A stretch of 64,000 nucleotides of DNA, from NCBI GenBank assembly GCA_964594215.1, contig CAZQLN010000004.1, positions 862-64,861 on the forward strand, read 5' to 3'. The notes beneath the pieces are model-generated. The model saw nothing but the letters and a program-made list of their open reading frames with translations. It ran no database searches and was not told the origin of the DNA. Origin of the DNA: an uncultured Bdellovibrionales bacterium. GTDB taxonomy: Bacteria; Patescibacteriota; Minisyncoccia; Moranbacterales; UBA1568. How positions within the stretch are numbered: the stretch's first letter is position 1; each line of letters opens with the position of its first letter. This document shows positions 1 to 64,000 of this stretch, in pieces. A program made the position numbers and the translations under genes.

Positions 1-3000
1 CAGCTCCATCAGCTGAATCAAGAAGATCAACGGCAATAGTTGGAGTGCCACCCTCACTTGATGATGAACCAGAGATACCGTTACCAGCCGTGATGGTAGC
101 GACATAGTTTCCAGTCGTGTCAGTCGTAAGAGCAACAGCGTTTGATGAAATGGTGACTACACCAGCATTGGTGATAGCAGCATCACCACTCATGGTAGCG
201 AAGGCTGGAGCAGTACCAGTGTTACCAAGAAAAAGCTGACCATTAGTACCCGCTGAGGTGACCTGAATAGCACCAGCACTATTACCATAGAGGACTCCAT
301 TAGAAGTGAGGGTGGTAGCTCCGGTACCACCGCTGCTGACCGGAAGAGTGCCTGTAACTTCGGTAGCCAGATTAATATCAGTGCCGAGGGTTGCCGATAC
401 ACTAATAGTACCGCTACCGTTAGTAATAGTGATGCCACTCCCTTGAGTAAGCGTTGCGAGAGAGAAACCGGCTCCATTACCAATCAATAATTCTCCATTG
501 TTTGTAAGAGAAGCGTCTACGCCTGTACCACCGTACTGAGGCGTAATAACTGTACCGTTCCACACAGCGCTTGTGAATGTCTGACCACCATTTATAGTAG
601 CTATAACTCCGGATACGTTTGGTAAAGTCAATGTTCTATTAGATGACAGATCACCAGCATCAAGTGTGGCATAAAAAGTATCTCCGGCTGATTCCAATAA
701 CAATAGTTCACTAGCCGCATTATTCAAAATAATGTCGAAAGCACCTGTCTGAGTCCAATCACTCGTTAGATCTCCTAGAGCTAATGTCGGAGTAGCTCCT
801 TCTGAAGCAGCAGAACCACTCAAACCATTACCAGCGGTGATGGTAGCGACATAGTTTCCAGTAGTATCTGTAGAGAGAGCTACTGCATCAGCTGAAATAG
901 TCACCACTCCCGCATTAGTGATAGCAGCATCACCACTCATAGTGGCAAAAGCTGGAGCACCAGCGGTAACTCCTAAGAGGAGTTGGCCGTTAGTACCAGC
1001 ATTCGTAACTTGAACAGCGCCAGTACCATTACCAAGGAGTATTCTATTAGCAGTAAGCGTGGTGGTGCCAGTGCCTCCACTCGTCACTGGTAAAGTACCT
1101 GTTACTTCTGAGGCAAGATCAATATCGGTGCCAAGCGTTGCTGTGATTGTAAGCGTACCAGCTCCTTCAGTAACGGTAATACCTGCACCATCAGTGATCG
1201 TAGCTAATGAATAACCGGTTCCATTACCAATGAGTAATGTTCCGTTAGGTGCAGAGCCACCATTGACCCCCGTACCACCACGAGATGGATTGAGTTGGTT
1301 TTCACCTTGTAGTGATGAGGTTCCTGTAAAGTAGGCGACCTGACCAGCAGATCCAGAAGCGGTCGCACCACCTACACCGGATACTGAAGCACATGACCAC
1401 TCATTGGTAGTATTGTTCCATGACAACACATCATCTTGAACACAACCCTGAAGCAACGTCAGTTCGTTTGAACCACCTCCTTGGAACTCTAATCCTGAGT
1501 TTGATGAAGTAATACCAGTGCCATCTTGAGTATCTAATAAATCAATAGCCAGAGTCGGAGTAGCTCCTTCACTTGAGGCCGTTCCCGAGATACCACTTCC
1601 AGCAGTAATAGTAGCTACATAGTTCCCAACAGTATCAGTAGTAAGATCTACAGAATCACCACTGATAGTTAAGACTCCTGTATTGGATACCACCGCATCT
1701 CCAGAAAGAGTAGTGAAAATTGGTGCACCTCCAGTATTACCTAACAGGAGTTGTCCGTTTGTACCCGCTGCAGTTACCTGTATAGCTGAGGTGCCGTTAC
1801 CGTAGAGAATTCCATTCGTAGTAAGGCTCGCTGCGCCTGTACCTCCATTGGTGACCGGGAGGGTGCCGGTAACTTCAGTGGTGAGATCAACACTAGCACC
1901 AAGGGAAGCAGCTACCGTGATAGTGCCGGCGCCATTAGTAATGCTGATACCCCCACCTTGAGTCAAGGTAGCGAGAGTGTAACCACTTCCATTACCGATA
2001 AGAAGAGTTCCATTGGCAGCAGAGCTTCCGTCTACACCAGTACCTCCGTACTGTGCTCCAACAGCAGTACCATTCCAGACAGCACTTGTAAAAGTTTGCC
2101 CTCCATCAAGAGTAGCGAGAGTCCCCGTAGCATTTGGTAACGTAAGTGTACGATTACCAGAAAGATCAGCAGCATCTAAGGTAGCGTAGAAAGTGGCCCC
2201 AGCAGATTCAAGAAGTGAAAGTTCTGAAGAAGCATTGTTTAAGACAATGTCGAAAGCACCATTCTGATTCCAATTAGCAGTAAGGTCTCCTAAGGCCAAT
2301 GTCGGTGTACCACCTTCAGTAGCTACTCCTCCAGAAATACCGTTACCATTGGTAATGCTAGCAATGTAATTACCCGTAGTGTTGGTACCAAGAGCAATGA
2401 GGTCATTGAGAGAGCTTGCTCCCGTACCACCATTTGCTACTGGGAGAACACCGGTCACTTCCGTGGTGAGGTCTACAGTAGTACCAAGAGTACTGGCTAC
2501 GGTAATACTTCCTGATCCATTAGTAATCGTAATGCCAGAACCTTGAGTAAGAGTGGTGAGCGAATAGCCAGAGCCATTACCGATGAGTAGTGTTCCGTTA
2601 GCGGCGGCTGATCCATTTACACCCGTTCCGCCACGCAAAGGTGCTAACTGAGCTTCTGAGGCTACGACACTGCTACTTGTAAAATAAGCCACCTGATTAG
2701 CGCTCCCTGTTCCCGTGATACCTCCAGCACCTGACACCGACGAACAAGACCAAACATCAGTCGTATCATTCCATGATAAAACATCATTGTTAGTACAACC
2801 TTGAAGCAAAGTGAGTTGGTTGTTGCTGGCACCTTGAAACTCTAATCCAGAGTTTGAATTAGTAGCTCCACTACCATCGGCAGAGTTCAGAATATTAACA
2901 GCCAATGTCGGTGCACCACCTTCAGTAGCTACTCCTCCAGAAATACCGTTACCATTGGTAATGCTAGCAATGTAATTACCCGTAGTGTTGGTACCAAGAG

Positions 3001-5200
3001 CAATGAGGTCATTGAGAGAGCTTGCTCCCGTACCACCATTTGCTACTGGGAGAACACCAGTGACTTCACTAGAAAGATCTACCTGAGTTCCGAGGGTTGA
3101 CGCAATAGTGATACTGCCGCCGCCATTGGTCACCGTGATACCACTACCCTGAGTCAGAGTAGCCAGTGAGTAACCGCTCCCGTTACCGATCAAAAGTGAT
3201 CCATTAGCAGCAGAGCTACCATCTACACCAGTACCTCCACGAGATGGATTGAGCTGTGCTTCTCCTTGTAACGAAGAAGCTCCTGTAAAATACGCTACTT
3301 GGCCAGCAGATCCAGAAGCGGTCGCGCCACCCACACCAGATACAGAAGCACAACCCCATTCATTGGTGGTATTGTTCCAAGAAAGTACATCATCCTGGGC
3401 ACAGCCCTGAAGCAGAGTCAATTCGTTAGTACCACTTCCCTGAAACTCTAAACCGGAGAATGATGCAACTGCGCCGGCTCCATCAGCAGAATCAAGAAGG
3501 TCGATAGCGATAGTAGCTGCCCCTCCTTCACTCGCTGAAGATCCGCTAATACCATTACCACTGTTAATAGTTGCTACATAGTTACCAGTCGTATCAGTAC
3601 TCAATGCAACTGAATCTGAAGAAATAGTAATTACTCCGCTACTTGTAATTGTCGCGTCACCCGAGAGAGTGGCAAACGTCGGTGCACCAGCAGTAACTCC
3701 TAAGAGGAGTTGACCATTGGTACCGGCTGAGGTGACTTGAACGGCACCAGTACCATTACCATAGAGGACTCCATTAGAAGTGAGGGTGGTAGCTCCGGTG
3801 CCTCCGTTAGCGACTGGAAGAGTGCCTGTTACTTCGGTGGTGAGGTCAACCGTAGTACCAAGAGTGCTCGCTACGGTGATACTGCCTGATCCATTGGTGA
3901 TAGTGATACCTGAGCCTTGAGTAAGAGTGGCTAGTGAGTAACCACTACCGTTACCAATCAAGAGAGAACCATTAGCGGCTGAACTACCGTCTACACCAGT
4001 ACCTCCACGAGATGGATTGAGCTGATTCTCGCCAGCTAGTGAGGAGATTCCATTCCAGTAAGCGACCTGACCACTCGTACCTGTACCTGTGAGCCCTGCT
4101 GAAAAAGAAGTACACTCCCAAACATTTGTCGCATCATTCCAACTCACTCCCTGCCCATTAGAACAACCCTGAAGCAAAGTCAATTCATTATTGCCAGCTC
4201 CACCAAACTCAAGACCCGAATTTGATGAGGTTGCCCCTGCTCCATCGGCTGAGTCTAGAAGATCAATAGCAATTGTCGGAATACTTCCTTCGCCAGTCAA
4301 TCCCCCACTAATACCATTACCATTGGTAATACTCGCTACATAATCACCGGTAGTATCAGTGCCAAGATCGATACTACCAGAAGCTCCAACACTGATGTCA
4401 GAAAAAGTTGATCCATCGTTAGAGAGTTCCCATGCTTGAGTCGTACCGTTGTAGCGAAGAGCTGGCGCATTTGTAGCGCTTGATACTGTGAGATCGAAAT
4501 TATTACCACTCAGTGCCGTACCAGATCCAATATTGAAAATCTGCTCAGTCGTTCCAGTGTCTGTGTTTTGCGCATGAATATCATCAAGAATTTTATCATT
4601 ATCCTTGAGATAACCTTTGATGGCACTTGCTGGTAATGCTGGAATAAAACTAGCGTCCAGTTTTCCACCCTTATCAAGAACCGGAATGTCACCTTCATTG
4701 GTTCCAACGGTTCTTCCTTGGAGGAACTGCGTATTGAGAGCACGAGGTACAGAACCCAACTTCTTACGCGGTGTCATTTCGGAGTCACCTGCAACACGAA
4801 TACCGATATAGTAATCTCCCGAATCAAAGTTAATGGCATTAGAAAATGCATTGATACCTCCAAGAGAAGCTCGGAAAATACCGTTTTTGACTTCTACAGT
4901 TTGAGTTTCTTCCCAAAGTTTAGGATCAGAATTTGATGGATAGGCATCGGCGGTAGTACGATTTGCTGCATACAAAGCGAAGCGAACCTCATAAGTTCCA
5001 TTGGTAACAATCTGGTTATCTGAGTTAAAAAGCGATGCCGAGATAGAAATGAGGCGAATTGAGTTCGAATTTGATTGGTTTGACTGCGCAAAAACAGACT
5101 TTTGGTTAAAGCCCCACCCGATTATCACCACCAAGCTTAAAGCTATGAAGAGTGATGTGTATGCTGTTTTTCGGTTTTTATTTTTTACATAAAATAGCAT
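1..5200 (-). CDS. Giant secreted/cell-surface repeat protein, N-terminal 1,733 codons. The 3' end lies beyond position 1. Start ATG at 5200-5198 with a signal peptide (MLFYVKNKNRKTAYTSLFIALSLVVIIGWGFNQKSVFAQS). The body is 200-250 aa repeats with recurring motifs TEVTG(T/V)LPV(A/T/S)NGGTGA(T/S)(T/S)L, LLIGNGSGYSLATLTQGSGITITNG and TTGNYVA(T/S)ITxGNGISG.
   Basis: I translated the minus strand by hand in the frame whose codon first bases are congruent to 1 mod 3. The frame agrees at both ends (5200 and 58) and I met no stops in the stretches checked. The ORF track omits it because no stop falls inside the window. Nucleotide repeats of variable period (about 600-765 nt) are plainly visible. Confidence 0.6.
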   Translation of the reverse strand, partial: MLFYVKNKNRKTAYTSLFIALSLVVIIGWGFNQKSVFAQSNQSNSNSIRLISISASLFNSDNQIVTNGTYEVRFALYAANRTTADAYPSNSDPKLWEETQTVEVKNGIFRASLGGINAFSNAINFDSGDYYIGIRVAGDSEMTPRKKLGSVPRALNTQFLQGRTVGTNEGDIPVLDKGGKLDASFIPALPASAIKGYLKDNDKILDDIHAQNTDTGTTEQIFNIGSGTALSGNNFDLTVSSATNAPALRYNGTTQAWELSNDGSTFSDISVGASGSIDLGTDTTGDYVASITNGNGISGGLTGEGSIPTIAIDLLDSADGAGATSSNSGLEFGGAGNNELTLLQGCSNGQGVSWNDATNVWECTSFSAGLTGTGTSGQVAYWNGISSLAGENQLNPSRGGTGVDGSSAANGSLLIGNGSGYSLATLTQGSGITITNGSGSITVASTLGTTVDLTTEVTGTLPVANGGTGATTLTSNGVLYGNGTGAVQVTSAGTNGQLLLGVTAGAPTFATLSGDATITSSGVITISSDSVALSTDTTGNYVATINSGNGISGSSASEGGAATIAIDLLDSADGAGAVASFSGLEFQGSGTNELTLLQGCAQDDVLSWNNTTNEWGCASVSGVGGATASGSAGQVAYFTGASSLQGEAQLNPSRGGTGVDGSSAANGSLLIGNGSGYSLATLTQGSGITVTNGGGSITIASTLGTQVDLSSEVTGVLPVANGGTGASSLNDLIALGTNTTGNYIASITNGNGISGGVATEGGAPTLAVNILNSADGSGATNSNSGLEFQGASNNQLTLLQGCTNNDVLSWNDTTDVWSCSSVSGAGGITGTGSANQVAYFTSSSVVASEAQLAPLRGGTGVNGSAAANGTLLIGNGSGYSLTTLTQGSGITITNGSGSITVASTLGTTVDLTTEVTGVLPVANGGTGASSLNDLIALGTNTTGNYIASITNGNGISGGVATEGGTPTLALGDLTANWNQNGAFDIVLNNASSELSLLESAGATFYATLDAADLSGNRTLTLPNATGTLATLDGGQTFTSAVWNGTAVGAQYGGTGVDGSSAANGTLLIGNGSGYTLATLTQGGGISITNGAGTITVAASLGASVDLTTEVTGTLPVTNGGTGAASLTTNGILYGNGTSAIQVTAAGTNGQLLLGNTGGAPIFTTLSGDAVVSNTGVLTISGDSVDLTTDTVGNYVATITAGSGISGTASSEGATPTLAIDLLDTQDGTGITSSNSGLEFQGGGSNELTLLQGCVQDDVLSWNNTTNEWSCASVSGVGGATASGSAGQVAYFTGTSSLQGENQLNPSRGGTGVNGGSAPNGTLLIGNGTGYSLATITDGAGITVTEGAGTLTITATLGTDIDLASEVTGTLPVTSGGTGTTTLTANRILLGNGTGAVQVTNAGTNGQLLLGVTAGAPAFATMSGDAAITNAGVVTISADAVALSTDTTGNYVATITAGNGLSGSAASEGATPTLALGDLTSDWTQTGAFDIILNNAASELLLLESAGDTFYATLDAGDLSSNRTLTLPNVSGVIATINGGQTFTSAVWNGTVITPQYGGTGVDASLTNNGELLIGNGAGFSLATLTQGSGITITNGSGTISVSATLGTDINLATEVTGTLPVSSGGTGATTLTSNGVLYGNSAGAIQVTSAGTNGQLFLGNTGTAPAFATMSGDAAITNAGVVTISSNAVALTTDTTGNYVATITAGNGISGSSSSEGGTPTIAVDLLDSADGA

Positions 5201-5329
5201 GGAAATGGAATCATTATTCCTCTACAAGTATACCACGATTTTTGCTTTGCCAATAGTCTTTTTGTGTATAACTTGCAAAGAAAATCCCGCCTATTTTTGG
5301 GTCGAGATTTTCGTCAAATTTTCACCAAA

Positions 5330-6082
5330 TTATTTATCAACTGCCCATCCAAATGTATCCCCCACAGCCCCCGCAATGAGGTCAAAAAGAGATACCGTTT
5401 TGGAGCCAGTAGATACAGCGTAGGAATCACTCGAAAACTTGTTACCAAATCGATCTTCAGCATTAATCACATAGATATAGGTCGATGCCTGTTCAAGAGC
5501 AGGAATGATAATACTATGACTAAAGCTATAGTCACTTTCCGTAATATCTTGCTTCTCTTGGCCAACCTTGGAATATTGGATAGTTGATTTAGCCAACTTA
5601 TTGGTACTCCAAGTCAATACAAGTTTTACGCCCTGATTATTTTTTTCGGTAAATGACTCCCCACGAACGCCTGATATCTCGAGTGGCTCAGGAGAATCTT
5701 CCAACAAAATCAATTCAGCTTCACCTCCAATAGCTATATCACCAACTTTATAACTTTCGCTTTCATACTGAGCGGTACCAAAAAGAGCATCAGTACTCAA
5801 GGTATCAAGTGAAGGTGGAGCCGCTTGTAAATTCTGTGACTTAGGTTGTTCTGTTGGTACCGGAATTGCCTCCTCGGTCACATCGGGTTTAGCTGAGAAG
5901 CGCGTATACGCAAACCACCCTATTCCACCCAACAAAAAAAGAAGGAGTAGTATGATTATCCACTTCTTTTTTGACTTCTTTTTTTCCTCACCCGCACCAC
6001 CCGCTTGAACATCGGGAGTGGCTATTGGCTCAGCCATAGATACGTTCACGTACACGCTTTTTAGATACAAATAGTATACCAC
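5330..6082 (-). CDS. Hypothetical single-pass membrane protein with a K-rich cytoplasmic N-terminus, one TM helix (WIIILLLLFLLGGIGWFAY) and an extracytoplasmic beta-rich domain. The true start may be the internal Met (MAEPIATP).
   Basis: 250-aa ORF directly upstream of, and co-directional with, the giant repeat gene. No recognisable family. Confidence 0.4.
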   Translation of the reverse strand: MVYYLYLKSVYVNVSMAEPIATPDVQAGGAGEEKKKSKKKWIIILLLLFLLGGIGWFAYTRFSAKPDVTEEAIPVPTEQPKSQNLQAAPPSLDTLSTDALFGTAQYESESYKVGDIAIGGEAELILLEDSPEPLEISGVRGESFTEKNNQGVKLVLTWSTNKLAKSTIQYSKVGQEKQDITESDYSFSHSIIIPALEQASTYIYVINAEDRFGNKFSSDSYAVSTGSKTVSLFDLIAGAVGDTFGWAVDK

Positions 6083-6179
6083 GAAAAACTGCCAATGCTA
6101 AGCAAAAAAACAGCCTTTTCTTGATTGTATTCTACAAAGACATCTATACTACCCTTACGCTTATTTTTTAGGATATTTT

Positions 6180-7274
6180 ATGTCTCATAACTACATCGTT
6201 ATTATGGCTGGTGGATCCGGCACTCGTCTCTGGCCTCTTTCACGTAAGAATGATCCTAAACAATTTCACGCCTTTCTTTCGGAACGTACTCTTCTTCAAG
6301 AAACTTATGACCGAGCTCTTCTTGTCGCTCCCGCTTCTCATATTTATATCTCAACTGCTTCAGCTTACCGGGAACGGGTTCTCGAACAAATCCCTGTTGT
6401 TGACGTCGATCATCTTATTCTCGAGCCCAGCGCTAGAAATACTGCTCCCGCCATCACATTGGTAGCAGCCACTCTACAAGCATTTGACCCAGAGGCGATA
6501 GTAGCCACCATTGCATCTGATCATGCTATCGATAATGATGAAGAATTTGTAGCTACTCTTCAAACAGCCTTTGAAATCATCGATAAATATCCCCAAACTC
6601 TTACTACTATTGGCATCAATCCTACCAAACCCGACACTGGTCTAGGATACATTAAAATAGGTGAGGAATGCCCCTTTCAAGGCAAAAAAAGGGTATTTTT
6701 CATTGATGAATTCAAGGAAAAACCTGACACTGAAACAGCTCTTCGTTACACAGAAGAGTGGGGCTATCTTTGGAATGCTGGCTACTTTATTTTTAAAACG
6801 AATACCTTACTTGATTGGATGCAAAACTGTTCTCCAGAACTCGTCTCCGGTATCCACTCCCTTCTTCTTGCTCAAGATGACGCAGCGCGAACACTTGCTT
6901 ACGAAACCTGTCCAAGTGAACCGATAGAGCCGTTGATGATTGAAAAACTCTCACCCGAAGAGCGCTTAGTTATTCCAAGCAGTCTCCAGTGGAGTGATGT
7001 TGGTAACTGGAGTACCTTATTACAGTTTTTACGAGAGAAAAAAGGTCTTTCTCATATCACTGAACAACCTCATCTTGATCTCGGTAGCCACAATATTCTT
7101 ATTAAAAGTAGTGTGCCAAAAGATGCTCGTAAAAAAATAGTTACTTTAGGTCTAGAGGATATTGTTATTATTGATACTCCCGATGTATTGTTTATTGCCA
7201 ACCAAGATAAAACAAACTCTGAAATGAAAAATCTCATCGAGAAAATAAAAGGGAACAACCTGGAATTACTCTAA
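6180..7274 (+). CDS. Sugar-phosphate nucleotidyltransferase, mannose-1-phosphate guanylyltransferase-like
   Basis: N-terminal IVIMAGGSGTRLWPLSR nucleotidyltransferase signature. Length 364 aa. Confidence 0.6.
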   Translation: MSHNYIVIMAGGSGTRLWPLSRKNDPKQFHAFLSERTLLQETYDRALLVAPASHIYISTASAYRERVLEQIPVVDVDHLILEPSARNTAPAITLVAATLQAFDPEAIVATIASDHAIDNDEEFVATLQTAFEIIDKYPQTLTTIGINPTKPDTGLGYIKIGEECPFQGKKRVFFIDEFKEKPDTETALRYTEEWGYLWNAGYFIFKTNTLLDWMQNCSPELVSGIHSLLLAQDDAARTLAYETCPSEPIEPLMIEKLSPEERLVIPSSLQWSDVGNWSTLLQFLREKKGLSHITEQPHLDLGSHNILIKSSVPKDARKKIVTLGLEDIVIIDTPDVLFIANQDKTNSEMKNLIEKIKGNNLELL

Positions 7275-7278
7275 GCTG

Positions 7279-8400
7279 TTATCCCAGATGATCTTTTTTA
7301 TAGGCATCCTCGATCTTTCTCATGATTTCTTGCTCCATTACATGATGAGCCTCGTTTTCTAATGTTCCAGGCGTATCATATTCATACTTATCGTAAGCTT
7401 GACGATAGGTCTTTCCCTCACTGATCGATCTGTATTCAGATCGTATCATTGAAGCATAGTGTAAAGCATAGGCTCTTAATGGATTGTCATTATATTGCTT
7501 AGCATGAGCCATCTCAGCAAGCCAATCCCTTCCTTTATCCAAAGGATTTATATACAGCGTATTAGATGAAGCCATATAATACGCTCTGCCTGTCTGTCTT
7601 TGAGTTTTCAGATCTTCACGTTTTTGTCCTGGTTTATCAAAAATAAAACGAATCTTTGGATTACCTAATTCTTTTTGCATCTCCCAAATAACTCGGTAAG
7701 CCCTTGGATCAAACTGCATGAATTGACCTACTCCATCAAACTCTTCATCTGCCCTCTTTTTTTGTTCCGATCCACCCCCAAAAATCCCCTCATGTAAATC
7801 AGCGTGTTTTTTTCTAAGCTCTACTGCACTCATATGAGAGAGCTCCTCTGGCACATCCAAAGCTAAAGTAAGATACTCTTCTGCTAGGCTACTCCTATAC
7901 ATTTCGAGTTTCAGATCTTCTGGTAATGGATCTTTACCTAGAAGATAGTTGAGATTTTTCGTTGTTTCAGGATCTTCATGTTCATACCTAATACCATCTG
8001 TTGTTTTTGTTTCTGCTACCGTGTAGCGAGTGGCGTAATAGCTAGCAGTTGAACCAGCCGCTGAAAAAAGGGCTGCGGCCCCCGCTATCTTTCCGATATT
8101 TTTTTTAATCAGATGGAAAACTCTCACAACAGCTCTCTTTTTCAACTTACCATCCTTAATATTCTCGATTTTTTCAGGTAAAGTTTCGATCTGCTGAGCT
8201 ATCTCATAAACTTCTTCTTCAGTGCCAATTCCAATCAACTCAGAAAAATGTTCCCTCAGATCACTCGTACTTTCAATATTTTGAGCTTTTTCAAATTCAT
8301 CCGGTTTTCCAAGTTCCTGGTGCAAGTCACTCTCCAACTTCGAATGTTCCTTAAACACGGCTTTGTTGTTAATGTGAAACAATTTTTCCCAATAATGCAT
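7279..8400 (-). CDS. Hypothetical protein with one predicted TM segment. It lies downstream of parB and overlaps it by 32 nt.
   Basis: 373-aa ORF. No family recognised. Confidence 0.4.
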   Translation of the reverse strand: MHYWEKLFHINNKAVFKEHSKLESDLHQELGKPDEFEKAQNIESTSDLREHFSELIGIGTEEEVYEIAQQIETLPEKIENIKDGKLKKRAVVRVFHLIKKNIGKIAGAAALFSAAGSTASYYATRYTVAETKTTDGIRYEHEDPETTKNLNYLLGKDPLPEDLKLEMYRSSLAEEYLTLALDVPEELSHMSAVELRKKHADLHEGIFGGGSEQKKRADEEFDGVGQFMQFDPRAYRVIWEMQKELGNPKIRFIFDKPGQKREDLKTQRQTGRAYYMASSNTLYINPLDKGRDWLAEMAHAKQYNDNPLRAYALHYASMIRSEYRSISEGKTYRQAYDKYEYDTPGTLENEAHHVMEQEIMRKIEDAYKKDHLG

Positions 8401-9313
8401 CTAGCTCTTCTTCTGAGTAGTATTCAAGTATGACTCGTCCACCTTTACCGCTTGGTGTGATTTTGACTTTGGTACCAAGAAGTTGTGTTAACTCGTCTGC
8501 TTTAGCGGCAAGCATTACTTGCTCTGGTTTCTGAACGCGTACATGAGATTTTACTACGACACTTCGTACCTTGTTTTCAGTTTCACGAACAGTTAGTTCT
8601 TCGCTCAAAATCAATTCAAAAACAGCGCGCTGTTTTTCTTTGTTTTCAATACCAAGAAGTGCTTTGGCATGACCTTCACTAATTTTGCCTTCACTCACAG
8701 CTCGTTGCATATCTACTGGTAGCTGCAACAGACGCACACTGTTAGCGACAGCGCTGCGGCTTTTACCCATTTTACGAGCTACCTCTTCCTGATTCATGCC
8801 AAATTCATGGAGCAAACGTTGGTAAGCCTTACTTTCTTCAATTGGATTCAAATTATGTCGCTGGATGTTTTCAATAATTGCAAGCTCCAGTTTTGTCTGT
8901 TCACTAGCAACGCGAATAATCACTGGTACCTCGCTCAAACCAGCCCTTTTGGCTGCTTGAAAACGCCTTTCTCCTGCAATAAGTTCGTAGTGTTCGCCAG
9001 CCTCAGTCACTACCAGGGGCTGCAAAATACCATGTTCTTTGATAGATTCAGTAAGTTCCATCAACTTCGTTTCATCAAAATGAGTTCTCGGTTGATGTGG
9101 GTTTGGTACGATCAATGAAATAGCCACTGTTCTCCCATCTTTATTTTTTTCTCTTCCCTGAACATTCGCTTGAGGTTCTCTTAAGTTCGTTTTTTCAAAC
9201 ATGAAACTCCCGCCAGCTACTGGAGTATGTGTGCTTTCCTCTTCTCGAGATTCTTCTTTTTTCGGTGGAATCAGTGATGCCAATCCCCTCCCAAGCCCGT
9301 ACTGTTGTGCCAT
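8369..9313 (-). CDS. parB: Chromosome partitioning protein ParB/Spo0J
   Basis: ParB box GERRFQAAKRAGL...VPVII and HTH region. Directly follows parA. Confidence 0.85.
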   Translation of the reverse strand: MAQQYGLGRGLASLIPPKKEESREEESTHTPVAGGSFMFEKTNLREPQANVQGREKNKDGRTVAISLIVPNPHQPRTHFDETKLMELTESIKEHGILQPLVVTEAGEHYELIAGERRFQAAKRAGLSEVPVIIRVASEQTKLELAIIENIQRHNLNPIEESKAYQRLLHEFGMNQEEVARKMGKSRSAVANSVRLLQLPVDMQRAVSEGKISEGHAKALLGIENKEKQRAVFELILSEELTVRETENKVRSVVVKSHVRVQKPEQVMLAAKADELTQLLGTKVKITPSGKGGRVILEYYSEEELDALLGKIVSH

Positions 9314-9316
9314 AGT

Positions 9317-10117
9317 TTAGACAATCTTAATTTTCTTTTTTTCATCAACTTCACGAGTAATTATTTCTTTGGCTACAGCCTTATACGCTCGAGCCCCTTT
9401 GGAAAAAGCATCGAAATCCAAAATAGATTTACCGAAACTCGGTGCTTCAGCAAGACGGATTGACCGTGGGATAACACTCTCAAACACTGGTCCCGGAAAA
9501 TGTACTCTCACCTCACTTACTACTTGGCGAGCTAAACGATTCCGCCGATCAAACATTGTAAGGAGTGCACCACAGATTTTGAGATTTGGCTGTAAACGAT
9601 CGCGTACCAACTCAATAGTACCGAGCAACTGACTCAACCCTTCAAGTGCATAATACTCTGTTTGTACCGGGATGACTACTTCATCAGAAGCTACCAAACC
9701 ATTGATGGTAAGCAGCCCAAGTGATGGCGGACTGTCGATTAAAATATAGTCGTAGTACGGCTTGATTTGGCGTAGTACATTTTGCAAACGATACTCTCTA
9801 CCCTCAAGGTGAACCATCTCTATTTCAGCCCCCGCTAAATCCTGAGCGGCTGGAATAACATGGAAATTTTCTGTCTCTGTTTGAAGAATAATCTCTTGAG
9901 GAGGTAACCCTCCAATCATTGAGTGGTAAAGGTTTTTGCTCATTGCTCTTGGATCGATACCCAAACCAGATGAAGCGTTGCCCTGAGGATCAAGATCCAC
10001 TAACAGCACTCGTCTCCCGAGTTCAGCTAGGTAACGAGCTACATTAATAGTCGACGTGGTCTTACCAACCCCGCCCTTCTGATTGATAAACCCAATTGTT
10101 TTGGCCATCATAAACAC
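9317..10117 (-). CDS. parA: Chromosome partitioning ATPase ParA/Soj
   Basis: Deviant Walker A KGGVGKTT, then ILIDSPPSLG. Confidence 0.85.
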   Translation of the reverse strand: MFMMAKTIGFINQKGGVGKTTSTINVARYLAELGRRVLLVDLDPQGNASSGLGIDPRAMSKNLYHSMIGGLPPQEIILQTETENFHVIPAAQDLAGAEIEMVHLEGREYRLQNVLRQIKPYYDYILIDSPPSLGLLTINGLVASDEVVIPVQTEYYALEGLSQLLGTIELVRDRLQPNLKICGALLTMFDRRNRLARQVVSEVRVHFPGPVFESVIPRSIRLAEAPSFGKSILDFDAFSKGARAYKAVAKEIITREVDEKKKIKIV

Positions 10118-10148
10118 GCTTGTTCAATTCCACTCTAGTATACGCGAT

Positions 10149-10177
10149 TGACAAGTGAGAATCAATTTTCTATGCTT
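10149..10177 (+). promoter_or_regulatory. Sigma70-type promoter TTGACA-N17-TATGCT upstream of tRNA-Leu
   Basis: Consensus -35 with 17-nt spacer. Ends about 16 nt before the tRNA 5' end. Confidence 0.4.
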
Positions 10178-10193
10178 GGTCTAGCGAAAAATC

Positions 10194-10277
10194 GCCGAGG
10201 TGGTGGAATGGTAGACACACGGGACTCAAAATCCCGCGATAGCAATATCATGAGGGTTCAAGTCCCTCCCTCGGCAC
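10194..10277 (+). tRNA. tRNA-Leu (anticodon CAA), type II with long variable arm
   Basis: Acceptor GCCGAGG/CCTCGGC. Anticodon stem CGGGA/TCCCG with loop CUCAAAA. T-arm GAGGG-TTCAAGT-CCCTC. Discriminator A. No encoded CCA. Confidence 0.7.
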
Positions 10278-10310
10278 AATATTAAAAATAGCGCTTCTAG
10301 ATCGTTATTT

Positions 10311-11273
10311 TTATTGGAAAAAATCCTCAATCTTTTTGCCTTGATTCTTTGGTTGTGCCTCCCATTGCTTTTGCATAAAAGCCCAGTATGCTGGAGTATA
10401 TTTTTTAAAAGCCTCTACAAAAAACTTCCACATAACCCGGGCTGTTTCCTGTGGATCTTCATTGTTTAAAATAGCTACTAACTGACTACTCATCTTATCG
10501 AGAGTAGAATTGTTTATATTGTGATTTACAAATAAAGCACCGTTAAAGCTGTTCACCCCTCTTCTCTCGGAAGTAAAAGGGTTATGGGAAAGATCATGTG
10601 GATGATTACCATTTATATAACACCTATACACAGCAAAGGATTGTACTCTGCCCTCTATCTCTCGTTTTAGAGAACCTGGTTTTAAAATATCCACACGATT
10701 AGGCTCAAGAATATTTACTTTCTTTTCGGTCACGGCACTTACATACTCTTCCTCAGAAGCGAGAGGGTACTCATAGATTATAGGGTCGAGTTTGGCATTA
10801 TTCCCAATGGCTTCTAATTTTCCCACTTTCTGATCAAGCATATAACCGAATTGCCCCATTCCTGCTCCTGTGCCATAAAGATTGCCATTAGCCGAAACTC
10901 CAAAGATGAATCCTGGATTTGATGAAGCCAATGTAAGTAACTCTTGCGCTACTCTTGCCTCTTGTTCTTCCTTGCTTACTATCGCCTCTTTCTTTACTGG
11001 TAACTCTTGTTGTACCGCCTTTTCTTGGCCTAACTCTTCATCTATTCGATCAGCTTTAATCGTCTGGTGCTTTTCTGCATGAGCATTCACTTTTCCCTCA
11101 GATTCTCTGGAATGCGCAATACGTTCTGCATCCTGATAAAGAGTTGTTTCTCTTGCTAATGCGACAAATTGCTGAGCCTTTTTCCTTCCCTCTGGTTCTT
11201 GAGCACGAAGATCGCCAAGTGAAGCAGCTAAGCCATCACGATATGTTTTCGCACCAAATTTCTCCATATTCAT
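10311..11273 (-). CDS. Hypothetical protein
   Basis: 320-aa ORF. No family recognised. Confidence 0.4.
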   Translation of the reverse strand: MNMEKFGAKTYRDGLAASLGDLRAQEPEGRKKAQQFVALARETTLYQDAERIAHSRESEGKVNAHAEKHQTIKADRIDEELGQEKAVQQELPVKKEAIVSKEEQEARVAQELLTLASSNPGFIFGVSANGNLYGTGAGMGQFGYMLDQKVGKLEAIGNNAKLDPIIYEYPLASEEEYVSAVTEKKVNILEPNRVDILKPGSLKREIEGRVQSFAVYRCYINGNHPHDLSHNPFTSERRGVNSFNGALFVNHNINNSTLDKMSSQLVAILNNEDPQETARVMWKFFVEAFKKYTPAYWAFMQKQWEAQPKNQGKKIEDFFQ

Positions 11274-11320
11274 ATCGGTAGTCTTTTAATACATTACTCT
11301 CACCTAAAAAATAACATGGG

Positions 11321-12238
11321 TTACACCCTCTTCAAAGTAGCTTCTGTCACCCGAGCCAAAAGCACGGCAACGGTTACGGGACCAACACCACCCGGTACAG
11401 TAGTCACCCAAATATCTTCACGATACACCCCGTCATCACGAGCAATATCTCCTATTACTCTGCCCTTGTCATCATAACTAATGCCACCATCAATGATTAC
11501 TGCACCCTCCTTACAATCAAAAGTAGAAAGTGAGCTCGCATCTCCACTGGCTGAAAGAATGACGTCAAATTCTTTAATAAAGTTTTGAATCCTTTCACTT
11601 TCTTGTTTCAAAACATACCTTGAATCCAGTCCTTCATCTTGAAGCGCCTTCTCCAAAACCTCGCCCATCAAAGCAGAGTTCACAAGAGCAATGCCTGTCT
11701 TACGAGAAAGTTTTGGAGCTGAGCGTACAAGCTCTAACATGGCCCGTGGAAATACTGGCAGGCGCTCTTTATCACCTTCCAAAAACTTTTTAATAGTCTC
11801 TGGATGAAACCCGTCGGTGTCTTTTTGTGGCTCTATAGAGCCAATAATTTTGTCAGTATTCAAGTGATTAGGCAATGGTAGCTGAACGATAATACCGTGA
11901 ATATCGGTCGCACTATTCCACTCCCTGATGATAGAGATTATCTCATCCTCTTGTGTATCAGAAGTAAAAACTTTTTTATAAAAATGAATTCCGAGCTCTC
12001 TAGCACGCTTCTCTTTGATACCAACATACAACTGTGAGGGTGCATCATCACCAACCAGTATCACTCCTAATCCAGGAGTAAGTTGTTCTGTTTGAATACA
12101 CTCTTTTGTAGTATCAAGAATTTTTTTAGCTACCTGAACACCAGAAAGTAACATGCTCTTAGAGAATAAAAAGTAAGAAAAGAATACCAACCAAAATACG
12201 ATAATACCCAAAAGAAACAAACGTATGAGTCTGCACAA
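11321..12238 (-). CDS. folD: Bifunctional methylenetetrahydrofolate dehydrogenase/cyclohydrolase. The true start is probably the internal Met (MLLSGVQVAKKI) near 12155.
   Basis: Motifs GVILVGDDAPSQLYV and GGVGPVTVAVLL. The annotated N-terminal extension overlaps uppP. Confidence 0.8.
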   Translation of the reverse strand: MCRLIRLFLLGIIVFWLVFFSYFLFSKSMLLSGVQVAKKILDTTKECIQTEQLTPGLGVILVGDDAPSQLYVGIKEKRARELGIHFYKKVFTSDTQEDEIISIIREWNSATDIHGIIVQLPLPNHLNTDKIIGSIEPQKDTDGFHPETIKKFLEGDKERLPVFPRAMLELVRSAPKLSRKTGIALVNSALMGEVLEKALQDEGLDSRYVLKQESERIQNFIKEFDVILSASGDASSLSTFDCKEGAVIIDGGISYDDKGRVIGDIARDDGVYREDIWVTTVPGGVGPVTVAVLLARVTEATLKRV

Positions 12239-12926
12239 ACTGGATAAAGAACTTCATGGCGACCAGGGCTACTAAATAAGCTGTAACAAAACCAAGAAGG
12301 AGCATGCTTCCATCAGCACTTCCCAATGCCCCGCTACTTTCATATAAATCTTTAGCAGTAGCCGCTATCATAGTTGGCACCGCTAAGAGAAATGAGAATT
12401 CTACAATCACACTCCGTTCCATACCGATAACAAGCCCCCCGAGGATAGTAGCTCCCGCTCGAGACACCCCTGGAACAACCGCTAAAGCCTGGAAAATACC
12501 GATAGTAAAGGCTCTTTTATAAGTAATCTGATCAAGTGACGTAATCGTTTTGGTTTTTTTATCCTGAAAATACTCAATCCCTAAAATCGCTAAACCTCCT
12601 AAAATCAATGCCCAAGCTACCACCTCTGGTGCCGCAAAGAGAGACTTGATAAACGGGTAAAAGAACGCCCCTATCACAATAGCAGGTAACACACCTACAA
12701 TCAGTTTTTTATTCATGTCCCAATCAAGAAGAAAGCGTTTGAAGTATAATGTTACGACAGCTAGGATAGCTCCCAACTGAATTACTACTTCAAATGTTGA
12801 AAGAAAGTCTGTATACGAGAGACCTAATAACTTTGAGGCGAGAATAAGATGCCCCGTTGAAGATACTGGCAAAAACTCTGTCAGCCCTTCTACCACTCCA
12901 AGAATAATCGCATCGAGAAAATTCAT
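12159..12926 (-). CDS. uppP: Undecaprenyl-diphosphatase
   Basis: EGLTEFLPVSSTGHLIL signature. Multi-TM. Confidence 0.8.
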   Translation of the reverse strand: MNFLDAIILGVVEGLTEFLPVSSTGHLILASKLLGLSYTDFLSTFEVVIQLGAILAVVTLYFKRFLLDWDMNKKLIVGVLPAIVIGAFFYPFIKSLFAAPEVVAWALILGGLAILGIEYFQDKKTKTITSLDQITYKRAFTIGIFQALAVVPGVSRAGATILGGLVIGMERSVIVEFSFLLAVPTMIAATAKDLYESSGALGSADGSMLLLGFVTAYLVALVAMKFFIQFVQTHTFVSFGYYRILVGILFLLFIL

Positions 12927-12935
12927 AGCCTATGA

Positions 12936-13676
12936 CTAAAAAAGAGCCCCAGGTAATTTATCAAGTGTCAAAACAGGCGCATGCTCTGTCTTAGCTGACT
13001 CAAGAAGTGCCTTGTTACCGTGGAGTTCGTGAATAGTATCCCAATTACGCAGTTCCGGGTATCGTTTGAGGATTTCTTCTAAGATCTCAACAGTCACCCG
13101 TACATCAGCCGCTCCTGAGTGAGCATTAACATGCTCCTTACCACAATAGAGTTTATACGCCGCTGTCAGATTGCGTGGCTTGAACATATCTCGAGGCTCT
13201 TTGGAGTGATAGAGGATTTTGGCATCAAGAATTTTCTTCTGACTAAAGTCAAAAGTCTTACCGACACTAGCAAAAGTATTCCGAAGAAATGGAAGATCAA
13301 AACCAGTTATATTAAATCCCCCAACATCAGCTCCATCGAAAGTGTTCCAGAGGCCAAAAGCGAGGGTGGCAAAGCTGGGACAGTCAGCCACATCAGCATC
13401 ACTGATACCATTGATTTTGGTAGCCACTTCAGGAATAGGCATGCCTGGATTTATGCGCAAAACCTCAGCGATTATTTCACCGTTGGGCATGATTTTCTCA
13501 TAGGCAATCTCGAGAATCTTATCCTCTACAGTAGAGAGTCCGGTCGTTTCAAGGTCAAAGACAATCAAAGGTCGCTCAAGCGGTAAAAAGTCAGTGATAG
13601 TTGTTCTCATACTGGGAAATATCAAGTATAAAGTATTGAATATTAAGCAAAAAGCAAAGAGCCACTCCTTGCTCAT
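12936..13676 (-). CDS. DEDDh 3'-5' exonuclease (DnaQ/epsilon-like). The probable start is the internal Met (MRTTITDF).
   Basis: Exo I motif FDLETTGL. C-terminal H-x-A-x-x-D motif. Confidence 0.6.
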   Translation of the reverse strand: MSKEWLFAFCLIFNTLYLIFPSMRTTITDFLPLERPLIVFDLETTGLSTVEDKILEIAYEKIMPNGEIIAEVLRINPGMPIPEVATKINGISDADVADCPSFATLAFGLWNTFDGADVGGFNITGFDLPFLRNTFASVGKTFDFSQKKILDAKILYHSKEPRDMFKPRNLTAAYKLYCGKEHVNAHSGAADVRVTVEILEEILKRYPELRNWDTIHELHGNKALLESAKTEHAPVLTLDKLPGALF

Positions 13677-13761
13677 ACTTATCTATAATACCGTATCCCC
13701 TGCTGGCTGTATATATTTTTGCCTTCCAAAAACCATCACTCTCACTAAGAAGTCAGATGCC

Positions 13762-14247
13762 TTAGCTGCTTATTAAAGACTTCATTTCGACTTCGTTTTC
13801 GGTATCAAAACAATGGAGTTGACTTAGATTAGATGAGAACCTGGCCATACTATCTTGATTATCTTTGAGGTTGCCATAAGATGCAAAGAGATCACTCACT
13901 CGAGAAACAAAATCTATAAGCTTGGCATCGTAAGATCCAGAGAGTACATTTCTCTCATTCACATCTTCCAAAGCATCGATGCCTTGCTGTAATTTTGCAA
14001 AATGTTCAAATAATTCATTATTTACTAAAATGCTCGCCAAAAAATCTTCAGCCCGCTGTTGTGGGTGCTTAAAATGCTTCATATAGGCATCTGAAAGTCC
14101 AATCAATGTATCCTGCGTACTTAACTCTTCATAAAATGTATTAAAGGGGGCCGCTACATCTAAATTGGCTAGCTCTTTATTGATTTCATTGAACGCTTCT
14201 GATTTTCGATATTTTTCTGACGTGGGTCTATCAAAGCTAAATTTCAT
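13762..14247 (-). CDS. Hypothetical protein
   Basis: 161-aa ORF. No family recognised. Confidence 0.35.
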   Translation of the reverse strand: MKFSFDRPTSEKYRKSEAFNEINKELANLDVAAPFNTFYEELSTQDTLIGLSDAYMKHFKHPQQRAEDFLASILVNNELFEHFAKLQQGIDALEDVNERNVLSGSYDAKLIDFVSRVSDLFASYGNLKDNQDSMARFSSNLSQLHCFDTENEVEMKSLISS

Positions 14248-14304
14248 AAGTATTACTCTAATATTTACTTAATTGAATTATAGCAGATTTTAAGAAAAAG
14301 GCTT

Positions 14305-16134
14305 TTATTCAACAGTTACTGACTTCGCCAAATTACGTGGTTTATCGACATCATAGCCTAGCTCTACACTCATGTAGTAAGCAAAGAGCTGGAGTGGGAT
14401 GATAGAGAGGAGTGGCGTCAGCATCTCGATGGTTTTTGGTATGTAAATCACAGCATCAGCCTTCTTAGCTACGCCTGTATTCCCCTTGGTCGTAATAGCT
14501 AGCACCGCTCCACCACGAGCCTTGATTTCTTCAAGTCCCGAAAGGTTTTTCTCATACACGCTATCCTCAGGCACCACTACCACCGAAAGAGAACCTTTGT
14601 CTACTAGAGCTATGGGGCCATGCTTCATCTCACCAGTGGCGTAGCCCTCGGCAGAGACATAGGCAATTTCTTTGATCTTGAGCGCTCCCTCGAAAGCAAT
14701 GGGGAAGTTGTACTTACGTCCCAGAAAAAGATAGTTCTTACGGCCTTTGAATTTCTTGGCTAATTTCTTCATTTCCTTACTCGTCTCAAGTACCTGCTCC
14801 ATCAGTTTCGGCAGCTGCTCAAGAGCGCGTGCAATCTTCTTGCCATCGGTGAACGAGAGACCCCTTCTCCGTCCCAAAAACAGGGTCAGGAGAGCAAGAA
14901 CCCCTAGTTGTGAGGTGAATGCCTTAGTCGAGGCTACACTGACCTCACGGCCCGCATGATTGTATATGCCCGCGTGGGTTTCTCGAGCGATAGTAGAACC
15001 CACTGTATTCACGATTCCAAGAACTAACGCCCCTTGACGTTTGGCTTCTCGCAACGCCGCGAGAGTATCAGCTGTCTCGCCCGATTGGGAAATGGCTATC
15101 ACAGCTGTATATTTATCAATCAATAGTTTACGATAACGAAATTCCGAGGCAAATTCTACTTCTGCGGGGATCAAGGCAAATTCTTCCAACATATACTCAC
15201 CCACCAAACTCGCATGGTACGATGTGCCGCAAGATACCAGAATAATTTTCTTAATACTCTGTAGACGCTTCTCCACTTCACGCAACCCCCCTAGTCTTGC
15301 CGTACCTTCAGTGGTTATAAGTCTCCCTCGCATAGCATCTTCGAGTGCTCGCGGTTGTTCATGAATCTCCTTGAGCATGAAGTGTGGGTAGCCATCACGT
15401 TTCGCCTCAGTCTCTGACCATTCTACATCTATCACTTCTTTTTGATTGATTTTACCTCCCCTATGAACGGTATAACCATTTAGAGTCAATACAGCGTATT
15501 CACCATCATCGAGATAGACTACTTTTCTCGTATGTGGAAGAAGTGGAGAAACATCAGAGGCCACAAACCACTCATCTTTACCGACACCAATCACTAATGG
15601 ACTCCCCATGCGTGCAATCAGAATCTTATCTGGCTCTGACTGTCTCAACACAGCAATCCCGTAAGTACCTTTCAGTTTTTTGAGAACATTCCGAAAAGCT
15701 TCCTCAAAAGTTTTTCCTTCATCAAGGGCTGCTCGAAGTAGATGCACAATGACCTCACTATCTGTCTCAGAACGAAAAATGACTTTTTTTCTCTTGAGCT
15801 CATTACGAAGTTCTCCGTAATTTTCAATAATCCCATTGTGGACCAGGGCAATTTCCTTCGTGCTATCAGTATGGGGGTGAGCGTTTTTCTCGCTCGGCTT
15901 TCCATGAGTGGCCCAACGAGTATGGGCGATACCGACATTGCCGACTACACTTACTTTCTCCAGCTTTTCTTCCAGATTGGCTACTTTACCCACGGCTTTG
16001 ACTACACGGACCTTACCCGCTCCCAACACAGCCATACCAGCACTATCATAGCCACGATACTCGAGCCGTTTCAATCCTTCTAATAGTAAATCTTTGGCTT
16101 CCCGCTTCCCTATATAGCCGATGATACCGCACAT
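14305..16134 (-). CDS. glmS: Glutamine--fructose-6-phosphate aminotransferase
   Basis: N-terminal MCGIIGY (Ntn Cys) and two SIS domains. 609 aa. Confidence 0.9.
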   Translation of the reverse strand: MCGIIGYIGKREAKDLLLEGLKRLEYRGYDSAGMAVLGAGKVRVVKAVGKVANLEEKLEKVSVVGNVGIAHTRWATHGKPSEKNAHPHTDSTKEIALVHNGIIENYGELRNELKRKKVIFRSETDSEVIVHLLRAALDEGKTFEEAFRNVLKKLKGTYGIAVLRQSEPDKILIARMGSPLVIGVGKDEWFVASDVSPLLPHTRKVVYLDDGEYAVLTLNGYTVHRGGKINQKEVIDVEWSETEAKRDGYPHFMLKEIHEQPRALEDAMRGRLITTEGTARLGGLREVEKRLQSIKKIILVSCGTSYHASLVGEYMLEEFALIPAEVEFASEFRYRKLLIDKYTAVIAISQSGETADTLAALREAKRQGALVLGIVNTVGSTIARETHAGIYNHAGREVSVASTKAFTSQLGVLALLTLFLGRRRGLSFTDGKKIARALEQLPKLMEQVLETSKEMKKLAKKFKGRKNYLFLGRKYNFPIAFEGALKIKEIAYVSAEGYATGEMKHGPIALVDKGSLSVVVVPEDSVYEKNLSGLEEIKARGGAVLAITTKGNTGVAKKADAVIYIPKTIEMLTPLLSIIPLQLFAYYMSVELGYDVDKPRNLAKSVTVE

Positions 16135-16144
16135 AGAAATTATT

Positions 16145-16774
16145 TTAGTGACTAAAGGTAAGCAGCTCGTTTAAGCTCTGGATCTCGTGGCGAGCCCCAC
16201 AGTTTCGAGAACACTGACGACCAAGCTCTGGTCGATTCATATGAAATGTTAGCACACTGCCATTATCCTGGAGAGTTCTCATGTACTCAGAACGATCATC
16301 AATAAACCAGACTGTTTCTCCGAGTTTTTTGGCCTCTTCTTGTAGAAGTCTAGCTTTATCGCTAGCGATAATAATTACTTCATCGAACAAATGACTGATC
16401 CCACTCGCGATAATTTTTTGTTTTTGAAATTGCTGATGACCGAAAGTAAGGAGAATGAAATAGGCGCCACGCTGCTTAAGCTCGATCAAAAATTTCCTAA
16501 CATCAGCAAAAATGAAACTCCTCTTTTCTCTCAGGATATTCTCTATTGTTATGAGAGCTTCTTCTATATCAGTTTCTCGCCAACCAAGAATCTCCATTTG
16601 CCGTCTAGGTGTAAACAACTCTCCTTCAAGTAGGGTACCGTTGGTAAAAAATGTATAGCTTTTTTCAATTTCTCTTTCCGTGCTGCCATAAGCAAGCAAT
16701 AGTGGTTTGTAGTACTCCTGGTAAAAAGTCTGTGTCGCTAATAATGTATTATCAAGATCCAAATAGACGTGCAT
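16145..16774 (-). CDS. HAD-superfamily hydrolase. The start is taken at MHVYLDLDNTLL. The ORF-track extension to 16849 overlaps the upstream gene.
   Basis: DxDxT motif DLDNT at the N-terminus. Confidence 0.55.
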   Translation of the reverse strand: MHVYLDLDNTLLATQTFYQEYYKPLLLAYGSTEREIEKSYTFFTNGTLLEGELFTPRRQMEILGWRETDIEEALITIENILREKRSFIFADVRKFLIELKQRGAYFILLTFGHQQFQKQKIIASGISHLFDEVIIIASDKARLLQEEAKKLGETVWFIDDRSEYMRTLQDNGSVLTFHMNRPELGRQCSRNCGARHEIQSLNELLTFSH

Positions 16775-16779
16775 ATATT

Positions 16780-17472
16780 CTAGAGAAAATACTGCTGAAT
16801 AAAAGCTTCTGCTTTGGGAATATCCTCTGGACAACCCACCGATTGCCATGCCCGAACCTTTTTGACAGCCACTGGTATATCTTTGGCCATGACTACTACG
16901 GTTTGTGGTAACCCGAATTCTTTCTCAGTGATTTGTACGAGCGGGTACGAGAAAAATGATTGTGGCAAAACATAGGCTCCTACACAGACATCTCCTGTCT
17001 GTCTTTCGTGTGGACGCTCTATAACTGACATTAATTTCCCACTTCTATCAATTCCCAAAAGACCAAATGGTTGAGCATTCTCTACATACAAGCCTCCGAT
17101 AGCCCCTTCACCGCTAGGTGTTGCTAAAAACTCTCTAAGATCTAGCGGATGATACAGATCATCTCCCATTGTAACCAACACCGACCCCTGCACATAGGGA
17201 GCCACTAATTGCATTGCTCCACCAGAACCATTCAACACCTCTTGAGTTATATACGTAATTTTTCTTCCTTGCCATTCAGTGCCGAAATACTCTCTAATCT
17301 GTTCTTGAAGATAGCCTACTACCAAAATCACCTCATCTACCTCATCTGGCAGCGTCTCCAAACGCCACTCAAGAAGTGGCTTATTAAGAAGTCTTACCAT
17401 GGGCTTCGGGCAATCATGACAAAGCTCACGCATCCGTGTTCCTAGTCCAGCCGCGAGTATTACTGCTTGCAT
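16780..17472 (-). CDS. Sugar-phosphate nucleotidyltransferase
   Basis: MQAVILAAGLGTRM signature. Confidence 0.6.
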   Translation of the reverse strand: MQAVILAAGLGTRMRELCHDCPKPMVRLLNKPLLEWRLETLPDEVDEVILVVGYLQEQIREYFGTEWQGRKITYITQEVLNGSGGAMQLVAPYVQGSVLVTMGDDLYHPLDLREFLATPSGEGAIGGLYVENAQPFGLLGIDRSGKLMSVIERPHERQTGDVCVGAYVLPQSFFSYPLVQITEKEFGLPQTVVVMAKDIPVAVKKVRAWQSVGCPEDIPKAEAFIQQYFL

Positions 17473-17475
17473 AAG

Positions 17476-20424
17476 CTACGAGACAACAATACTAATCAGT
17501 TTATTGGGTACCACAATAACTTTCCTGACTGTTTGGCTACCAATAGTTTCTTGCACTTTTTCTCTTGCAAGAGCAAGTTTTTCCACTTCTTCATTTGAAA
17601 GATCAAGTGCACCCTGGAATTGATCACGAATTTTACCATTAATCTGTACCATCAGTGTCACCTCTGCTACCACTACCTTGCTCGGATCAAAAACAGGCCA
17701 AGTCATCTCAAAAAGAGTTCCTTCTCCATCATTTTTTTGCCAAAGCTCTTCAGTAATATGCGGAGCATAGGGAGCTAAGATTCGTAGAAAAAGTTTCAGC
17801 TGTTCCCGAGTTAAGCCATTTTTTTCGATTATATTCACTGCTCCCATAAGCGCCGCTACTCCAGTATTCATCTTAAGAAGACTAATACTTTCCTCTACCT
17901 TGGCTATGGTTTGATGTAGGATTCTTTCTGTCTCATTTTTTTTATCATCAGAAAGTCCCTCATCTACCTTAAAGTGAAGTTTCCATACTCGATCAAGAAA
18001 ACGTCTCACTCCCACAATACTCTCTGGATTCCATGGGTAAGCCCCCACTTCATTATACGGACCAATGAAAGCCAGGTAGACACGAATGGTGTCCGCACCT
18101 AATTCCGCAACCAGTTCATCTGGATCAATCACATTTCCTTTAGATTTGCTCATCTTATTGCCGTCTGGCCCAAGAATAAGACTGCGGTTCATACGCCTGG
18201 TATAGGGCTCCACCTCATTAACGAGCCCTAAATCATAAAGTGCCTTATGAAAAAAACGTGAGTACAGTAAGTGCATAGTGGTATGTTCTGCTCCACCACT
18301 ATACAAATCTACCGGCATCCAGGCAGCTAGTTTGTTTTTATCAGCAAATACTTCTCTATTTGATGGATCACAATAACGCAAGAAATACCAACTACTATCC
18401 ACAAAAGTATCTAGGGTGTCTGTCTCACGACGAGCCGATTTACCACATTTTGGACATACTGTGTTTACAAAATCCTTGTTCTTAGAAAGCGGGCTCTCGC
18501 CGTTGTCATTAGGAAGATAGTCCCTTACGGCCGGTAGTTCTATCGGTAAGTCTTCGTCTGCTACCGGTTGCCAACCACACTTTTCACAGTGAATAAGCGG
18601 GATCGGACAGCCCCAATAACGCTGACGACTCACACCCCAGTCACGAAGACGGTAAGTCTTTGTCATCCTACCATGTACTTTTTCGATAATCTTTCCTTTG
18701 GCGTCATTGCCTGACAGTCCATCAAATTCACCAGACTGTACCAAAATACCGTCTGCACTTACAAGAGCACTCTCCTCTTGTCGCTCAAATAATTCTATGG
18801 CCCATTTAGCCTCTGCTACAGTAAAATAATTCTTGACCGCACTCTTCTCAACCCATACTAGTTCATGTTGAGCACTATCCTCTTCACTGATAGCTATCTG
18901 TTCATCATCAATAAGTTCAAAAAAGGCAAAGCTCCACAAAGCATGGCGGTTAATTTTCTTACCCCGATGATAGAATTTGGTATGTTTCTGGATATTGGGT
19001 GTACCAATAAATTTCACGTTCTTATAGCCCGTTTCTTCGAGGAGCTCCCTCCGCGCTGATTGCTCGATACTCTCACCTTCATCTATACCTCCAGTCACTA
19101 CCCCACGCATATCAAAATTTTTCCAAGATATTGCTAAGTAAGAATCCCGCTTTGGATCATAGAGTGCGATAGCTACATTATTTCTAGCCTCTGTCTTTTC
19201 TTCGGGTCGATAAGCATCATCACGGTTACCTTCCGTCACCACACACTCTTCAATCACCTTCTTAATCGGCAGACTAAACTTCTTAGCAAAAGCGAAGTCG
19301 CGCTCATCATGACCCGGTACCGCCATGATAGCTCCAGTACCATAGCCAGCTAATACATAATCAGCCACGTATAGAGGGATTTCTTCTCCCGTTGCCGGGT
19401 TAATAGCTACTACTCCGCCAAGCAGTACTCCCGTCTTTTCTTTAGCGGTATTAGTACGCTCTATCTCAGTTTTCTTCTTAGCGGCCTCTACGTAAGCTCT
19501 CACTTCCTCTTTATTAGAAAGAACATCATGATCATCCTGCAAAGCCAGAGTTACCCAAAGATGTTCAGGCGCCAAAACCATATAGGTTACCCCATAGAGA
19601 GTGTCTGGTCGCGTAGTAAAAACCGTTAACTGTGCTCGTTCACCATCTGGTCCACGGTTATCATTAGCCTCTACATTATGGGTAAAGCGAAGAAGGAAAT
19701 CTATCTCCGCCCCATCACTTCGGCCTATCCAATTTTTCTGAGCAGTCTTGATTTCTTCAGGCCAATCAAGCCCCTTCAGATCATCTATTAACCTATCAGC
19801 ATAGGCCGTAATTCGTAGTTGCCATTGCTTCATAGTTTTCTTCTCGATCTGAGCCCCACAACGCTCACAAGTGCCATTGATAACCTGTTCATTAGCCAAA
19901 ACTGTTTTGTCAGTCGGACACCAATTGGCAAGGGTTTCTCGCTCCTCGACTAATCCTGCTCTAAAAAGCTGAATAAACAACCACTGAGTCCATCGGTAGT
20001 ATTGGGGATCACAGGTTGCTATGGCACGAGACCAATCAAATATAGCTCCCATAGACTGAAGCTGGGTTTTCATATAGTCCATGTTTTGGTAGGTCCACAC
20101 TCGTGGATCTAAACCTCGCTTGATAGCGGCATTTTCAGCAGGAAGACCAAAGGCATCGAAACCAATGGGATAGAGGACATTCTTACCACGCATTCGCTCA
20201 AAGCGAGCTCGTATGTCGGGCACTGCAAAAGCGTACCAGTGACCAACGTGTAAGTTGCCTGATGGATAGGCAAATTCTACCAACTGATAGAAATTCTCTT
20301 TTCCTTCTACAGTATCTAAAACGACATGCAGGTTGCGCTCAGCCCACAAAGCCTGCCATTTTGGTTCAATAATTTCTGGTTGGTAGAGGTTTTCCATAAA
20401 CAGAGTACCTCTACTATATGCCAA
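17476..20424 (-). CDS. leuS: Leucyl-tRNA synthetase with an inserted NUDIX-like domain. The probable start is MENLYQ, nine codons in.
   Basis: HVGH, editing-domain motifs, YRLRDWGVSRQRYWG, KMSKS. NUDIX box GGIDEGESIEQSARRELLEETGY at about aa 444-466. Confidence 0.9.
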   Translation of the reverse strand: MAYSRGTLFMENLYQPEIIEPKWQALWAERNLHVVLDTVEGKENFYQLVEFAYPSGNLHVGHWYAFAVPDIRARFERMRGKNVLYPIGFDAFGLPAENAAIKRGLDPRVWTYQNMDYMKTQLQSMGAIFDWSRAIATCDPQYYRWTQWLFIQLFRAGLVEERETLANWCPTDKTVLANEQVINGTCERCGAQIEKKTMKQWQLRITAYADRLIDDLKGLDWPEEIKTAQKNWIGRSDGAEIDFLLRFTHNVEANDNRGPDGERAQLTVFTTRPDTLYGVTYMVLAPEHLWVTLALQDDHDVLSNKEEVRAYVEAAKKKTEIERTNTAKEKTGVLLGGVVAINPATGEEIPLYVADYVLAGYGTGAIMAVPGHDERDFAFAKKFSLPIKKVIEECVVTEGNRDDAYRPEEKTEARNNVAIALYDPKRDSYLAISWKNFDMRGVVTGGIDEGESIEQSARRELLEETGYKNVKFIGTPNIQKHTKFYHRGKKINRHALWSFAFFELIDDEQIAISEEDSAQHELVWVEKSAVKNYFTVAEAKWAIELFERQEESALVSADGILVQSGEFDGLSGNDAKGKIIEKVHGRMTKTYRLRDWGVSRQRYWGCPIPLIHCEKCGWQPVADEDLPIELPAVRDYLPNDNGESPLSKNKDFVNTVCPKCGKSARRETDTLDTFVDSSWYFLRYCDPSNREVFADKNKLAAWMPVDLYSGGAEHTTMHLLYSRFFHKALYDLGLVNEVEPYTRRMNRSLILGPDGNKMSKSKGNVIDPDELVAELGADTIRVYLAFIGPYNEVGAYPWNPESIVGVRRFLDRVWKLHFKVDEGLSDDKKNETERILHQTIAKVEESISLLKMNTGVAALMGAVNIIEKNGLTREQLKLFLRILAPYAPHITEELWQKNDGEGTLFEMTWPVFDPSKVVVAEVTLMVQINGKIRDQFQGALDLSNEEVEKLALAREKVQETIGSQTVRKVIVVPNKLISIVVS

Positions 20425-20495
20425 TTTAAGCCAATAATCAAGAATCCCACAGCTTTTCAGAGAAAAAGCGTGGGATGAAATTTAGTCTATAATTC

Positions 20496-20894
20496 TTACT
20501 CTTCAGTACTTTCTCCCTGGAGAGCCTCCATAGCGACATCAATCACTCGCTGAGGATCTACCAATGATTTGACGAGATAATACTCAGCGGCACCAAGATC
20601 AGTGACCGTACGAAACATATCATCACTGTCGACATTGCTTAAAATAATCACTGGGATTTTACAAAGCTCCGTATCACCCTTCAGTTCACGCAAAACAGCA
20701 ATGCCGTCCATTACTGGCATCTGAATATCAAGTAAAATTACTGAGGGTCGTTTTTCACGAATGAGACGCATTCCTTCAGCTCCATCAGCTGCTGTAATGG
20801 TTTCGATACCCTCAGAAGCAAACTTCATCCGGTAAATTTCACGGATGTCATCATTATCATCGATAATACAAATCAATTTTCCTTCCATATACAT
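20496..20894 (-). CDS. Stand-alone response-regulator receiver (CheY-like) domain protein
   Basis: IIDDNDDIRE...LLDIQMPVMDG...KIPVIILS receiver motifs. No output domain. Confidence 0.65.
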   Translation of the reverse strand: MYMEGKLICIIDDNDDIREIYRMKFASEGIETITAADGAEGMRLIREKRPSVILLDIQMPVMDGIAVLRELKGDTELCKIPVIILSNVDSDDMFRTVTDLGAAEYYLVKSLVDPQRVIDVAMEALQGESTEE

Positions 20895-20926
20895 ATTCTT
20901 AGTGTAGCTTGAAGTTGTTATTTTGG

Positions 20927-21373
20927 CTATGCATCAGTATGAAGTGTCGTCCCCCGATGACTCCGGTGCTTTCTGGCTACCCGAATACGGTTAAGCTCTT
21001 TATCGAGCATAGCTACCGTACGAGCATATTCTTCTTCATCCTCCAAGGTACCGCTATTTTTGAGCTCTTCGGCACGCTTGCGGGCTTCCTCCGCACGTTC
21101 AATATCAATATCTTCGGCACGTTCAGCTCGATCAGCCAATACCGTCAGTATGTTGTCATGAAATTCTACAAAACCCGAAGAAAGTGCTAGTTGCACCTCT
21201 TCTCCCGTTCCTTCCAGAAAACGTACCTCTCCAGATACCAGGGAGCCGATATAAGGGACATGTTCTGGCAAAATAGTTACCTCTCCAAAGGTCACAGGCA
21301 AGGTTACCTGACTCACCTCTGTTTCAAGGAGTAGTTTCTCTGGGGTAACAATTTTGAGATTGATAGAAGACAT
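20927..21373 (-). CDS. atpC: ATP synthase F1 epsilon subunit
   Basis: Position after atpD and length. N-terminal beta-sandwich with a C-terminal helical (AEEARKRAEE) region. Confidence 0.8.
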   Translation of the reverse strand: MSSINLKIVTPEKLLLETEVSQVTLPVTFGEVTILPEHVPYIGSLVSGEVRFLEGTGEEVQLALSSGFVEFHDNILTVLADRAERAEDIDIERAEEARKRAEELKNSGTLEDEEEYARTVAMLDKELNRIRVARKHRSHRGTTLHTDA

Positions 21374-21382
21374 AAAAATCTT

Positions 21383-23718
<2,336 letters not shown>

Positions 23719-23724
23719 GGTGGT

Positions 23725-25224
23725 TTAGGCTAAGAAGTTTTTCTTAAATGCTTCAATGTGTCCTCGAAGCTCTTCCTCTATCTCATCATTCAGGGCTTTG
23801 GTGGTGATAATTTTTTCCAATGTTGACTTACCCTTAGTATCGAGATACTCCAAAAGTTCTCGCTCGAAACGATTGACATCAACTACCGGTACCTCATCAA
23901 CAAATCCACGAGTAAGAGCGTACAAGACTGCCACCTCTTTTTCTACAGATAGTGGGCTAAACTGAGGTTGTTTCAACATTTCAGTAGCTCTGCGGCCACG
24001 CTCAATCTGAGTACGGGTTTTTTCATCAAGATCAGAACCAAACTGCGCAAATGCTTCAAGTTCACGAAACTGAGCGAGGTCAAGACGGAGTGTTCCGGAC
24101 ACCTGTTTCATAGCCTTGATTTGAGCTGCTGATCCTACACGAGAGACTGAGAGACCAACGTTTAAAGCTGGGCGAATTCCCTTGTAGAAAAGATCACTCT
24201 CCAAATAAATTTGGCCGTCGGTAATAGAGATGACGTTCGTCGGAATATAGGCAGATACATCTCCTGCCTGAGTTTCAATAATAGGCAATGCCGTTAATGA
24301 TCCTCCTCCATACTCTTTCGAAAGTTTGGCACTGCGTTCGAGAAGACGTGAATGAAGGTAAAAAACATCTCCTGGATAGGCTTCACGACCCGGTGGACGA
24401 CGAAGAATAAGCGAGATTTGACGATAGGCTACGGCATGTTTAGAGAGATCATCATAGATAACCAGTACATCCTTACCCTGATCCATGAAATACTCCCCAA
24501 GAGCACACCCTGTGTACGGGGCGATAAATGACAAAGCAGCTGGATCTGATGCACCAGCGACAACGACGGTCGTATATTCCATCGCTCCACTCTTCGTCAG
24601 CTCTGCTACGATGCGAGCTATCTTAGATTCTTTCTGTCCAATAGCAACATAGATACAAGTCACACCCTGCCCCTTCTGATTGATGATAGTATCAATAGCT
24701 ACGGCCGTTTTACCAGTCTGACGATCACCGATAATCAATTCACGCTGACCACGACCGACCGGAATAAGGGCATCAATAGCTTTGATACCAGTCTGCAAAG
24801 GCTCTCCCACTGATTCTCGAGTGATAACTCCCGGAGCAATTTTTTCTACTGGGTAAAATACTTTCTTTTCGAGACTCCCCTTCCCATCAATTGGTTCTCC
24901 AAGCGCATTCAAAACACGTCCTACAACATCGTCTCCCACTGGTACTGAAAGAATCCTGCCCGTACTCTTAGCAGTCATCCCTTCATGAATATCACCAGTT
25001 TCATCCAAAAGCATTACTCCGACTTCCCCCTCTTCCAGGTTAAGGGCTACCCCAAGGGCGCCGTTAGCAAACTCTACCATTTCGGAAGCCATCACTTCAG
25101 AAAGTCCTGAGAGACGGACAACACCATCACCAACTTCAAGAACTGTACCAGTTGCCTCTACGGTTGGTGTGTGTGCGAACTGCTCGATTTGAGTTTTTAG
25201 AAGAGAAATGAGAGGACTACTCAT
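23725..25224 (-). CDS. atpA: ATP synthase F1 alpha subunit
   Basis: GDRQTGKT Walker A. 499 aa. Confidence 0.95.
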
Positions 25225-25234
25225 AGAAGTAACT

Positions 25235-25627
25235 TTAAGATTTTAGGGTTTGTGAAAATTGATTAAGTGTATGGGCGAGAGTTTGATCATAACTCGTATC
25301 CTTACCCTGGACACGAAAACCACCGATGAGACTTTCATCAAGAACATGGGTAAGGTCAAGTTGTTTGCCTGGATAGAGAATGGCTATTTTCTTCTCTAGG
25401 ACAGCACGTTGTTTGGTATCAATAACATGCTTCGTAAAAACTGTCAGTCGTTCGACATCGTGAAGGGCTTCTTCCAGATCAATTACTCCTTGCAATACCG
25501 GAACAAATTTTTCCGCCTCACCTCTCTGAACTAGATACGCTCTAAAGTGAGTAAGGATTTTTTCTTTATCCCCTTCTTGCAACAACTCATGAAGGGCAAG
25601 GGCGTATTGTTTGACTGAAAGACGCAT
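25235..25627 (-). CDS. atpH: ATP synthase F1 delta (OSCP) subunit
   Basis: Operon position. C-terminal LIGGFRVQ-like motif. Confidence 0.6.
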
Positions 25628-25637
25628 ATGATATGTA

Positions 25638-26126
25638 TTATTTCACTAGGACACGCTTGATCAGCTCTTGATCCTTAGCGCTATCTACTTTCTCAAGCAG
25701 CACCTTCTCAACAGATTGGGTGACGAGGTCCACCACTTCACTCCGCACATCACGAAGCATTTTCTCGCGCTCTTCGGCAAGCTGTTTCTCGTTATCAGCT
25801 AGAAGTTGCTTAATTTTAGCCTCAACCTCTACCTCACGTTCTCTGGCTCGTGTCTTGGCATCTTGCTCTGCCTCCATCAGTATTTGCTTAGCCTCAGACC
25901 GCGCTTGCTTAAGAATAGACTTTTCTTCAGCGACAACACTGACAAGCTTTTCCTTGGCAGTATCAGCATCCTTGATACCTTGCTCAATACGTTCTGCTCG
26001 ACTGCCGAGAAAATCTAGCATCGGCTTGTAGGCATAACGCCTCAGAACGAAAAAAAGAATAGCGAAATTTACTCCCTGAGCAATAAGCAGTTTCCAATCA
26101 ATACCGAGTTTCGCCAATATTTCCAT
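25638..26126 (-). CDS. atpF: ATP synthase Fo subunit b
   Basis: N-terminal TM followed by a long charged coiled-coil. Operon position. Confidence 0.65.
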   Translation of the reverse strand: MEILAKLGIDWKLLIAQGVNFAILFFVLRRYAYKPMLDFLGSRAERIEQGIKDADTAKEKLVSVVAEEKSILKQARSEAKQILMEAEQDAKTRAREREVEVEAKIKQLLADNEKQLAEEREKMLRDVRSEVVDLVTQSVEKVLLEKVDSAKDQELIKRVLVK

Positions 26127-26162
26127 ATCAATAACCTACAACTAATAACTTACAACCAATAA

Positions 26163-26519
26163 CTATTTTAATTTCTTTTTGAATCCGCCAATTTGAGAAC
26201 TAATCACCTCAACCTTCTTGAAAAAAATTTCTTTTTCTTGTGGCGTGATACTTGCCATTTTTTCTAGTGTATCGATTGCTGCCAGTGTCTCATAGAGAGA
26301 ACCTAGCGCTATTTCAAAAAAACGGTTTAGTTCTTTATCTGAGGTCTTTCCGCTTCCTTCTGCGATATTCAAAACTACTGATAACGCTGCTCTACTCAAC
26401 TGACTACCTATTACATAACGTGACTCCTGACTTAGACTTGCCACAACCTTTGAAACTTCTATAAACAAATCTTGTGCATCTTGGTAGACTTGCCAGTCTA
26501 GAAAACGAAATTTGTTCAT
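26163..26519 (-). CDS. Four-helix-bundle protein of the 23S rRNA intervening-sequence family (TIGR02436-like)
   Basis: FRFLDWQVYQDAQDL...GSQLSRAALSVVLNIAEGSGKTSDKELNRFFEIALGSLYE matches the family consensus well. Confidence 0.7.
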   Translation of the reverse strand: MNKFRFLDWQVYQDAQDLFIEVSKVVASLSQESRYVIGSQLSRAALSVVLNIAEGSGKTSDKELNRFFEIALGSLYETLAAIDTLEKMASITPQEKEIFFKKVEVISSQIGGFKKKLK

Positions 26520-26557
26520 ATGTCGTTGTGAGTTGTCTGTTGTGAGTTGTCAGTTAT

Positions 26558-26800
<243 letters not shown>

Positions 26801-26876
26801 TTACTTATAATTAAAATTAATACGAAGTTGTCCTATTATACGGCTTTTTAGCACATCTGTCCAATGCTCATTTTCC

Positions 26877-27629
26877 TTAGTGTTCCATCTCCACCGTAGC
26901 CATCTTAAGGAAAACAAGTGTCAACATAGCGAATACCACCGCCTGAATAAAACCCACAAAAACTTCTAGAAAAAGAAATGGCAGAGGTAAGAGAAAGGGT
27001 ACCAGATGAAGCATAACAGTAAGCAAAACCTCTCCCGCAAAAACATTCCCAAAAAGACGGAACGTGAAAGAAATAGTTTTCCCAATCTCACTTACCAACT
27101 CGAGGATGCCGACAAACATTCCAATCACATACGGCTTGTGAAATGGACTAATAAGAAACTTTCCTGCGTAGCGTCGGACACCAAGAGCAGCGATGCCCGT
27201 AAACTGCACTACTACTACGACAATCAGCGAAAGGGCTAGTGTGAAATTAAGATCAGCGGAAGTGCTCCGAAGAAATGGGATAATAGTCGCATGTCCACCC
27301 ACTTCATGAGTCAGTCCTACAGTTCCCAGACCTGGTAAGAGTCCGGCCCAGTTCGCGCAAAGTACAAACAAAAATATCGTGGCAATAAGAGGGAAAAATT
27401 GTAAGGCTTGCTTACGATTTTGAGTTACACTCTCTACTAGATCAAGGAGAGCTTCAAAGATCACTTCAATAATGTTTTGGAATCCTCGTGGCACATCTTC
27501 TAAATTCTTCATCAAACGCGTAAAAGAAATCATAATCAATGTACTCACGATACCGCCAATCAGAAGAGCATTCGTAACCGGAAAGCCCCCTAAGGTAAAA
27601 AGTTGTTCTGCAGCAATTGAAATTTCCAT
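26877..27629 (-). CDS. atpB: ATP synthase Fo subunit a
   Basis: Multi-TM. Conserved Arg-containing helix (RLFGNVFAGE). Confidence 0.8.
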   Translation of the reverse strand: MEISIAAEQLFTLGGFPVTNALLIGGIVSTLIMISFTRLMKNLEDVPRGFQNIIEVIFEALLDLVESVTQNRKQALQFFPLIATIFLFVLCANWAGLLPGLGTVGLTHEVGGHATIIPFLRSTSADLNFTLALSLIVVVVVQFTGIAALGVRRYAGKFLISPFHKPYVIGMFVGILELVSEIGKTISFTFRLFGNVFAGEVLLTVMLHLVPFLLPLPFLFLEVFVGFIQAVVFAMLTLVFLKMATVEMEH

Positions 27630-27715
27630 TCAGCTCGAATTTTTGATAACAAAAAAGGGCTCTGACCCTTTATCTAAACGCCTCTATTGTATGCCCAAAA
27701 GGCATATGAGTCAAT

Positions 27716-28540
27716 CTAGGAGCCCCCGAATACCCTGACGAAATTAGCCTCTAGTTGAGCATCCAATACTGGCCGCGTAATACCGAGTAATTCACATACC
27801 TTTTCGGCTGTATGGATAGCGTAGGCGGGTTCATTGCGCTCTCCTCTTTTGGCTTGAGGCGAAAGAAACGGACAATCTGTCTCAATAAAAATACGTTCTC
27901 GGGGAATCAGCTTCACTGTTTCTGTTAAGTCATCCTTCGTGCCGACAAGCTGCTTTTTTACTGGATAGGTGATGTTTCCCGTAAAAGAAAAATGGATATT
28001 AGACAGTCCGAGAAAGGCTTGAGTCACTTCAGTATCCCCCATATAGCAGTGTAAGATGATTGGCAATACGAAGTTTGTCTCCTGGAAAATACTCAACATA
28101 TCCTCATAAGCATCCATAGTCAGAGCATTCTTCGGTCGACAGTGGATAATAAGCGGCAAACGAAGCTCGGCGGCGAGAGCTATGTGCTTCTTGAACGCTT
28201 CTCTCTGGGCCTGTTTCTGCTTGTCAGTAATCTCACCATGACTTTCTGAATAGTCCAGTCCACACTCGCCAATAGCTACTATCTTGCTCTGTTTCGCTAA
28301 TTCTGCGAGTTCAGGAATATACCCCTCCCCCACCTCACCACGAAACTCATTCGGGTGAATACCAACACTGGCATATACATCAGGATACTGTGCCGAGAGA
28401 GCAATAGCTTGCCTACTCTCTTCCAGAGTGGTGCCGACTACTAATAATTGCTTCACTCCGGCTGCGCGAGCCCGAGCTATCACCTCATTACGATCAGCAT
28501 CATAGCTATCCCAGTACAAGTGGGTATGGATATCGAGCAT
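27716..28540 (-). CDS. tatD: TatD-family metal-dependent hydrolase (DNase)
   Basis: MLDIHTHL start, TIM-barrel hydrolase motifs. Confidence 0.8.
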   Translation of the reverse strand: MLDIHTHLYWDSYDADRNEVIARARAAGVKQLLVVGTTLEESRQAIALSAQYPDVYASVGIHPNEFRGEVGEGYIPELAELAKQSKIVAIGECGLDYSESHGEITDKQKQAQREAFKKHIALAAELRLPLIIHCRPKNALTMDAYEDMLSIFQETNFVLPIILHCYMGDTEVTQAFLGLSNIHFSFTGNITYPVKKQLVGTKDDLTETVKLIPRERIFIETDCPFLSPQAKRGERNEPAYAIHTAEKVCELLGITRPVLDAQLEANFVRVFGGS

Positions 28541-28545
28541 ATTTC

Positions 28546-29964
28546 TTAGGCAATACGCTGAAACAAAGGTTCTGTTTTCCCAGTCTCGAGAGCCGTCTGG
28601 ATTTTCTCAGCAGTAGCTGGCATAAAAGGTTTGAGGCCGAATGCAATATATGAAAGCTGGCTAAAAAGATTTTTCATAACAAGGTTAAATTCTTCTCTAT
28701 TTTCTTTTACCAGTATCCATGGCTTTTCTTTATCCATGAAAATATTAGCTCTCGATACTAATCCCATAACCTCCTTCAAAGCCTCAGATATGTTGAGATC
28801 GGCTAGATGATGGTCTGAAGAGCTGTTCGTACTACTCACTATTGTTTCTGGTAAAGATTCTAACTGTTCTGCTAATTTCAGAGCACGAGATACAAGATTA
28901 CCAAGACCGTTAGCTAGGTGTGCATTATAAGTCTCAACCATACGCTCCATAGTCAGATCTACATCTGAACCATACGGACCAGCTGATAGAAGAAGATACC
29001 GTGTACCATCAGTACCAAATTTTTCTAACATCTCATCAACTGAGATTACATTACCGACTGTCTTACTCATTTTACGTCCTCCCGAAAGAATGAATCCGTT
29101 CACGAGCAAACACTTCTGGGTTGGTAAACCAAGATGCAACAACATAATCGGCCAGATAGTACCATGGACTCGGAGAATATCTTTTCCAATCAACTGAACA
29201 TCAGCTGGCCAGGCAGTGGGAACATTCTCTTTGTTTCCGTCCCAACCAAGGGCTGTGAGGTAATTAAGAAAAGCATCTACCCAAACATAGGTAGTGTGCG
29301 TTTGATCAAATGGCAATGGTATTCCCCAATCTACATTCTTGCGTGATATAGAAACATCTTCTAGCTTCTCACCTTCCAAAAATGAGAGGATCTCTGCCTT
29401 ATACTTCTCGGGCATCACTAAGAGGTCGTCACTCTTGATTTTCTGCACTAACGCTTCCTGCATGCTAGTCATCTTCATGAGATAACTTTCCTCTTTTGTA
29501 AATACTGGCACTGTGCCATGTTCGGGACACTTGCCATCTATAAGATCGCTTGGATTCTTGAACTGTTCACAACCGGTACAGTAGAGTCCCTCATACTCCC
29601 CTTTATAAATAATTTTTCGATCATAAAAATCCTGCAACACCTTCTCTACGACCGCCTTGTGAGTAGACTCAGTAGTCCGAATAAACCGGTCATGGCTAAT
29701 GTTTAGTCTCTTCCAAAGATTTTGAAAAGCTTCCGCTATTTCATCCACAAACTCTTGAGGATCTTTTCCGAGTTCTTTAGCTTTTTGCTCTATCTTCATA
29801 CCATGTTCGTCGGTACCAGTTGAGAAAAATACCTCTTTGCCGTCTCTTCTCTGAAAACGAGCTACAATGTCAGCAGCCACAGTTGTATAGGCGTGTCCAA
29901 TATGAGGCAAACCATTTACATAGTAGATAGGAGTGGTGATATAAAATGGCTTTTTGGCTTCCAT
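28546..29964 (-). CDS. metG: Methionyl-tRNA synthetase, short form of 472 aa lacking the C-terminal tRNA-binding extension
   Basis: HIGH variant PHIGHAYT. KMSKT. Confidence 0.9.
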   Translation of the reverse strand: MEAKKPFYITTPIYYVNGLPHIGHAYTTVAADIVARFQRRDGKEVFFSTGTDEHGMKIEQKAKELGKDPQEFVDEIAEAFQNLWKRLNISHDRFIRTTESTHKAVVEKVLQDFYDRKIIYKGEYEGLYCTGCEQFKNPSDLIDGKCPEHGTVPVFTKEESYLMKMTSMQEALVQKIKSDDLLVMPEKYKAEILSFLEGEKLEDVSISRKNVDWGIPLPFDQTHTTYVWVDAFLNYLTALGWDGNKENVPTAWPADVQLIGKDILRVHGTIWPIMLLHLGLPTQKCLLVNGFILSGGRKMSKTVGNVISVDEMLEKFGTDGTRYLLLSAGPYGSDVDLTMERMVETYNAHLANGLGNLVSRALKLAEQLESLPETIVSSTNSSSDHHLADLNISEALKEVMGLVSRANIFMDKEKPWILVKENREEFNLVMKNLFSQLSYIAFGLKPFMPATAEKIQTALETGKTEPLFQRIA

Positions 29965-30048
29965 ATTGAGTGTTATTAGCTTCTTCTACGATGTCATAAA
30001 GTCCGTCTTCTGTCGATATAGACGTCTCTCTAGACGTAGTTTTCTAGG

Positions 30049-30077
30049 TTGACATATGGCACTAACTAGAGTATACT
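30049..30077 (+). promoter_or_regulatory. Consensus sigma70 promoter TTGACA-N17-TATACT driving small ORF 1
   Basis: Exact -35 and near-exact -10 with 17-nt spacer. Confidence 0.5.
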
Positions 30078-30134
30078 ATGTAGGTGCAGATTTATAGGAG
30101 TCTCCACATTCACACTTTTCCGAGGGGAAAATTA

Positions 30135-30320
30135 ATGCAACAAAATACTGCTCCTGCCAACAACAGCTCAACCACTGAATGCACCTGCCAATTGGGACAG
30201 GACCATACCTGTGGTCTTCCGGGTCGTCACCTGATCAATCTCAACAATGCGCCAAGTGCCATGGAAGAGCGGTTCCGAGCGGGATCGGGTTATGTGCCAG
30301 CATTCTCTCGTCGTTGGTAG
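30135..30320 (+). CDS. Small Cys-rich protein of 62 aa (MQQNTAPANNSSTTECTCQLGQDHTCGLPG...) with conserved 5' leader and RBS GAGGGGAA
   Basis: Strong promoter, SD 7 nt upstream of ATG, rho-independent terminator downstream. GC markedly above the genome background. Confidence 0.4.
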   Translation: MQQNTAPANNSSTTECTCQLGQDHTCGLPGRHLINLNNAPSAMEERFRAGSGYVPAFSRRW

Positions 30321-30361
30321 AGAAGAGCAAGAGTCGTTATTTTGGCTGAAACAGCCATCCC

Positions 30362-30396
30362 GGGGTCGCTTTCACAAGAAGCGACCCCATTTTTAT
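30362..30396 (+). terminator. Rho-independent terminator (GGGGTCGC-loop-GCGACCCC followed by ATTTTTAT)
   Basis: Perfect 8-bp GC-rich stem plus U-run. Confidence 0.6.
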
Positions 30397-30403
30397 AAAA
30401 AAC

Positions 30404-30433
30404 TTGACTCTTGGGAGATGGTAGGAGTAGACT
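30404..30433 (+). promoter_or_regulatory. Sigma70 promoter TTGACT-N18-TAGACT driving small ORF 2
   Basis: Follows the terminator and precedes the second copy of the conserved leader. Confidence 0.45.
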
Positions 30434-30491
30434 GTCCGGGTAGATTTATAGGAGTCTACACACACTCAACCAAGTTCCGAGGGGAATACCA

Positions 30492-30845
30492 ATGTGTTAT
30501 AGATGTACTTCAGGTCAGGGTGGCTATTGTACCGACAGTGGAGAGGTTATTATACCGCGTTCACCAACCGGCCAAATGGCTGTTAGGCTCACGCGTAAAC
30601 CACCCCTTCAACACCAGCCGCACATGCTCACCGGACAGGCGAGCATCAGGCAGCCAGCTAACGCTGATACACCTCGGCGGACAGCAGATTGCGGACAGTT
30701 TTCACCCCCAAATCGTGGACTACAAGTGCAAGACCTCTTTACCAATCGTGTCGGCATCCATGAAGAAACCGTCGAGACTATGATGCAAGCTGCATCAGAA
30801 GCGGACGATCTCCTCATCGATGTTCCTCTCACCATCACCGGCTAA
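30492..30845 (+). CDS. Small Cys-rich protein of 117 aa (MCYRCTSGQGGYCTDSG...)
   Basis: Same leader and RBS architecture as ORF 1. High GC. Confidence 0.35.
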   Translation: MCYRCTSGQGGYCTDSGEVIIPRSPTGQMAVRLTRKPPLQHQPHMLTGQASIRQPANADTPRRTADCGQFSPPNRGLQVQDLFTNRVGIHEETVETMMQAASEADDLLIDVPLTITG

Positions 30846-30869
30846 ATATGGTTTCATTGTAAACCTGTA

Positions 30870-30922
30870 GCCATCCCGGGTCACTTTTTTGCAGTTTTTG
30901 CAAGAAGGTGGCCCGTTTTTTA
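30870..30922. terminator. Probable bidirectional terminator between small ORF 2 (+) and rsmI (-)
   Basis: GGGTCAC...GTGGCCC stem flanked by T-runs on both sides. Weaker than the first terminator. Confidence 0.3.
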
Positions 30923-31579
30923 ATACACAATAATCGTAAACTCTCCTTTGATTTTTTCTGGATACTTCTCGAAATGATCTAGGATGCTCTCTGTATCACC
31001 TCGTACTATTTCTTCGAATATCTTTGTAAGCTCACGACCAAGAATAATCTTTTTGCTAGGAGCTAATTCCTGAAGAAGATCCAGATTTTTAATTACTCGA
31101 TGGGGTGACTCATAGTACATAACCGGTATCTTACTCTCACCCACTTCTCGAAAAAAAGTCTGCCTCCCCTTTTTGTGAGGTGGGAAACCTAAAAATGTAA
31201 ATTCACGCATATCAACACCTGCTACTGACACCAGCGCTGTTAGGGCTGATGCTCCAGGGATAGGTACAACTCCTATTCCAGCCTCAATAGCTGCTCCTAC
31301 CAGTACATTACCTGGATCAGAAAGGCTTGGTGTCCCCGCATCAGTGACCAACGCCATGTTTTCCCCAGTCCGTAAGCGCTCGATGAGACTGGCTATTTTG
31401 CGTTCGTCACTGTGCTCATGAAATGAGCTTGTCGGCTTAGTAATCTCATAGTGAAATAAGAGTTTTTTGGTCACGCGAGTATCTTCGCATAAAATCAGAT
31501 CCACGTTTTTGAGTGTCTCAAGAGCTCGGAGTGTGATATCTCCAAGGTTACCAATGGGAGTAGCAACGATATAGAGCAT
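30920..31579 (-). CDS. rsmI: 16S rRNA (cytidine1402-2'-O)-methyltransferase
   Basis: MLYIVATPIGNLGDIT...ILCEDTR signature. Confidence 0.85.
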   Translation of the reverse strand: MLYIVATPIGNLGDITLRALETLKNVDLILCEDTRVTKKLLFHYEITKPTSSFHEHSDERKIASLIERLRTGENMALVTDAGTPSLSDPGNVLVGAAIEAGIGVVPIPGASALTALVSVAGVDMREFTFLGFPPHKKGRQTFFREVGESKIPVMYYESPHRVIKNLDLLQELAPSKKIILGRELTKIFEEIVRGDTESILDHFEKYPEKIKGEFTIIVY

Positions 31580-31588
31580 GGGGGTATA

Positions 31589-32857
31589 TTAGAGGTGGAG
31601 AAGTTTTTCTAGTTTGGCCTTCTTGATACTTGGACTAATCACCGCTAGGTTTAAACGTTTTTCGGTAAAAATCGTCTTAGCCACACGGAGCACATCTTCA
31701 GCGGTCACTTTGTCGATAGCTCGGAGCTTATCCTTAGGAAGAACCACTTGATTCTGAAGAACTTCTTGACCAACTAGATATTCTACGACATCATCTGATC
31801 CTTCAAGACCAAGCGCTAGACGACCCTTGATACTTTCTTTGGCTTTTTTCAATTCGTCCTTGCCGACTAATTCCTGGGTAATTTTTTTGTATTCATCAAG
31901 TATCACCCCTAAAGCTTTCTCTACGTTACCGTGCTCTACGCCTGCTTGAGTAGCGAGGTAACCAGCATCCAAGAAAAGATCGGTGCTCGTACGTATAGAG
32001 TAGGCCAATCCTCGACGCTCTCGGACTTCAATAAACATACGTGAAGACATCCCTCCTCCAAGAATTGTTGAGAGAACCGAAAGTACAGCCTTATCCTTAT
32101 GAAACATATCAAAAGCTCTCACCCCAACCACTAACTGCGTCTGATCGACTTTTTTGTTCTGAAGAAACACTTGCGGCGTAGCCTGTCTATCAACAGCCTT
32201 CTTGGCTACTGGTTTCTTACCGACGCGCACATGCTGGAAAATCTTCTCAATTTCTTTCTTCACTGTCTGAGAATCAATCTTCCCCGCTACTCCCACGACA
32301 ATATTAGAAGCTACATAGGCTCGTTCGAGAAACTTTGTAAAATCGTGGCGCTGGAAAATCTTTATATTACTTTTTGGCCCACCGATATCCCAGCCTAATG
32401 GAGTATCGCCATACAGAAGAGCCTTGAAGTGTTCTTGGACACGACGCATAGGCATATCTTCATACATATTAAGTTCCTGAAGAATAGCTCCGCGTTCTCG
32501 ATTAATTTCTTCTTGTTCTATCTTGGCATTGAGAAACAGGTCTGAAACAACATCCAGAGCAGTCCGCCAATGCTTTGAGGCTACTTTAGCATAGTATCCA
32601 GTATATTCTTCACCAGTAAAAGCATTGTATTCTGCTCCCAAACCATCAAGCTCCTTGGAAATATCCAAAGCGGTTGGCCTTTTTTCTGTACCCTTGAAAA
32701 ACATATGCTCAAGAAAGTGAGCTAGACCGTTCTCCTTACGGGTCTCATAACGAGATCCAACGCCAGTCATGATGAGTACTGTAGCGGTATCTGTATCCTG
32801 CATCGGTGCTAGAATAAGACGCAAACCATTTTTGAGAGTAATTTTCTGATATTTCAT
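31589..32857 (-). CDS. M16-family (insulinase-like) zinc peptidase
   Basis: HFLEHMFFKGT inverted zinc-binding motif. Confidence 0.7.
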   Translation of the reverse strand: MKYQKITLKNGLRLILAPMQDTDTATVLIMTGVGSRYETRKENGLAHFLEHMFFKGTEKRPTALDISKELDGLGAEYNAFTGEEYTGYYAKVASKHWRTALDVVSDLFLNAKIEQEEINRERGAILQELNMYEDMPMRRVQEHFKALLYGDTPLGWDIGGPKSNIKIFQRHDFTKFLERAYVASNIVVGVAGKIDSQTVKKEIEKIFQHVRVGKKPVAKKAVDRQATPQVFLQNKKVDQTQLVVGVRAFDMFHKDKAVLSVLSTILGGGMSSRMFIEVRERRGLAYSIRTSTDLFLDAGYLATQAGVEHGNVEKALGVILDEYKKITQELVGKDELKKAKESIKGRLALGLEGSDDVVEYLVGQEVLQNQVVLPKDKLRAIDKVTAEDVLRVAKTIFTEKRLNLAVISPSIKKAKLEKLLHL

Positions 32858-32880
32858 ATATTGTAACGGAGATATTTAAA

Positions 32881-34290
32881 TTACATTTTTTCTAACCACT
32901 CCACTAAGAGTCTTACTGGAGAACCTTTCGCCCCTTTAGCAAGATGTTCATCAAACACGCTGGTCATTGTTGGTGCCATATCAAGATGGACAAACCAATC
33001 GTATGACTTCCCAAAGTGATAGAGGAAAGTAGCAGCTGTAATAGCACCTCCTACTCCATCACGCCCCTTAGTACGGACATTAGAGATGTCGGCGACATTA
33101 CCCACAATCTCACTTTCATATTCTTCCCACAAAGGAAGTCTCCAAGCCAGATCACCAGTCATTTCTCCGGCCCTCAAGATCTTCTCTGCCTGTACATCAT
33201 CCCGAGTGAAGAGAGCAGTGGCTCGCTCACCTAAAGCTACTCCAGCCGCCCCAGTAAGCGTAGCGACGTCCAATACACCGGCCGGCTTGAAGCGCTTAGC
33301 ATAAGTGATGGCATCACCTAAAATCAACCTGCCTTCAGCGTCGGTATGACCTATCTCTACGGTCGTACCATCAAGCATGTTAACCACATCTCCTGGACGA
33401 AAACTCTCCCCTCCCGGCATATTCTCTACTGCTGGTACTAACGCAACTAAGTTGCGTTTTATTCCCAGACGCGCACTAATCAAAATCGTAGCTAAGACTG
33501 CCCCTCCTCCACTCATATCCATCATCATATCAAGTGCGTACGGATGCGGTTTAGTATCGATACCACCGCTATCAAAAGTTACCCCTTTACCAACAAGCGC
33601 TATTGGCGCCTCACTTTTTCTACCTCCTCGATAAACGAGCTCAATAAACTGAGATTCTTCTTTACTTCCTTTTCCTACTGCCATCACGCCACCCATTCCT
33701 AAACGCTCAATTTCTTTTTGACCAAGTATTTTGAGTGAGAGCTTATTATTTTTGGCTTTTGCTACTGCGCGTTTCACTTCCCGGGCCAGAAGCTTAGGAG
33801 TCATGTCATTACCCGGAATGTTCGCCAGTGTACGATACCAGTTCATATATTCCCCCCGTACCACTCCTGTTTGTATACCCTGCTTCACTGAAGAGATACT
33901 TTCAGCATCTACCAGAACAATTACCTGACTAAGTCCTTGATAACTTTTCTTTTCCTTCTTCTTGTACTGAGTAAATTCATAACTGGCAAGTAGTAGATTT
34001 TCACTTACTAAAAGGGCGAGAGTTTCTGAAGAATCTTTTCTGAGGACTGGAAAGTTTGTGAGGCTACTCCAATCCAAAACCACCCGAGATACATGATGTT
34101 TCTTCGCCAAAGTCACTACTTCTCGCACCAAAAGAAACCACTTTCTTCGTGATAATTCTTTACGCTTTGTTATTTTGATTACAAGCTCTGACCTGTTATT
34201 TTTCTCTCGAAAAAAAGAGGCGTGGATAGTCTCATCAAATATCACCCGGACAGCGTCCTTGTGAGCGACCTTCTCTACCGTAATTTTCAT
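32881..34290 (-). CDS. pepA: Leucyl aminopeptidase (M17)
   Basis: NTDAEGRL-type motif HTDAEGRLILGDAITYA. Confidence 0.8.
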   Translation of the reverse strand: MKITVEKVAHKDAVRVIFDETIHASFFREKNNRSELVIKITKRKELSRRKWFLLVREVVTLAKKHHVSRVVLDWSSLTNFPVLRKDSSETLALLVSENLLLASYEFTQYKKKEKKSYQGLSQVIVLVDAESISSVKQGIQTGVVRGEYMNWYRTLANIPGNDMTPKLLAREVKRAVAKAKNNKLSLKILGQKEIERLGMGGVMAVGKGSKEESQFIELVYRGGRKSEAPIALVGKGVTFDSGGIDTKPHPYALDMMMDMSGGGAVLATILISARLGIKRNLVALVPAVENMPGGESFRPGDVVNMLDGTTVEIGHTDAEGRLILGDAITYAKRFKPAGVLDVATLTGAAGVALGERATALFTRDDVQAEKILRAGEMTGDLAWRLPLWEEYESEIVGNVADISNVRTKGRDGVGGAITAATFLYHFGKSYDWFVHLDMAPTMTSVFDEHLAKGAKGSPVRLLVEWLEKM

Positions 34291-34300
34291 GTTCTTAGTT

Positions 34301-35734
34301 TTACAGTTTAGCGGCCAGAAAGTCTTGTAGTTCTGTTATTTTTATTCTTGTTTGTTCCATCGTATCGCGATCGCGTACGGTAACCGTGTCATCCTCGAGA
34401 GTATCGAAATCAACGGTAATACAGAACGGTGTACCAATTTCATCCTGTCTACGATAGCGCTTACCCACATTACCATTATCATCAAACTCGACACGGAAGT
34501 TTCGACGAAGTGCTTCATGGACTTCCCGAGCCTTTCCTACAAGCTCTTCCTTATTCTTCATCAAAGGAAACACCGCTACCTGCACAGGGGCAAGTCTATT
34601 TGGAAATTTGAGCACTGTTCTGATATCTCCTTCCGCTACCTTCTCTTCAGTATAAGCGTCACACAAAACTGCTAAAAAGGTACGGTCAAGTCCTACAGAA
34701 GTCTCTACCACATGGGGCATATATTTCTCACTTGTCTGCGGGTCTCGATACGAGAGATCAACGCCTGAAAATTCTGAGTGTTGGGTCAAATCATAATCTC
34801 CACGATTATGCACTCCCTCTAATTCCTTAAAACCGAATGGATACCGATATTCGATGTCCCAGGCTGCCTTGGCATAGAAAACGAGATTCTCATGCTCATG
34901 CCACTTTAGGTTTTCTTTTTTGATTCCAAGGTCGAGATAATACTGCATCCGTTTCTCTCGCCAGAGGTCATAGGCTTTTGTAGCTTCATCTGGATGGACG
35001 AAATACTGCATCTCCATTTGCTCAAACTCACGTTTGCGAAAAATAAACTGACGCGCGGTGATTTCATTCCGGAAGGCTTTGCCAATCTGAGCAATACCAA
35101 AAGGTATTTTGACGCGACTGGAATCAAGAACATTCTTGAAATTGATATAAATCCCCTGACAGGTCTCTCCACGAAGATAGACTGGATTTTCACCACTGCC
35201 GGTGAAATCTCCCAGATTAGACTCTACTAATAAATTGAAATTCTTAGCCTGACTCCAGGTACTCTTGCCACACTTAGGGCATTTGATATTTTTTTTGTGT
35301 TCATCAAAAAGTTTATTGATTGCATCCTCAGACATTTTCTCATCGGCCATTATACCCACTTCTTCTAAAAGATGGTCAACGCGCAAGCGGGACTGACAAC
35401 TCTTACATTCTGCCAACGGATCACTAAAACCTCCAACGTGACCTGAGGCTTCCCAAACTTTAGGATGCATGAAAATAGCGCTATCAAGACCAACAATATT
35501 GTCGTGATCACGAACCATAGCAGTCCACCACGCCTCACGAATATTCTTAGCCAGCTCTACTCCATACGGACCAAAATCATAAACAGCTGCAAAGCCACCA
35601 TAAATCTCAGATGATGGGAAGACAAAGCCTCGTCTCTTAGCCAAAGACACTATTTTTTCCATTGTCACTTCGGTTTTTTGGTCAGACATGGTATTGACAA
35701 AACGAATAATTGAGGCTACCGTTACATCGTACAT
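34301..35734 (-). CDS. glyQS: Glycyl-tRNA synthetase, dimeric class II type
   Basis: RGFVFPSSEIYGG motif, class II motifs. 477 aa. Confidence 0.85.
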   Translation of the reverse strand: MYDVTVASIIRFVNTMSDQKTEVTMEKIVSLAKRRGFVFPSSEIYGGFAAVYDFGPYGVELAKNIREAWWTAMVRDHDNIVGLDSAIFMHPKVWEASGHVGGFSDPLAECKSCQSRLRVDHLLEEVGIMADEKMSEDAINKLFDEHKKNIKCPKCGKSTWSQAKNFNLLVESNLGDFTGSGENPVYLRGETCQGIYINFKNVLDSSRVKIPFGIAQIGKAFRNEITARQFIFRKREFEQMEMQYFVHPDEATKAYDLWREKRMQYYLDLGIKKENLKWHEHENLVFYAKAAWDIEYRYPFGFKELEGVHNRGDYDLTQHSEFSGVDLSYRDPQTSEKYMPHVVETSVGLDRTFLAVLCDAYTEEKVAEGDIRTVLKFPNRLAPVQVAVFPLMKNKEELVGKAREVHEALRRNFRVEFDDNGNVGKRYRRQDEIGTPFCITVDFDTLEDDTVTVRDRDTMEQTRIKITELQDFLAAKL

Positions 35735-35798
35735 TTTAGCCTATTTATAGGCAGTATAGCGTTAATACTGCTCTTTTTCAAGCACAGGGAGATATATC

Positions 35799-35999
35799 GT
35801 GAGTACCTCAGAAACTCGCAAAGAAGCTGTCGTTCTGGCTGATAAAATCAACCAAAATGGCGGCCTTACGAAGCGAAGCGGCAAAGAACGGCAACACCCT
35901 GTTGCTCACCCCGACGTACTTGTTTCTGGTTCTTCTCCAGAAACTCGTCAACTTCGGGCAATTCAAGAAAATCAAATCCGGGAACGTAGATCCTGGTAG
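35799..35999 (+). CDS. Small basic hypothetical protein of 66 aa. GTG start with AGGGAG SD 7 nt upstream.
   Basis: Good RBS. Sits in the glyQS-tgt intergenic region and is followed by a hairpin terminator. Confidence 0.3.
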   Translation: MSTSETRKEAVVLADKINQNGGLTKRSGKERQHPVAHPDVLVSGSSPETRQLRAIQENQIRERRSW

Positions 36000-36017
36000 C
36001 CTTCATTAATATTAAAG

Positions 36018-36058
36018 GCTCTAAAAAAGCGGTGACTGGAGAAACATCCGACACCGCT
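36018..36058. terminator. Bidirectional hairpin terminator (AAAGCGGTG-loop-CACCGCTTT flanked by T/A runs)
   Basis: 9-bp stem between convergent genes (small ORF +, tgt -). Confidence 0.45.
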
Positions 36059-36064
36059 TTTTAA

Positions 36065-37189
36065 CTACTCTTTTCGTAACTTTTCCATCAGCCGGAGATA
36101 GAAGCGCAAATTGTGAACTGAAGCTAAACGACCAGCCAGTGGTTCGCCAACCGCAAAGAGGTGGCGCAGATAACTCTTAGTGTAACGCGTGCAGAGCGTA
36201 CAATCACAAGTCACATCTACGGGTGAAAAGTCCTCGATGAATTGTTCGTTTTTGATATTGATTGTCTCGTAAAACTCCCCTTCTGGATCAAGAGTTTCTT
36301 TTTTATATACAAACAATCGTCCATGACGACCTTCTCGGGTAGGTATCACACAGTCGAACATATCGACACCAGCCTCCACTGCACGAACAACTTCTTCTGG
36401 CCGTCCCAAGCCCATAAGATAACGCGGTTTGTCATCAGGCAGAAATGGCAAAGTCCAAGCTAACACATCTCCAAGAGTTTCTCGTGGTTCACCAACTGCT
36501 ACTCCACCAATAGCATACCCATCAAAATCTAACTCCAATAATTGCCTGGCACTTTCTTGACGTAGGTCTTCATAGATAGATCCCTGCACAATACCAAACA
36601 AGAGTGGTCGTTTGGAAATTTCTACACCATGCATCTTTGTATCAAAGTACTCTTTGGCATGCTTAGCCCAGCGAGTTGTTCGTTCAAGCGATGCCTTGGC
36701 ATACTCACGAGTACAGGGATAGGGAGGACATTCGTCTAAAACCATGATGATATCTGAGCCCAAATTGAGTTGGATATCGATAGAAATTTCTGGTGAAAGA
36801 AAATATTTCTTGCCATTCGTGGGATCAGCAAACTCTACCCCCTCCTCACTAATTTTGACTCCATTAATACCAAACCGCTCTGCGGCTCGAGCACCCAGAG
36901 AAAAAACTTGGAATCCCCCTGAGTCAGTAAGAATAGATCCATTCCAGTCCATCATCTTATGCAGTCCTCCTGCCTTAGCCACCAGTTCATCTCCTGGTCT
37001 GAGCCAGAGATGATAGGTATTGCCTAAGATGACTTCTGCCCCAAGGGCTCCGACCTCAGAGGGCAATAAATGCTTCACGGCACCTTTGGTAGCAATAGGC
37101 ATAAAAACCGGAGTTTTGATAACTCCGGATTTGGTGACAAGTGTACCCACTCGTTTACTTTTATCTTCTCTTATTTTTTGCCAACTCAT
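36065..37189 (-). CDS. tgt: Queuine tRNA-ribosyltransferase
   Basis: LGNTYHL motif. C-terminal zinc site CDC..C...H. Confidence 0.9.
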   Translation of the reverse strand: MSWQKIREDKSKRVGTLVTKSGVIKTPVFMPIATKGAVKHLLPSEVGALGAEVILGNTYHLWLRPGDELVAKAGGLHKMMDWNGSILTDSGGFQVFSLGARAAERFGINGVKISEEGVEFADPTNGKKYFLSPEISIDIQLNLGSDIIMVLDECPPYPCTREYAKASLERTTRWAKHAKEYFDTKMHGVEISKRPLLFGIVQGSIYEDLRQESARQLLELDFDGYAIGGVAVGEPRETLGDVLAWTLPFLPDDKPRYLMGLGRPEEVVRAVEAGVDMFDCVIPTREGRHGRLFVYKKETLDPEGEFYETINIKNEQFIEDFSPVDVTCDCTLCTRYTKSYLRHLFAVGEPLAGRLASVHNLRFYLRLMEKLRKE

Positions 37190-37192
37190 ATC

Positions 37193-39175
37193 TTAGGGTG
37201 TTGCTTTTACGAAACCACTCTGCTCAGTTACACTCTTATCTTGCTCTAGATAGTTTGTAACCTTTGCGCGCTCCGTAATGACTTCTTTTTTAGTGAAACT
37301 TTCCTTAGCTTCGAATGTAGCTGTTTTGACTAACTCCACATCTTTACCTACCTGACTCTGATTAGGCGTAATAGCTACCTGAAATTGAAACTCCTTCTCT
37401 TTGCCTGAGGATAAAATACCTACCTCCCAAACAAGTTCATTGGTGCGCGCCTTCCATTCTACGGTTTCTCCATTAGGGTAGGACTTTTCTTTATACACGA
37501 CTCCGCTCGGAAGGACAAATGTTATGCGGGCTTGAGAAAGGTCGTTTGAAGAACTTGCTACCTTGGTACGAATAGTATAGGTAGTCTCACTCCCTACTAC
37601 TGGCGGTAATGGTCCGGTATTAGCTATATGGTCACCGCTGAAAAACGGCGACACCTGAAGCGCCACCAGGGCACCTACTTTGACCTGAAGGAGGTTGCTT
37701 GCAATAGTTTTATTACCAGTCAAGGTACTCTTGACATCAGGGCTATCGATAGTAGCTACTGACTTAATAGCAATGTTTTTAGGATTAGCATTAGCCGGAA
37801 ATTCTTTCACCACTGGTACGGTAAATGAAATCTTTCCTGACTGTCCAGGTTCGAGACGGGCCAAAGCTGGAATATCCGCAGCTTTCCAAGTAATTTTTTT
37901 CGTGTTTTGGTCATAAAAACCCTGACTCAGCTGAAGATTGGCAATATCTAGATAGGCCGTATCAAGCGCGAGAGTCACTATTACATCGCGCATACCGAGT
38001 GCTGATTCGTTCTTATACTCAATCTCATAATTCAACATGTCGCCTGGATTAGCAACGAGCTCATTATTGCCGTTTACCAACTGAGAGATGGTAAGTGGTG
38101 TGGCAATCATTTGCGTTCGCTTCTCTACCATGTTGTAGGTAAAGAGTGAGTTGTCACCCTGAAGAATACCAATAGTAGCCGAAAATGTTTTGGCCGTATC
38201 GCGAGCGCCTCCAAGACTACCATGAATCACTATCTTGCCATTCTGATTCGGTTTCAACTCAGGGAGGAGCCATGTATTATTACTCTCACTTGGCACTATA
38301 TCAGATGACAAGTACTGAAAACCTTCTGGATATTTGGCAACCACACGAAGGTTACGAAAGGTTTCTGGACTCCTATTCTCATACGTCACAACATAGTCGA
38401 GCTCTTGACCAGGAGCCACCTCACCAGGGGCGCTGACTTCAAAGAGGAGGGGTGAAGTGGCCAGAACCACCTGAAAGTTCGCTTTGGTATCAAACTGACT
38501 GCTCGTGCTTTTTGGTGTATAGCGAAGTGTGGCTTCGAAGTTTGCCTTCTCACCCTTGCCTCCATAAAACTTACCACTAATAGTAAATTTCTTGTTTGCA
38601 CCTCTCGCCAATCCGCCCACTGGTATTTCTACTCGCTTACCAGCCATTTTCATTTCTGGAGTCATTTCAATCTGGAAGGTATCGGGCAGAGCTATAGTCA
38701 GCGTAGTTTTCTCTATCTCATTCCAACTATTATTGGCATATGTCAGGTCAAAAGAGACTCGCTCAGCACTCGCTACACTCGCTGGTCCACTGATAAAAAT
38801 ACTAACGGCACTCTGACGCTTGAGATACGTGTATCCCGCAAAACTCGCTCCCCCCAAAACAAGTAAGGCAACTAGAGAACCTATAACAATATAGAGCTTT
38901 TTCAGCCTGGCTTTCTTAACATCAGGGCTGACTAGATAGATTTCTTGTTTAGGAGCTATCTGCCACTCTTCTTTTTTTTGAAAGGCTTGCTTTTCTTGGT
39001 CAATTTCTTCTTGAGTATGCTCTTCGTGCACAGCTAAACGTGCCTTATCTAGGTGAGTATCACGACTATGGAGTTGTTCATTTAAATCTTCGAGACTCAT
39101 ATGAGGTATATTTGTTTTGACTACCTCTATACTAGCAAAATTGAGAGATGAAAGAAACGCTAGTGAGCTATCCAA
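37193..39175 (-). CDS. Membrane-anchored surface protein with DUF11/CARDB-like conserved repeat domains
   Basis: One TM (LYIVIGSLVALLVLGG) followed by repeated beta-sandwich-like segments (PGQELDYVVTYENRS..., PGDMLNYEIEYKNES...). Confidence 0.4.
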   Translation of the reverse strand: MDSSLAFLSSLNFASIEVVKTNIPHMSLEDLNEQLHSRDTHLDKARLAVHEEHTQEEIDQEKQAFQKKEEWQIAPKQEIYLVSPDVKKARLKKLYIVIGSLVALLVLGGASFAGYTYLKRQSAVSIFISGPASVASAERVSFDLTYANNSWNEIEKTTLTIALPDTFQIEMTPEMKMAGKRVEIPVGGLARGANKKFTISGKFYGGKGEKANFEATLRYTPKSTSSQFDTKANFQVVLATSPLLFEVSAPGEVAPGQELDYVVTYENRSPETFRNLRVVAKYPEGFQYLSSDIVPSESNNTWLLPELKPNQNGKIVIHGSLGGARDTAKTFSATIGILQGDNSLFTYNMVEKRTQMIATPLTISQLVNGNNELVANPGDMLNYEIEYKNESALGMRDVIVTLALDTAYLDIANLQLSQGFYDQNTKKITWKAADIPALARLEPGQSGKISFTVPVVKEFPANANPKNIAIKSVATIDSPDVKSTLTGNKTIASNLLQVKVGALVALQVSPFFSGDHIANTGPLPPVVGSETTYTIRTKVASSSNDLSQARITFVLPSGVVYKEKSYPNGETVEWKARTNELVWEVGILSSGKEKEFQFQVAITPNQSQVGKDVELVKTATFEAKESFTKKEVITERAKVTNYLEQDKSVTEQSGFVKATP

Positions 39176-39882
39176 TCAGCGAAACGACGAGTGACCATCT
39201 CAAGCTCACGCATGTCTTGTTCATTAACTTGGATTTTCATGCAAGGACGAAGATCATTAGTAGCAAACAGACGCATAAGTTTGATGGTATTTTCCTGGAT
39301 ATAGAAGCTCTCTTTGAATTCCCGTGACTCTGCTTCGGTGAGTACTCCACCAGCTTTTGGACTGAAAAAATGTCTTTCGCCAGTTCTCAGTTTCACACCT
39401 GACTGAACTGATATGTGCGTCTCGATATGATACCCGAGATGACTAAACAACTGGAATAAAAATACTTGTGAGAGCAGTCGTACCCGCTCAGTCTTTTTTT
39501 CTTTAGCAAGCTCATCGGCCTGTATGAGGTATTTTTTAGTCAGAGTGAAAAGAGCTTCATCTGGTTCTTCCATATCAACAAATTTCTCAAGAATACTGAG
39601 ACATTGAGAAACCAAAAGGAGAACCTCGTACTGCTCCCGTAATGCAGCGAAGACATCTTCCGCTACCGCCGAAGATACTCTTCCCATGCCCTTGGTTTTG
39701 TTGATGATGATGAGAGCTAAGCTCAAATTCTCAAGCTGACCAGCCAGTTTAGCTTCGGGCTTACGTACCCCCTTAGCCATTACTCTGATTTTCCCCTGTT
39801 CTTGAGTATAAAGCGTATACAGGCGGTCAGTTTCACCTACCTCTTTTTTGCCTAATACTATCGAATTATAACGATATTCCAT
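39160..39882 (-). CDS. recO: DNA repair protein RecO
   Basis: N-terminal OB-fold pattern (IVLGKKEVGETDRLYTLYTQEQGKIRVMAKGVRK), typical of RecO. Confidence 0.7.
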   Translation of the reverse strand: MEYRYNSIVLGKKEVGETDRLYTLYTQEQGKIRVMAKGVRKPEAKLAGQLENLSLALIIINKTKGMGRVSSAVAEDVFAALREQYEVLLLVSQCLSILEKFVDMEEPDEALFTLTKKYLIQADELAKEKKTERVRLLSQVFLFQLFSHLGYHIETHISVQSGVKLRTGERHFFSPKAGGVLTEAESREFKESFYIQENTIKLMRLFATNDLRPCMKIQVNEQDMRELEMVTRRFADWIAH

Positions 39883-39885
39883 GAC

Positions 39886-42870
39886 TTAGCTACGTTTGAG
39901 CCAAAAAGTGAACTTCTCGCCTTCAATGTCGACTGTTTGAGTGTATTCAGCATCAGCTAATTCTTGATTATTCACACCACCGTTAGCAAGCACTTCTCCC
40001 GAAATATCATCTTGATGCACTGCAAATACCTCTTCCTTACCACTGTATCCTAGAACGATACGGTCTTCCACATTAAACAGAGCCTTCTTACGTCCCTCCT
40101 GAATAGCTCGAATGATTTCTCGAGCCTCACCTTCAAGTCTGAGTTTTGCAGTGATCTCTGTACCTAGAGCAATAGGTCCTTCTCGATAGTCTTTAACATT
40201 GAGTTCCTCTTTGACGATATCCTGAAATACCTCTTCGATCTTCGGACCAACCATATACTCAAGCGGCTGACGTACCTTTATTTTTGCATCTGTTCTAAAT
40301 TGCAAACCCCTAGTGATAATTTCTCGAGTAAGAATCATCTGCTCAATGAGATCGGTATCTATCTCTGTATCTACCTTGGGCCACTCCGCAAGATGCACAG
40401 ATTCTTCACCAGTTAGGTTACGGTAGATTTCTTCGGAGATAAATGGAGTGAATGGTGCCATCAATCTGGAAAGATCTACAAGCACTGTATAGAGCGTTTC
40501 ATAAGCAGCGTATTTATCGCTATCATTTTCATTCTTCCAGAAGCGCTTACGGCTGCGACGAATATACCAATTAGAGAGATCATCTACAAATGGAGCGATG
40601 AGTCGCGCTGCTGATGCGGGTCGATAACTATCTAATTCCTCAGTCATATTTTGGATGAGGAGCTGCAGTTCAGATAATATCCACTTATCCAAAATATTAG
40701 TTGATAGACCGCGGCCTTCCGAAGACTTTGGCGTAGGAGACCAATTATCAATTGTTGCGTAGGTCGTGAAGAATGAATATGAGTTCCACAACATACGAAA
40801 AGTATTTCTCGTGATGCTACCCAGATCATTCTCGGAAAAAGAAAGATCTTCGGCAATCACTACCGGCGAACTAAGCACATAGAGACGTAAAGCATCGGCG
40901 CCATAGGTATCTATGGTCATCATTGGATCTGGATAGTTATTGAGCTTCTTACTCATCTTGCGGCCATCTTCCGCTAGTACTGTCCCATTGACTACGCAGT
41001 TTTCAAAAGCATTTATCCCCTTGAGAGCGGTTCCAAGCATATGAAGGTAGTAAAACCAGGCTCGCGTCTGGTCAAGCCCCTCTGCGATAAAATTAGCAGG
41101 ATATGTCTCAAGCTCCCCCTCACCCATGTAGTGTTTACTCGCATAGGGCATAGAACCACTATCAAACCATGTATCTAATACATCCGGGATGCGCTTCATA
41201 GTTTTTCCACAAGCACATGGAAAAGTGATTTTATCGACAATATGTTTATGGAGATCATCTACCATCACCCCACTCTTCTCCTTAAGTTCAGCTCGTGACC
41301 CAACCACGACCTGTTCTCCACACTCACAAACCCACAGCGGGATACAGCTCGCCCAGAAACGTTGGCGGCTAACTGACCAATCTCTGGCACCTTCAAGCCA
41401 CTTTCCGAATCTCCCATTTTTTATATGCTCTGGTGACCAATTAATTCCCCGAGCATTCTTGATAGCTAAGTCTTTGATTTTTTCTATGGCTACAAACCAG
41501 CTACTCGTCGCATAGTTAAGAAGTGGTGTATCACAACGCCAACAGTGCGGATAGCTGTGTTCGTACTTCTCCTTAGAAAAAAGCAGTCCCTTAGCTGCTA
41601 AAGACTTGATAATTTCAATATCAAAGGCTTGCGGATTCTCAATCGGCTTCACTTGTTGACCAGCAAACTCTTTGACTTCGTCCTTAATAGTTCCATCCAT
41701 GCGTACATGCTGGACCCAGGGAAGGTTGTAGAGTTTACCGAGGGCCATGTCATCCTCACCAAAAGCCGGAGCCTCATGAGCGATACCTGTCCCTATGTCC
41801 GTGGTCACGAAGTCGGCATGGTATATCTTCCACCCATTCTCTCCATTCTCAAGAGATTCATTTTTAGAGTAATCCTGAAACGGCGGGAGATAGGTTTTTC
41901 CGATAAGATGAATCCCTTTTAACTCTTCAATAATCTCATATGCGTATTCTAAATCTTTACCACTTTCTAAAACATACTCTAATTCTTCTTTCGAAAGAGA
42001 TCCTCCTCCTCTTTTAATGTATTCTTTCAACCTATCAAACGCTAAAATAACAATCTCTGGAGTACAATCAACCCTAGATTCCGTACTATTTGGTTCATAC
42101 AACCTCTCACCTTGTTTCGTTCTAAAAAATTTAACTTTTGCATAGTTAATATCCTTCCCTACTGCCAAAGCAACATTACCTGGGAGTGTCCATGGAGTGG
42201 TCGTCCAAGCCAATAAATAGGTACCGGGCTCATCTACTAATTCAAACTTAGCAGTAACCGCCAAGTCCTTCACGTCTTTGTAGCCTTCGCTTACCTCTTG
42301 CTGTGATAGGGTTGTTTCACAGCGTGGACAGATATGCATGGTTCGATAACTCTCATAGACCAGATTCTTTTCCCAGAGTGACTTCCACACCCACCAGATA
42401 CTCTCCATATAGTCCACGTCCATGGTGTGATACGCATGCTCCATGTCGACAAACCGTCCGAAACGTCTCATCACCGTCTCCCAGTCCTTGGCATAAGAAA
42501 GCACCTTAGTGCGACAAAGATCATTGAACTTCTCGATACCAAAAGTCTCAATATCCTTCTTATTCTTAAACCCAAGCTCCTTCTCAACTATGTTTTCAAT
42601 AGGCAGCCCATGGCAATCCCAACCCCACTGACGTTCTACCTGATAGCCCTGCATGGTCTTGTAGCGAGGAAAGACATCCTTCACCAACCCTGGCACGAAG
42701 TGTCCGTAGTGGGGCAATCCAGTGGCAAATGGTGGTCCATCATAAAAACGATATTTCTCCTTCCCTTCACGGTTAGAAATAGATTTCTCAAAAATTTTCT
42801 CACTCTCCCAGTACTTCAAGATTTCTTCTTCAAGTTTCGGAAAGTTTACCTGTGATTCTACTTTTTTCAT
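39886..42870 (-). CDS. ileS: Isoleucyl-tRNA synthetase
   Basis: HYGH, KMSKK/KMSKS-like motifs. 994 aa. Confidence 0.9.
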   Translation of the reverse strand: MKKVESQVNFPKLEEEILKYWESEKIFEKSISNREGKEKYRFYDGPPFATGLPHYGHFVPGLVKDVFPRYKTMQGYQVERQWGWDCHGLPIENIVEKELGFKNKKDIETFGIEKFNDLCRTKVLSYAKDWETVMRRFGRFVDMEHAYHTMDVDYMESIWWVWKSLWEKNLVYESYRTMHICPRCETTLSQQEVSEGYKDVKDLAVTAKFELVDEPGTYLLAWTTTPWTLPGNVALAVGKDINYAKVKFFRTKQGERLYEPNSTESRVDCTPEIVILAFDRLKEYIKRGGGSLSKEELEYVLESGKDLEYAYEIIEELKGIHLIGKTYLPPFQDYSKNESLENGENGWKIYHADFVTTDIGTGIAHEAPAFGEDDMALGKLYNLPWVQHVRMDGTIKDEVKEFAGQQVKPIENPQAFDIEIIKSLAAKGLLFSKEKYEHSYPHCWRCDTPLLNYATSSWFVAIEKIKDLAIKNARGINWSPEHIKNGRFGKWLEGARDWSVSRQRFWASCIPLWVCECGEQVVVGSRAELKEKSGVMVDDLHKHIVDKITFPCACGKTMKRIPDVLDTWFDSGSMPYASKHYMGEGELETYPANFIAEGLDQTRAWFYYLHMLGTALKGINAFENCVVNGTVLAEDGRKMSKKLNNYPDPMMTIDTYGADALRLYVLSSPVVIAEDLSFSENDLGSITRNTFRMLWNSYSFFTTYATIDNWSPTPKSSEGRGLSTNILDKWILSELQLLIQNMTEELDSYRPASAARLIAPFVDDLSNWYIRRSRKRFWKNENDSDKYAAYETLYTVLVDLSRLMAPFTPFISEEIYRNLTGEESVHLAEWPKVDTEIDTDLIEQMILTREIITRGLQFRTDAKIKVRQPLEYMVGPKIEEVFQDIVKEELNVKDYREGPIALGTEITAKLRLEGEAREIIRAIQEGRKKALFNVEDRIVLGYSGKEEVFAVHQDDISGEVLANGGVNNQELADAEYTQTVDIEGEKFTFWLKRS

Positions 42871-42879
42871 ACTTCTGAA

Positions 42880-43140
42880 ATTAAAAAATCCTCAACGCAA
42901 AAGAATATGCGCTAAGGACGTTTAGAATCAACGTGGTACCACCTTAGTTCATCTGCCACTCAGGCAGACCTTCATTGTATGGCTATTACGGGCCTACCCG
43001 ATGAGTTCTACTGCCAGTCCGAAGTTCTAGGTATAGAATAAGCTGCTTCTTTTGGCTTTCTTCTCATGGCCTGTCTCGACACAGCACGTACGTGCTGGAC
43101 GGACTCCGAGGTGATGCCTGCCAAGTATTAGGCGGGGCCT
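42880..43140 (-). promoter_or_regulatory. T-box riboswitch-like leader of ileS. Contains an antiterminator T-box sequence and an intrinsic terminator.
   Basis: Minus-strand RNA contains ACUAAGGUGGUACCACG (plus 42931-42949), matching the T-box consensus AAUUAGGGUGGNACCGCG. Immediately 3' lies a terminator hairpin CCUUAGCGCA...UGCGUUGAGG plus U-run. An AUC Ile codon sits in an upstream loop candidate (CUCAUCGGG). The roughly 290-nt leader is GC-richer than its surroundings. Confidence 0.5.
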
Positions 43141-43182
43141 CTTCACTGCCTTTGTAAATCTATCTTAGCAACCCTTTGGCTA

Positions 43183-43893
43183 TTAAGCAATCTCAAGAAT
43201 CATCGGTAAATGATCTGAGACTTCGTTTTTTGGCACCTGAAAATCCTTTACTTCTACGCCTGGCCCCACGAAAGTATAATCAGCAAAAAGATGCTTGTTA
43301 TCTGGATACTTTGCCCAGGCAATTTCATTCCTTGTTGTGTCAATAGTATATTCTCTAATTAGATTCTTATAGCCGCACTCTTCAAAAATCTTGATGCTCT
43401 TCGTATCAGGGAAAAGATTGAAGTCTCCCATAATAATATGCTTGCCTGGCTTATTCTTAAGAAACTCTAGAATCTCTCTAGACTGAGCTATGCGCGCTTC
43501 TGTATCCTGCTTATCTGCGGGAAAAGCAGCTCCGTGAATATTACAGATTATATAATGCTCATTTCCTCTCATGATATCTACCCAAAGTCCCAATCCCTGA
43601 TCCCTATTGTGCGGAAAAAAGACTCCAGAAGCCAACAAGGTTATGTCATCGCGCAAACAGGTCATCTGACAGAGATCATCCTTCGTCAAATATTCATATT
43701 TGCTGGTGATAATATTTTGCCATCCTTGTAATTCTTGACTCCGGATACGCTCTGTTTCATCAGAAGCTTCCTGAAACAAGAAAATATCTGTATCACGAGC
43801 CTGTGTAGACACAAATTCTCTGAGTGCCTCCGCGCAGCCACCTCGCCAGGTATTGAGTGAAAGAATTTTCATATCGCCGATGTCCCTTGCCAC
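43183..43893 (-). CDS. Endonuclease/exonuclease/phosphatase (EEP) family protein. The probable start is MKILSLNTW.
   Basis: EEP motifs (LSLNTW, FLFQE, SDHLP). Confidence 0.55.
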   Translation of the reverse strand: MARDIGDMKILSLNTWRGGCAEALREFVSTQARDTDIFLFQEASDETERIRSQELQGWQNIITSKYEYLTKDDLCQMTCLRDDITLLASGVFFPHNRDQGLGLWVDIMRGNEHYIICNIHGAAFPADKQDTEARIAQSREILEFLKNKPGKHIIMGDFNLFPDTKSIKIFEECGYKNLIREYTIDTTRNEIAWAKYPDNKHLFADYTFVGPGVEVKDFQVPKNEVSDHLPMILEIA

Positions 43894-44456
43894 ACCATTT
43901 TTAGGTATGTTCCTGTTTTGGGCGACCAGCCAAGGGCACTCGCAGTCACATCTTCACTGGTAATCACTCCGTGAATCTGTTCCAATGCATCGCCATGAGA
44001 TACTAAAACTACTTTTTTGCCAGGAAATTCTCGAGCTACCTCATTAAGCAAATTCGTGACCCGTGCACGCATATCTTCAAAACTCTCCACTCCATCACTT
44101 CCATCAGTATGAATGCGTTTCTCTGGACTGCTATACACCTGGAAAAATTTATCCATCGGTAAAGTATTGAACTGACCGAAGTCTGTTTCACGCAGACGAA
44201 TATCTTGCCACACTGGCACTCCTACGGCTTCACCTATAATAGTCGCTGTTTCAACAGCTCGAGTCAGCGGTGAACTAATAATTACATCGATACCCTCTTC
44301 TCTGAGGCTATCCGCTGTTTCCTGTACCTCTGCCATCCCTCGCGCAGTTAAGTGCCTCACTGTGCGGCCAGGTACTTCAGGATAAGAACTCAAAATACCG
44401 GCCGCATTGGAATCAGCTTCACCATGACGTACTAAATAGAGTGTGACACCTGTCAT
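43869..44456 (-). CDS. Histidine phosphatase family protein (phosphoglycerate-mutase-like)
   Basis: LVRHGE catalytic motif at the N-terminus. Confidence 0.6.
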   Translation of the reverse strand: MTGVTLYLVRHGEADSNAAGILSSYPEVPGRTVRHLTARGMAEVQETADSLREEGIDVIISSPLTRAVETATIIGEAVGVPVWQDIRLRETDFGQFNTLPMDKFFQVYSSPEKRIHTDGSDGVESFEDMRARVTNLLNEVAREFPGKKVVLVSHGDALEQIHGVITSEDVTASALGWSPKTGTYLKMVWQGTSAI

Positions 44457-44650
44457 AGATTACAAAGTTTCCTAATGAATAAAGTGATACAGATCCCACC
44501 CAAGGCCAGTTCCCAAAAACAATACCATCAGACCCATGAGTTTGAAGAGGAAAAAAATGGCTTTTTCACCTGAACCTCTCTTAACTTGATATTTTTCTCT
44601 ATATTTTTTGGGTAAAGGCATAACAAATAAACGATTGGAATATTTTTGTA

Positions 44651-46240
44651 TTACATTTTTTCTGGAGCACTCACTCCAATAAGACGAAGGGTCTCTCCAA
44701 GCACTTCTTTGGTAGCCGCTACCAAAGCCAAGCGTGCCCGTGACAAGTCTTGGTTTTCAGTATCAACCACCTGACACTCAGCATAATATGAGTGAAACTT
44801 ATCAGCCAGACGAATAGCCAGTTGTGGTAGACGGTGTGGCTCACACTCCTGTGAGGCCAATTCAAGAAACTCTTGAAACCCAAATATCTCACGCATCAAA
44901 GTTTTTTCCTTATCATGGGTAAGGAGACTAAGGTCAGCACCTCCATACTCTAGAGTATCATCGGCTCCCTTAGCCAAAATACTAGCCATACGAGCATGAG
45001 CATACTGAGCATAGAAAACTGGATTTTTCTGAGAACGCTCTTCTGCCAAGCCCAAATCGAAGGTCATATGAGTATCTGGTGAATATTGAAGAAAAAAGAA
45101 GCGCGTCACATCATGCCCCACTAGTTCAAGAAGCTCATCTATAGTCACTGTATTACCCGCTCTTTTACTCATCTTCACTTCTTCACCATCTTTAACCAAT
45201 TTCACTAACTGCATAAGAAGAAAAGTTATCTCTCCCTTAAAACCAAGCGCTCGCGCCACTGCCTCGAAACGCTTGGTATAACCATGATGATCAGCTCCAA
45301 AGGTTTCGATAATTTTTTCTACTCCCGCTTCAATATAACCAAGAATATGCCCCGCATCAGAGGCAAAGTAGGTCTTACTACCATCAGCCTTGATTAATAC
45401 ACGATCTTTATCATCGCCATATTCGGTAGTCCGAAGCCAGAGTGCGCCCTCTTCTTCAAAAGTTCTTCCTTGGGTTTTCAACATCTCAATAGCCTTCTCT
45501 ATCATGCCTGATTCTACAATAGCTTGCTCAGAGGTCCATATATCAAAGTGAATTTGCATGCCTTGCTCTATAGTAGGCTTGATATATTGATCGAGAACGA
45601 GTTGAGCCGCTTTAGTCCCAACCTCAAAAACATCAGCGCTAGACTCTCCAAGTTTTTCACGAAGTAACACTATATAATCACCGCCATATACAGCCTGTTC
45701 ATCTCCAAGTACGCTGTGTCCCAGTTTAGTAATTTGTTCGCCCGCATCATTGATATAGTACTCATTAGTTACTGTATAGCCAGTCTTGCGAAGCAGTCGT
45801 CCGAGAGAATCACCATAAAATCCTCCGCGACCATTCCCGAGATGCAGAGGACCCGTCGGATTAGCAGAGATAAATTCATTATTAACCTGAATACCTTTTC
45901 CTATTGTCGAATCCCCAAAATGCTCTTTTTTTTGAATAGCTTCTTGTATGGCATCAGTAAATACCCTACTCTCTAGATAAAAATTTAAATGCCCTGGTCC
46001 AGCTACTTCTACCTGAGCAAAATCATTTCTGAGCCTTGGTAGTAAAAGCCTAGCAATTTCTTGCGGATTTTTCAGCGCTCCTTTAGCTACAACAAGAGCA
46101 ATATTAGAAGTGTATTCACCAAACTGCTCATCCTTAGGGAGCTCTACCGTAACCGCCGGAATATCAAAAACAGGCAAAATACCTTCTGCCTGAAGATCTT
46201 GTAAAACCTTTTCGATTTTCTTAGCAATGTCAGCTTTCAT
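44651..46240 (-). CDS. argS: Arginyl-tRNA synthetase
   Basis: Class I motifs, C-terminal DALR anticodon-binding domain. 529 aa. Confidence 0.9.
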   Translation of the reverse strand: MKADIAKKIEKVLQDLQAEGILPVFDIPAVTVELPKDEQFGEYTSNIALVVAKGALKNPQEIARLLLPRLRNDFAQVEVAGPGHLNFYLESRVFTDAIQEAIQKKEHFGDSTIGKGIQVNNEFISANPTGPLHLGNGRGGFYGDSLGRLLRKTGYTVTNEYYINDAGEQITKLGHSVLGDEQAVYGGDYIVLLREKLGESSADVFEVGTKAAQLVLDQYIKPTIEQGMQIHFDIWTSEQAIVESGMIEKAIEMLKTQGRTFEEEGALWLRTTEYGDDKDRVLIKADGSKTYFASDAGHILGYIEAGVEKIIETFGADHHGYTKRFEAVARALGFKGEITFLLMQLVKLVKDGEEVKMSKRAGNTVTIDELLELVGHDVTRFFFLQYSPDTHMTFDLGLAEERSQKNPVFYAQYAHARMASILAKGADDTLEYGGADLSLLTHDKEKTLMREIFGFQEFLELASQECEPHRLPQLAIRLADKFHSYYAECQVVDTENQDLSRARLALVAATKEVLGETLRLIGVSAPEKM

Positions 46241-46262
46241 ACTTACCAGCCTACCTTATTTA

Positions 46263-47270
46263 CTAAGCCAAGGAAAGGCCGATACTTCTACGGTAAACAA
46301 TATCATTTTTATCTTGAAAAGGAACAAATTTTCCCTCTTTGCAGACATCACTGCAATAGCCGGCCATTTTCTGATGACAATTCTCACATTGAATAAAAAG
46401 GAGGTTGCAGGCAGTCTCACTACAGTTGATATACTGATCAGCCGCTACTCCACATTGGTAACACGTACCAAGCACGTCAGAGGTAATAGCCTCTTCGAGA
46501 CGTTCGTCAAACACAAAGTTTTTTCCCTTAAACTTGCTAGTAAGCCCCTCCCGTTCTATCTGATGTTTGTAATCAATAATACCGCCCAGTAACTGGTACA
46601 CTTTCTTGAAACCGTGGTGCTTGAGATAGGAACTCGCTTTCTCGCAGCGTATTCCTCCCGTGCAATAGAGAAGCACTGGCTCTTCTTCTTTTCCCTGAAG
46701 AGCCTCGAGGGCCATTGGTAGCTCCTCGCGAAAAGTAAACGCATTTGGTGTAATTGCCCCGTCGAAACGTCCAATGGCTGATTCATAGTTATTGCGCATG
46801 TCAACTACCGTAGCGCCCTCATCAAGTTTCTCATTGAATTCCCTCGCCGTTAGATGCGTACCGACATTACTCACATCATAATCATTTGCAGTCAGTCCAT
46901 CGGCTACAATCTGTTTTTTCACTTTGATCGTCAATTTCCAAAAGGCCCGGGTCTCCTGAAGCACGCCAAACTTGAATGGCACATCGGTAAATTCCGTACG
47001 AGCATAAAGTTTTTCAACAAATTCATCCCATTTAGGCATCGGCACACTCATCTGAGCATTGATACCTTCCTGTGCAACATAGATACGCCCGAGGCACCCG
47101 AGAGCATCCCATTCCTGATAGAGCTCATGACGTAGAGCGACGGGATCAGTGATGGAAACATAGCGATAGAAAGAAACTACCCTTCTCTCAAAGGATTCCT
47201 CTGCTATCTTAGTCAAAGCCTCTTCTTTAGAGAGGTGGTTACGAAGATGATGGTAAGTATTCTTTTTCAT
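46263..47270 (-). CDS. trhO: Rhodanese-domain tRNA U34 hydroxylase TrhO/YceA (UPF0176) family
   Basis: Rhodanese active-site loop CTGGIRCEK. Family architecture. Confidence 0.65.
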   Translation of the reverse strand: MKKNTYHHLRNHLSKEEALTKIAEESFERRVVSFYRYVSITDPVALRHELYQEWDALGCLGRIYVAQEGINAQMSVPMPKWDEFVEKLYARTEFTDVPFKFGVLQETRAFWKLTIKVKKQIVADGLTANDYDVSNVGTHLTAREFNEKLDEGATVVDMRNNYESAIGRFDGAITPNAFTFREELPMALEALQGKEEEPVLLYCTGGIRCEKASSYLKHHGFKKVYQLLGGIIDYKHQIEREGLTSKFKGKNFVFDERLEEAITSDVLGTCYQCGVAADQYINCSETACNLLFIQCENCHQKMAGYCSDVCKEGKFVPFQDKNDIVYRRSIGLSLA

Positions 47271-47324
47271 GCCTCATATAGTAGCTTATTTAAAGCGAAA
47301 AGTGAAGCTTGTTCTTCCTTGCTA

Positions 47325-47353
47325 TTGCAAAAAAAGCAAAAATATGCTATAAT
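47325..47353 (+). promoter_or_regulatory. Consensus sigma70 promoter TTGCAA-N17-TATAAT for smpB
   Basis: Near-perfect hexamers. 27 nt upstream of the likely ATG at 47380. Confidence 0.45.
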
Positions 47354-47367
47354 TACAAACGTCCTTA

Positions 47368-47826
47368 GTGTCTAAAAATATGACTGTCATTGCCAGAAAC
47401 AAACGAGCTAGTTTTGATTATGCCTTAGGAGAGCACTTCGAGGCCGGTTTAGTATTGACTGGATCTGAAGTCAAGGCCGTCAAAACGGGTCATGCCAGCC
47501 TTAAAGGCAGCTTTGTCACCGTTAAGGGTAGTGAACTCATGCTTACTAATGCCCTAATCCCGCGCTATAAGCACGCTCACAAGGATACAGTCCACGAGGA
47601 TACACGCCCAAGAAAGCTTCTCCTTCGCAAGCGTCAGATCCGCTCTCTGATCGGAAAATTTCGCACAGAAGGCTTGACATTGGTGCCGATTCGTTTGTAT
47701 ACTAAGAAACAACTTGTCAAGGTTGAATTTGCTGTTGGTAAAGGAAAAAAGACCTACGACAAGCGTCAAACCATCGCTAAACGAGATGCCGAACGCAGTA
47801 TGCGTAAAGCCATGAGACATGACTAG
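47368..47826 (+). CDS. smpB: SsrA-binding protein SmpB. The likely true start is ATG at 47380.
   Basis: ASFDY...GLVLTGSEVKA motif. Confidence 0.85.
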   Translation: MSKNMTVIARNKRASFDYALGEHFEAGLVLTGSEVKAVKTGHASLKGSFVTVKGSELMLTNALIPRYKHAHKDTVHEDTRPRKLLLRKRQIRSLIGKFRTEGLTLVPIRLYTKKQLVKVEFAVGKGKKTYDKRQTIAKRDAERSMRKAMRHD

Positions 47827-47896
47827 ACGGTCGCGCACTACTCACCTTACTTTAGCACGGAGCTTCGGCTCCAACCTCTTGTGGGGCGGGTGGTGC

Positions 47897-48299
47897 GGGG
47901 TTGTTTAGACTCGACAGCGTGTACTTTCAAAATATGCAAGCCGACCCCGAGAGCATGGTCGTAAATCTTACTCTCACAATGATAATTGCAAACATCATTT
48001 CAAAGACGAAGAGTGCACTAGCTAACGCTTTTGCTCCCTCTTACGCTCTTGCTTTCGCTTAATTGTGATCGCCATCAGAACTCCTATTCTCGATAAAGAA
48101 CTTCTGGTGTCATATTCATCGAGACGACCGTAAGGATTTCGCTTTTTTTACCCTATTGGTTGTATGCAAAAGAAAGAACAGACAAAAAGTTTTGTTTCTT
48201 TTCTCATTTTTGTTCTGTCACTCCAAAAGAAACTACGCTTGTAGAATATTTTGAAAAAACATGAACTGGACATGGGTGCAATTCCCATCAACTCCACCA
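47897..48299 (+). ncRNA. ssrA: tmRNA (SsrA). Candidate tag ORF GCU AAC GCU ... UAA encodes ANAFAPSYALAFA.
   Basis: 5' GGGGUUGUUUAGACUCGACAGCG matches GGGGCUGAUUCUGGAUUCGACGGG. 3' GGACAUGGGUGCAAUUCCCAUCAACUCCACCA matches the tRNA-like end. The acceptor pairs GGGGUUG/CAACUCC with a G3-U wobble. It sits immediately downstream of smpB. Confidence 0.65.
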
Positions 48300-48863
48300 T
48301 TAACAATACTTTTCGTGAGAAGACGACGTCACAACCGACCAAAACCAAAAGAACAGGTGAAGCTCCGTTTGCGCTTGAATGAGCAGATAGAAGCCCCTGA
48401 GATTATGGTTATCGACCTCCATGGCGAAAACCGCGGAGTGATGTCTGTCGCTGACGCTATCCTGATTGCCCAGGAACAAGAAGCTGATCTCGTCGAGGTC
48501 TCTCCCCTAGCTAAGCCTCCTGTCTGTAAGATTACCGATTACGGTAAGCTCCAGTACAAACAGGCCAAGCAAGATCAACAGGCCAAGGCTAAGCAAAAGA
48601 AGGTAGATACCAAAGGTATTCGTATCGGCTTCCGTACTGATAAGCATGATCTTGCTTTCAAAAAAGGTCAGGCTGAAAAGTTTCTTACTAAGGGACACAA
48701 GGTGCGTATCGAGATAATACTACGTGGCCGTGAAAAAGCCATGAATGACAAAGCTCGAGAAAACCTCACTCTCTTCGCCAAAAGCATTACCATCCCTTTC
48801 AAAACTGAAGAAGAAGTCAAAAGAGGTCCAAAAGGATTCACGACACTAATCGCTCCAGAATAA
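48261..48863 (+). CDS. infC: Translation initiation factor IF-3. The true start is probably a non-ATG codon near 48330, after the tmRNA 3' end.
   Basis: KITDYGKLQYKQ and the IF3 C-terminal domain. infC-rpmI-rplT synteny. Confidence 0.8.
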   Translation: MNWTWVQFPSTPPLTILFVRRRRHNRPKPKEQVKLRLRLNEQIEAPEIMVIDLHGENRGVMSVADAILIAQEQEADLVEVSPLAKPPVCKITDYGKLQYKQAKQDQQAKAKQKKVDTKGIRIGFRTDKHDLAFKKGQAEKFLTKGHKVRIEIILRGREKAMNDKARENLTLFAKSITIPFKTEEEVKRGPKGFTTLIAPE

Positions 48864-48871
48864 ATAACTCT

Positions 48872-49063
48872 ATGAAACAGAAGACTAAGAAATCACTCGT
48901 TAAAAAGATTCGTGTTACCGGGAGCGGTAAACTAAAGACTCGTGCCACAGGTCAAAATCATCACAATACTCGTGCTACAGGCAACCAACGACGCGACAAG
49001 CGCAATGACAATGATGTCTATCCAGCAGTTGCTAAAAACATTAAGAAGGCCATGGCCATCTAA
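48872..49063 (+). CDS. rpmI: 50S ribosomal protein L35
   Basis: 63-aa basic protein MKQKTKKS... Confidence 0.85.
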   Translation: MKQKTKKSLVKKIRVTGSGKLKTRATGQNHHNTRATGNQRRDKRNDNDVYPAVAKNIKKAMAI

Positions 49064-49093
49064 TCCTAACTAAATACAATCGAAAGAATCGCT

Positions 49094-49438
49094 ATGACCC
49101 GAATCAAACGAGGCGTTCAAACCAAGAAACGCCACAAAAATCTTCTCAAGCAGGCTAAAGGCTTCCGCTGGGGACGCAAGAATCTGTTCCGTACGGCTAA
49201 GGAAGCTGTGATTAAGGCTGGTAAATATGCTCATCGTGACCGTCGTGCCAAAAAGCGTGACTTCCGTAGTCTCTGGATCATCCGCCTCAATAACGCTCTT
49301 CGTCTTCATGGTCTTACCTACGCTACCTTCATCCACCTAGAAAAAGAAAAAGGTATTACCCTCGACCGCAAGGTCCTCTCTGAAATGGCTGTTGAAAATC
49401 CTGAAGTCTTCGCTAAGTTTGTAGAAAAAGTGAAATAA
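49094..49438 (+). CDS. rplT: 50S ribosomal protein L20
   Basis: MTRIKRGV...KKRHKNLLKQAKGFRG signature. Confidence 0.9.
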   Translation: MTRIKRGVQTKKRHKNLLKQAKGFRWGRKNLFRTAKEAVIKAGKYAHRDRRAKKRDFRSLWIIRLNNALRLHGLTYATFIHLEKEKGITLDRKVLSEMAVENPEVFAKFVEKVK

Positions 49439-49460
49439 TTTCTCCTTTCTACTACTAAAG

Positions 49461-49490
49461 AAAAATCCCTCACTTGCTGAGGGATTTTTT
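49461..49490. terminator. Bidirectional rho-independent terminator (TCCCTCA-loop-TGAGGGA flanked by A5/T6)
   Basis: Sits between convergent rplT (+) and the VanZ-like gene (-). Confidence 0.55.
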
Positions 49491-49931
49491 GTAGCGATAG
49501 AGCATAAGAATCAGCATAGCCAAGCAGGCACCAAATAAGTCAAAACCCACATCCGAAAGCTTGGATCCCCGAAAAGGCGTAAAGTACTGATGAAGCTCAT
49601 CGCTAATACCGTATAGAGTCGCGCCAAAAATAGTCAGTGCTGAGAGAATAGCAGCTTTCTCTTTGGGGAAACGCTTCCAAATGAAACCGTATATCAGAAG
49701 ACTTAGAACAAAGTATTCAAAGACGTGAGCCCCTTTGCGTTCTACGTAGTAACTCGACGTCACCTCTAATGGATACGGTGAGCCAGGGATCGATGAGAAA
49801 TAAAAAATAACAAGCGCCCAGAGCAGGAGCGCCTTTCCCCAGGGAACTTGGTGCCGGAAACGTACTAAAAAACCCATATCAATGTTTCTTTCTGTGCTGA
49901 CCCGCTTCGTGAATAAGGTCGAAAAAAGCAT
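49470..49931 (-). CDS. VanZ-like family membrane protein
   Basis: Four TM segments. VanZ-like topology. Weak motif evidence. Confidence 0.4.
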   Translation of the reverse strand: MLFSTLFTKRVSTERNIDMGFLVRFRHQVPWGKALLLWALVIFYFSSIPGSPYPLEVTSSYYVERKGAHVFEYFVLSLLIYGFIWKRFPKEKAAILSALTIFGATLYGISDELHQYFTPFRGSKLSDVGFDLFGACLAMLILMLYRYKKSLSK

Positions 49932-50023
49932 AGAAAGGAAGCCACAGCCAAACTACCTTGCGTAAAAGCTTATCGATACTGTCGTTAAGACTCTTCTTTT
50001 TTTTCTTGCCATGTCCCGCCATA

Positions 50024-50836
50024 CTAATTGAGTTCGTAAATTACATCTTTTTTTTCTACAACAATTTTCCAACCTTCCTTCTCGGCAAGTGCTTTAAGGT
50101 TTTGATTTGGATTAAAAGCAATCGGATGTGCGACTAACTTCAAGAAACCACCATCAGACTCAGTATCCCCTATTCCATATGAATCATCAAGACTCAAGCC
50201 ATGCTCTTGGATATATTTTTCTACTACTTTATCTTTCATGCGTGATGGTTCAAAAATAGCCCTCCCCGTGTAGATACCTTCCTTGTCTGTTTCGTAGACG
50301 CTTCCATAGACTCCATCAAATTTGAGATACTGTTTATTATACTCTTCAACAATCTCGATTGGAGAACCAGAGATAACGAGCAGATGATAACCTTCTTTAC
50401 GTAATTTCTTAATGAGAGCCTCAGAAAATACATAGGTACGCTTAGCATGAAAGGGTACCACCATTTGCGCTGCTTTGAGTACGTCTTCACGCGAGCAACC
50501 CTGAATGTGTTCTGCATACAAATCCACTAGAGCTCTTCGATAGTCTTCGTAAGTACCTTCGTGTTCTATCCAGCTCGAGTACACCTCGGTTAGTCTGTGA
50601 CGAACTTCATTAGGAAAAACCTTGAGCCAAGCAAGCTGATTGATCAGTTCAAAATGGAGATTCTTTCTGAATATCGTTCCATCAATGTCAAACACCGCCA
50701 ACTTCTTGATAGATTCAGGATTTTTTTGTTTAGAAATTTTAGTTTGCTTTTTGACGACCATGAGTTTTATTTTTACTGAGCTCATAGAGAGCGATCCCTG
50801 TAGCCACTGAAACATTGAGCGAGTTCTTGGTTCCAT
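50024..50836 (-). CDS. HAD-superfamily hydrolase, subfamily IB-like
   Basis: DxDGT motif FDIDGTIF. Confidence 0.55.
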   Translation of the reverse strand: MEPRTRSMFQWLQGSLSMSSVKIKLMVVKKQTKISKQKNPESIKKLAVFDIDGTIFRKNLHFELINQLAWLKVFPNEVRHRLTEVYSSWIEHEGTYEDYRRALVDLYAEHIQGCSREDVLKAAQMVVPFHAKRTYVFSEALIKKLRKEGYHLLVISGSPIEIVEEYNKQYLKFDGVYGSVYETDKEGIYTGRAIFEPSRMKDKVVEKYIQEHGLSLDDSYGIGDTESDGGFLKLVAHPIAFNPNQNLKALAEKEGWKIVVEKKDVIYELN

Positions 50837-51254
50837 GCATTGGTATTTCTAGTATAGCATCACAAAGGTCTAACACTTCCCGTGAAATCCCCTCCACTTC
50901 ATTACCTACTATTAAGGCTACCTTAGTGGCATCAGTAGTCTCTGTATAAGGAATACTTCTCGCGTCTTGTTCTAAGGCGTAACAAACAAAACCCGCTCCT
51001 TTTAACTCACCAAGCAATAGAAAGATATCTGCACGCTGTTCCCAGGAAACTGTTTTTTCAGCACCGAGAGCTGTTTTTTGAATCTGCTTATCTGCAGTAG
51101 TCAGAAGATATTTCTTAGTTGATGGAATGGGTGTGTATCCAGTCAGGTACACCTTCGTCACGCCCGCTCCATCAGCGGTACGCAAAAAGGCGCCCACATT
51201 GTGAGCGCTCCGTATATCATGAGCAATAAGTACTACCTCCCTATCGACCACCAT
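50739..51254 (-). CDS. SpoU/TrmH-family RNA 2'-O-methyltransferase. The start is taken at MVVDRE. The ORF-track extension to 51308 overlaps the upstream gene.
   Basis: SPOUT motifs (NVGAFLRTADGAG, LIVGNEVEGIS). Confidence 0.6.
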   Translation of the reverse strand: MVVDREVVLIAHDIRSAHNVGAFLRTADGAGVTKVYLTGYTPIPSTKKYLLTTADKQIQKTALGAEKTVSWEQRADIFLLLGELKGAGFVCYALEQDARSIPYTETTDATKVALIVGNEVEGISREVLDLCDAILEIPMHGTKNSLNVSVATGIALYELSKNKTHGRQKAN

Positions 51255-52245
51255 ACTGTTGAAATAATGCTTTACCGGTATCCCAAAGAGCAGGATAATT
51301 CTTTTCAATTTTTAACCAGTACCACCATTCTACTCCCCATAGGTAGATTTCATCAAAACCCACTCTTCTAGCGTAGGTGACATTCTCAACTAATTTTTTC
51401 TCATCCATGGTAATGAATTGTTCCTCAAGAGGTACGTTCTTCACCCAACCATTAGCCCATGGTTCAGCCTGAAGCTCTATCACGATGAAATGTTCTTGAT
51501 CGGTAAGAAGTCTCGTCCAAAGTTCTTTCATCTTGAAAAAATTTGGCCCAATCGGATACGTCACATAACCGAGGCGTTTCTGATAGATGTGTCGATAGAG
51601 TGTGGTGCCGAAAATATCACCCTCATGAGCCGCCTTGTACCACAAAGAAAGTTCTCCACTATCAGTGACAATGACCTTACGAGTTGGATCTAGATCTTTT
51701 ACCAAGGCTACTTCGCTGGTCAGAAATGATGGATCGAGTTTTGGACAAATACCAAACAATGCAAGAAATGGCTCATTTTCTACCTGCCATGTTGTGACTG
51801 TCGGATTATCTTTATAACGCTCTACAGTAGTTTTGATCATCTTGAGAAGCTTTGTTCTACGGAGATGCTCATCTTCCTTGGCCCAAGATGGAATATGACA
51901 CTCTGGCCAACGAGGAACGCGTTGACCTACAGTCACAATCACTTCCGCATCCTGCTTACCAGCTTCCTCTATTTGCCAATCAAGATCTGAAAAATTATAA
52001 ACCCCCTGCTCCTTCTCAATTAAGTCCCAATAAGCTGGCAGGCGGAGCTTTTTGACCTGAAGGTCATTGAGCATCGCTAAATAAGTTTCGCGCCAATTCA
52101 AACCCAGATCCTCAGCATACCGTGAAGAAAAAGTCATTCCTAAAACCACATCTTCCCGCGGTTTTGGCCCAGGGAGATTGAGATAGCCAAAAAAGAGAAG
52201 GGCTACGAAAAATAAAATTACCAGTATTTTTTTTGTTTTTTGCAT
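51241..52245 (-). CDS. Secreted glycoside hydrolase, clan GH-A (cellulase-like TIM barrel)
   Basis: Signal peptide/TM at the N-terminus. Catalytic acid/base motif WQVENEP. Confidence 0.45.
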   Translation of the reverse strand: MQKTKKILVILFFVALLFFGYLNLPGPKPREDVVLGMTFSSRYAEDLGLNWRETYLAMLNDLQVKKLRLPAYWDLIEKEQGVYNFSDLDWQIEEAGKQDAEVIVTVGQRVPRWPECHIPSWAKEDEHLRRTKLLKMIKTTVERYKDNPTVTTWQVENEPFLALFGICPKLDPSFLTSEVALVKDLDPTRKVIVTDSGELSLWYKAAHEGDIFGTTLYRHIYQKRLGYVTYPIGPNFFKMKELWTRLLTDQEHFIVIELQAEPWANGWVKNVPLEEQFITMDEKKLVENVTYARRVGFDEIYLWGVEWWYWLKIEKNYPALWDTGKALFQQYGGR

Positions 52246-52254
52246 CGTTTTGTT

Positions 52255-53193
52255 TTAGAGGATACTCACTCCGCTTAAAGCCATAAACCAGAAACCTAGT
52301 CCAATAAGCATAAGAGCAAAGGCTTTTTGAGCCCAATCCCAGACACTTAGGTGTTCTCCAAAAATATGTGGGAAACGCAGACTTAGTGGGATAGCTAAGA
52401 TAAGAAGAAACACATACTGAGTACCGTTTAGAGCCTGCACGAAAGAAACTGATCCCAGATGAGTAGCGTAAAGAATAAGAAAGCTAGCAATACCCGCACA
52501 AGACTTATTGATAACAAACAGAAGTAATGTGAACACATTCTGTTTACTCTTGACCTTATTAGGCTCGTGGTGAACCAGGATCTGATGACGATACATCGGA
52601 ATCAATAAAAGCGAGACGCCGGCTAACACCATACCCAGACGTGACCACACTAATCCGTTAATAAAATCAATCTCTGTGTATCCATACTTGAGAAGGAGGA
52701 GGGAAACCCCTAAGAGAAAACCTGCAATAATAGCTGTAAGCGGTAAACGATCACTTTTTTGAAGAGGGAGATCGTAAGAAATGAGAATCCCTCCAATTAC
52801 CAATAAGACTAAAGCGATAAACACTTGGGTACTAAAGATGATCTCACCAAACACACTTGGGAAAAGTCCTCCAGCGAGTAATACGGTGAGAGAAGTTACC
52901 AAGCCCACTAACGGTGCAATACGTGCCACATTTCCCGCTTTGACGGCGTAGTAAAAAGCTAACAAACCAACAATAAAAAAAACTCCAGAAAGAAGAAAAA
53001 GGACTAGGTAGTAAACCGGAATAATTTGAAGTCCAAAAGGAGCAAAAAAGAGTGAGAAGAGACTGAATAAGGAAACGTAGAAGGCATATACCGCTGGTTT
53101 CGGTATATGTTTCTCAGTTAAAATCACCTTATCTAGAAGTTGAGAAACTGCGTTACAAAAATAGCCTAAAATGGCAAAGGAGATCCATGTCAT
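52255..53193 (-). CDS. Multi-TM transporter, DMT/EamA-like
   Basis: About 10 predicted TM helices in two repeated halves. Confidence 0.4.
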   Translation of the reverse strand: MTWISFAILGYFCNAVSQLLDKVILTEKHIPKPAVYAFYVSLFSLFSLFFAPFGLQIIPVYYLVLFLLSGVFFIVGLLAFYYAVKAGNVARIAPLVGLVTSLTVLLAGGLFPSVFGEIIFSTQVFIALVLLVIGGILISYDLPLQKSDRLPLTAIIAGFLLGVSLLLLKYGYTEIDFINGLVWSRLGMVLAGVSLLLIPMYRHQILVHHEPNKVKSKQNVFTLLLFVINKSCAGIASFLILYATHLGSVSFVQALNGTQYVFLLILAIPLSLRFPHIFGEHLSVWDWAQKAFALMLIGLGFWFMALSGVSIL

Positions 53194-53260
53194 AATGATA
53201 CCTCTAGTATAGCCTTTTCAGAAGTAAAAAAACAGCCCATTTAGGGCTGTTAGTACTCCT

Positions 53261-54052
53261 CTAGCGGAGAGCTATCTGTCTATAGTACTGATCCACGTCA
53301 CTAATCCATTTAGCCACACTCTCTTTGGAATGACTGGCGCAACTATCGCCGCACTTCCACGCAGTTACCAGTCTTGAAGGCTCCGCACTCGCCCGCTTCT
53401 CTACCAAACGCTCAAGACGGTTACCCACAGTCTCCACAGCTTCTTCCCTACTCTCAAAACAGGCGTAGCCCATCGATTCGCCACGACCACCAGCACCTTT
53501 ATACCCCCAGTAGTTATAACAGTCTTCTCCTCCTTTACTTGGAGCATGTTCTCCCCAACTACTTTCTTTCTTGGCAATACCAACGAGCAGGCCAGCAATT
53601 GATTTATCAAAACGAGCAATACTTGGGGCCATATCCTCTAAAGGATATCCTGAAGAAATCTTCTCTATATTCCCTCTCATTTCTAACTCTGAAGCTGATT
53701 CGGTATCCGTACTAAGGATCTCTTCGGTTTTTTTACCACAAAGCCTTTCCTGTTCTTGAAGGGTTTTCTTGCTGGCAGCTTGAATATCTCTTAAGTCTCG
53801 CCTGAAATCACAGATGCTGTCTGATTCTGAAGCAACTGCACTTGATTCCTCTACTGCCACTGGCTTCTCGCTGACCAAAAGAGGGGCTTGATTGGGTAAT
53901 GCAGGAAAAGCACTAAAAAAAGTAAAAGACAGCGCCGTAAATGAAGAAAGCCATTTAGACCCAGATTGCTGTCTTTTGAGTTGTTTTGAAATAATATGCC
54001 CTCCCAGGCGTCGTAGTTGACGACAAAAACTTAAAAAGTTTTTTGAATACAT
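53261..54052 (-). CDS. Secreted Cys-rich protein, paralog A. The C-terminal domain resembles a GH73 glucosaminidase-like peptidoglycan hydrolase.
   Basis: GIAKKESSWG ... CYNYWGYKG ... CFESREEAVETV ... WKCGDSCASHS ... WISDVDQYY. Shares a conserved C-terminal domain of about 110 aa with 54349..55335. Confidence 0.35.
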   Translation of the reverse strand: MYSKNFLSFCRQLRRLGGHIISKQLKRQQSGSKWLSSFTALSFTFFSAFPALPNQAPLLVSEKPVAVEESSAVASESDSICDFRRDLRDIQAASKKTLQEQERLCGKKTEEILSTDTESASELEMRGNIEKISSGYPLEDMAPSIARFDKSIAGLLVGIAKKESSWGEHAPSKGGEDCYNYWGYKGAGGRGESMGYACFESREEAVETVGNRLERLVEKRASAEPSRLVTAWKCGDSCASHSKESVAKWISDVDQYYRQIALR

Positions 54053-54301
54053 AGATTGGCCACCCTGTTTTCCAGATCAGACTCCTCCCAGATTCTTTGG
54101 ATTTCTGTAAAACCGATACACCCCCTCTCTTTGTTACGCAACATTGAGACGAAAACATACCTCCAGACTGGCGTTAATGAACTGCGTTTTGGGTCGTATT
54201 TAGGGAAATACTCTTCCAGGACGCAAAGGAAACTATAGCAAAATAATCAAAAGAGGTCAATGGCTTAAATAAGCCAAAAATAGAAATTACACCTCTTTAT
54301 A

Positions 54302-54330
54302 AAGCAAAAAGAGGCTTTCGCCTCTTTAAT
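54302..54330 (-). terminator. Hairpin terminator (GAGGCGAAAGCCTC plus T-run in the minus orientation)
   Basis: Immediately 3' of the paralog B gene. Confidence 0.45.
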
Positions 54331-54348
54331 TTTTGGCTTATTTTAAGG

Positions 54349-55335
54349 CTATTCAGCAGGAGCTTCTTCCATGAACTCACTATAATACATATCCACATCA
54401 CTAATCCATTTCTTCACACTCTCTCGAGAGTGGCCTTCGCAGCTAAAACCACATTTCCAGACCACCAGTTTCTCTGGGGTATTAAGCTTCTCTGAATGGA
54501 TCAAAGTATCAAGACGCTTCGCCACAGTATCAACCGCATCCTGACGACTATTGAAACAAGTATGCCCTCCGGTTCCCATCATTCGTCGTACCCCACGGTA
54601 GCCCCAATAATTATAACAATCTTGTCCATCGAGGACTGGTACCCGCTTTCCCCAATTACTCTCTTTCTTGGCGATGCCAATAAGGAAGGCCGCTGTAATT
54701 TTATCCTTTTCGAGGATATATGGGAGCATTTCTTCTATTGGATATCCCTTAACCATTTTACGAATGTTATCTTCATACTCTGCCCCCTGAGCCTCAGAAA
54801 AGTACTCAAAAAAAACATCCTGACTCGGATCATACAGAGCATTAGCACTATTTGATTTTTGAACAGCATCAGCAAGTGGTTCCTTCTCGGTAGCAAATAC
54901 TCCTCCACCGAAGTACTGCGCCATCAAGGCCATAGACAGGATGCCAAAGACTACTCCTCCTGTAAGCGATGCATACACCATTCTCTTCGGTTCGAGCTCT
55001 GGTATGAAACGATTGATGAAACGGTTAATGATACGCTTCAGGCGACGTCCGTAGAGCTCTCCCTTACGCACAAACATCCAAAAACTTTCTACTACTGTTT
55101 TCTCTCTCAAACTGTTAAGAAGATTCTTGCGTTCTCGACGAAGACCGTCAAGATTTTTGGTCTCTTGTTGTTTGGTGTACAAAAAAGCCTTCCGACGTTG
55201 TTCTCGTTCAAGAACATACTGTGGAATTGCCCGAGTATCGATCCTTTTTTGTGTTTGAATATCGAGACTGACTTTTTTTGCTGGTGTAAGACTATAGGTC
55301 TCGTAATGAAATGACTCTGGTTTCATGGGGGTCAT
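54349..55335 (-). CDS. Membrane-anchored Cys-rich protein, paralog B, with the same C-terminal GH73-like domain
   Basis: GIAKKESNWG ... CYNYWGYRG ... CFNSRQDAVDTV ... WKCGFSCEGHS ... WISDVDMYY. One TM in the middle. Confidence 0.35.
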   Translation of the reverse strand: MTPMKPESFHYETYSLTPAKKVSLDIQTQKRIDTRAIPQYVLEREQRRKAFLYTKQQETKNLDGLRRERKNLLNSLREKTVVESFWMFVRKGELYGRRLKRIINRFINRFIPELEPKRMVYASLTGGVVFGILSMALMAQYFGGGVFATEKEPLADAVQKSNSANALYDPSQDVFFEYFSEAQGAEYEDNIRKMVKGYPIEEMLPYILEKDKITAAFLIGIAKKESNWGKRVPVLDGQDCYNYWGYRGVRRMMGTGGHTCFNSRQDAVDTVAKRLDTLIHSEKLNTPEKLVVWKCGFSCEGHSRESVKKWISDVDMYYSEFMEEAPAE

Positions 55336-55342
55336 TTTTGAT

Positions 55343-55771
55343 TTATTGGTTGGTTGTCCCTGCTGCTTCTTCTTCGGTTAAAGTAACACCCGCTTTTTCA
55401 GCAAAGAATTTTTTGACATCTGGTTCACCCACAATACATTTGTTTCCTTCGGTATAGATGAATGGTACACCCACTTTGCTTGCGTCTAAACCACAAGCTT
55501 CAGCTTTTTCTTTCATCTGACTGCTATTTGTACGACTATGCCAAACTTCTTTTTTTGTAAAAGTAAACTTGGAAGCAACATCATTAGCCTCAAGAAACTC
55601 ATTAATACGTTTACAATGTGGACACTCCGCTCCAAAAAAATAAATCGTACTGGCATCTGGTACACTAGCCGCTTGGTTTTCAGACTTCCCCTCAATTACC
55701 GCCCAGGCAACGATGCCAGCAATGACAATAAAGGTACCTCCAAGGATAATCCAGATTTTTTTTGATTCCAT
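55343..55771 (-). CDS. Membrane-anchored thioredoxin/glutaredoxin-fold protein with a CPHC active site
   Basis: N-terminal TM, then YFFGAECPHCKRINEFL. Confidence 0.55.
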   Translation of the reverse strand: MESKKIWIILGGTFIVIAGIVAWAVIEGKSENQAASVPDASTIYFFGAECPHCKRINEFLEANDVASKFTFTKKEVWHSRTNSSQMKEKAEACGLDASKVGVPFIYTEGNKCIVGEPDVKKFFAEKAGVTLTEEEAAGTTNQ

Positions 55772-55790
55772 AGTGTATGTTAAGACATGA

Positions 55791-56627
55791 TCAATTGTTC
55801 TTTATCATAGCATATTTTGAGCTCCAAAACCAGATGAAAGTAGTGCCAAAAAACATTATCAAAGAGAGTATCTGTCCCCTCGTAAAAATATTCCACAAAA
55901 TAGCTACTCCTGGATCTGGCTCACGCCAGTATTCCAAAATAAAACGTACTGCACTATAAGAAATCAGGTATACTACCGTAAGAGTCCCTAATTTTAATTC
56001 ACGTTTTTGCCAAAACCCAAGCCAAAATAGCAAAAAAATACCTTCAAAAAAAAGACTGTAGAGAGTCACTGGATGTCGTAAAACTTGATCGCTTGGGAAA
56101 TAAATTCCCCATGAGCTCTCTGTGATACGTCCTGGAAGTTCTTGATTGAGAAAATTGCCCAATCTACCAAATAGAGAAACTACGGGAGCTACTAAAACCA
56201 AGCGATCAGTTAAAGAAAAAAGAGCTATTTTGTGCCGATATGACCAAAAGATGGCCGTCACAGCTACTCCAATGAGTCCTCCGTGAAAACTCATCCCTCG
56301 CAAAGGAAGAAGTGTCTCTGTTGAAAAATCATACGGTAAAAAGAGCATCGCTGGGTGCTGCCAAAAAAAGAGGGGTTCGTAAAACAGTGCAAACCCTAAT
56401 CTTCCACCTACAAAGGCTCCGAACAAAAGCCACCAAAAAAGATCCAGCCAATCTGACGCGCTCAATAACCGTACTCTCTCATTTTTTTTCTCAAGATACA
56501 GAATTCCTAATAGCGCTCCAATCCAGGCCAGTAGAAAACACACCGCGTACCAGTATATTTGAAAAGATCCAACCGTGAGAGCGATTGGATCAAAACACTG
56601 CATGATAAAGTGCCAGCTACACAACAT
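55791..56627 (-). CDS. lgt: Prolipoprotein diacylglyceryl transferase
   Basis: Lgt signature region (GGRLGFALFYEP, FHGGLIG). Multi-TM. Confidence 0.75.
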   Translation of the reverse strand: MLCSWHFIMQCFDPIALTVGSFQIYWYAVCFLLAWIGALLGILYLEKKNERVRLLSASDWLDLFWWLLFGAFVGGRLGFALFYEPLFFWQHPAMLFLPYDFSTETLLPLRGMSFHGGLIGVAVTAIFWSYRHKIALFSLTDRLVLVAPVVSLFGRLGNFLNQELPGRITESSWGIYFPSDQVLRHPVTLYSLFFEGIFLLFWLGFWQKRELKLGTLTVVYLISYSAVRFILEYWREPDPGVAILWNIFTRGQILSLIMFFGTTFIWFWSSKYAMIKNN

Positions 56628-56637
56628 ATCAGAAAAA

Positions 56638-57699
56638 TTAACCCTCGTTATACTCCTTCAATTGTTCTTGAAATTCAATTCGGTATATTTCTCCCAACGC
56701 CACAAAAAGTGATACTACTATTGGGCCCATAATAAATCCTGGCAAACCAAAGAAATAAATACCGCCAATGGTAGCAAAGAAAATCATAAGTGGGTGCATC
56801 TGGGTATCCTTACCTACCAACTTCGGCCGTAAAATATTATCAACCGATGAGATGACAAGCGCGCCAAAGGCCAGAATGAAAACTCCTTGCCATACATTCC
56901 CCAAGAGAAGTAAGATCAGTCCGGCTGGAAGCCAAATTACCCCCGTTCCCACCATTGGAATAATTGAGAAAAAAACCATGATAATACCCCAAATAGCTGG
57001 AGAAGGTACCCCAGCAATAGCAAATGATAGACCTCCAAGTAGACCCTGAATCACTCCTATGACCAGGTTACCCTTGAGTGTCGCCCTACTCATAGAAACA
57101 AACTTGTCTATCAACAGTTTGTCATGTTCATTTTTGAGTGGACTGAGATTCATGAGATAGCGCAAGGCCTTTTTGCCGTCAATGAGAAAGTAAAAAAGCG
57201 TAAAGAAAAGAATGAAGATCCACAAGACAAAGCCGGTAATGCTCTGGTAAGCAGTTTGGAAGAAGGTGACCGCATTAGAACTAAAGTTAGAGATATCTGA
57301 AAGCATCTTTTTTTCAGAAAAGGTTTCTTTGTTCACCAGAAAACTTAAGCCCGGAGTGCGCTCAGCTGTTTCAAAAGCGTTATTGAGCATCGCTTGAAGA
57401 TTTCCTTCATTTTCAATATGACCATAAAGACCATTGACCTCATTGATAGCTAACGAAACTACTATGAACAACGGTGTAACTACTACGAAAATAGCTAAAA
57501 GACATGTCAAAAGAGCGCTGGACACCTTATGCCCTCGAAACATCTTCTCGAAAGCATGGTATGGCCGTTTAAGCAGGGTCGTCAAAATAGCCGCTGCCAT
57601 AATAGCGGTAATGAATGGTTTGAAGATAAAGAAAACCGTAATACCCACTCCAAAAAGTAAGAGAAAGAAAAAGGCAACATTGAGTGAGCGAGCTTGCAT
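56638..57699 (-). CDS. AI-2E family transporter (UPF0118/PerM)
   Basis: 8-TM topology with the family's C-terminal glycine-rich helices. Confidence 0.6.
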   Translation of the reverse strand: MQARSLNVAFFFLLLFGVGITVFFIFKPFITAIMAAAILTTLLKRPYHAFEKMFRGHKVSSALLTCLLAIFVVVTPLFIVVSLAINEVNGLYGHIENEGNLQAMLNNAFETAERTPGLSFLVNKETFSEKKMLSDISNFSSNAVTFFQTAYQSITGFVLWIFILFFTLFYFLIDGKKALRYLMNLSPLKNEHDKLLIDKFVSMSRATLKGNLVIGVIQGLLGGLSFAIAGVPSPAIWGIIMVFFSIIPMVGTGVIWLPAGLILLLLGNVWQGVFILAFGALVISSVDNILRPKLVGKDTQMHPLMIFFATIGGIYFFGLPGFIMGPIVVSLFVALGEIYRIEFQEQLKEYNEG

Positions 57700-57703
57700 A
57701 GTT

Positions 57704-58699
57704 TTATACCTTACTACTTAAGGGCTTACCTCTAGTATACTCTTTTAAAGCCTGTTTTGAAAATACAGAAAATTGGTGTTTCCCCTGAAGGATTTGAGCA
57801 TTAATTAAGAGGGTCTTTCGCTTTTTGATAAGCTGCCTATCATGCGGTGGTCTCACCGCTACTGTGAGCCCATACTCCCTAAGAAACCAATCCTTGATAG
57901 CCCCCCTTGATATATATCCCTGAGGCAAAGCAAATGGCTGATACTTACGCTGATTACTCGAAAAATACCTTTGATGCCTTTCATGAAGTGTGACCATTGC
58001 GCGATCCGCTTCATTCAGAGGGAAGGCTTCTTGTTTTTTGGTTACTTTTATTTCTTGTTTTCCTCCTTCTCTGTAGTAGACACATTGTTTGACCAAAGGA
58101 CAGCTATTACATTTTGGTCTCCCGGTACAGAGACTACTTCCAAAATCCATCAATGCAGCGTTGAGTTTTTTTCGTGATGATCGAAAATGAGTTTCAAAGA
58201 AGTCGCTATCGATAGCTGCATTTTTACTTCCTAGAAAAAAGCGACCGATAACTCGTTTCAGATTGGTGTCCCAAGCAAGAATTTTCTGATTATAGGCAAA
58301 GCTCAGTATGGCCCCTGCTGTATAATCACCGATACCTGGAAGAGCGGTGAGTTCCTTTTTTGTATGAGGGAAAACACCTCCATGCCAAGTGAGTAGTGCC
58401 TGAGCCGTCTTCAGCATATTACGTCCACGGGCATAATAGCCAAGACCTTGGTAATACGGAAGAAACTCCTCCCAACCTACCTCAGCTAGTTTCTCCACGG
58501 TCGGGAATCTCTTTAGAAAGCGTTCATAATAACCAACTACTCGAGAGACCTGAGTTTGCTGGAGCATAATCTCTGAAACCCATACCTCATAAGCAGTGAT
58601 ACCCTTTTTGCGCCAAGGAAGCTCCTCTCGACCTGATTTAATAAAAAAATCAATGAGTTTTTCTTCAAAAAATTGTACCTTCTTCTTTGGTATAGACAT
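57704..58699 (-). CDS. mutY: A/G-specific adenine DNA glycosylase
   Basis: HhH-GPD motifs, 4Fe-4S cluster cysteines (C..C..C.....C) and a C-terminal NUDIX-like domain. Confidence 0.8.
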   Translation of the reverse strand: MSIPKKKVQFFEEKLIDFFIKSGREELPWRKKGITAYEVWVSEIMLQQTQVSRVVGYYERFLKRFPTVEKLAEVGWEEFLPYYQGLGYYARGRNMLKTAQALLTWHGGVFPHTKKELTALPGIGDYTAGAILSFAYNQKILAWDTNLKRVIGRFFLGSKNAAIDSDFFETHFRSSRKKLNAALMDFGSSLCTGRPKCNSCPLVKQCVYYREGGKQEIKVTKKQEAFPLNEADRAMVTLHERHQRYFSSNQRKYQPFALPQGYISRGAIKDWFLREYGLTVAVRPPHDRQLIKKRKTLLINAQILQGKHQFSVFSKQALKEYTRGKPLSSKV

Positions 58700-58754
58700 A
58701 TTTTAAGAGTATAACAAAAGGGTGGCTAGTCTGCATATAAGCAAACTGCCACCC

Positions 58755-59363
58755 CTAACGACTTGTTCCTTTCATCATTTTAGCAATCGTTTTGAGTGCA
58801 ATCATGATGTCCAGTCCAACACATCGTTTCTGACGATACATCTCATCTAAAGCAATATATCGGAAGAGCTTATTAAAATGACCCTTCTCCGTAACAATTT
58901 GAGCTAGCCCCGTAATACCCGGAATCAACAGAAAGCGTCTGCCGTAGCGTTTGGGATACAGTTTACTGTATTTCATCGCGAGCCCTGACGTTTGAGGTCG
59001 AGGTCCGACGAATACCATTTCTCCTCGTACAATATTCCAGAGCTGTGGCAACTCATCAAAATGAGTCCTGCGTATGAGTCGTCCAAACGGAGTCACTCGA
59101 GGATCGTTCGCAAGAATATCACCAATCGGCCAAGGCTTATCGTACATGCTTCTAAACTTATAGACGATAAAAGGTCTGCCCCTATACCCTACTCGTTCCT
59201 GTCGAAAGATAATGGGGCCCGGAGAATCAATCCAAACACCTATGCCTATAATGATAAGAATTGGCAAAAGAACAACTAACAGAAAGAGCGCCAGAGAGCG
59301 CTCAAAAACACTCCTCATGACATTTTCTCCTTCTAGAGCCTCTTTTTCAAAGAGACTCTTCAC
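58755..59363 (-). CDS. Bacterial sugar transferase (undecaprenyl-phosphate glycosyl-1-phosphate transferase, WbaP/PglC-like)
   Basis: One TM plus the VGPRPQ motif. Confidence 0.7.
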   Translation of the reverse strand: MKSLFEKEALEGENVMRSVFERSLALFLLVVLLPILIIIGIGVWIDSPGPIIFRQERVGYRGRPFIVYKFRSMYDKPWPIGDILANDPRVTPFGRLIRRTHFDELPQLWNIVRGEMVFVGPRPQTSGLAMKYSKLYPKRYGRRFLLIPGITGLAQIVTEKGHFNKLFRYIALDEMYRQKRCVGLDIMIALKTIAKMMKGTSR

Positions 59364-59391
59364 TATAAAACAAGCCTTCCTTCTTGGTCAA

Positions 59392-60621
59392 CTAATTGAT
59401 TACTCCCCCACCCAAACAATATTCTCCATCATAAAAAACAGCAAACTGCCCAGAGGCAATTCCCTGATCCTTACTGTCCAATTGCACTTTTACCTCATCA
59501 TCGGATAGCCAGTTAAGTCGAGCTTGATATAGTTTTTCTCCATGGCGCACTTTTACTTGAAGATTTGTCTTCTGTGGAACATTCCCACTAATCCAATTCA
59601 AACTACTTACCGTGAATGTGTCTGTTGCCTCATTAGTATAGACATCGCCATGTGCTAGATAAACTTCGTTTTTCTCAGTATCCTTTCCAGTCACATACCA
59701 CGGCCCGCCTGAAAGCCGAATCCCCTTGCGCTGTCCAATCGTGTAGTACCAAAAACCTTCATGCTCTCCCAATATTTTACCCGTTCCCTCTTCTATTAAT
59801 TTGCCAGATTGCACCCCAAGATGGAACTTCACAAAATCATCAAACGGGATTTTTCCCAAGAAACAGATGCCCTGACTGTCTTTTCTCTTCGCATTCGGTA
59901 GCTGAAACTTCTCTGCTAATTTGCGTACCGCTTCTTTAGGATAGCCTCCTATCGGAAACAAAGCTCTAGCTAATTGGCTCTGAGAGAGCTGAGAAAGAAA
60001 GTATGTTTGATCTTTGATTGGATCTGGTGACACCTTGAGCCAGGTCATTCCATCTTTTAACTCTGTTTGAGCATAATGACCGGTAGCGATTCTATCAAAA
60101 TGCTCTCCAGATTTTTCCAAGTACTCATAAAAAGCACCGAACTTCACTCGCTCATTACAAAGCATATCTGGATTAGGAGTTCTACCATTTTTGACCTCAT
60201 CTATAGTGTAGGAGACCACGCGCTCCCAGTATTCTTTCTGAAAGGGTACAATATGAAGCTCTACCTGAAGCTGTGCACAAACAGCTCGCACATACTCAAG
60301 ATCTTCTTCCCATGGACACTCACCTAAGAATTGTAGCTCGTCTTCGAGCCAAATCTTCATATAATAGGCTGTGACGTCATACCCAGCTTCTTTGAGCAAT
60401 GCCAAGGACACCGAGCTATCCACTCCGCCCGATACTAAGACTGCTATTTTGTCCCGCCTTAGCGAGGTTTTCTGCTTTTCTATAGTCATTTTTCCTTTAT
60501 TGACGGGTATTTTTGATAATGCTATCCTAGCGTGAAACCTATTTTTGCTCAACTTTTGAGTAATTTTGGTTCCCTCTTTGACAATTGAAATCAACCAATG
60601 CTCGTGAAAGGAGCTCGACAT
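59392..60621 (-). CDS. mnmA: tRNA-specific 2-thiouridylase
   Basis: PP-loop VLVSGGVDSSV. Confidence 0.85.
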   Translation of the reverse strand: MSSSFHEHWLISIVKEGTKITQKLSKNRFHARIALSKIPVNKGKMTIEKQKTSLRRDKIAVLVSGGVDSSVSLALLKEAGYDVTAYYMKIWLEDELQFLGECPWEEDLEYVRAVCAQLQVELHIVPFQKEYWERVVSYTIDEVKNGRTPNPDMLCNERVKFGAFYEYLEKSGEHFDRIATGHYAQTELKDGMTWLKVSPDPIKDQTYFLSQLSQSQLARALFPIGGYPKEAVRKLAEKFQLPNAKRKDSQGICFLGKIPFDDFVKFHLGVQSGKLIEEGTGKILGEHEGFWYYTIGQRKGIRLSGGPWYVTGKDTEKNEVYLAHGDVYTNEATDTFTVSSLNWISGNVPQKTNLQVKVRHGEKLYQARLNWLSDDEVKVQLDSKDQGIASGQFAVFYDGEYCLGGGVIN

Positions 60622-61555
60622 GACTATTGCCCTTCCTCAAAACTTTTCCATTGGCAACGCTGCTGGTGTTTGCAAATCCATTGACCTTGTTGATCAACTG
60701 GCTCGAAGTGGGCTTAACGAAATTACTCTGGGCTCTATCACAGTTGAGCAGCGTCCAGTCAACTCCCCTGGCACAGTTCATTTTCGAACTGAGAACGGGG
60801 CGAGTATTAATGCTCTTGGCATGCCTAACCTTGGAATTGCCGCATACACAGATCTCCTCCAGCAAATGGTAGAAATCGCACATACCGCTCACAAACTGTT
60901 AGCGATCAGCATTGCGCCTCTTCAAGCAGACGACCTCGAGAGACTACTCTCCCTATGTGTTAAGGCCGGGGTTGATATTATCGAACTCAACGGTGGTTGT
61001 CCTAATGTTTGGGACGAAGGTCAACAAAAACGTATCCTGTCATTTGATATCAAATATCTCTCTCATTCCCTACAAACGATGCTGGAGAGAAAAAGTGTTG
61101 ACGGCTGGTCGGGAGAACTCCGCGTCAAACTCTCACCTTATAGTGACCCCGGCCTTTTAGCTGAGGTAGCGAAGATGATTGGTTCTATGGGAAGTAAAAA
61201 ATATCGGGTCACTGTAGTGACATGTAATACCTTCCCTAACGCACTGATGTTTGATGACACCGAAACAATCTCCCGAGCACTTACCTTTGGCGATGGCTAC
61301 GGTGGATATTCTGGCCAAGGCTATCTTCCTATTGCTCTTGGCCAAGTACAACAGTTCCGCAAACACTTAGGTGATTATCATAAAATCATCGGCGTAGGCG
61401 GTATAAGTTCAGGGCGTGCTGTTATCGAACATGTCCTTGCTGGAGCCAACGGCGTTCAAATCGGCGCAGCACTCTACTATGCCAACAACCCTGCCAAAGG
61501 GGCAGATAACATCCTGCAAGAGATTGCGGAATTTGTAGAAGGAGTTCAATCATGA
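60620..61555 (+). CDS. pyrD: Dihydroorotate dehydrogenase (class 1-like)
   Basis: NAAG motif and the C-terminal GGISSGRAVIEHVLAGANGVQIG FMN-binding region. Confidence 0.7.
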   Translation: MTIALPQNFSIGNAAGVCKSIDLVDQLARSGLNEITLGSITVEQRPVNSPGTVHFRTENGASINALGMPNLGIAAYTDLLQQMVEIAHTAHKLLAISIAPLQADDLERLLSLCVKAGVDIIELNGGCPNVWDEGQQKRILSFDIKYLSHSLQTMLERKSVDGWSGELRVKLSPYSDPGLLAEVAKMIGSMGSKKYRVTVVTCNTFPNALMFDDTETISRALTFGDGYGGYSGQGYLPIALGQVQQFRKHLGDYHKIIGVGGISSGRAVIEHVLAGANGVQIGAALYYANNPAKGADNILQEIAEFVEGVQS

Positions 61556-62610
61556 CCAATATCAACACTCTTGAATTCGCCGCTGATGATCTCCATGTTC
61601 ATCTGCGGGATGAGAATGACGGACGCCTCCAGATGGCGGCGCCCTATACAGCTCGTCAATTCAGACGTGCCCTGGTGATGCCAAATCTGGTACCGCCAGT
61701 ACGTACCGTGGCCGATGCAATTGCCTATCGTGAGCGCATCTTGCGCGTTACTGAGGGTGAATTCGAACCATTGATGACACTCTATCTCACAGAAACATCC
61801 TCTGCCGAAGACATTATGAACATTGTGCAGAACCCAGGCGTTGTTCATGCCATCAAGTACTATCCGGCAGGCGCCACCACCAATTCCGATGCTGGCGTAC
61901 GCAATATCAGACGTATGATGAAGTTTTTCCAGCACATGGAAACAAATGATATTGTACTCTCACTCCATGGCGAAACCGCCGACAACACCATCGACGTGTT
62001 CGATCGAGAGGAAGAATTTCTGGGCGATCTGTTCTGGTTAAGAGTCAACTTTCCAGAACTTCGTATCGTTTTGGAGCACATCACTACTACCACTGCTGCG
62101 GCAACAGTACTTCTGATGCAGAAAGATTCTGGTCGAGTTTTAACCGCGGCTACCATCACTCCCCAGCATCTTCTCGCCAACCGCAATGACATGTTGGGAA
62201 GTGGCATCAATCCACATCTCTACTGCAAGCCCATCTTGAAACGTGAAGAAGATCGCATCGCGCTTCTCGAAGCTGCTGTTTCTGGCGAGCCCTGTTTCTT
62301 CCTCGGTACTGACTCGGCTCCTCACGCTAAGCATACTAAGGAGAACTCCTGTGGTTGTGCCGGATGCTTCACTGGTCTTCATGGGCTTGAGCTTTACGCC
62401 GAAGCCTTTGATAGCGTGGGCATGATTGATATGTTACCAGACTTTGCTGGCAAGTTCGGCGCCAACTTCTATGGGTTGCCGTATTCCGAACGACTGGTAC
62501 GGCTCAACCGCGAAGAATGGAATGTACCTAAGGAAATTGCCTACGGTGAATGGCACTCCATCGTACCTTTCTATGCGGGCGAAACCCTGCACTGGAAAAT
62601 GGTTGACTAA
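61552..62610 (+). CDS. pyrC: Dihydroorotase (E. coli-type, class II)
   Basis: DLHVHLRD metal-binding motif. Overlaps pyrD by 4 nt. Confidence 0.75.
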   Translation: MTNINTLEFAADDLHVHLRDENDGRLQMAAPYTARQFRRALVMPNLVPPVRTVADAIAYRERILRVTEGEFEPLMTLYLTETSSAEDIMNIVQNPGVVHAIKYYPAGATTNSDAGVRNIRRMMKFFQHMETNDIVLSLHGETADNTIDVFDREEEFLGDLFWLRVNFPELRIVLEHITTTTAAATVLLMQKDSGRVLTAATITPQHLLANRNDMLGSGINPHLYCKPILKREEDRIALLEAAVSGEPCFFLGTDSAPHAKHTKENSCGCAGCFTGLHGLELYAEAFDSVGMIDMLPDFAGKFGANFYGLPYSERLVRLNREEWNVPKEIAYGEWHSIVPFYAGETLHWKMVD

Positions 62611-62674
62611 ACAACTTTCTCATTGAGAAAAACTGACCCCGGGATTCATAAGAATTTCCGGGGTCACTTTGTTT

Positions 62675-63697
62675 TTATAACAAGTATTTCACTTCAGATG
62701 TTGTCTCCAAGACTTCTGGATAGCTCTTTCTGAAAGACTCCACTATTTTTCTCACCTCATCAAAACTCTTAGCCATCATCATATCAGCTCGTAGTTCCTT
62801 GGCCAGTGGAAAATTATTAATATACGCTCGGTAGTGTTTTTTCAAAAGTTCAAAGCTCTTTGTATCACCATAATATTCTATATAGAGTTCTGTGTGACGG
62901 AGCGCAGCGTCGAGTTTTTCATTTACAGTTATTTCTTTCTTGTCAGAGTCAAAAAGCCATGGATTGCCAAAGATGGCACGCCCAAACATAATGCCATCAC
63001 AGCCTGTCTCACCCACCTTAGTCTTTGCATCAACCATATCTATCACATCACCATTACCAATGATGAGAGTTTTGCTATTCATCTCATTACGAATCTCTAC
63101 AGCACGCTTCACGCGGTCCCATCTAGCTGGCACCTTAGACATATCTTTCTTCGTGCGAGCGTGAAGCGTAATAGCAGCTGGTTCTACCGAAAGCAGTTCT
63201 CGAAGCCACTCTTCGAGATTGTCTTCATTGAACCCAAGTCGTGTCTTCACCGAAACAGGTATCTTGTTGTCCGTACTATCAACTCCTTTTTTAGCAGAAA
63301 GAATGAGCTGTTTAGCTAGCTCTGCATCTTTCATACAAGCTGCTCCCGCTCCTTGTTTCATGACATTCTTATCAGGACAGCCCATATTGATATCCACGCC
63401 ATCAAACCCAAGTTCGGCACACAGTTTAGCCGCTTCATACATATGTTCTGGATTGGAAGTAAACAGCTGAGCTACAATGGGTCGTTCTTCTTCACGAAAA
63501 GCTAGATCTTTGAGAAGTACTTCACGTCCCTTAGGATGGCAGAGTCCATCAGCTGCTACAAACTCTGTCCAAAGCACATCGGGACGACTATACTCTAAAA
63601 TAAAGTTACGGAAAACGACATCCGTTACATTCGCAAGTGGTGCCAAGACAAAAAAAGGCTTATTTAAGTTATTCCAAAATCCATTTCTCATAAGCAA
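62675..63697 (-). CDS. tRNA-dihydrouridine synthase
   Basis: LAPLANVTD...FRNF Dus N-terminal motif, TIM-barrel FMN enzyme. Confidence 0.8.
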   Translation of the reverse strand: MLMRNGFWNNLNKPFFVLAPLANVTDVVFRNFILEYSRPDVLWTEFVAADGLCHPKGREVLLKDLAFREEERPIVAQLFTSNPEHMYEAAKLCAELGFDGVDINMGCPDKNVMKQGAGAACMKDAELAKQLILSAKKGVDSTDNKIPVSVKTRLGFNEDNLEEWLRELLSVEPAAITLHARTKKDMSKVPARWDRVKRAVEIRNEMNSKTLIIGNGDVIDMVDAKTKVGETGCDGIMFGRAIFGNPWLFDSDKKEITVNEKLDAALRHTELYIEYYGDTKSFELLKKHYRAYINNFPLAKELRADMMMAKSFDEVRKIVESFRKSYPEVLETTSEVKYLL

Positions 63698-63784
63698 TCA
63701 AAGCATTCTACATCTAATTGGAACTATTGACAAGACCATCACTTGCTGACATTATAAAACAGACTTAAATAGTCTGATTTATTT

Positions 63785-63868
63785 ACCCCGTTAGAAATAC
63801 TCCCTATATCAGAGGTCTCGGCGAGGTTTATGAGTTTACGTTATATAATCAATAATTTCTAACGGGGT
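63785..63868. repeat. 14-bp perfect inverted repeat (ACCCCGTTAGAAAT / ATTTCTAACGGGGT) with a 56-nt spacer
   Basis: Seen directly in the dus upstream region. Function unknown. Confidence 0.3.
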
Positions 63869-64000
63869 GAAACTGTCTCGAAAAACCTACTACGGCTTAA
63901 GAGCCTGCCTAGCCTTAGCGCAAGCTCACGAAACTCTCTCCATCCAAGCCTTAAGCGATCGGGAGGGAATTCCCTTTGGCTATCTAGAGAAAATTTTTCA

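Follow-up and report, generated by a model that had tools for sequence, protein, structure and literature searches.

A giant, tail-fibre-like and probably exported modular protein encoded beside parAB on a Moranbacteria chromosome

The window (the whole stretch of DNA analysed, 64,000 nucleotides in length) opens within a giant gene, the 5' part of which occupies 1..5200 on the minus strand. From an ATG at 5198-5200, the frame continues for 1,733 codons without a stop, beginning MLFYVKNKNRKTAYTSLFIALSLVVIIGWGFNQKSVFAQS in translation, and leaves the window at position 1. By comparison, the remaining five frames of the same interval carry 58-187 stops each, and the chance of encountering no stop over 1,733 codons, estimated from base composition, is about 1e-40. 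The original prediction had described a continuous minus-strand frame from ATG 5200 to the window edge, and translation finds it to be so, with no in-frame stops between 1 and 5200. The frame was also said to be absent from the list of open reading frames, which is explained by its running off the end of the source. The gene is colinear with its orthologs in loci L001 and L004, which come from independent assemblies, and dN/dS relative to L004 is 0.088 overall and 0.06-0.09 per module. Given a colinear ortholog in an independent assembly and a dN/dS of 0.09, we regard the gene as real, and judging by these sequence comparisons it is under strong purifying selection. The visible 1,733 residues are acidic (pI 4.05), low in charged residues and rich in G, T, S, A and N, with 35 N-x-S/T sequons. 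No further copies of the gene were found within the window beyond position 5200. Elsewhere, two loci bearing the N-terminus of the giant gene belong to one MAG.

Residues 1-38 (5087..5200, minus strand) have the appearance of a Sec-type signal peptide. The n-region carries four K/R residues, aa 12-31 form the sole hydrophobic segment of the visible protein, and the putative cleavage site VFA/QS occupies positions -3 to +2, with small residues at -3 and -1. The pattern "YVKNKNRK...(V/S)FAQS" is kept in most of 17 orthologous loci. Signal peptide and cleavage are predicted from these sequence features and from pattern conservation, and they agree with the classic signal peptide proposed earlier. 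The signal peptide is followed by a conserved N-terminal domain (aa 39-280; 4361..5086, minus strand), seen in a 16-sequence alignment that has 20 invariant columns. AF2 predicts a beta-sandwich inside this domain (aa 48-147; 4760-5059, minus strand), with pLDDT of ~80 over these residues and low values outside them, and the confident part is a generic beta-sandwich only. Foldseek returned no PDB fold match to the N-domain model at E<0.001, and a PDB sequence search with the N-domain profile gave no significant match. The same profile matches 150 representative clusters at E<=1e-30. In this analysis the giant-fibre family is defined by its N-domain, and the window protein has the family signature, i.e. 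the "YVKNKNRK...FAQS" signal peptide plus the conserved 240-aa N-domain, with 17 orthologous loci found using single sequences as queries. The family is uncharacterised yet widespread and abundant in databases, and the window gene is a new member of it, not a one-off oddity.

The N-domain precedes 6.2 modules composed of four mini-domains, which we call A, A', B and C. Module alignment and block HMMs place M1 (aa 281-534, A-B-C) at 3599..4360, M2 (aa 535-736) at 2993..3598 and M3 (aa 737-938) at 2387..2992, the last two both being A-B without C, followed by M4 (aa 939-1187, A'-B-C) at 1640..2386, M5 (aa 1188-1443, A-B-C) at 872..1639 and M6 (aa 1444-1692, A'-B-C) at 125..871, all on the minus strand. 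The start of M7 (aa 1693-1733, block A), placed by translation, alignment and block HMMs, is cut by the edge at 2..124 on the same strand. M1 to M6 are 254, 202, 202, 249, 256 and 249 aa long, so the recurring modules of 200-250 aa noticed in the original prediction measure 202-256 aa. Its four recurring motif blocks are each found in six to seven copies (TTGNYVA 7, RGGTGV 6, LLIGNG 6 and NGGTGA 6 in the visible protein). The "LTLLQGC...W.C" block holds in part: the Cys pair is present in four of six cases, and the other two have a Cys-less variant. This variant, A' (LGDLT..NWNQ.GAFDI..LLES), is found in M4 and M6. All eight Cys residues of the visible protein fall into four C-x16-C pairs, and the pair is kept in 72 of 73 homologous A blocks. 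Protein identity between module copies is 50-85%. An AF2 monomer of M5 is mainly extended or coil and of low confidence (pLDDT 64.9, pTM 0.32), and Foldseek gave no meaningful fold match for this low-confidence model. Open frame, motif counts, modules and signal-peptide features thus agree with the earlier description of a giant, repeat-rich, exported protein cut by the window edge. Among the 120 homologs listed plus the window protein there are 105 copies of A in 46 proteins, 154 of A' in 58, 404 of B in 103 and 379 of C in 96; on these profile counts, the body of the giant protein is made of A/A'/B/C mini-domains shuffled across a large protein family.

One stretch of the repeat region is nearly identical at the DNA level. 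The first copy in gene order (2901..3067, minus strand; aa 712-767) runs from the B end of M2 to the A start of M3, and the second (2295..2461, minus strand; aa 914-969) spans the M3/M4 junction. The copies are identical at 164 of 167 nt, with mismatches at 2308, 2453 and 2456. The near-identical pair reported earlier is therefore present with its three mismatches, the offset being 606 rather than 600 nt and the span 167 nt (2295-2461 versus 2901-3067). In orthologs the corresponding pair agrees at 139/150 positions in L001 and at just 105-117/150 in L002-L004; since near-identity is lower in these loci, the 167-nt tract is specific to the window lineage, and to judge from the alignments it looks like one recent gene-conversion tract. 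An origin through a DGR was rejected, as the three mismatches have no adenine bias and two of them are synonymous. Block order is exactly the same in L001-L004, at 73-95% identity, and no variation in repeat number was seen among these four orthologs. The idea that the repeats promote recombinational size variation fared poorly against this constancy and the strong purifying selection.

All 17 orthologous loci that come from species-representative genomes lie on contigs that stop within the giant gene. Two closed Moranbacteria genomes extend the view, although in both the gene is split by frameshifts. CP064974 encodes ParB, an NTP_transferase, a 253-aa TM protein and the giant gene in synteny with the window; there the giant gene reads as two overlapping frames of 2,147 and 3,334 aa, and a Peptidase_S74 domain (E=4e-12) is situated ~265 aa before its end. 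In CP064975 the giant-gene fragments total ~5,400 aa. By analogy, the full-length window protein is probably ~5,000-5,600 aa long. Because contigs end inside the gene and frameshifts split it, gene catalogues built from MAGs systematically lack its C-terminal domains and fail to record its real length. S74 is present in P0022 and P0034; some full-length family members carry it, and most of them have one conserved C-terminal region in common. S74, a coiled coil and a terminal domain with the motif ..DWW(I/L)V.. occur together in P0005, P0010, P0015, P0016, P0022, P0190 and P0197, among others, and complete relatives finish in a conserved non-enzymatic beta-domain, without a toxin or enzyme Pfam domain. 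Pfam finds no S74 within the visible 1,733 aa; the C-terminus of the window gene lies beyond the window, and these domains are therefore extrapolated from orthologs. By that extrapolation, the part beyond the edge would include an intramolecular chaperone of the Peptidase_S74 type as well as a coiled coil, and the chain would have a conserved beta-domain at its C-terminus.

A partner gene (5330..6037, minus strand) lies immediately upstream and in translation encodes 235 aa with an N-terminal TM anchor (KKKSKKKWIIILLLLFLLGGIGWFAY). The partner has a weak match to an Fn3-like/Pur_ac_phosph_N domain (Pfam E=0.002, which does not reach the curated cut-off). Homology between the partner and the N-domain was considered and rejected (hhalign probability 0.5%). 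In 18 of 21 related loci, a homolog of the partner, a membrane protein of ~250 aa, immediately precedes the giant gene. No terminator-like site was found between the two genes, and a consensus scan alone places a promoter-like site (TTAGCA-17-TATACT with TG; 6073..6101, minus strand) upstream of the partner gene. It is possible that this site is the start of a two-gene transcript of partner and giant gene, for which five promoter-like sites found against 2.7 expected make weak evidence.

The window also encodes ParA/ParB, FolD, UppP, GlmS, tmRNA, aminoacyl-tRNA synthetases and ATP synthase. There are no phage structural genes among the neighbours of the giant gene, which are instead parAB, folD, uppP, glmS and a sugar nucleotidyltransferase. 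The window ParA shares 88% identity with its counterpart in a named Moranbacteria MAG, and the named homologs come from Moranbacteria, Moraniibacteriota or Patescibacteria. The position of the giant gene near parAB is syntenic across species, the two closed genomes included. Gene content, identity and synteny indicate that the locus is part of a Candidatus Moranbacteria (Patescibacteria/CPR) chromosome, and not of a phage.

Relationship to phage tail fibres is seen at the level of profiles. The whole visible protein matches PHROG 31660 "tail fiber protein" over six stretches (E=4.8e-17), as does M4 alone (E=8.5e-9), and these matches link block B by homology to the tail-fibre families of phages. 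In IMG/VR, relatives of the B-C block are encoded in 150 stretches; when four of the matched ORFs were scanned, two had PHROG 31660, one had PHROGs 8745/11518 and one had no match. The tail-fibre resemblance pointed out in the original prediction is thus substantiated by PHROG 31660, by the IMG/VR relatives and by Peptidase_S74 in the closed-genome syntenic ortholog. When one module was compared by tblastn with the 50,697 phage genomes on deposit, no match emerged, and so the phage link rests on profile matches and metagenomic "viral" contigs, some of which may be CPR DNA wrongly classified as viral. PDB sequence searches with the whole protein and the B-C profile returned nothing significant. 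The best match, and the top one for the B-C profile, is the R-type pyocin/P2-like tail fibre 6CL5; a short motif, ITSGILPLARGGLGANTAAGARNNIG, resembles EVTGTLPVANGGTGATTLTSNGVLYG, and at E=0.18 the match is not significant and aligns one motif of ~40 residues, making it a lead and not evidence of membership. Pfam matches on the visible protein (DtxR SH3, SATB ULD, Kelch_2 and Desmo_N) were set aside as compositional noise, since they score no better than the cut-offs and none has a significant stretch, and NCBIfam has no match to the protein. Matches to PIR1-like_C, LSM14 and YscD in relatives were discarded as noise of the same kind.

The explanation that we favour, and hold to be reasonably probable, is that a Moranbacteria bacterium carries a cell-surface fibre, Sec-exported, tail-fibre-like and probably trimeric, of which 1-5200 encodes the N-terminal third on its minus strand. 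Sec would export the giant chain, and the C-terminal chaperone domain would zip three chains into a long beta-structured fibre, in the way known from endosialidases and the tail fibres of phages. Paired cysteines of the A blocks would make extracytoplasmic disulfides. SLH, LPXTG or lipobox anchoring motifs were not identified in the visible protein; retention of the fibre at the envelope would fall to the N-domain or to a signal anchor left uncleaved, perhaps in concert with the upstream TM protein. From there it would reach outward for hundreds of nm and touch partner or host cells or surfaces, and a role in attachment is plausible.

The same features can be read in other ways. The conserved cleavage-like site in the signal peptide, together with the missing anchoring motif in the visible part, would suit a released protein, for instance a secreted agglutinin or adhesin, a vehicle for an effector at the C-terminus or a phage-absorbing decoy. 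S74 cleavage frees the extreme C-terminal piece in endosialidase-type chaperones, and it would do so here. Against release, the conserved beta-domain that closes complete relatives is non-enzymatic and Pfam finds neither a toxin nor an enzyme domain in them, and the conserved N-domain and conserved membrane-anchored partner suggest docking at the envelope, so that we consider release unlikely while leaving it a modest chance. An S-layer or general envelope coat that tiles the cell surface without discrete fibres, close to the S-layer-like alternative first put forward, seems improbable to us. Export, acidity, scarcity of charge, Thr/Ser/Gly-richness and the 35 sequons would be in keeping with such a coat, and S-layers have been reported on CPR cells; however, the visible part contains no SLH or other S-layer anchoring or lattice domain (Pfam at E<=1, NCBIfam), some genomes have more than one copy (the two N-terminus loci of one MAG), and the ~5,500 aa of the orthologs, the tail-fibre-type modules and the S74 chaperone suit a fibre better than a lattice.

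The remaining alternatives concern the nature of the gene itself. Contigs that stop within the gene in all 17 species-representative loci, frameshift splits in the closed genomes and the almost exact duplication of the 167-nt tract are what collapsed or mis-joined repeats, or a decaying pseudogene, might produce. Yet the visible 5.2 kb is uninterrupted, block order is the same in four independent assemblies with dN/dS of 0.09, and modules that are 50-85% identical in protein allow unambiguous assembly save for one short tract, which makes an artefact very improbable. Slimmer still is the chance that the gene encodes the virion or tailocin tail fibre of an integrated prophage or phage-tail-like particle. 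Tail-fibre PHROG matches, S74 in relatives and the presence of relatives in viral contigs speak for it, while the housekeeping neighbours lacking phage structural genes, the synteny of the locus across species, closed genomes included, and the Sec signal peptide speak against it, as virion fibres assembled in the cytoplasm need no such signal.

Among known systems, the proposed cell-surface fibre is close in build to phage fibres and tailspikes such as K1F endosialidase and the T5 L-shaped tail fibre pb1, which carry a C-terminal Peptidase_S74 (PF13884) intramolecular chaperone. In common are a Gly/Thr/Ser-rich modular shaft, the profile homology of block B to a tail-fibre PHROG and, beyond the visible part, S74 followed by a coiled coil in syntenic and full-length relatives. 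In contrast to these fibres, the giant gene is chromosomal and syntenic beside parAB with no phage genes nearby, its product begins with a Sec signal peptide, has a conserved N-domain of its own in place of a baseplate-attachment domain and reaches about 5,500 aa, 3-5 times their length, and its relatives add a conserved beta-domain after the chaperone region. Trimeric autotransporter adhesins are likewise long, repetitive surface fibres, as the window protein probably is in trimeric form, and they require an outer membrane. Some sources give this name to relatives (e.g. P0017 and P0105). Membership in this class (type Vc) was rejected, as the visible part has no YadA-like beta-barrel anchor and no Hep_Hag or HIM head and neck motifs; the complete relatives that were checked lack them too, as does the C-terminal region of the syntenic ortholog. 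A two-partner-secretion filamentous haemagglutinin (TpsA) was also rejected, the visible part having no TPS domain and the adjacent genes encoding a nucleotidyltransferase and a small TM protein rather than a TpsB transporter. The tail fibres of eCIS are of the same phage-derived type, let the cells that make them attach to their targets and in some cases carry Peptidase_S74 (PMC12923769), but they are encoded in eCIS operons and built on a cytoplasmic particle, whereas the giant gene has no such operon and its product would be exported by Sec. Vampirococcus lugosii, a CPR predator with a small genome, has envelope proteins of 1,392-4,163 aa (Moreira et al. 2021, PMC8080830), for which a fibrous surface and host attachment were proposed (PMC8080830). 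These too are giant surface or envelope proteins of a small-genome CPR bacterium; they differ in carrying WD40, PKD, DUF11, integrin and fibronectin domains, none of which is present in the window protein, which has tail-fibre-type blocks.

A literature search returned nothing linking Patescibacteria, CPR or Moranbacteria with S74, endosialidase, adhesin or tail-fibre-type giant proteins; among the matches listed, the Peptidase_S74 literature concerned phages, other viruses or eCIS, with the one exception of a Liberibacter genomics study. We tentatively raise the further possibility, which we hold to be more doubtful than the fibre itself, that Moranbacteria and other Patescibacteria domesticated tail-fibre blocks and S74 into a Sec-exported, membrane-partnered chromosomal fibre that is their primary device for recognising and holding hosts. 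If so, the fibre of ~5,500 aa would be perhaps around 300 nm long, and shuffling of A/A'/B/C between lineages would tune its length and host range, in the manner of phage tail-fibre mosaicism. Apart from the type IV pili of Saccharibacteria, little is known of the means by which ultra-small CPR bacteria locate their partner cells and stay attached to them. Syntenic, conserved and apparently under purifying selection, predicted to be exported and built like phage receptor-binding fibres, the giant-fibre family offers a testable candidate for this attachment.

The minus strand of positions 1-5200 of the window forms a single reading frame of 1,733 codons from the ATG at 5200, with no stop in translation; the remaining five frames of this stretch hold 58-187 stops, and the probability of 1,733 stop-free codons, given the base composition, is about 1e-40. 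The continuous frame of the original prediction is thus confirmed, and it is missing from the mechanical ORF list, as had been noticed, only because it leaves the end of the source. The predicted classic signal peptide (aa 1-38) has a basic n-region and, at aa 12-31, the sole hydrophobic stretch of the protein; next come VFA and QS, between which cleavage probably occurs. The pattern “YVKNKNRK...(V/S)FAQS” recurs in most of 17 orthologous loci. A conserved N-domain follows (aa 39-280, with 20 invariant columns in a 16-sequence alignment), of which aa 48-147 are predicted to form a beta-sandwich (AF2 model, pLDDT ~80; remainder of low confidence), and which has no match among solved structures by either sequence or fold.

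From aa 281 on, the protein is built of four mini-domains: A (~92 aa, ending LLQGC-x16-C), A' (~94 aa, a Cys-less alternative to A), B (~103 aa, RGGTGV...LLIGNG...EVTGTLPVANGGTGA) and the optional C (~61 aa). These follow one another in the order ABC-AB-AB-A'BC-ABC-A'BC-A.., and the complete modules measure 254, 202, 202, 249, 256 and 249 aa, with a seventh cut short. The modules are delimited by recurring motifs, all of which had been listed from the sequence: TTGNYVA occurs seven times, and RGGTGV, LLIGNG and NGGTGA six times each. All eight cysteines of the protein lie in four C-x16-C pairs, and exactly two cysteines, spaced 14-17 residues, are present in 72 of 73 homologous A blocks, a pattern that fits extracytoplasmic disulfides. 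The composition is dominated by G, T, S, A and N (60% together), with K+R at 1.8% and a pI of 4.05.

Block order is identical, as far as each sequence reaches, in four independent assemblies of related species (loci L001-L004). In L004 the giant ORF is in frame through 2,083 aa and its product is 81.5% identical to that of the window, with a dN/dS of 0.088 overall and 0.06-0.09 for every module. The gene is under purifying selection, and from the shared block order and low dN/dS the modular body is conserved, being neither fast-evolving nor the collapsed repeat that the original prediction had considered. An artefact or pseudogene is contradicted by the same colinearity among assemblies and dN/dS. 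Within the gene, two tracts are nearly identical at the DNA level (2295-2461 and 2901-3067; 167 nt, 3 mismatches); the pair and its mismatches had been recognised (as 2297-2460 and 2897-3065, about 165 nt), but the offset is 606 nt and not 600. Over the best 150 nt, the two copies agree at 149/150 positions within the window gene, 139/150 within L001 and 105-117/150 within L002-L004, and the near-exact duplication is specific to the window's lineage. It is most simply explained by a single, recent gene conversion inside the gene, although the tract may be a polishing artefact. DGR mutagenesis was rejected, as the mismatches lack its adenine bias.

Complete or near-complete relatives have one architecture: the signal peptide and the N-domain seen in the window protein are followed by a fibrous body that is variable, Peptidase_S74 (in some only), a coiled coil and a conserved terminal domain ending ..DWW(I/L)V... 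The decisive evidence on the missing part comes from two closed Moranbacteria genomes. CP064974 encodes ParB, NTP_transferase (opposite strand), a 253-aa TM protein and the giant gene in the same order as the window; its giant gene reads as 2,147 aa and, in an overlapping frame, a further 3,334 aa, ~5,500 aa in sum, with Peptidase_S74 (E=4e-12) ~265 aa before the end. The fragments in CP064975 sum to ~5,400 aa. From these genomes, from L001 (the closest relative with sequence, where the gene covers at least 10.9 kb without reaching its end) and from a 5,603-aa family member in the representative library, we expect by extrapolation that the window gene extends several thousand codons past position 1 and ends in chaperone and terminal domains. 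In both closed genomes the gene is split by frameshifts, either long-read errors or real, into two pieces in CP064974 and four in CP064975, and in CP064974 it also carries eight block-A copies with even 660-nt spacing and identical HMM scores; the regions concerned are 16239-16441 and 17148-22028 of locus L104 (CP064974.1) and 338-16558 of locus L105 (CP064975.1). Beyond the giant gene of CP064975 (L105, 20038-22579) lie a gene for a TPR protein and a run of five small T4SS_pilin/TrbC-like genes, a region whose counterpart in the window's genome falls outside the window.

In each of the 17 orthologous loci (L003-L019, from species-representative MAGs) the giant ORF runs off the contig 140-2,083 aa past its start; this gene systematically breaks assemblies. 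One short-read contig (ENA ERZ27275110 k141_60701) carries its first 170 codons and upstream DNA at 96.9% identity to window 4689-5833, together with the GlmS region at 87.6% to 14396-17473, and the difference between the two identities points to a chimeric assembly at this repeat gene. The closest relative's MAG (CAZLQC01) has two loci with the giant-gene N-terminus, a syntenic one with 95% identity across aa 1-140 and a second, on another contig, with an identical 41-aa signal peptide followed by divergence (67% identity), indicating within-genome paralogs.

Pfam and NCBIfam gave no real match to the protein. Against PHROGs, six stretches, all block B, match the “tail fiber protein” phrog_31660 (E=4.8e-17; module M4 alone, E=8.5e-9), so that the originally noted resemblance to phage tail fibres holds at the profile level, tblastn against deposited phage genomes having found no match. 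In IMG/VR, 150 stretches encode B-C block relatives; four of the matched ORFs were scanned, of which two match phrog_31660, one matches other tail-fibre PHROGs and one has no hit. Members of the family combine the mini-domains in shuffled fashion: in the set of the 120 homologs listed and the window protein, block B is present 404 times (in 103 proteins), C 379 times (in 96), A' 154 times (in 58) and A 105 times (in 46). Searched against 1.84 billion representatives, the N-domain profile matches 150 representative clusters at E<=1e-30 and 4,782 at E<=1e-10, so the family is abundant in databases, under names such as “hypothetical protein”, “tail fiber domain-containing protein” and “autotransporter adhesin”, the last of which is wrong. 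We found no description of this giant-fibre family in the literature searched, where Peptidase_S74 appears almost entirely in papers on phages, other viruses and eCIS.

The window is cellular chromosome, encoding ParA/ParB, FolD, UppP, an RNase T-like exonuclease, GlmS, tRNA-Leu, tmRNA, four class I aminoacyl-tRNA synthetases and ATP synthase alpha and beta. In the 982-aa leucyl-tRNA synthetase (17476-20424, minus strand) the editing domain is followed by an inserted domain of the NUDIX hydrolases (PF00293, E=6.8e-13, aa 414-530), an unusual fusion. Another putative surface protein, of 660 aa (37193-39175, minus strand), has DUF11 (E=1.4e-20) together with DUF7927/DUF7619 repeats. A 373-aa ORF (7279-8400, minus strand) that separates parB from the nucleotidyltransferase gene is without family match and has no tblastn homolog in 21 related, otherwise syntenic loci, and may be a lineage-specific insertion. 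Named homologs of the giant protein are nearly all from Candidatus Moranbacteria/Moraniibacteriota or “Patescibacteria group”, and the 17 orthologous loci are mostly titled Moranbacteria, Moraniibacteriota or Patescibacteria/Parcubacteria group. Several (L003, L004, L006, L011, L012, L015-L018) are TPA MAGs titled “uncultured Bdellovibrionales bacterium”; their loci have the same gene order as named Moranbacteria MAGs, with ParA and ParB highly identical to theirs, and the window ParA is 88% identical to that of one named Moranbacteria MAG; the title is therefore probably wrong. The lineage is Patescibacteria, Parcubacteria group, Moraniibacteriota.

A partner gene (5330-6037) lies immediately upstream of the giant gene on the same strand; its 235-aa product has a TM anchor at the N-terminus and a weakly matching Fn3-like/Pur_ac_phosph_N domain. 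A consensus scan gave weak evidence of a promoter-like site upstream of the pair, and no terminator-like site was found in the intergenic DNA between them. A partner homolog occupies this position in 18 of 21 related loci, including those without parAB; this pairing suggests a functional link, e.g. in anchoring, export or assembly. No homology was detected between partner and N-domain. By eye, TTGGCA-15 nt-TGgTATACT is seen ~25 nt upstream of the giant-gene ATG (5227-5253, minus strand); it could be the gene's own extended -10 promoter, not called in the scan because of its 15-nt spacer.

The gene belongs among giant repetitive surface fibres with tail-fibre-type modules, combining an export signal, conserved N-domain, disulfide-type cysteine pairs, purifying selection and a conserved partner gene. 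A prophage or tailocin fibre is contradicted by the genomic context (no phage genes lie next to the gene in the window), the synteny and the signal peptide. The originally proposed S-layer likeness is not supported, as no domain in its favour was found and the size and architecture are unsuitable. The protein may, less probably, be a released adhesin, effector carrier or decoy, in line with the lack of an anchoring motif in its visible part. As a surface fibre, it would be exported via Sec, and three chains would then fold from the C-terminal S74-type chaperone, by the mechanism known from endosialidase and T5 pb1-type fibres, into a long beta-structured trimer. The N-domain or an uncleaved signal anchor would fix the fibre to the envelope, perhaps aided by the TM protein encoded upstream, and its distal end would touch other cells or surfaces. 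In the T4 long tail fibre one residue accounts for ~0.05 nm (a rough figure); on this scale, a fibre of ~5,500 aa would be ~300 nm long, similar to a CPR cell in diameter. Attachment to a host would fit the episymbiotic lifestyle that has been proposed for CPR bacteria. It would also fit Vampirococcus, where giant envelope proteins were proposed to serve this role (PMC8080830). The giant gene is an example of a gene systematically truncated by assemblies, and a candidate host-recognition organ of CPR bacteria.

Follow-up and report, generated by a model that had tools for sequence, protein, structure and literature searches.

Between metG and rsmI of the 64-kb window analysed here (the whole stretch of DNA under study, from the genome of an uncultured CPR bacterium of the Moranbacteria), positions 30040-30922 hold two plus-strand modules. 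Each runs from a sigma70-like promoter through a shared leader and a small ORF with a cysteine motif to an intrinsic terminator. Comparative sequence data indicate that both ORFs are real coding genes under purifying selection. We consider it reasonably likely that they represent two separately transcribed monocistronic genes, strongly expressed and encoding Cys-knuckle proteins that are hydrophilic and for the most part disordered. The genes would occupy an ancestral genomic slot, and we infer the function of their products from sequence features. An initial annotation of this region had proposed two self-contained transcription units encoding small Cys-motif proteins, and our analysis supports this proposal.

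Two predicted transcription units in the metG-rsmI gap

Both flanking genes are located on the minus strand and encode MetRS (metG; PF09334) and a TP_methylase/RsmI-type protein (rsmI), confirming the genomic setting originally described. The island was recovered with the same flanks in 14 independent assemblies from different samples, which rules out a chimeric contig, a concern raised in the initial annotation. Every element attributed to the two modules was found in its place. An independent bacterial transcription unit is expected to have -35 and -10 boxes, a Shine-Dalgarno sequence located 5-10 nt before its ORF and, at the end, an intrinsic terminator; all of these are predicted here and kept in relatives. 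Elsewhere in the window, positions 1-4500 are covered by a repetitive minus-strand ORF of more than 1666 aa that is cut by the window start. This ORF led us to reject the idea that the same region, which had no listed ORFs and no Rfam match, encodes an unannotated large RNA.

Using a consensus scan, promoter P1 (TTGACA-N17-TATACT) was located at 30049-30077 with 11/12 consensus matches and promoter P2 (TTGACT-N18-TAGACT) at 30404-30433 with 9/12, both on the plus strand and in good agreement with the near-consensus sigma70 promoters claimed earlier. P1 shows 93% identity in an 88%-identical relative and reads TTGACG-N17-TATACT in locus L012. P2 is kept in loci L001, L011 and L012 and represents the sole promoter of loci L096 and L097, in the form GGAGTAGA[CT]T.

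Each leader starts with a hairpin (HP1) at the predicted transcription start, 7 nt past the -10 box from which that start was predicted. In cassette 1, HP1 (GUG.CAGAUUU-AUAG-GAGUCU.CAC) spans 30084-30107 and is followed by HP2 (UUUUCC-GAGG-GGAAAA) at 30116-30131, whose Shine-Dalgarno sequence, GAGGGG, lies 8 nt ahead of the ATG. The plus-strand counterparts in cassette 2 are HP1 at 30440-30459 (GUAGAUUU-AUAG-GAGUCUAC) and HP2, again with the Shine-Dalgarno sequence, at 30474-30487. The leader motif AGATTTATAGGAGTCT occurs exactly twice in 64 kb (30088 and 30442), as does TTCCGAGGGGAA (30118 and 30475), and a 3' motif, GCCATCCCGGG, also has exactly two occurrences in the window (30354 and 30870). 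All copies are on the plus strand and the three motifs follow in identical order in both cassettes. The conserved leader reported for both modules, ca. 50 nt long, is thus confirmed. Our search for further copies covered the 64-kb window and the fetched loci. Scanning metagenomes with a degenerate leader pattern returned the same species only (L092), apart from one chance match in eukaryote-like DNA (L091).

HP1 was part of the minimum free energy fold in 10/10 leaders and HP2 in 8/10. Since HP2 is missing from L096 and L097, it is not essential to the family. In L097, HP1 is retained with three pairs changed on both sides; these compensatory pairs were read by eye from the sequence, as MAFFT misaligned this arm of HP1 in L097. 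Leaders 1 and 2 are 98% and 100% identical, respectively, in the 88%-identical relative. The HP1 loop is the same in both cassettes of one genome and different from genome to genome. As a whole, the leader amounts to two short hairpins of 6-10 bp without the multi-helix junction or conserved internal loop seen in riboswitches. We propose that it may serve as an expression device rather than a ligand sensor. HP1, situated at the extreme 5' end, would shield the mRNA against 5'-end-dependent decay while HP2 would present, or in part mask, the Shine-Dalgarno sequence. Combined with a near-consensus promoter, both hairpins could result in abundant small proteins.

At the 3' side of cassette 1, a small plus-strand UTR hairpin (GGCUG-AAA-CAGCC, 30344-30356) precedes intrinsic terminator 1 (30362-30396, plus strand), which comprises an 11-bp stem with 7 GC pairs (30362-30388) and a T-run. 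The cassette 1 copy of GCCATCCCGGG (30354-30364) supplies the 3' half of this hairpin and the foot of the terminator. In cassette 2, a plus-strand hairpin (GGCUA...UAGCC with inner GGUUU/AAACC, 30840-30872) encloses the ORF2 stop codon, and a GGCUA..UAGCC hairpin also trails cassette 2 in L011 and L012. Intrinsic terminator 2 follows at 30877-30922 (plus strand; 18-bp stem at 30877-30915, then T-run) and ends 4 nt short of the stop of the convergent rsmI gene. The shared 3' motif followed by a rho-independent terminator had been correctly recognized, with GCCATCCCGGG present in both cassettes and each terminator ending in a T-run. Both terminators are 100% identical in the 88%-identical relative; the motif is not conserved there and reads GCCACACCGGG.

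Coding evidence, homologues and protein character

ORF1 (30135-30320, plus strand) encodes a hydrophilic 61-aa protein with the arrangement C16-x-C18-x5-H24-x-C26, and ORF2 (30492-30845, plus strand) a hydrophilic 117-aa protein characterized by M1-C2-x2-C5-x7-C13, H44 and an N57ADTPRRT64 motif. The initially reported length of ORF2 was right, that of ORF1 (62 aa) had to be corrected. Based on comparison with the 88%-identical relative, ORF2 has a dN/dS of 0.11 (flanking genes: 0.03-0.11) and its substitutions by codon position are 7/9/34. ORF1 yields a dN/dS of 0.31 in its own frame and of 1.25 and 2.1 in the other two, and its two indels are both 3 nt long and in frame. Within the NADTPRRT block, only third codon positions differ among three DNAs (window, L096 and L097). 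This pattern is the opposite of the missing ORF conservation and synonymous bias that the initial annotation had considered as a counterargument. Identity to the same relative is 97-100% for leaders, P2 and terminators, 92% for the flanking genes and 82-86% for the ORFs. At the amino-acid level, ORF1 is 74% identical compared with 92-98% for the flanking proteins. Nonsynonymous evolution of the two ORF products is 3-10 times faster than that of neighbouring housekeeping proteins.

An exhaustive HMMER search of 1.8 billion proteins identified two ORF2 homologues, P0015 (E 3.5e-12) and P0016 (E 2.3e-11), both encoded in the same metG-rsmI slot of other Moranbacteria (L096 and L097). A third match, P0017, was discarded as a spurious repeat protein, and a word-indexed protein search returned only variants of at least 69% identity. 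The ORF1 protein is found in the collection as P0001 and P0018, and its family is known from three lineages only. The L012 orthologue shares TCxCxLGxDHTCG..GRHL..L.NAPS with ORF1, whereas the cassette 1 product of L011 is barely alignable and shows the pattern C-x2-C-x9-H-x-C; between L011 and L012, synonymous sites are saturated. In the ORF2 family, the most conserved block (NADTPRRT plus H-x-x-x-GQ) lies outside the Cys region. Profile comparison by hhalign was not significant for the ORF1 family against the ORF2 family (E 0.23) and likewise for the ORF2 family against the cassette 2 pair of L011 and L012. The initial view of two copies of one module therefore holds for the regulatory shell and the short Cys pattern, which by sequence comparison are the duplicated parts, and does not extend to the ORFs, which are not demonstrably paralogous as proteins.

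Moranbacteria with an RsmI 64-86% identical to that of the window keep the order rsmI-gap-metG. On the opposite strand, their gap contains a small ORF equipped with a strong promoter, a 5' hairpin and a terminator. A membrane protein of 59-60 aa, which the window's lineage lacks, comes after the ORF2 homologue in L096 and L097. These syntenic relationships indicate that metG and rsmI of Moranbacteria enclose an ancestral slot for small genes. Within it, cassette 2 represents the orthologue of the one cassette found in sister lineages, and cassette 1 is a lineage-specific second unit with the same regulatory shell. A literature search found no publication.

The hydrophilicity of both ORF products is evident from GRAVY values of -0.5 to -0.7 and a maximum KD19 below 1, and their combined G, P, S, T, Q and N content is 39-48%. 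No signal peptide, hydrophobic N-terminus, membrane segment or double-glycine leader could be detected in either, and the tail of ORF2 is acidic and potentially helical. A type I toxin-antitoxin arrangement was rejected on the basis of this hydrophilicity and of the antisense strand, which offers only a weak (9/12) promoter-like site at 30884-30856, within terminator 2. Pfam and NCBIfam models matched neither ORF, nor their homologues, nor the slot proteins of relatives, and a PDB sequence search returned chance matches only (E of at least 0.3). AlphaFold models were of low confidence (pLDDT 45 for ORF2 and 53 for ORF1), with that of ORF1 giving only a hint of a possible beta-hairpin and helix, and Foldseek searches with the models found no match in the PDB. 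The lack of a recognizable family noted at the outset thus extends to all four resources. Because of the low pLDDT values and the missing Foldseek matches, the Cys knuckle has to be regarded as a pattern and not as a demonstrated fold. This pattern, N-terminal C-x(1-2)-C-x(6-11)-[H-x]-C, is present in all versions. The ORF2 family has only three closely spaced cysteines, and H44 as a fourth ligand is a guess. The Cys spacing fits none of the zinc-finger models in Pfam and NCBIfam, and none was returned by Pfam even at E<=10.

Weighing alternative explanations

The units could be structured non-coding RNAs, or the leader a riboswitch-like cis-regulatory RNA sensing a ligand or protein, with the ORFs being incidental. 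Whole transcripts including hairpins and terminators do fold better than shuffles (z-scores of -2.4 and -3.9), conservation is higher in the leader than in the coding sequence, and an HP1 loop shared within but not between genomes fits a common trans factor. However, the coding parts alone show no excess stability (z-scores of -1.1 and -0.4), and the codon-position bias, the dN/dS values, the in-frame indels and the protein homologues all point to coding sequence. With Rfam gathering thresholds the island remained without a match, and relaxing the cutoff to E<=10 produced just three miRNA or snoRNA matches at chance level, all on the opposite strand, which argues against rRNA or another known structured RNA. 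The simple two-hairpin leader, of which HP2 is missing in L096 and L097, also argues against a sensor, and we regard this explanation as very improbable. The earlier suggestion of structured RNAs in place of mRNAs was not supported, given that substitutions follow codon phase and the coding parts lack excess stability. An unlikely alternative would be that only ORF2 is real and ORF1 a decaying or non-functional duplicate, still transcribed but yielding a protein without function. The dN/dS of ORF1, its low amino-acid identity compared with the flanking proteins, its small family and the barely alignable L011 product would be in line with decay. On the other hand, frame, start and stop are preserved, both indels are in frame, and dN/dS is clearly lower in the true frame than in either of the other two. 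The C-x-C-x5-H-x-C..GRHL..NAPS core is kept in L012, at a distance for which the closest tested proxy, L011 against L012, has saturated synonymous sites. Further, the cassette 1 promoter, leader and terminator are maintained.

The initial annotation viewed the island as compositionally foreign and horizontally acquired. Its GC content is indeed markedly higher than the background (51.3% for 30135-30845; 700-nt tiles of the window: mean 43.5%, sd 2.6%), and it holds the top tile of the window (0.516). Since other tiles reach 0.50, the excess is real but moderate. About two-thirds of it is accounted for by amino-acid composition: genome codon usage predicts a GC of 0.49-0.50 for these proteins, compared with 0.53-0.54 observed and a gene mean of 0.43. 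The excess would mainly stem from a composition rich in Gly, Pro, Ala, Arg, Thr and Cys. The residual of ca. 0.04 is common to the L096 and L097 homologues, whose ORF2 GC is 0.55-0.57 at a locus GC of 0.45. Recent acquisition could also be argued from the strand of the island, opposite to the surrounding operons, from the orphan status of its ORFs and from the neighbouring metG, for which the clade has two strongly divergent alleles, showing that recombination does occur at this spot. Nevertheless, the slot architecture extends across Moranbacteria down to an RsmI identity of 64%, with equally GC-rich ORF2 homologues in the same position in L096 and L097. No integrase, tRNA, flanking repeat or mobility genes were found at the island, and no sequence matching it turned up among viral contigs or in phage and plasmid records. 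Synteny throughout the clade, recovery from 14 independent assemblies and the lack of any relationship to phage or plasmid DNA make recent transfer quite unlikely. We judge it very unlikely that the ORFs are precursors of RiPP or bacteriocin-like peptides, as had also been suggested, with a Cys-rich N-terminal core, the tail as a recognition follower and enzymes encoded elsewhere. Small, Cys-rich, fast-evolving and strongly promoted ORFs would fit such precursors, as would the acidic, potentially helical tail of ORF2. In L096 and L097, the pairing of a small Cys ORF with a subsequent membrane protein of 59-60 aa recalls a bacteriocin and its immunity protein. Pfam analysis of 42 window ORFs and of the called island neighbours, however, revealed no radical-SAM, YcaO, LanB/C/M or MNIO protein, peptidase-ABC exporter or immunity gene, consistent with the original remark that modifying enzymes and immunity genes are not adjacent. 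Ten of the 42 ORFs (142-373 aa) had no match and the others belong to housekeeping families; the scan left out about ten window ORFs of at least 70 aa, including the >1666-aa ORF at the window start. Pfam and NCBIfam contain no matching precursor family, and signal peptide and double-glycine leader are both missing. The window's lineage lacks this membrane protein, a situation it could not survive if the protein conferred immunity, and the most conserved block lies outside the Cys region, again in contrast to RiPP and bacteriocin systems.

Functional interpretation and related systems

Returning to two small protein-coding genes as the favoured explanation, a metal-binding small protein is our best functional guess. 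The N-terminal Cys3(His) knuckle probably binds metal, which would most likely be zinc, and may thereby nucleate a chain that is disordered in its remaining parts. Such a chain would act intracellularly, with a protein or a nucleic acid as its binding partner. In a more speculative and unlikely scenario, these episymbiotic CPR bacteria would devote the slot to hypervariable micro-proteins that are very strongly expressed and either bind their own HP1 loop or act on host or phage. Autoregulation, if true, would explain the co-evolution of the loop in both cassettes of a genome. Action on host or phage, if true, would explain protein evolution at 3-10 times the rate of the neighbours inside an almost frozen regulatory shell.

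CPR bacteria (Patescibacteria) have tiny genomes in which a large share of genes are unannotated small ORFs. The metG-rsmI locus represents a clean case where comparative data show that two orphan small ORFs are real genes under selection, and where the sequence itself reveals promoters, leaders and terminators. Throughout a whole candidate phylum, unrelated small proteins make use of one and the same syntenic slot, namely Cys-knuckle proteins in the present case and membrane peptides in others. If the proteins are abundant metal-binding regulators or host-interaction factors, the slot offers a handle on the lineage-specific biology of uncultured symbionts; if not, it remains a well-documented pair of orphan small genes.

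Stem-loops at the 5' terminus act as mRNA stabilizers in the E. coli ompA and B. subtilis aprE leaders. The leaders described here resemble them in having a 6-10-bp hairpin at the predicted first base followed by a strong ribosome-binding site. There is no sequence relationship, though, and both the stabilizing effect and the transcription start are putative or predicted in our case. Further, the two cassettes show concerted evolution of the loop, a property that classical stabilizers do not require. With regard to the proteins, the CCHC knuckle (Pfam zf-CCHC, C-x2-C-x4-H-x4-C) has the ligand order Cys-Cys-His-Cys in common with ORF1 and L011 cassette 1, where it is contained within 11-16 residues. 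The spacing differs, Pfam gave no match even at E<=10, and the ORF2 family has no His-x-Cys pair. A further point of reference is provided by prokaryotic zinc-finger micro-proteins such as the C(P)XCG-type one-domain proteins of Haloferax volcanii. The island proteins differ from these in having three cysteines without a C(P)XCG motif or second CxxC pair, and their metal binding is putative. Like the island proteins, however, many zinc-finger micro-proteins are lineage-specific and of unknown function, and the likeness extends to a size under ~100 aa, to stand-alone genes and to a few closely spaced Cys and His residues as the sole recognizable feature.

Anatomy and assembly support of the island

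The island is real and its core is ordinary: two orphan genes for small proteins, equipped with textbook expression signals and set on the plus strand between a MetRS gene and a TP_methylase (RsmI-type) gene that are both on the minus strand. Consensus scans placed promoter 1 (TTGACA-N17-TATACT, 11 of 12 matches) at 30049-30077 and promoter 2 (TTGACT-N18-TAGACT, 9 of 12) at 30404-30433; intrinsic terminators, with a T-run after each, lie at 30362-30388 and 30877-30915. The two leaders share AGATTTATAGGAGTCT (30088 and 30442) and TTCCGAGGGGAA (30118 and 30475), and the 3' regions share GCCATCCCGGG (30354 and 30870). A motif search of the whole 64 kb returned two copies of each, in the same order on the plus strand and exclusively within the island. 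ORF1 spans 30135-30320 and ORF2 30492-30845. All of these elements are present as described in the initial annotation, which gave the correct length for ORF2 (117 aa) and 62 aa for ORF1, which actually encodes 61 aa.

The best relatives of the RsmI protein are found in metagenome-assembled genomes labelled Candidatus Moranbacteria/Moraniibacteriota (Patescibacteria, CPR), while some of its relatives come from genomes mislabelled 'uncultured Bdellovibrionales'. Using exact-protein look-ups and a DNA pattern scan, the same island was recovered between the same genes in 14 independent assemblies, which rules out a chimeric contig, an eventuality raised earlier. Five of these are identical or nearly so across the island and seven represent a second type with ca. 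88.5% identity across the island and 92% in the flanking genes; the remaining two were matched by the same called genes, the DNA-level comparison covering the other 12.

Coding capacity and base composition

Substitutions were analyzed between the window and L001, the locus of an 88%-type relative. ORF2 differs at 7 first, 9 second and 34 third codon positions (dN 0.064, dS 0.57, omega 0.11), with neighbouring housekeeping genes spanning omega values of 0.03-0.11. For ORF1, omega is 0.31 in the true frame compared with 1.25 and 2.1 in the remaining two frames, and its only two indels are 3 nt each, preserving an ORF of 59 aa. When the ORF2 alignment was run exhaustively against 1.84 billion representative proteins with HMMER, P0015 (71 aa, E 3.5e-12) and P0016 (92 aa, E 2.3e-11) emerged as two distant homologues. 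Residues invariant in all four ORF2-family sequences include M1, C2, C5, G11, C13, H44, G48, Q49 and N57-A-D-T-P-R-R-T64, and DNA differences in the NADTPRRT block among three lineages are confined to third codon positions. ORF2 is thus firmly coding; ORF1 is coding as well, under weaker constraint than ORF2.

The alternative that the transcripts are structured RNAs instead of mRNAs draws on the folding of whole transcripts, which is better than that of shuffled sequences (z -2.4 and -3.9). However, the coding parts by themselves show no folding advantage over shuffles (z -1.1 and -0.4), and the whole-transcript scores are therefore due to the UTR hairpins and terminators. An Rfam search of the island gave no match at gathering thresholds and none at E<=10, which also speaks against rRNA or another known structured RNA. 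Based on the substitution pattern, the protein homologues and the lack of excess RNA structure, we reject this alternative and conclude that both units are mRNAs for small proteins.

These small proteins evolve fast. Between the window and L001, dN of the two ORFs is 0.064-0.152 compared with 0.01-0.034 in the flanks, and the cassette-2 proteins of two further two-cassette relatives (L011 and L012) are 41% identical (dN 0.57) compared with 90% (dN 0.055) for RsmI of the same pair. The dS of ORF2 is clearly above that of all neighbouring genes in the window-L001 comparison (0.30-0.35), possibly as a result of transcription-associated mutation or local recombination.

The GC excess of the island is real but moderate. 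GC content of the ORF-bearing part is 51.3%, and across 700-nt tiles of the window (mean 43.5%, sd 2.6%) the highest tile falls in the island, in line with the raised GC originally reported, though other tiles reach 50%. Given the amino-acid sequences and the genome's own codon usage, a GC fraction of 0.49-0.50 is predicted for the ORFs compared with an observed 0.53-0.54 and a gene mean of 0.43; composition thus explains roughly two-thirds of the excess. ORF2 homologues of two single-cassette relatives (L096 and L097) are equally GC-rich (0.55-0.57 vs a locus GC of 0.45).

The metG-rsmI slot and its surroundings

Moranbacteria loci with RsmI 64-86% identical keep the rsmI-metG adjacency with a gap of 350-1600 nt. 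Most such gaps contain a small ORF that runs opposite to the flanking genes and has a Shine-Dalgarno sequence, together with a near-consensus promoter, a hairpin at the 5' end and a strong terminator on that same strand. In more distant Moranbacteria (L013-L059), the slot is occupied by genes for unrelated small membrane proteins (55-176 aa), which are preceded by a conserved promoter (TTGACAAAATC...TG.TGTATAAT) and a hairpin at the 5' end and share a conserved terminator (GAGCCCGA...TCGGGCUC). In L096 and L097 (RsmI 80-84%), one promoter, the only one in the slot and a match to promoter 2 (GGAGTAGA[CT]T), serves an ORF2 homologue and, after it, a membrane protein of 59-60 aa (L096 5286-5465; L097 3535-3717). 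None of these slot membrane proteins has a Pfam match. L011 and L012 (RsmI 85-86%) possess two cassettes as in the window, with strongly diverged Cys-motif ORFs. Judged from these slot contents, cassette 2 is ancestral to this sub-clade and cassette 1 a later addition. The re-use of one syntenic slot for unrelated small proteins throughout Moranbacteria is mildly unusual.

Within this narrow clade, the adjacent metG gene (window 28546-29964; L011 6627-8036; L012 4829-6235; L097 1553-2995) has two strongly divergent alleles, one in the window, L001 and L096 and the other in L011, L012 and L097, with only ca. 47% amino-acid identity between types; identity at these loci is 84-86% for RsmI and 88-90% for peptidase M16. 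The initial residues of MetRS and its final ca. 40 residues remain near-identical and, in L011 and L012, so do ca. 55 nt upstream. Directly beside the small-gene slot, the metG gene body looks to have been replaced by recombination.

Pfam annotation covered the called neighbours and 42 window ORFs, with ca. 10 ORFs of at least 70 aa outside this set; 10 of the 42 had no match. The annotated genes are housekeeping genes (ATP synthase subunits, several aminoacyl-tRNA synthetases, ParAB, RecO, TGT, peptidases M16 and M17, SmpB with tmRNA, IF3 and L20). Among them, the 982-aa leucyl-tRNA synthetase (17476-20424, minus strand) has a NUDIX domain inserted after its editing domain (residues 414-530, E 6.8e-13), and a '23S rRNA intervening-sequence protein' gene (PF05635, E 8e-25; 26163-26519, minus strand) lies within the ATP synthase operon between the c and b subunit genes. 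The tmRNA (47897-48299, plus strand; 113 bits), directly after smpB, matches weakly in the pseudoknots and contains, within the tag-coding region, a long insertion that does not align; such features are common in CPR. An ORF of >1666 aa (1-5000, minus strand), cut by the window start and made up of diverged repeats of ca. 600-770 nt, probably encodes a giant surface protein. Between glyS and tgt, both on the minus strand, lies a second plus-strand orphan ORF (35799-35999; 66 aa, Shine-Dalgarno GGGAG, GTG start), which stops ahead of a hairpin at ca. 36029-36060 that could terminate both strands; it has no family match and is called as a gene in locus L093.

Proposed roles of the proteins and their leaders

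All versions of the two proteins are hydrophilic (GRAVY -0.3 to -0.8; no 19-residue Kyte-Doolittle window >1.0), lack a signal peptide and consist of 39-48% Gly, Pro, Ser, Thr, Gln and Asn. Each has exactly one N-terminal C-x(1-2)-C-x(6-11)-C cluster, often with a His two residues ahead of the last Cys: C16-x-C18-x5-H24-x-C26 in ORF1, C5-x2-C8-x9-H18-x-C20 in cassette 1 of L011 and C2-x2-C5-x7-C13 plus the invariant H44 in the ORF2 family. Profile-profile comparison of the two families was not significant (E 0.23), leaving common ancestry of the coding parts unproven. As initially stated, no family is recognisable: Pfam, NCBIfam and PDB sequence searches and Foldseek gave no match. AlphaFold pLDDT was 45 for ORF2 and 53 for ORF1, the latter modelled as a weak beta-hairpin plus helix.

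The island had been proposed to be horizontally acquired and compositionally foreign. Its GC excess is mostly compositional, homologues are GC-rich too, the slot is syntenic in relatives, and viral contigs as well as phage and plasmid records showed no similarity; recent foreign acquisition is unlikely on these grounds. The proposal of bacteriocin- or RiPP-like peptides has likewise lost ground. Among the called neighbours and 42 window ORFs, Pfam found no radical-SAM, YcaO, lanthipeptide, MNIO, peptidase-ABC or integrase genes, consistent with the reported lack of adjacent modifying enzymes; in addition, the proteins lack leader features and the membrane partner was lost in the window's lineage. 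Overall, the architecture is very probably coding, monocistronic and non-foreign. The best-supported guess as to mechanism, still a tentative one, is that abundant Cys3(His) metal-knuckle proteins would act inside the cell.

The regulatory shell around this fast-evolving coding sequence is almost frozen, which is mildly unusual: identity to L001 is 98% for leader 1, 97% for promoter 2 and 100% for leader 2 and both terminators, compared with 82-86% for the ORFs. The shared GCCATCCCGGG, although present twice in the window, reads GCCACACCGGG and GCCTTCCCGGG in L001 and was therefore rejected as a conserved motif; it is where a small 3' hairpin, ending in AGCC, meets the base of the terminator stem.

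Two hairpins are predicted per leader. HP1 begins 7 nt past the -10 box, where transcription is predicted to start, and folds as G-U-G.CAGAUUU/GAGUCU.CAC in cassette 1 (30084-30107) and GUAGAUUU/GAGUCUAC in cassette 2 (30440-30459). It is predicted in 10 of 10 leaders (two each in the window, L001, L011 and L012, plus L096 and L097), being longer but equally placed in L096 and retained in L097 despite three base pairs altered on both sides relative to L012. HP2 (UUCC-GAGG-GGAA) contains the Shine-Dalgarno sequence GAGGGG 8 nt 5' of the ATG and is found in eight leaders, L096 and L097 being without it. The HP1 loop is the same in both cassettes within a genome and different among genomes (window, AUAG; L012, AUUGG; L011, GAUUG). 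As judged by sequence comparison, this pattern indicates concerted evolution of the two leaders, which is mildly unusual; it points either to gene conversion between these tandem sequences or to their co-evolution with some factor common to both. The leader may serve as an expression device in which the 5'-terminal hairpin would protect and the ribosome-binding site would be presented, by analogy with known 5' stem-loop stabilisers such as the ompA and aprE leaders.

Follow-up and report, generated by a model that had tools for sequence, protein, structure and literature searches.

An isoleucine-specific T-box leader with a reduced Stem I upstream of ileS in Patescibacteria, probably acting by transcription attenuation

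Results

The leader and the gene that it precedes

The minus strand of the DNA analysed here (64 kb in all, hereafter the window) carries a T-box leader ahead of ileS, running from ~43155 to 42883 (273 nt), and our results support its assignment as isoleucine-specific. We put at roughly 0.85 the probability that it is an isoleucine-specific T-box riboswitch, most likely acting on ileS via transcription attenuation. A preliminary description of this DNA had proposed a T-box leader before ileS and had suspected a Patescibacteria-like genome; the genome is indeed of that kind, and the proposal is borne out by an antiterminator, a terminator that excludes it, an invariant AUC-A loop and the ileS gene downstream.

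The regulated gene (39886..42870, minus strand, ATG at 42870..42868) encodes a 994-aa IleRS of the type-2 or "eukaryote-like" form. It matches TIGR00392 at 883.9 bits, above the cutoff of 621, and carries the Pfam domains tRNA-synt_1, Anticodon_1 and DUF5915; among solved structures it comes nearest to 1ILE (754 bits) and 8C8U (737 bits), with just 315 bits for the type-1 enzyme 1FFY. The intergenic region upstream measures 312 nt (42871..43182), close to the 310 nt first given, and is GC-richer than its flanks, as had been remarked, but modestly so (0.475-0.48 vs 0.38-0.44). The element extends past the 42880-43140 originally assigned to it, and with its promoter reaches 43190. The early dismissal of tmRNA and RNase P was sound: neither is supported here, and the tmRNA of the window was placed by the Rfam scan at 47897..48299, away from the leader. 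No tRNA-Ile gene was found in the 64-kb window or in 25 related loci, and the sole tRNA of the window is a tRNA-Leu(CAA).

Homology searches and related leaders

A search with the Rfam T-box model RF00230, which the preliminary description had recommended, did match the leader, although its 45.6 bits fall short of the gathering score of 93; the E-values are 5.6e-9 in a 451-nt search and 7.9e-7 over the whole window. RF00230 is the sole credible Rfam family in the intergenic region, two other matches with E above 1 being noise. At the gathering threshold, the Rfam search of the whole window returned no T-box, and a permissive whole-window scan returned neither a second T-box nor one before argS. 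The relatives tested score 30.3-57.6 bits, none reaching 93. In these alignments the model deletes 72-82 Stem I positions (72 in the related locus L003, where the K-turn and the base helix are aligned), and we attribute the low scores to the natural absence of the distal part of Stem I, the tRNA-elbow platform. In the window, the Rfam alignment sets a collapsed Stem I at 43062, but the relatives show this to be a misalignment, which we ascribe to two extra hairpins, the real Stem I lying at 43141..43108.

A covariance model (R1) built from ten relatives, with the window left out, finds the window leader full-length (43155..42883) at 114.4 bits (E 1.7e-28). Besides the window it finds 20 leaders, ten of them outside the seed, upstream of ileS or of operons comprising a small ORF and ileS, mostly in MAGs of Candidatus Moraniibacteriota; nothing credible was found in 59 other ileS loci. 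In all cases the regulated unit is ileS, alone or together with a small ORF, and seven relatives with a different first gene have the same hairpin and U-run design. Metagenomic matches considered as actinobacterial comparators were set aside: three from high-GC sequences (L107, L082, L101) lie ahead of valS-like genes and are ordinary T-boxes; the other high-GC matches either stand before non-aaRS ORFs or lacked an ORF that could be checked. Compact matches (L146, L130, L096, L156 and others) were likewise rejected, being partial matches to canonical T-boxes upstream of other genes.

Putative promoter, K-turn and Stem I

By eye and by homology, a putative promoter can be recognized at 43190..43162 on the minus strand, where a generic promoter scan did not list one. 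Its putative -35 element, TTGCTT (43190..43185), overlaps the TAA stop of the upstream ORF and is separated by 17 nt from a putative extended -10 element, TG-c-TAAGAT (TG at 43170..43169, -10 at 43167..43162), which would place the start of transcription near 43155. In most of 21 leaders a like layout (TTGATT-like -35, 17 nt, TGnTAnnnT) precedes the K-turn, ending 9-18 nt ahead of it, a conserved arrangement that leaves no possibility of a long Stem I upstream.

The 5' strand of the K-turn (43150..43143) consists of the C-stem GGC (43150..43148), the bulge AGU and GA (43144..43143), and fits the Rfam T-box consensus gCgaUGA as it is aligned in L003 and L015. Its 3' strand (43106..43068) comprises GA (43106..43105), an inserted hairpin (43104..43073) and the C-stem GCC (43070..43068). 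The C-stem is 98.4% paired over 21 sequences, with an outer pair that varies among GC, GU, AU and UA, and RNAalifold recovers the stem independently. The pattern GGC-NNU-GA ... GA-GCY at the base of Stem I is conserved and placed on the Rfam K-turn positions, the kink itself being predicted. In most relatives the two GA elements are only 15-17 nt apart, and the inserted hairpin is missing in 14 of 21 leaders. Where it occurs, the K-turn and this facultative insert make a three-way, k-junction-like arrangement, and the minimum-energy fold of 43150..43066 gives a three-way junction. The covariance-model alignment takes the distal GCC as the C-stem partner, and the swapped pair set of L005 (AGCC/GGCU) is compatible only with that distal strand.

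Stem I proper (43141..43108) is very short. Its base helix, GAGG (43141..43138) with CCUC (43111..43108), is fully (100%) paired, and three of its four pairs show compensatory GC<->AU exchanges; a minimum-energy pairing of GUGA with UCAC in the 5' domain was set aside in favour of this covarying helix. Eighteen of 21 leaders have a helix of 4-6 bp closed by a loop of 6-8 nt (mostly 6) that holds AUC, and in most relatives the loop is a plain hexaloop, NNAUCA. The window, L004 and L160 have instead a "short" form of Stem I with a small extra hairpin in the loop, which in the window reads CCGCC-UAAUACUU-GGC(A)GG (43135..43117) and is followed by C-AUC-A. The AUC triplet that the preliminary description had noticed in an upstream loop candidate is thus the one that the Stem I loop presents, at 43115..43113, with a 3' A at 43112. 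This isoleucine specifier is invariant in 23 of 23 leaders, whereas the two preceding loop bases vary freely; the base that follows is A in 21 and a purine in 22 of the 23. Single-sequence fold energies of the 5' domain are no better than those of shuffles (z -0.05 to -1.3), and the whole intergenic region gives z -1.9.

The length of the window leader, its two extra hairpins and the apparent room in the intergenic region could suggest an ordinary T-box of full length, with a long Stem I that has been overlooked, either because it lies further upstream or because the hairpins themselves represent it. We give this almost no credence. The conserved promoter abuts the K-turn, only 15-17 nt separate the GA elements in most relatives, and the Rfam model deletes 72-82 Stem I positions; the extra hairpins, for their part, do not occur in most homologues, could not span the distance to a tRNA elbow and carry no conserved AG-bulge or distal-loop motifs.

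Stem II, the IIA/B pseudoknot and Stem III

Stem II (43067..43001) is formed by a lower helix, AUGAG (43067..43063) with CUCAU (43005..43001), and an upper helix (43056..43013), with compensatory changes in 5/5 lower and 3/3 upper pairs. Between them lies an S-turn internal loop, AAGAAA (43062..43057) opposite AGUAGAA (43012..43006), in whose GUAGA the GUA-A bases are invariant in a ten-sequence alignment and the second G is kept in at least 90%. The published S-turn sets G37-A38-A39 opposite G67-U-A69-G70-A71 (PMC7583486), and the present leaders agree with the ileS T-box structures from N. farcinica and M. tuberculosis (PMC7583486) both in their S-turn bases and in where the specifier lies.

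The IIA/B element follows at 43000..42981. Its Stem IIA hairpin, CGGG-UAGG-CCCG (43000..42989), is 100% paired and overlaps an F-box-like CCGUAAU (42991..42985), and pseudoknot IIB joins GGC (42994..42992) to GCC (42983..42981). Compensatory variants of IIB include GGC/GCC, AGC/GCU, GCAC/GUGC, GCGC/GCGC, ACUU/AAGU and GCUU/AAGC, and complementarity between a leader's own partners (2.98) exceeds that of permuted partners (2.61±0.11), being reached in 10 of 5000 permutations; L160 is the exception, without IIA/B. A purine linker, AUGAAG (42975..42970), leads into Stem III, GUCUGCC-UGAGU-GGCAGAU (42969..42951), which is 93% paired, with a compensatory change in each of six modelled pairs, and which is flanked by conserved purines (AUGAAG / GA(A)G).

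Covariation

In an alignment fitted to the model and made up of related sequences, 96.0% of cells are paired across the 21 leaders, against 75.5±1.1 in shuffles (reached by 0/500), and 24 of 33 pairs show double-sided, compensatory changes. The covariation score is 0.590 vs 0.212, and slid controls are only 32-50% paired. RNAalifold, run on an unfitted MAFFT alignment, returns the same K-turn stem, Stem I, Stem II, IIA, Stem III, antiterminator helix A2 and terminator.

These data also bear on whether the element might have no regulatory role, being a decayed relic or resembling a T-box by chance. Its Rfam score stays under the threshold, the genomes of the candidate phyla radiation are reduced and are considered to have little regulation, and the leader is missing both in a close relative (L002) and in a more distant Moraniibacteriota locus (L038). 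Against this, the functional motifs are all intact and are kept across IleS divergence down to ~48% identity, compensatory changes are abundant, and the exact T-box core described below is unexpected by chance; we regard a relic or a coincidence as very improbable.

Antiterminator and terminator

The T-box sequence itself, AACUAAGGUGGUACCACG (42949..42932, minus strand), belongs to a UGGN-bulge antiterminator, resembles AGGGUGGNACCGCG and contains the ACUAAGGUGGUACCACG that had been picked out as a match to the T-box consensus. The core RGGTGGNACCRCG has one exact match in the window; a search tolerating one mismatch gives 2, where chance would give 0.20, and the second, at 63112..63124, falls inside a 340-aa ORF and was discarded as a chance match. 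With the T-box, the antiterminator spans 42949..42912. Helix A1 pairs CUAAGG (42947..42942) with CCUUAG (42917..42912), helix A2 pairs ACGUU with AACGU around the loop GAUUCUA, and between A1 and A2 the 7-nt bulge UGGUACC (42941..42935) offers a UGGU that is predicted to pair with the 3' ACCA of the tRNA, the pairing that had been foreseen for it; a constrained fold gives exactly this structure. In 21 leaders A1 is 100% and A2 95% paired, with four compensatory pairs, and UGGU is invariant (21/21). Rfam aligns this 3' half of the T-box with high posterior probability.

The intrinsic terminator (42919..42883), identified by a terminator scan, has a 12-bp stem formed by GUCCUUAGCGCA (42919..42908) and UGCGUUGAGGAU (42899..42888), a loop of 8 nt (42907..42900) and a run of six U (42888..42883). 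It is the hairpin first noted as CCUUAGCGCA-N8-UGCGUUGAGG-AUUUUUU, although its U-run ends 12 nt before the ileS ATG and not 10. Since CCUUAG serves both as the 3' strand of A1 and in the 5' strand of the terminator, the two folds are mutually exclusive. For the 3' domain, the terminator state folds at -35.8 and the antiterminator state at -20.8 kcal/mol, an advantage of ~15 kcal/mol, as would be anticipated if the default state of the switch is off. The preliminary description had held that a T-box would be contradicted by the lack of an above-threshold Rfam match together with the lack of an exclusive pairing; only the first of these was found.

The same design recurs among the relatives. 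The terminator helix is 94.7% paired in 21 leaders, against ~40% when slid. In 19 Moraniibacteriota-type leaders the terminator fold beats the antiterminator by 8.8-14.8 kcal/mol, and two further metagenomic leaders likewise close with a strong terminator and a U-run. Directly 3' of the competing helix, 23 of 23 leaders have a run of at least 4-6 U. The helix itself lies 12-37 nt before the start codon (more in L044), and the tail between U-run and start codon is AU-rich, unpaired and 6-31 nt long (86 nt in L044). No Shine-Dalgarno sequence was found in or beside the hairpin, or in the tail, of any leader inspected.

It is here that a translational (class II) T-box has to be weighed, in which the competing helix would sequester the ribosome-binding site and the U-run would be incidental or a second layer of control. 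The K-turn, the short Stem I with its AUC loop, the S-turn Stem II, IIA/B and the association with ileS are the design of the translational class, the literature holds that platform-less leaders suit translational control, and the 3' strand of the competing helix carries a Shine-Dalgarno-like GAGGA/AAGGA. This motif, however, is 18 nt away from the start codon in the window and up to ~20-30 nt away elsewhere, a distance too great for a Shine-Dalgarno, and what follows the helix is in every case a U-run and then an AU-rich, unpaired tail with no Shine-Dalgarno sequence. The seven relatives with a different first gene keep the hairpin and U-run, and the actinobacterial leaders have been described as having sequestrators "instead of terminators" (PMC1262725). 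We thus consider translational control unlikely, and continue with transcription attenuation as the preferred reading.

Discussion

We propose that transcription would begin a few bases before the K-turn and that the nascent, very short Stem I would display the codon AUC (plus A). The S-turn purines of Stem II and the IIA/B pseudoknot would then clamp the codon-anticodon helix with tRNA-Ile(GAU), the decoding part presumably working like that of the solved actinobacterial ileS T-boxes, without a tRNA-elbow platform. If the tRNA is uncharged, its 3' ACCA would pair with the UGGU of the 7-nt bulge and stabilize the antiterminator, stacked on Stem III, and RNA polymerase would read through into ileS; with a charged tRNA, or with none, the 12-bp terminator and its U6 run would form as the more stable alternative and transcription would stop 12 nt before the start codon. 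Whereas the elements, their covariation, the exclusive folds and the link to ileS are directly visible in the leaders, we infer the binding of tRNA, the readout of its charging state and the transcription-level decision. A purely transcriptional mechanism is in fact unexpected for such an architecture, since the platform is absent and the distal Stem I platform has been called essential for transcriptional T-boxes, where it would allow faster capture of the tRNA before the polymerase reaches the terminator (PMC7583486).

We tentatively suggest, at slightly less than even odds, that these leaders are an undescribed natural class: platform-less T-boxes working by transcription attenuation, conserved across Candidatus Moraniibacteriota and present also in at least a Peregrinibacteria-labelled MAG, one unclassified MAG and two other uncultured lineages. 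It is possible that Sherwood 2015 mentions a few terminator-coupled leaders with a short Stem I. If the suggestion is correct, the elbow platform is no requirement for co-transcriptional tRNA sensing, and the clamp of S-turn and pseudoknot would suffice, perhaps aided by slow or paused polymerase. A platform-less Stem I joined to a terminator would run counter to the published rule that ties the platform to transcriptional, and an ultrashort Stem I to translational, control; such leaders would lend themselves to testing the kinetic model and, at ~185 nt in relatives, would offer a compact scaffold for engineering.

T-box surveys list Firmicutes, Actinobacteria, Chloroflexi, Deinococcus-Thermus and a few delta-proteobacteria (PMC2494555), and our literature search found no paper linking T-boxes to Patescibacteria. 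The present leaders would extend this phyletic range to the candidate phyla radiation, and would imply that even tiny genomes keep a direct, RNA-based sensing of tRNA-Ile charging. With scores of 30-58 bits in this clade against the 93 of Rfam, and with the TBDB class II model searched in Actinobacteria only, such leaders are systematically missed. If the class is real, the reduced-Stem-I ileS T-box may be ancestral to a group including Actinobacteria and the candidate phyla radiation, or may have moved with type-2 ileS; a reduced ileS design common to both thus bears on the relationship of these groups or on the joint transfer of gene and leader.

Comparison with known T-boxes

The closest counterparts are the actinobacterial ileS T-boxes of M. 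tuberculosis, M. smegmatis and N. farcinica ("class II" in TBDB), a comparison that draws on published descriptions and structures. They likewise precede ileS and have an AUC specifier; their ultrashort and short forms likewise have a short Stem I with the specifier and a purine in or near the apical loop, and both forms occur in the present set too (ultrashort in most relatives, short in the window, L004 and L160). They likewise have a K-turn at the base and no elbow-binding double T-loop platform, and share the GAA/GUAGA S-turn of Stem II, the IIA/B pseudoknot, Stem III and the UGGN bulge. They differ in what follows the antiterminator: a terminator and U-run well before an unmasked start codon in the present leaders, a Shine-Dalgarno sequestrator in the actinobacterial ones (PMC1262725; 2023 preprint). 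The Patescibacteria host, and the facultative K-turn hairpin that makes a three-way junction in some leaders, are further differences.

Compared with canonical transcriptional T-boxes (RF00230; Bacillus subtilis tyrS and ileS), the window leader has nothing of Stem I beyond the specifier, neither AG bulge nor distal loop nor hinge, and its specifier sits in a terminal or near-terminal loop, where canonical T-boxes present it in an internal loop with an S-turn of its own. The glyQS-type T-boxes are minimal natural examples acting by transcription attenuation, the mode proposed here. These, however, are reduced in the opposite sense, keeping a long platform Stem I without Stem II and IIA/B (PMC7583486), whereas the present leaders retain Stem II and IIA/B and have no platform.

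The leader and its locus

The preliminary description proposed a T-box leader in front of ileS, and we find that this interpretation holds and that the element is real. On the minus strand, a gap of 312 nt (earlier put at 310) separates an ORF of the Exo_endo_phos family (43183..43893) from the 994-aa ORF 39886..42870, whose identity as IleS is borne out by TIGR00392 (883.9 bits vs a cutoff of 621). As had been claimed, the gap carries, all on the minus strand, an AUC triplet (43115..43113), a sequence match to the T-box, AACUAAGGUGGUACCACG (42949..42932), and an intrinsic terminator (42919..42883) composed of the stem GUCCUUAGCGCA / UGCGUUGAGGAU (42919..42888) and, directly after it, a U6 run (42888..42883). 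Between this run and the ATG lie 12 nt, not 10, and the reported rise in GC over the surroundings is present but modest in size. An exact copy of the T-box core is found at a single place in the window, and allowing one mismatch gives two matches vs 0.2 expected; the one-mismatch copy AGAUGGGACCGCG (63112-63124, minus strand), considered as a second leader, lies inside a 340-aa ORF (62675..63697) and is a chance match. No T-box-like leader precedes argS (44651-46240, minus strand, two genes upstream of ileS) or any other window gene besides ileS, which is therefore the only T-box-controlled gene seen in the window; recO (39160-39882, minus strand) lies immediately downstream. The IleRS itself (39886-42870, minus strand) is of the type-2 "eukaryote-like" form with a DUF5915 C-terminal domain, matches the mupirocin-resistance models MupA and MupB at 714-730 bits, under their cutoffs, and among solved structures places 1ILE and 8C8U far above the type-1 1FFY.

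At Rfam gathering thresholds the window yields no T-box, and only a tmRNA (47897-48299, plus strand; RF00023, 113.1 bits, full-length model, 40% GC) and tRNA-Leu(CAA) (10194-10277, plus strand), the sole tRNA gene in the 64 kb. With permissive filters the Rfam T-box family RF00230 does match the region, at 43062..42911, but with 45.6 bits, below the gathering score of 93 (E-values 5.6e-9 local, 7.9e-7 window-wide). The alignment is good over the 3' half (Stem II AGUA, F-box, Stem III, antiterminator), and Stem I, 82 positions long in the model, is reduced to 14 nt. The relatives tested score 30.3-57.6 bits, every one sub-threshold; in one of these loci, L003, the K-turn and base helix are placed correctly and 72 distal Stem I positions are deleted. 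Two formal marks of a T-box, the distal Stem I and a score at the Rfam threshold, are lacking in the window leader.

Conservation and covariation among relatives

An IleS protein scan, limited to one genome per species, gave 80 loci, of which the closest (57-75% identity) belong to MAGs labelled Candidatus Moraniibacteriota, a member of the Patescibacteria/Parcubacteria group, or to "uncultured Bdellovibrionales" third-party assemblies; the earlier suspicion of a Patescibacteria-like genome is in keeping with this. Many of the MAGs behind L001, L003-L006, L008, L010, L012, L013, L016 and L040 are titled "uncultured Bdellovibrionales" and others Gammaproteobacteria, and their IleS and leader design are near-identical to those of Candidatus Moraniibacteriota MAGs. 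Such titles look wrong, and we infer that the "uncultured Bdellovibrionales" label is unreliable.

The T-box core lies upstream of ileS in 20 of the 80 loci. A covariance model, R1, built on ten relatives, leaving out the window, with 33 pairs assigned by hand, was searched over the window and all 80 loci and found 21 leaders: the window's, at full length (43155..42883, 114.4 bits, E 1.7e-28), and ten further ones outside the seed (38-142 bits) among them. The other 59 loci, which take in Falkowbacteria, Komeilibacteria, Buchananbacteria, Peribacteria, Saccharibacteria-labelled MAGs, Spirochaetes and Lentisphaerae, gave two noise matches alone (E 0.22 and 0.63). One more noise match, in L001, falls on the opposite strand of that locus's own terminator.

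In the 21-leader alignment, which is fitted to R1, 96.0% of cells fall in standard pairs (shuffles 75.5±1.1, 0/500 as high), 24 of the 33 pairs show double-sided changes, and the covariation score is 0.590 vs 0.212. When the 3' partners are shifted by 1-3 columns, pairing falls to 32-50%, and the terminator helix is 94.7% paired vs about 40% when slid. The pseudoknot that follows Stem II (IIA/B) occurs as GGC/GCC, AGC/GCU, GCAC/GUGC, GCGC/GCGC, ACUU/AAGU and GCUU/AAGC, and permuted loop-tail partners matched or beat it in 10/5000 trials. Because that alignment is model-fitted, RNAalifold was run on a plain MAFFT alignment; it recovered the same 5'-domain helices, the antiterminator helix A2 and the terminator, with 24/42 pairs compensatory.

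Metagenome contigs were also scanned with the clade core variant AAGGTGGTACCACG, unconditioned on ileS or a decoding domain, giving 80 loci. R1 found in these two more short-Stem-I AUC leaders, L094 (104.9 bits) and L160 (65.1 bits), both ending in strong terminators and U-runs and followed by type-2-like ileS genes that share 44-46% identity with that of the window. L160 (3567-3731) is entirely without the IIA/B pseudoknot, its Stem II being followed directly by the purine linker and Stem III. The other metagenome matches are ordinary T-boxes of other genes.

Anatomy of the leaders

Comparison across relatives yields a common plan. A putative promoter (-35 resembling TTGATT, 17 nt, extended -10 TGnTAnnnT) ends 9-18 nt before the structure, which runs from a K-turn (GGC-NNU-GA ... 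GA-GCY) through a Stem I of 4-6 bp with terminal loop NNAUCA, a Stem II with internal loop GAAGAAA / AGUAGAA, and Stem IIA (CGGG-NNNN-CCCG, then UAAYAGC), whose loop pairs with a downstream GCC/GCU, to a purine linker, a variable Stem III, RAGGUGGUACCRCG, and the terminator with its U-run. The window leader adds two hairpins, one in the Stem I loop (43135..43117; also in L004 and L160) and one between the K-turn 3' GA and the closing-stem 3' strand (43104..43073; also in L005, L006, L007, L009 and L014). The positions of all window elements were verified against the sequence one base at a time. The second hairpin is facultative, being present in about a third of leaders, and makes the K-turn (window 43068-43150) a three-way element resembling a k-junction. 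Pairing of the closing stem with the distal strand of this junction is supported by L005, where the stem is swapped (AGCC/GGCU) in compensatory fashion.

In seven relatives (L001, L005-L009, L012) a small ORF between leader and ileS makes a two-gene operon under the leader: a NUDIX ORF in L001 (2484-2996) and HIT-family ORFs in L006 (2560-2985), L008 (2569-2991) and L012 (2571-2993). In L002 ileS is directly preceded by a HIT-like ORF, yet no T-box lies within 3 kb. Aminoacyl-tRNA synthetases make Ap4A as a by-product, and hydrolases acting on this and other dinucleoside polyphosphates are found in the NUDIX as well as the HIT family; that these ORFs are functionally tied to ileS is possible but speculative.

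The proposed switch and its probable level of control

The window antiterminator reads CUAAGG[UGGUACC]ACGUU-GAUUCUA-AACGU-CCUUAG, with the 7-nt bulge in brackets, and folding confirms the overlap proposed earlier, the 5' strand of the terminator being the 3' strand of the antiterminator. The window's 3' domain has -35.8 kcal/mol in the terminator state vs -20.8 in the antiterminator state, and across 19 Moraniibacteriota-type leaders the former is favoured by 8.8-14.8 kcal/mol. In each of the 19 a U-run comes directly after the hairpin, and the tail of 6-31 nt that separates this run from the start codon is AU-rich and contains no Shine-Dalgarno sequence. Since the terminator state is favoured, a U-run follows the hairpin and the tail is without a Shine-Dalgarno, the sequences point to transcription attenuation and not to masking of a ribosome-binding site.

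No recognisable Shine-Dalgarno precedes ileS or the first operon gene in window positions 42871-42882 or in the tails of 20 relatives, which suggests that Shine-Dalgarno pairing contributes little to initiation in this lineage, for ileS at any rate. The stretches from U-run to start are AU-rich, as in AAUUUCAGAAGU-AUG. Bacterial tRNA-Ile carries A73, and by its sequence UGGU would be compatible with such a tRNA; searches of the window and of 25 related loci found no tRNA-Ile gene. We infer tRNA binding, the sensing of charge and the transcriptional level of control.

Comparison with known T-boxes

The decoding half of these leaders matches that of the actinobacterial ultrashort/short Stem I ileS T-boxes. 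Both place the specifier, with a purine after it, in an apical loop close to the 5' end and lack the elbow platform; both also have the Stem II S-turn (G-A-A opposite G-U-A-G-A) and the IIA/B pseudoknot (PMC7583486; preprint 10.1101/2023.02.28.530422). Published accounts define the actinobacterial class as translational, the 2005 description giving it Shine-Dalgarno sequestrators "instead of terminators" (PMC1262725), and a 2020 review holds that transcriptional T-boxes generally require a long, platform-bearing Stem I, the dispensability of which marks the translational class (PMC7583486). The TBDB class II model was applied only to Actinobacteria and Rfam-detected leaders (PMC7778990), and T-box surveys name no candidate-phyla lineages (PMC2494555). 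A full-text literature search on T-boxes with Patescibacteria, the candidate phyla radiation or the lineage names found no paper linking them. The abstract of Sherwood et al. (2015) reportedly calls "many", not all, ultrashort/short leaders translational, and given that wording there may be a few terminator-coupled short-Stem-I cases in Actinobacteria. Unlike the actinobacterial class, the leaders described here have a terminator as expression platform, and their host belongs to a different phylum.

Follow-up and report, generated by a model that had tools for sequence, protein, structure and literature searches.

Endo-beta-N-acetylglucosaminidases of the GH73 type include FlgJ, LytB, SagB and AtlA. 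In FlgJ (Salmonella 5DN4/5DN5; Sphingomonas 2ZYC/3VWO), a lysozyme-like alpha-lobe carries the general-acid Glu on its central helix within an (A/K)-E-S/T-x-W-G motif, and this is followed by a Y-N-x-(F/W)-G-(I/V/Y)-(K/R) segment and by an F-x-x-(Y/S) return strand and then a long helix. The general acid of Salmonella FlgJ is E184, while a second catalytic carboxylate is located on a mobile beta-hairpin (E223 in StFlgJ, also E156 in Auto, and TM0633); this hairpin carboxylate is needed in the characterised FlgJ/Auto cluster but is not universal, as some bona fide GH73 enzymes lack it (PMC4752226). S. aureus SagB (6FXP) possesses a single N-terminal membrane anchor and an extracellular catalytic domain, and frees nascent peptidoglycan together with SpdC (bioRxiv 10.1101/2020.05.21.109470). 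S. pneumoniae LytB (7PJ3/7PJ4) and E. faecalis AtlA are secreted daughter-cell separation glucosaminidases that are targeted by choline-binding or LysM repeats. DsbA/MdbA-type oxidases and NrdH/YruB glutaredoxin-like proteins share the thioredoxin-superfamily fold, and CPHC is the motif of strongly oxidising DsbA/MdbA-type proteins.

The window analysed here (the whole 64-kb stretch of DNA) contains two minus-strand genes, A and B, next to genes for a CPHC protein and lgt. We consider it likely, from sequence comparison and structure models, that A and B are anciently duplicated single-pass membrane-anchored enzymes whose outward-facing C-terminal GH73-derived domains cut the glycan backbone of peptidoglycan. 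The features of the locus are as follows.

53231-53251, minus strand: terminator-like hairpin past the A stop (consensus scan only)
53261-54052, minus strand: gene A, 263 aa ORF with a GH73-like C-terminal domain
53264-53683, minus strand: GH73-like domain of A (aa 124-263), by homology to the B domain
53564-53566, minus strand: codon of predicted catalytic Glu163 of A, the equivalent of Glu225 of B
53897-53953, minus strand: weak signal-anchor of A (aa 34-52), mean Kyte-Doolittle hydropathy 1.25
54232-54260, minus strand: promoter-like site in the B-A spacer of 296 nt; TTGACC, 17-nt spacer, TATAGT, with TG (consensus scan only, 10/12 matches)
54308-54327, minus strand: terminator-like hairpin 22 nt past the B stop (consensus scan only)
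54349-55335, minus strand: gene B, 328 aa ORF from the first ATG; bitopic, with a GH73-like C-terminal domain
54352-54780, minus strand: GH73-like domain of B (aa 186-328), from the AF2 model, fold searches, hhalign to FlgJ and conservation
54661-54663, minus strand: codon of predicted catalytic Glu225 of B (hhalign to FlgJ)
54898-54981, minus strand: TM anchor of B (aa 119-146, MVYASLTGGVVFGILSMALMAQYFGGGV), mean Kyte-Doolittle hydropathy 1.78
55343-55771, minus strand: CPHC protein gene, 142 aa; membrane-anchored, glutaredoxin fold; TM at aa 8-26 by topology prediction
55613-55624, minus strand: CPHC motif (aa 50-53), invariant in the alignment
55791-56627, minus strand: lgt (prolipoprotein diacylglyceryl transferase), 278 aa; Pfam LGT E=1e-51

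Gene pair, paralogy and membrane topology

The four minus-strand open reading frames were confirmed at these positions, with the CPHC gene and then lgt directly upstream of B on the same strand, as the first-pass annotation had described. The start of B is placed three codons downstream by gene callers, which yields 325 aa. With intergenic gaps of 19 nt between lgt and the CPHC gene and 7 nt between the CPHC gene and B, B appears to be co-transcribed with both. The promoter-like site in the B-A spacer suggests that A is transcribed separately from its own promoter, the promoter and terminator assignments being consensus matches that occur at background frequency.

A and B exhibit 52% identity over 134 aa (BLASTP, E=8e-50), far beyond chance, and their N-terminal halves show no significant similarity by BLASTP, which bears out the paralogy with unrelated N-terminal halves proposed earlier. 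The motifs and four cysteines quoted for the shared domain are present in both proteins, and the domain is about 135-143 aa long rather than the estimated 110 aa or so. Clustering at 50% identity divides this compact family into 327 clusters, and about 560 copies occur in species-representative genomes. The family is essentially Moranbacteria-specific, and no members were found in viral contigs. A- and B-types form separate clades, with identities of 66-75% within a type and 50% between types; the two occur in tandem at 55/70 loci, and lgt is upstream of the B-type gene in all 73 informative loci. By sequence, A and B are ancient paralogs.

The signal peptide formerly assigned to A is not a classic cleavable one. 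Instead, A begins with a basic 33-aa tail (8 K+R, 0 D+E); a segment of weak hydrophobicity comes next, and an acidic linker joins this signal-anchor to the GH73-like domain. The internal TM of B was predicted correctly and is a clear segment at aa 119-146, connected by a linker to the GH73-like domain; it is preceded by a basic tail of 118 aa (aa 1-118; 28 K+R versus 14 D+E) that is predicted to be cytoplasmic and is kept in one related genome and in 60/80 loci. Both proteins look like N-in/C-out signal-anchored proteins, and the same anchoring is predicted for the CPHC protein. Throughout the family, a TM segment lies ahead of the GH73-like domain in 211/253 members (83%), and a lipobox-like match occurs in only 1/267. 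As no lipobox ([LVI][ASTVI][GAS]C) was found in A, B or the CPHC protein, the adjacency of lgt does not reflect a substrate relationship.

A reduced GH73-like domain

The AlphaFold model of the B domain (pLDDT 90, pTM 0.85) has a lysozyme-like GH73 fold with a much reduced beta-lobe. The top 11 matches in a Foldseek search of the PDB are ten named GH73 enzymes (FlgJ, LytB, SagB) and the T6SS effector Tge2 (4kt3), which we take to be GH73-like; probabilities were 0.75-1.0 and TMq 0.37-0.60, with modest Foldseek E-values of 0.02-0.7. These comprise FlgJ 3vwo/2zyc/5dn4, Tge2, LytB 7pj3 (TMq 0.58-0.60 for the LytB catalytic domain) and SagB 6fxp (TMq 0.56-0.57), and the top viral matches (BFVD) are phage beta-N-acetylglucosaminidases with a TMq of about 0.6.

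Sequence profiles point in the same direction. PF01832 is matched by 56/149 diverse members (best E=4.4e-5) and is the sole repeated match, other Pfam families recurring in <=6 of 149; none of the 149, however, reaches its gathering score of 30.2 bits. The Pfam check proposed for the shared domain therefore returned the expected family recurrently, and always below threshold. On its own, the B domain reaches 13.3 bits (E=0.14), full-length A and B give no PF01832 match at E<=1, the NCBIfam FlgJ match is weak, and a sequence-profile search of the PDB with the family gave no match. Some members are already labelled "glucosaminidase domain-containing" or "FlgJ-related" by NCBI and JGI. Aligning the family profile with that of FlgJ by hhalign resulted in a match of 66 columns (E=1.6e-5) that has a probability of 78.9%, below 95%, and is confined to the first two thirds of the domain. 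This alignment pairs the E-S-x-W-G and Y-N-x-(W/F)-G motifs of the family with the GH73 catalytic motifs of FlgJ. It stops before the G-Y-A-T-D-P region of GH73, where the family has W-K-C-G-x-S-C and K-W-I-x-D-V instead. Taken together, profiles and models support the shared domain as a remote GH73 (FlgJ/LytB/SagB-type) relative with a lysozyme fold.

The helix with the K-K-E-S-x-W-G motif carries an invariant Glu (Glu225 in B, Glu163 in A) that is the predicted general acid. In domain numbering this Glu is E40, which hhalign aligns with the Glu of FlgJ ALESGWG, the residue changed in 3k3t E185A and equivalent to E184 of Salmonella FlgJ (PMC4752226). E40 is the only invariant acid of the family and is present in 149/149 representatives and in 141/141 locus copies. 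The residues invariant in the 149 representatives are E40, S41, G44, N57, G60, W108-K-C-G111, C114 and W125, and all six key residues occur in the 141 copies from 80 species-level loci. The substrate groove would be lined by Y-N-Y-W-G, which corresponds to Y-N-L-F-G in FlgJ.

A and B share with FlgJ the alpha-lobe, the general-acid motif, the Y-N segment and the return strand with its long helix, but differ in several respects. The alignment to FlgJ contains an 18-column deletion at the hairpin, leaving a beta-hairpin about 18 residues shorter and lacking an equivalent of Glu223, and the C-terminal third is unaligned with the G-Y-A-T-D-P region. Four conserved cysteines are present, and an N-terminal TM anchor replaces the rod-capping domain of FlgJ. 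The mobile hairpin that bears the second carboxylate in FlgJ, Auto and TM0633 would thus be reduced to a loop, which between G60 and C75 measures 12-15 aa in all 149 members; no conserved acid was found in this loop, and any D/E occurs there in only 65/149. Because of this loss of the hairpin carboxylate, catalysis would have to proceed via either substrate assistance or a non-equivalent residue. Canonical GH73 membership is ruled out by the unreached Pfam gathering score together with the trimmed hairpin of the second catalytic Glu. Of the original GH73-like guess, remote homology and a common fold remain, and strict membership does not. Most likely, the family is a lineage-specific, stripped-down four-cysteine offshoot of known GH73, a modest rather than a surprising result.

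Conserved cysteines and the CPHC neighbour

The four cysteines are located at C240/C260/C295/C299 in B and at C178/C198/C234/C238 in A. Their conservation, on which the earlier proposal depended, is nearly complete: C55 is found in 147/149, C75 in 148/149, and C110 and C114 in 149/149 representatives, and all four are kept in the 141 locus copies. In the natural variant P0258, C55 and C75 are lost together and C110 and C114 are retained, which hints at C55-C75 and C110-C114 pairing. Two disulfides would most likely form, one joining C55 to C75 at the base of the trimmed lobe and the other within C110-x3-C114; both may stiffen the reduced domain outside the cell.

The CPHC protein, judged by sequence and model, is a membrane-anchored member of the thioredoxin/glutaredoxin superfamily. 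Its top PDB fold matches are Grx and Trx domains (probability 1.0), and in its AF2 model (pLDDT 81) the beta-alpha-beta-alpha-beta-beta-alpha core exceeds pLDDT 90. In common with DsbA-type proteins it has the N-terminal CPHC and a GVPF motif, which is invariant and read as the cis-Pro loop; it differs from DsbA as a minimal glutaredoxin-size domain with an extra invariant Cys pair (C93/C112). Against curated Pfam and NCBIfam models, it gives weak Grx, DsbA and YruB matches below threshold. Assignment to the DsbA family was rejected, as the soluble part measures only about 100 aa with no helical insertion and the NCBIfam scores of 13-18 bits fall far short of the 279-290 cutoff, in matches that span the signal/CPHC region only.

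A disulfide-dependent module of the CPHC protein, lgt and A/B, as suggested by the first-pass annotation, is plausible. The glutaredoxin fold, the membrane anchor and the 7-nt gap to B speak for it; the absence of the CPHC gene from 21/73 orthologous loci and the syntenic nature of the whole neighbourhood speak against it. Since the same degree of synteny is seen for unrelated flanking genes (AI-2E, EamA-like, GH-like), adjacency alone is weak evidence, and more distant family members occur in other gene contexts. Alternatively, the cysteines could form a structural Zn site or be redox-inert, in which case the CPHC protein would be a bystander, perhaps one that reduces other exported proteins, and no functional redox module would exist. 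We regard this as rather unlikely. It agrees with the persistence of all four cysteines in the loci that lack the CPHC gene, with the equal synteny of every flanking gene, with the finding that no DsbB, VKOR or CcdA partner is encoded within the 64-kb window, and with the near-invariant H/Y73 and frequent H117 that adjoin two of the cysteines. However, the C-x19-C-x34-C-x3-C spacing is unlike that of common zinc knuckles, the paired loss in P0258 is easier to reconcile with two separate disulfides than with a single site of four ligands, the GH73-like domain is predicted to be extracytoplasmic, and a motif typical of strong oxidants is encoded 7 nt from B. With two disulfides as the preferred reading, the CPHC protein would be a reasonable candidate oxidase for the cysteines, dispensable in cis.

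Proposed role in wall cleavage

The domain probably represents a minimal, lineage-specific derivative of the GH73 fold. Tethered to the membrane of the producer, A and B would for this reason act on its own nascent or septal wall, most plausibly in strand release or trimming and in daughter-cell separation, as SagB and LytB do. SagB is the best functional analogy for their probable mode of action, although it has no detectable sequence similarity to A or B, retains a full beta-lobe and lacks the cysteine quartet; no SpdC/CAAX-protease-like partner was identified beside A or B. A septum-cleavage role is presumed to be common to A/B, LytB and AtlA, but A and B are membrane-tethered and carry no wall-binding repeats.

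Other activities should be weighed against this reading. Lytic transglycosylases use a single catalytic Glu with no second carboxylate and release products with 1,6-anhydroMurNAc ends, and an E-S motif is a hallmark of family 1. The invariant E-S dipeptide, E40 as sole invariant acid, the deleted hairpin acid and the appearance of lytic transglycosylases (Cj0843, SLT and LT_GEWL domains) lower in the fold-search lists could all be accommodated by such an enzyme or by a muramidase. We nevertheless judge this unlikely: the best fold and sequence matches are all GH73, with every transglycosylase structure ranking below them, and hhalign aligns the GH73-specific Y-N-x-(F/W)-G. Moreover, the domain has only E-S among the family-1 motifs E-S, G-L-M-Q and A-Y-N-x-G, SLT (PF01464) gives no match to A or B at E<=1 and is not recurrent among the 149 members, and a missing hairpin acid is shared with some bona fide GH73 enzymes (PMC4752226). 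That same missing residue, together with the lack of a match at any curated threshold, might instead indicate a catalytically dead peptidoglycan-binding or regulatory module, a reading we consider extremely improbable given that 149/149 and 141/141 sequences keep the general-acid Glu along with the motif around it. Pseudoenzymes usually lose the general-acid Glu. Finally, the link to an episymbiotic life style raised in the first-pass annotation is speculative. The Tge2 fold match and the confinement of the family to a presumably host-dependent CPR lineage would suit offensive enzymes that, in the manner of T6SS Tge effectors, attack the wall of a host or prey bacterium where an episymbiont makes contact. 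Such an offensive role is very unlikely, as 83% of members are tethered N-terminally to the membrane of the producer, no secretion-system or immunity-like gene is adjacent to A/B in a context of housekeeping and envelope genes, and both paralogs are kept in about 80 species, as would be anticipated of enzymes in core wall metabolism.

The preferred reading, a pair of wall-cleaving glucosaminidase derivatives, yields a testable enzyme and overturns nothing. A far more ambitious version is decidedly doubtful in our estimation: a hairpin-less GH73 offshoot with non-FlgJ/Auto catalysis, switched on extracellularly by disulfides via the co-transcribed CPHC oxidase and coupled to the division machinery by the B tail. 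If true, this dedicated redox-gated autolysin system would control wall cleavage in ultra-small Moranbacteria.

To our knowledge, hardly anything has been characterised of how CPR/Patescibacteria turn over their cell wall and divide. The family escapes standard domain models, and better annotation would be a practical gain. As a natural GH73 scaffold without the catalytic hairpin carboxylate, the family also bears on the unsettled GH73 mechanism, and its conserved membrane-tethered GH73-like pair provides concrete candidate autolysins of Moranbacteria.

Gene arrangement, topology and paralogy of the tandem pair

The locus consists of four consecutive minus-strand genes in the ORF list:

55791-56627, minus strand: lgt, 278 aa, Pfam LGT match 1e-51
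55343-55771, minus strand: CPHC protein of the thioredoxin superfamily (Grx-like gene), 142 aa
54349-55335, minus strand: protein B, 328 aa
53261-54052, minus strand: protein A, 263 aa

The intergenic gaps measure 19 nt between lgt and the 142-aa gene, 7 nt between the latter and B, and 296 nt between B and A. This tight spacing suggests that lgt, the Grx-like gene, and B are co-transcribed. A separate transcript for A is suggested by a terminator-like hairpin that follows B and a promoter-like site that precedes A, both consensus matches at background frequency. BLASTP aligned A and B over 134 residues of their C-terminal parts only (52% identity, E=8e-50) and found no significant similarity between their N-terminal halves. 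The four-gene arrangement, the lgt assignment, the unrelated N-terminal halves, the shared motifs, and the four cysteines were all as described in the first-pass annotation (ORF list, BLASTP, and sequence inspection), but the shared domain, put there at about 110 aa, instead spans about 135-143 aa.

A begins with a 33-aa tail containing 8 K+R and 0 acidic residues, followed by a weakly hydrophobic segment; in B the tail is basic, is 118 aa long, and leads into a clear TM segment (aa 119-146). Both proteins look N-in/C-out and signal-anchored, and the signal peptide previously assigned to one of them was not upheld. Judging from its conservation, the B tail is truly coding, since it is maintained in frame in a related genome and was detected by tblastn in 60/80 related loci. 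Membrane tethering is a trait of the whole family, because a clear TM segment lies N-terminal to the domain in 211 of 253 evaluable members; the family medians are 33 aa for the cytoplasmic tail and 49 aa for the linker. A lipobox-like motif occurs in 1/267 members, and A and B were ruled out as substrates of Lgt because they have no lipobox.

Of the copies in 80 loci, the first belongs to the B type without exception and the second to the A type in 58/59; the two are tandem in 55 of 70 informative loci. Identity within a type is 66-75%, versus 50% between types even inside one locus, and the nearest neighbours of domain copies sort by A/B type. A and B arose by an ancient duplication, and purifying selection acts on each of them, in agreement with the earlier view of A and B as tandem divergent paralogs.

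Relationship of the shared domain to GH73

The domain had been likened to the glucosaminidases of PF01832, and individual Pfam scans matched that family in 56 of 149 diverse members (best E=4.4e-5), among which it was the only recurrent Pfam family. However, its gathering score was reached by 0/149, and full-length A and B matched 0 Pfam families at E<=1. An NCBIfam scan of the full-length proteins returned a single FlgJ match (13.7 bits), and no relative was found among PDB sequences by phmmer with B or by hmmsearch with the family profile.

For B aa 186-328, AlphaFold2 with an input alignment of 34 sequences gave a confident model (mean pLDDT 90, pTM 0.85) that is mainly helical with a very small beta element. 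When compared with the PDB by Foldseek, it matched GH73 folds first: 10 of the top 11 matches are GH73 enzymes (Sphingomonas and Salmonella FlgJ, LytB, and SagB), with probabilities of 0.75-1.0 and TMq up to 0.60 across the eleven. The remaining match is the T6SS effector Tge2, which we take to be GH73-like. A viral structure library agrees, with phage beta-N-acetylglucosaminidases at TMq ~0.6. Profile comparison by hhalign against 37 FlgJ domains, each carrying PF01832, yielded 78.9% probability (E=1.6e-5, 66 columns) and paired IAKKESNWG with AQAALESGWG and DCYNYWGYRG with PSYNLFGVKA. The Glu aligned with family residue E40 (domain numbering; Glu225 in B and Glu163 in A) is the one replaced in 3K3T, the E185A structure, and the equivalent of the Salmonella FlgJ general acid, E184 (PMC4752226). 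Taken together, the fold matches, the sub-threshold PF01832 matches, and the FlgJ alignment support remote homology to GH73 and a shared fold.

The family nevertheless departs from characterized GH73 enzymes. Where FlgJ has a mobile beta-hairpin, hhalign places an 18-column deletion in the family exactly there. The hairpin carries a second catalytic Glu (E223 in StFlgJ, E156 in Auto, and an equivalent in TM0633) that is required for the activity of all three (PMC4752226). Among 149 representatives of the family clustered at 50% identity, the G60-C75 loop measures 12-15 residues in every case (149/149), and any D/E falls within it in 65, at no conserved position. E40 is the sole invariant acidic residue of the entire domain; D26, D54, E16, D81, and D128 are 81-90% acidic. 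The C-terminal third (WKCGxSC ... KWIxDVxxY) did not align with the GYATDP region of GH73. Loss of the hairpin acid is unusual but not unprecedented, because some GH73 sequences lack it and substrate-assisted catalysis is possible (PMC4752226). The family lies below the PF01832 threshold and is without one feature of the characterized GH73 cluster, but shares its fold, motifs, and catalytic Glu.

Conserved cysteines and genomic neighbourhood

The conservation expected for the four cysteines was confirmed. Across the 149 representatives C110 and C114 are invariant, with C55 in 147 and C75 in 148, and all four cysteines, E40, and S41 occur in 141/141 domain copies from 80 species-level loci. The sole protein missing two cysteines, P0258, has lost both C55 and C75 and kept C110 and C114. 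This single case of co-loss fits two putative pairs that are independent of each other: C55-C75, located where the trimmed lobe has its base, and C110-x3-C114. From the predicted extracytoplasmic topology, the conservation, and the co-loss, we infer that the cysteines probably form stabilising disulfides.

The 142-aa neighbour is, as proposed, a membrane-anchored thioredoxin-fold protein. It starts with a TM helix and has two invariant motifs, CPHC and GVPF, the second of which we interpret as the cis-Pro loop. Its model (pLDDT 81, core >90) has a glutaredoxin-type beta-alpha-beta-alpha-beta-beta-alpha fold, and Grx and Trx domains head its PDB fold matches; among curated models, those for Grx and DsbA match it only far below threshold. 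A second invariant Cys pair at aa 93 and 112 (end of helix 2 and strand 4) suggests a structural disulfide of its own.

Synteny was counted in the best 80 of 560 loci, which are B-type orthologs (>=65% identical) and not the whole family:

lgt, directly upstream of B: 73/73 loci
AI-2E transporter gene, upstream of B: 72/73 loci
CPHC gene, upstream of B: 52/73 loci
EamA-like and GH-like genes, downstream: 45/61 loci

The lgt/B block is old, since the Lgt proteins of these loci are down to 34-47% identical. Distant members (P0113, P0120, and P0258) lie in unrelated genomic contexts. The proposal of a disulfide-dependent module is plausible and partly supported: the CPHC protein is encoded 7 nt from B and the cysteines are conserved, but 21 loci with lgt lack the CPHC gene, have no space for it between lgt and B, and still have invariant cysteines. 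A further lgt-B-A locus (L088) is also without it. Adjacency alone does not demonstrate a redox module, because functionally unrelated neighbours are equally syntenic. A search of the whole window found no gene for DsbB, VKOR, DsbD, or CcdA.

Two minus-strand genes, at 51241-52245 and 52255-53193, lie downstream of A. One encodes an EamA-like protein with 10 TM segments, the other a protein of 334 aa. The latter has an N-terminal TM and weak TIM-barrel glycoside-hydrolase matches (GH42 E=9e-8, GH10, GH2), and could be a further envelope glycan-processing enzyme. In a distant Moranbacteria genome (L003), a 112-aa PF04020 (Phage_holin_4_2) membrane protein (5583-5921, plus strand) is encoded 80 nt upstream of P0113, with a P-type ATPase gene directly downstream of this GH73-like gene; the former may be a holin-like partner in export or control, or its position may be coincidental.

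Elsewhere in the window, a 660-aa protein (37193-39175, minus strand) carries DUF11/CLIPPER-type repeats, and a family member in L004 has a related giant protein, of SpaA/CLIPPER type, encoded nearby; both are probably adhesin-like proteins of the cell surface, of a kind typical of CPR genomes. Positions 1-5220 hold no complete ORF of >=120 aa and no Rfam match. One minus-strand frame there stays open for at least 1,740 codons up to the left edge, which truncates it, and, given its hydrophobic N-terminal segment and Gly/Ser/Thr-rich sequence, probably encodes a giant surface protein. In the leucyl-tRNA synthetase ORF (17476-20424, minus strand, 982 aa), an inserted NUDIX hydrolase domain at aa 414-530 (Pfam E=6.8e-13) separates the editing domain from the second half of the catalytic core; such a fusion or insertion is unusual. 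The smpB gene (47368-47826, plus strand) is immediately followed by the tmRNA gene (47897-48299, 113 bits). Since the first-ATG ORF of IF-3 (48261-48863) overlaps the tmRNA 3' end, infC probably has its true start farther downstream or uses a non-canonical one.

Proposed function and extent of the family

It is likely that A and B are tethered to the membrane, face outward, and represent a trimmed GH73-like type of enzyme that would cleave the glycan strands of peptidoglycan, with Glu225 (B) and Glu163 (A) as general acid. Their target would probably be the wall of the producing cell itself, nascent or septal. As a working analogy S. aureus SagB comes closest, being a GH73 anchored in the membrane and cleaving nascent strands (bioRxiv 10.1101/2020.05.21.109470); LytB and AtlA provide analogies for cell separation. 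Direct results of the analysis are the homology, the fold, the conserved catalytic Glu, the lost hairpin, the predicted topology, the paralogy, and the synteny; substrate, bond specificity, disulfides, redox coupling, the operon, and the physiological role are inferred.

Lytic-transglycosylase chemistry is unlikely; the lytic transglycosylases among the Foldseek matches to the PDB all rank below the top eleven. Anti-host use of the pair, rather than action on the cell's own wall, is quite improbable, and a dead binding module, short of the hairpin acid and with E40 kept invariant, would be more improbable still. For the cysteines taken separately, a metal site or the lack of any redox module seems doubtful; the CPHC protein would be a reasonable candidate oxidase for them, dispensable in cis.

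Word-indexed search retrieved 1,364 related proteins, nearly all of them either without a name or assigned to Candidatus Moranbacteria; NCBI or JGI already label a few "glucosaminidase domain-containing" or "FlgJ-related". HMMER, run exhaustively over 1.84 billion cluster representatives, gave 327 clusters at E<=1e-3 (239 of them at E<=1e-30), and GTDB species-representative genomes contain 560 relatives. The family is large but narrow. A scan of IMG/VR viral contigs found no relative, leaving a phage-lysin origin unsupported. The Moranbacteria-type AI-2E-lgt-Grx-B-A locus recurs, with as much as 95% identity to the window, in L007, L008, L010, L013, L014, and about 35 others; these are species-representative MAGs (TPA assemblies) titled "uncultured Bdellovibrionales bacterium", names that are probably placeholders or mislabels.

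We class the family as a Moranbacteria-specific, hairpin-less, four-cysteine, membrane-anchored GH73-like subfamily with an ancient tandem pair. The literature on GH73 in Patescibacteria or on Moranbacteria wall hydrolases yielded nothing specific. The subfamily can help annotation and the study of cell walls in CPR bacteria and bears slightly on the open GH73 mechanism, but would not surprise a specialist.
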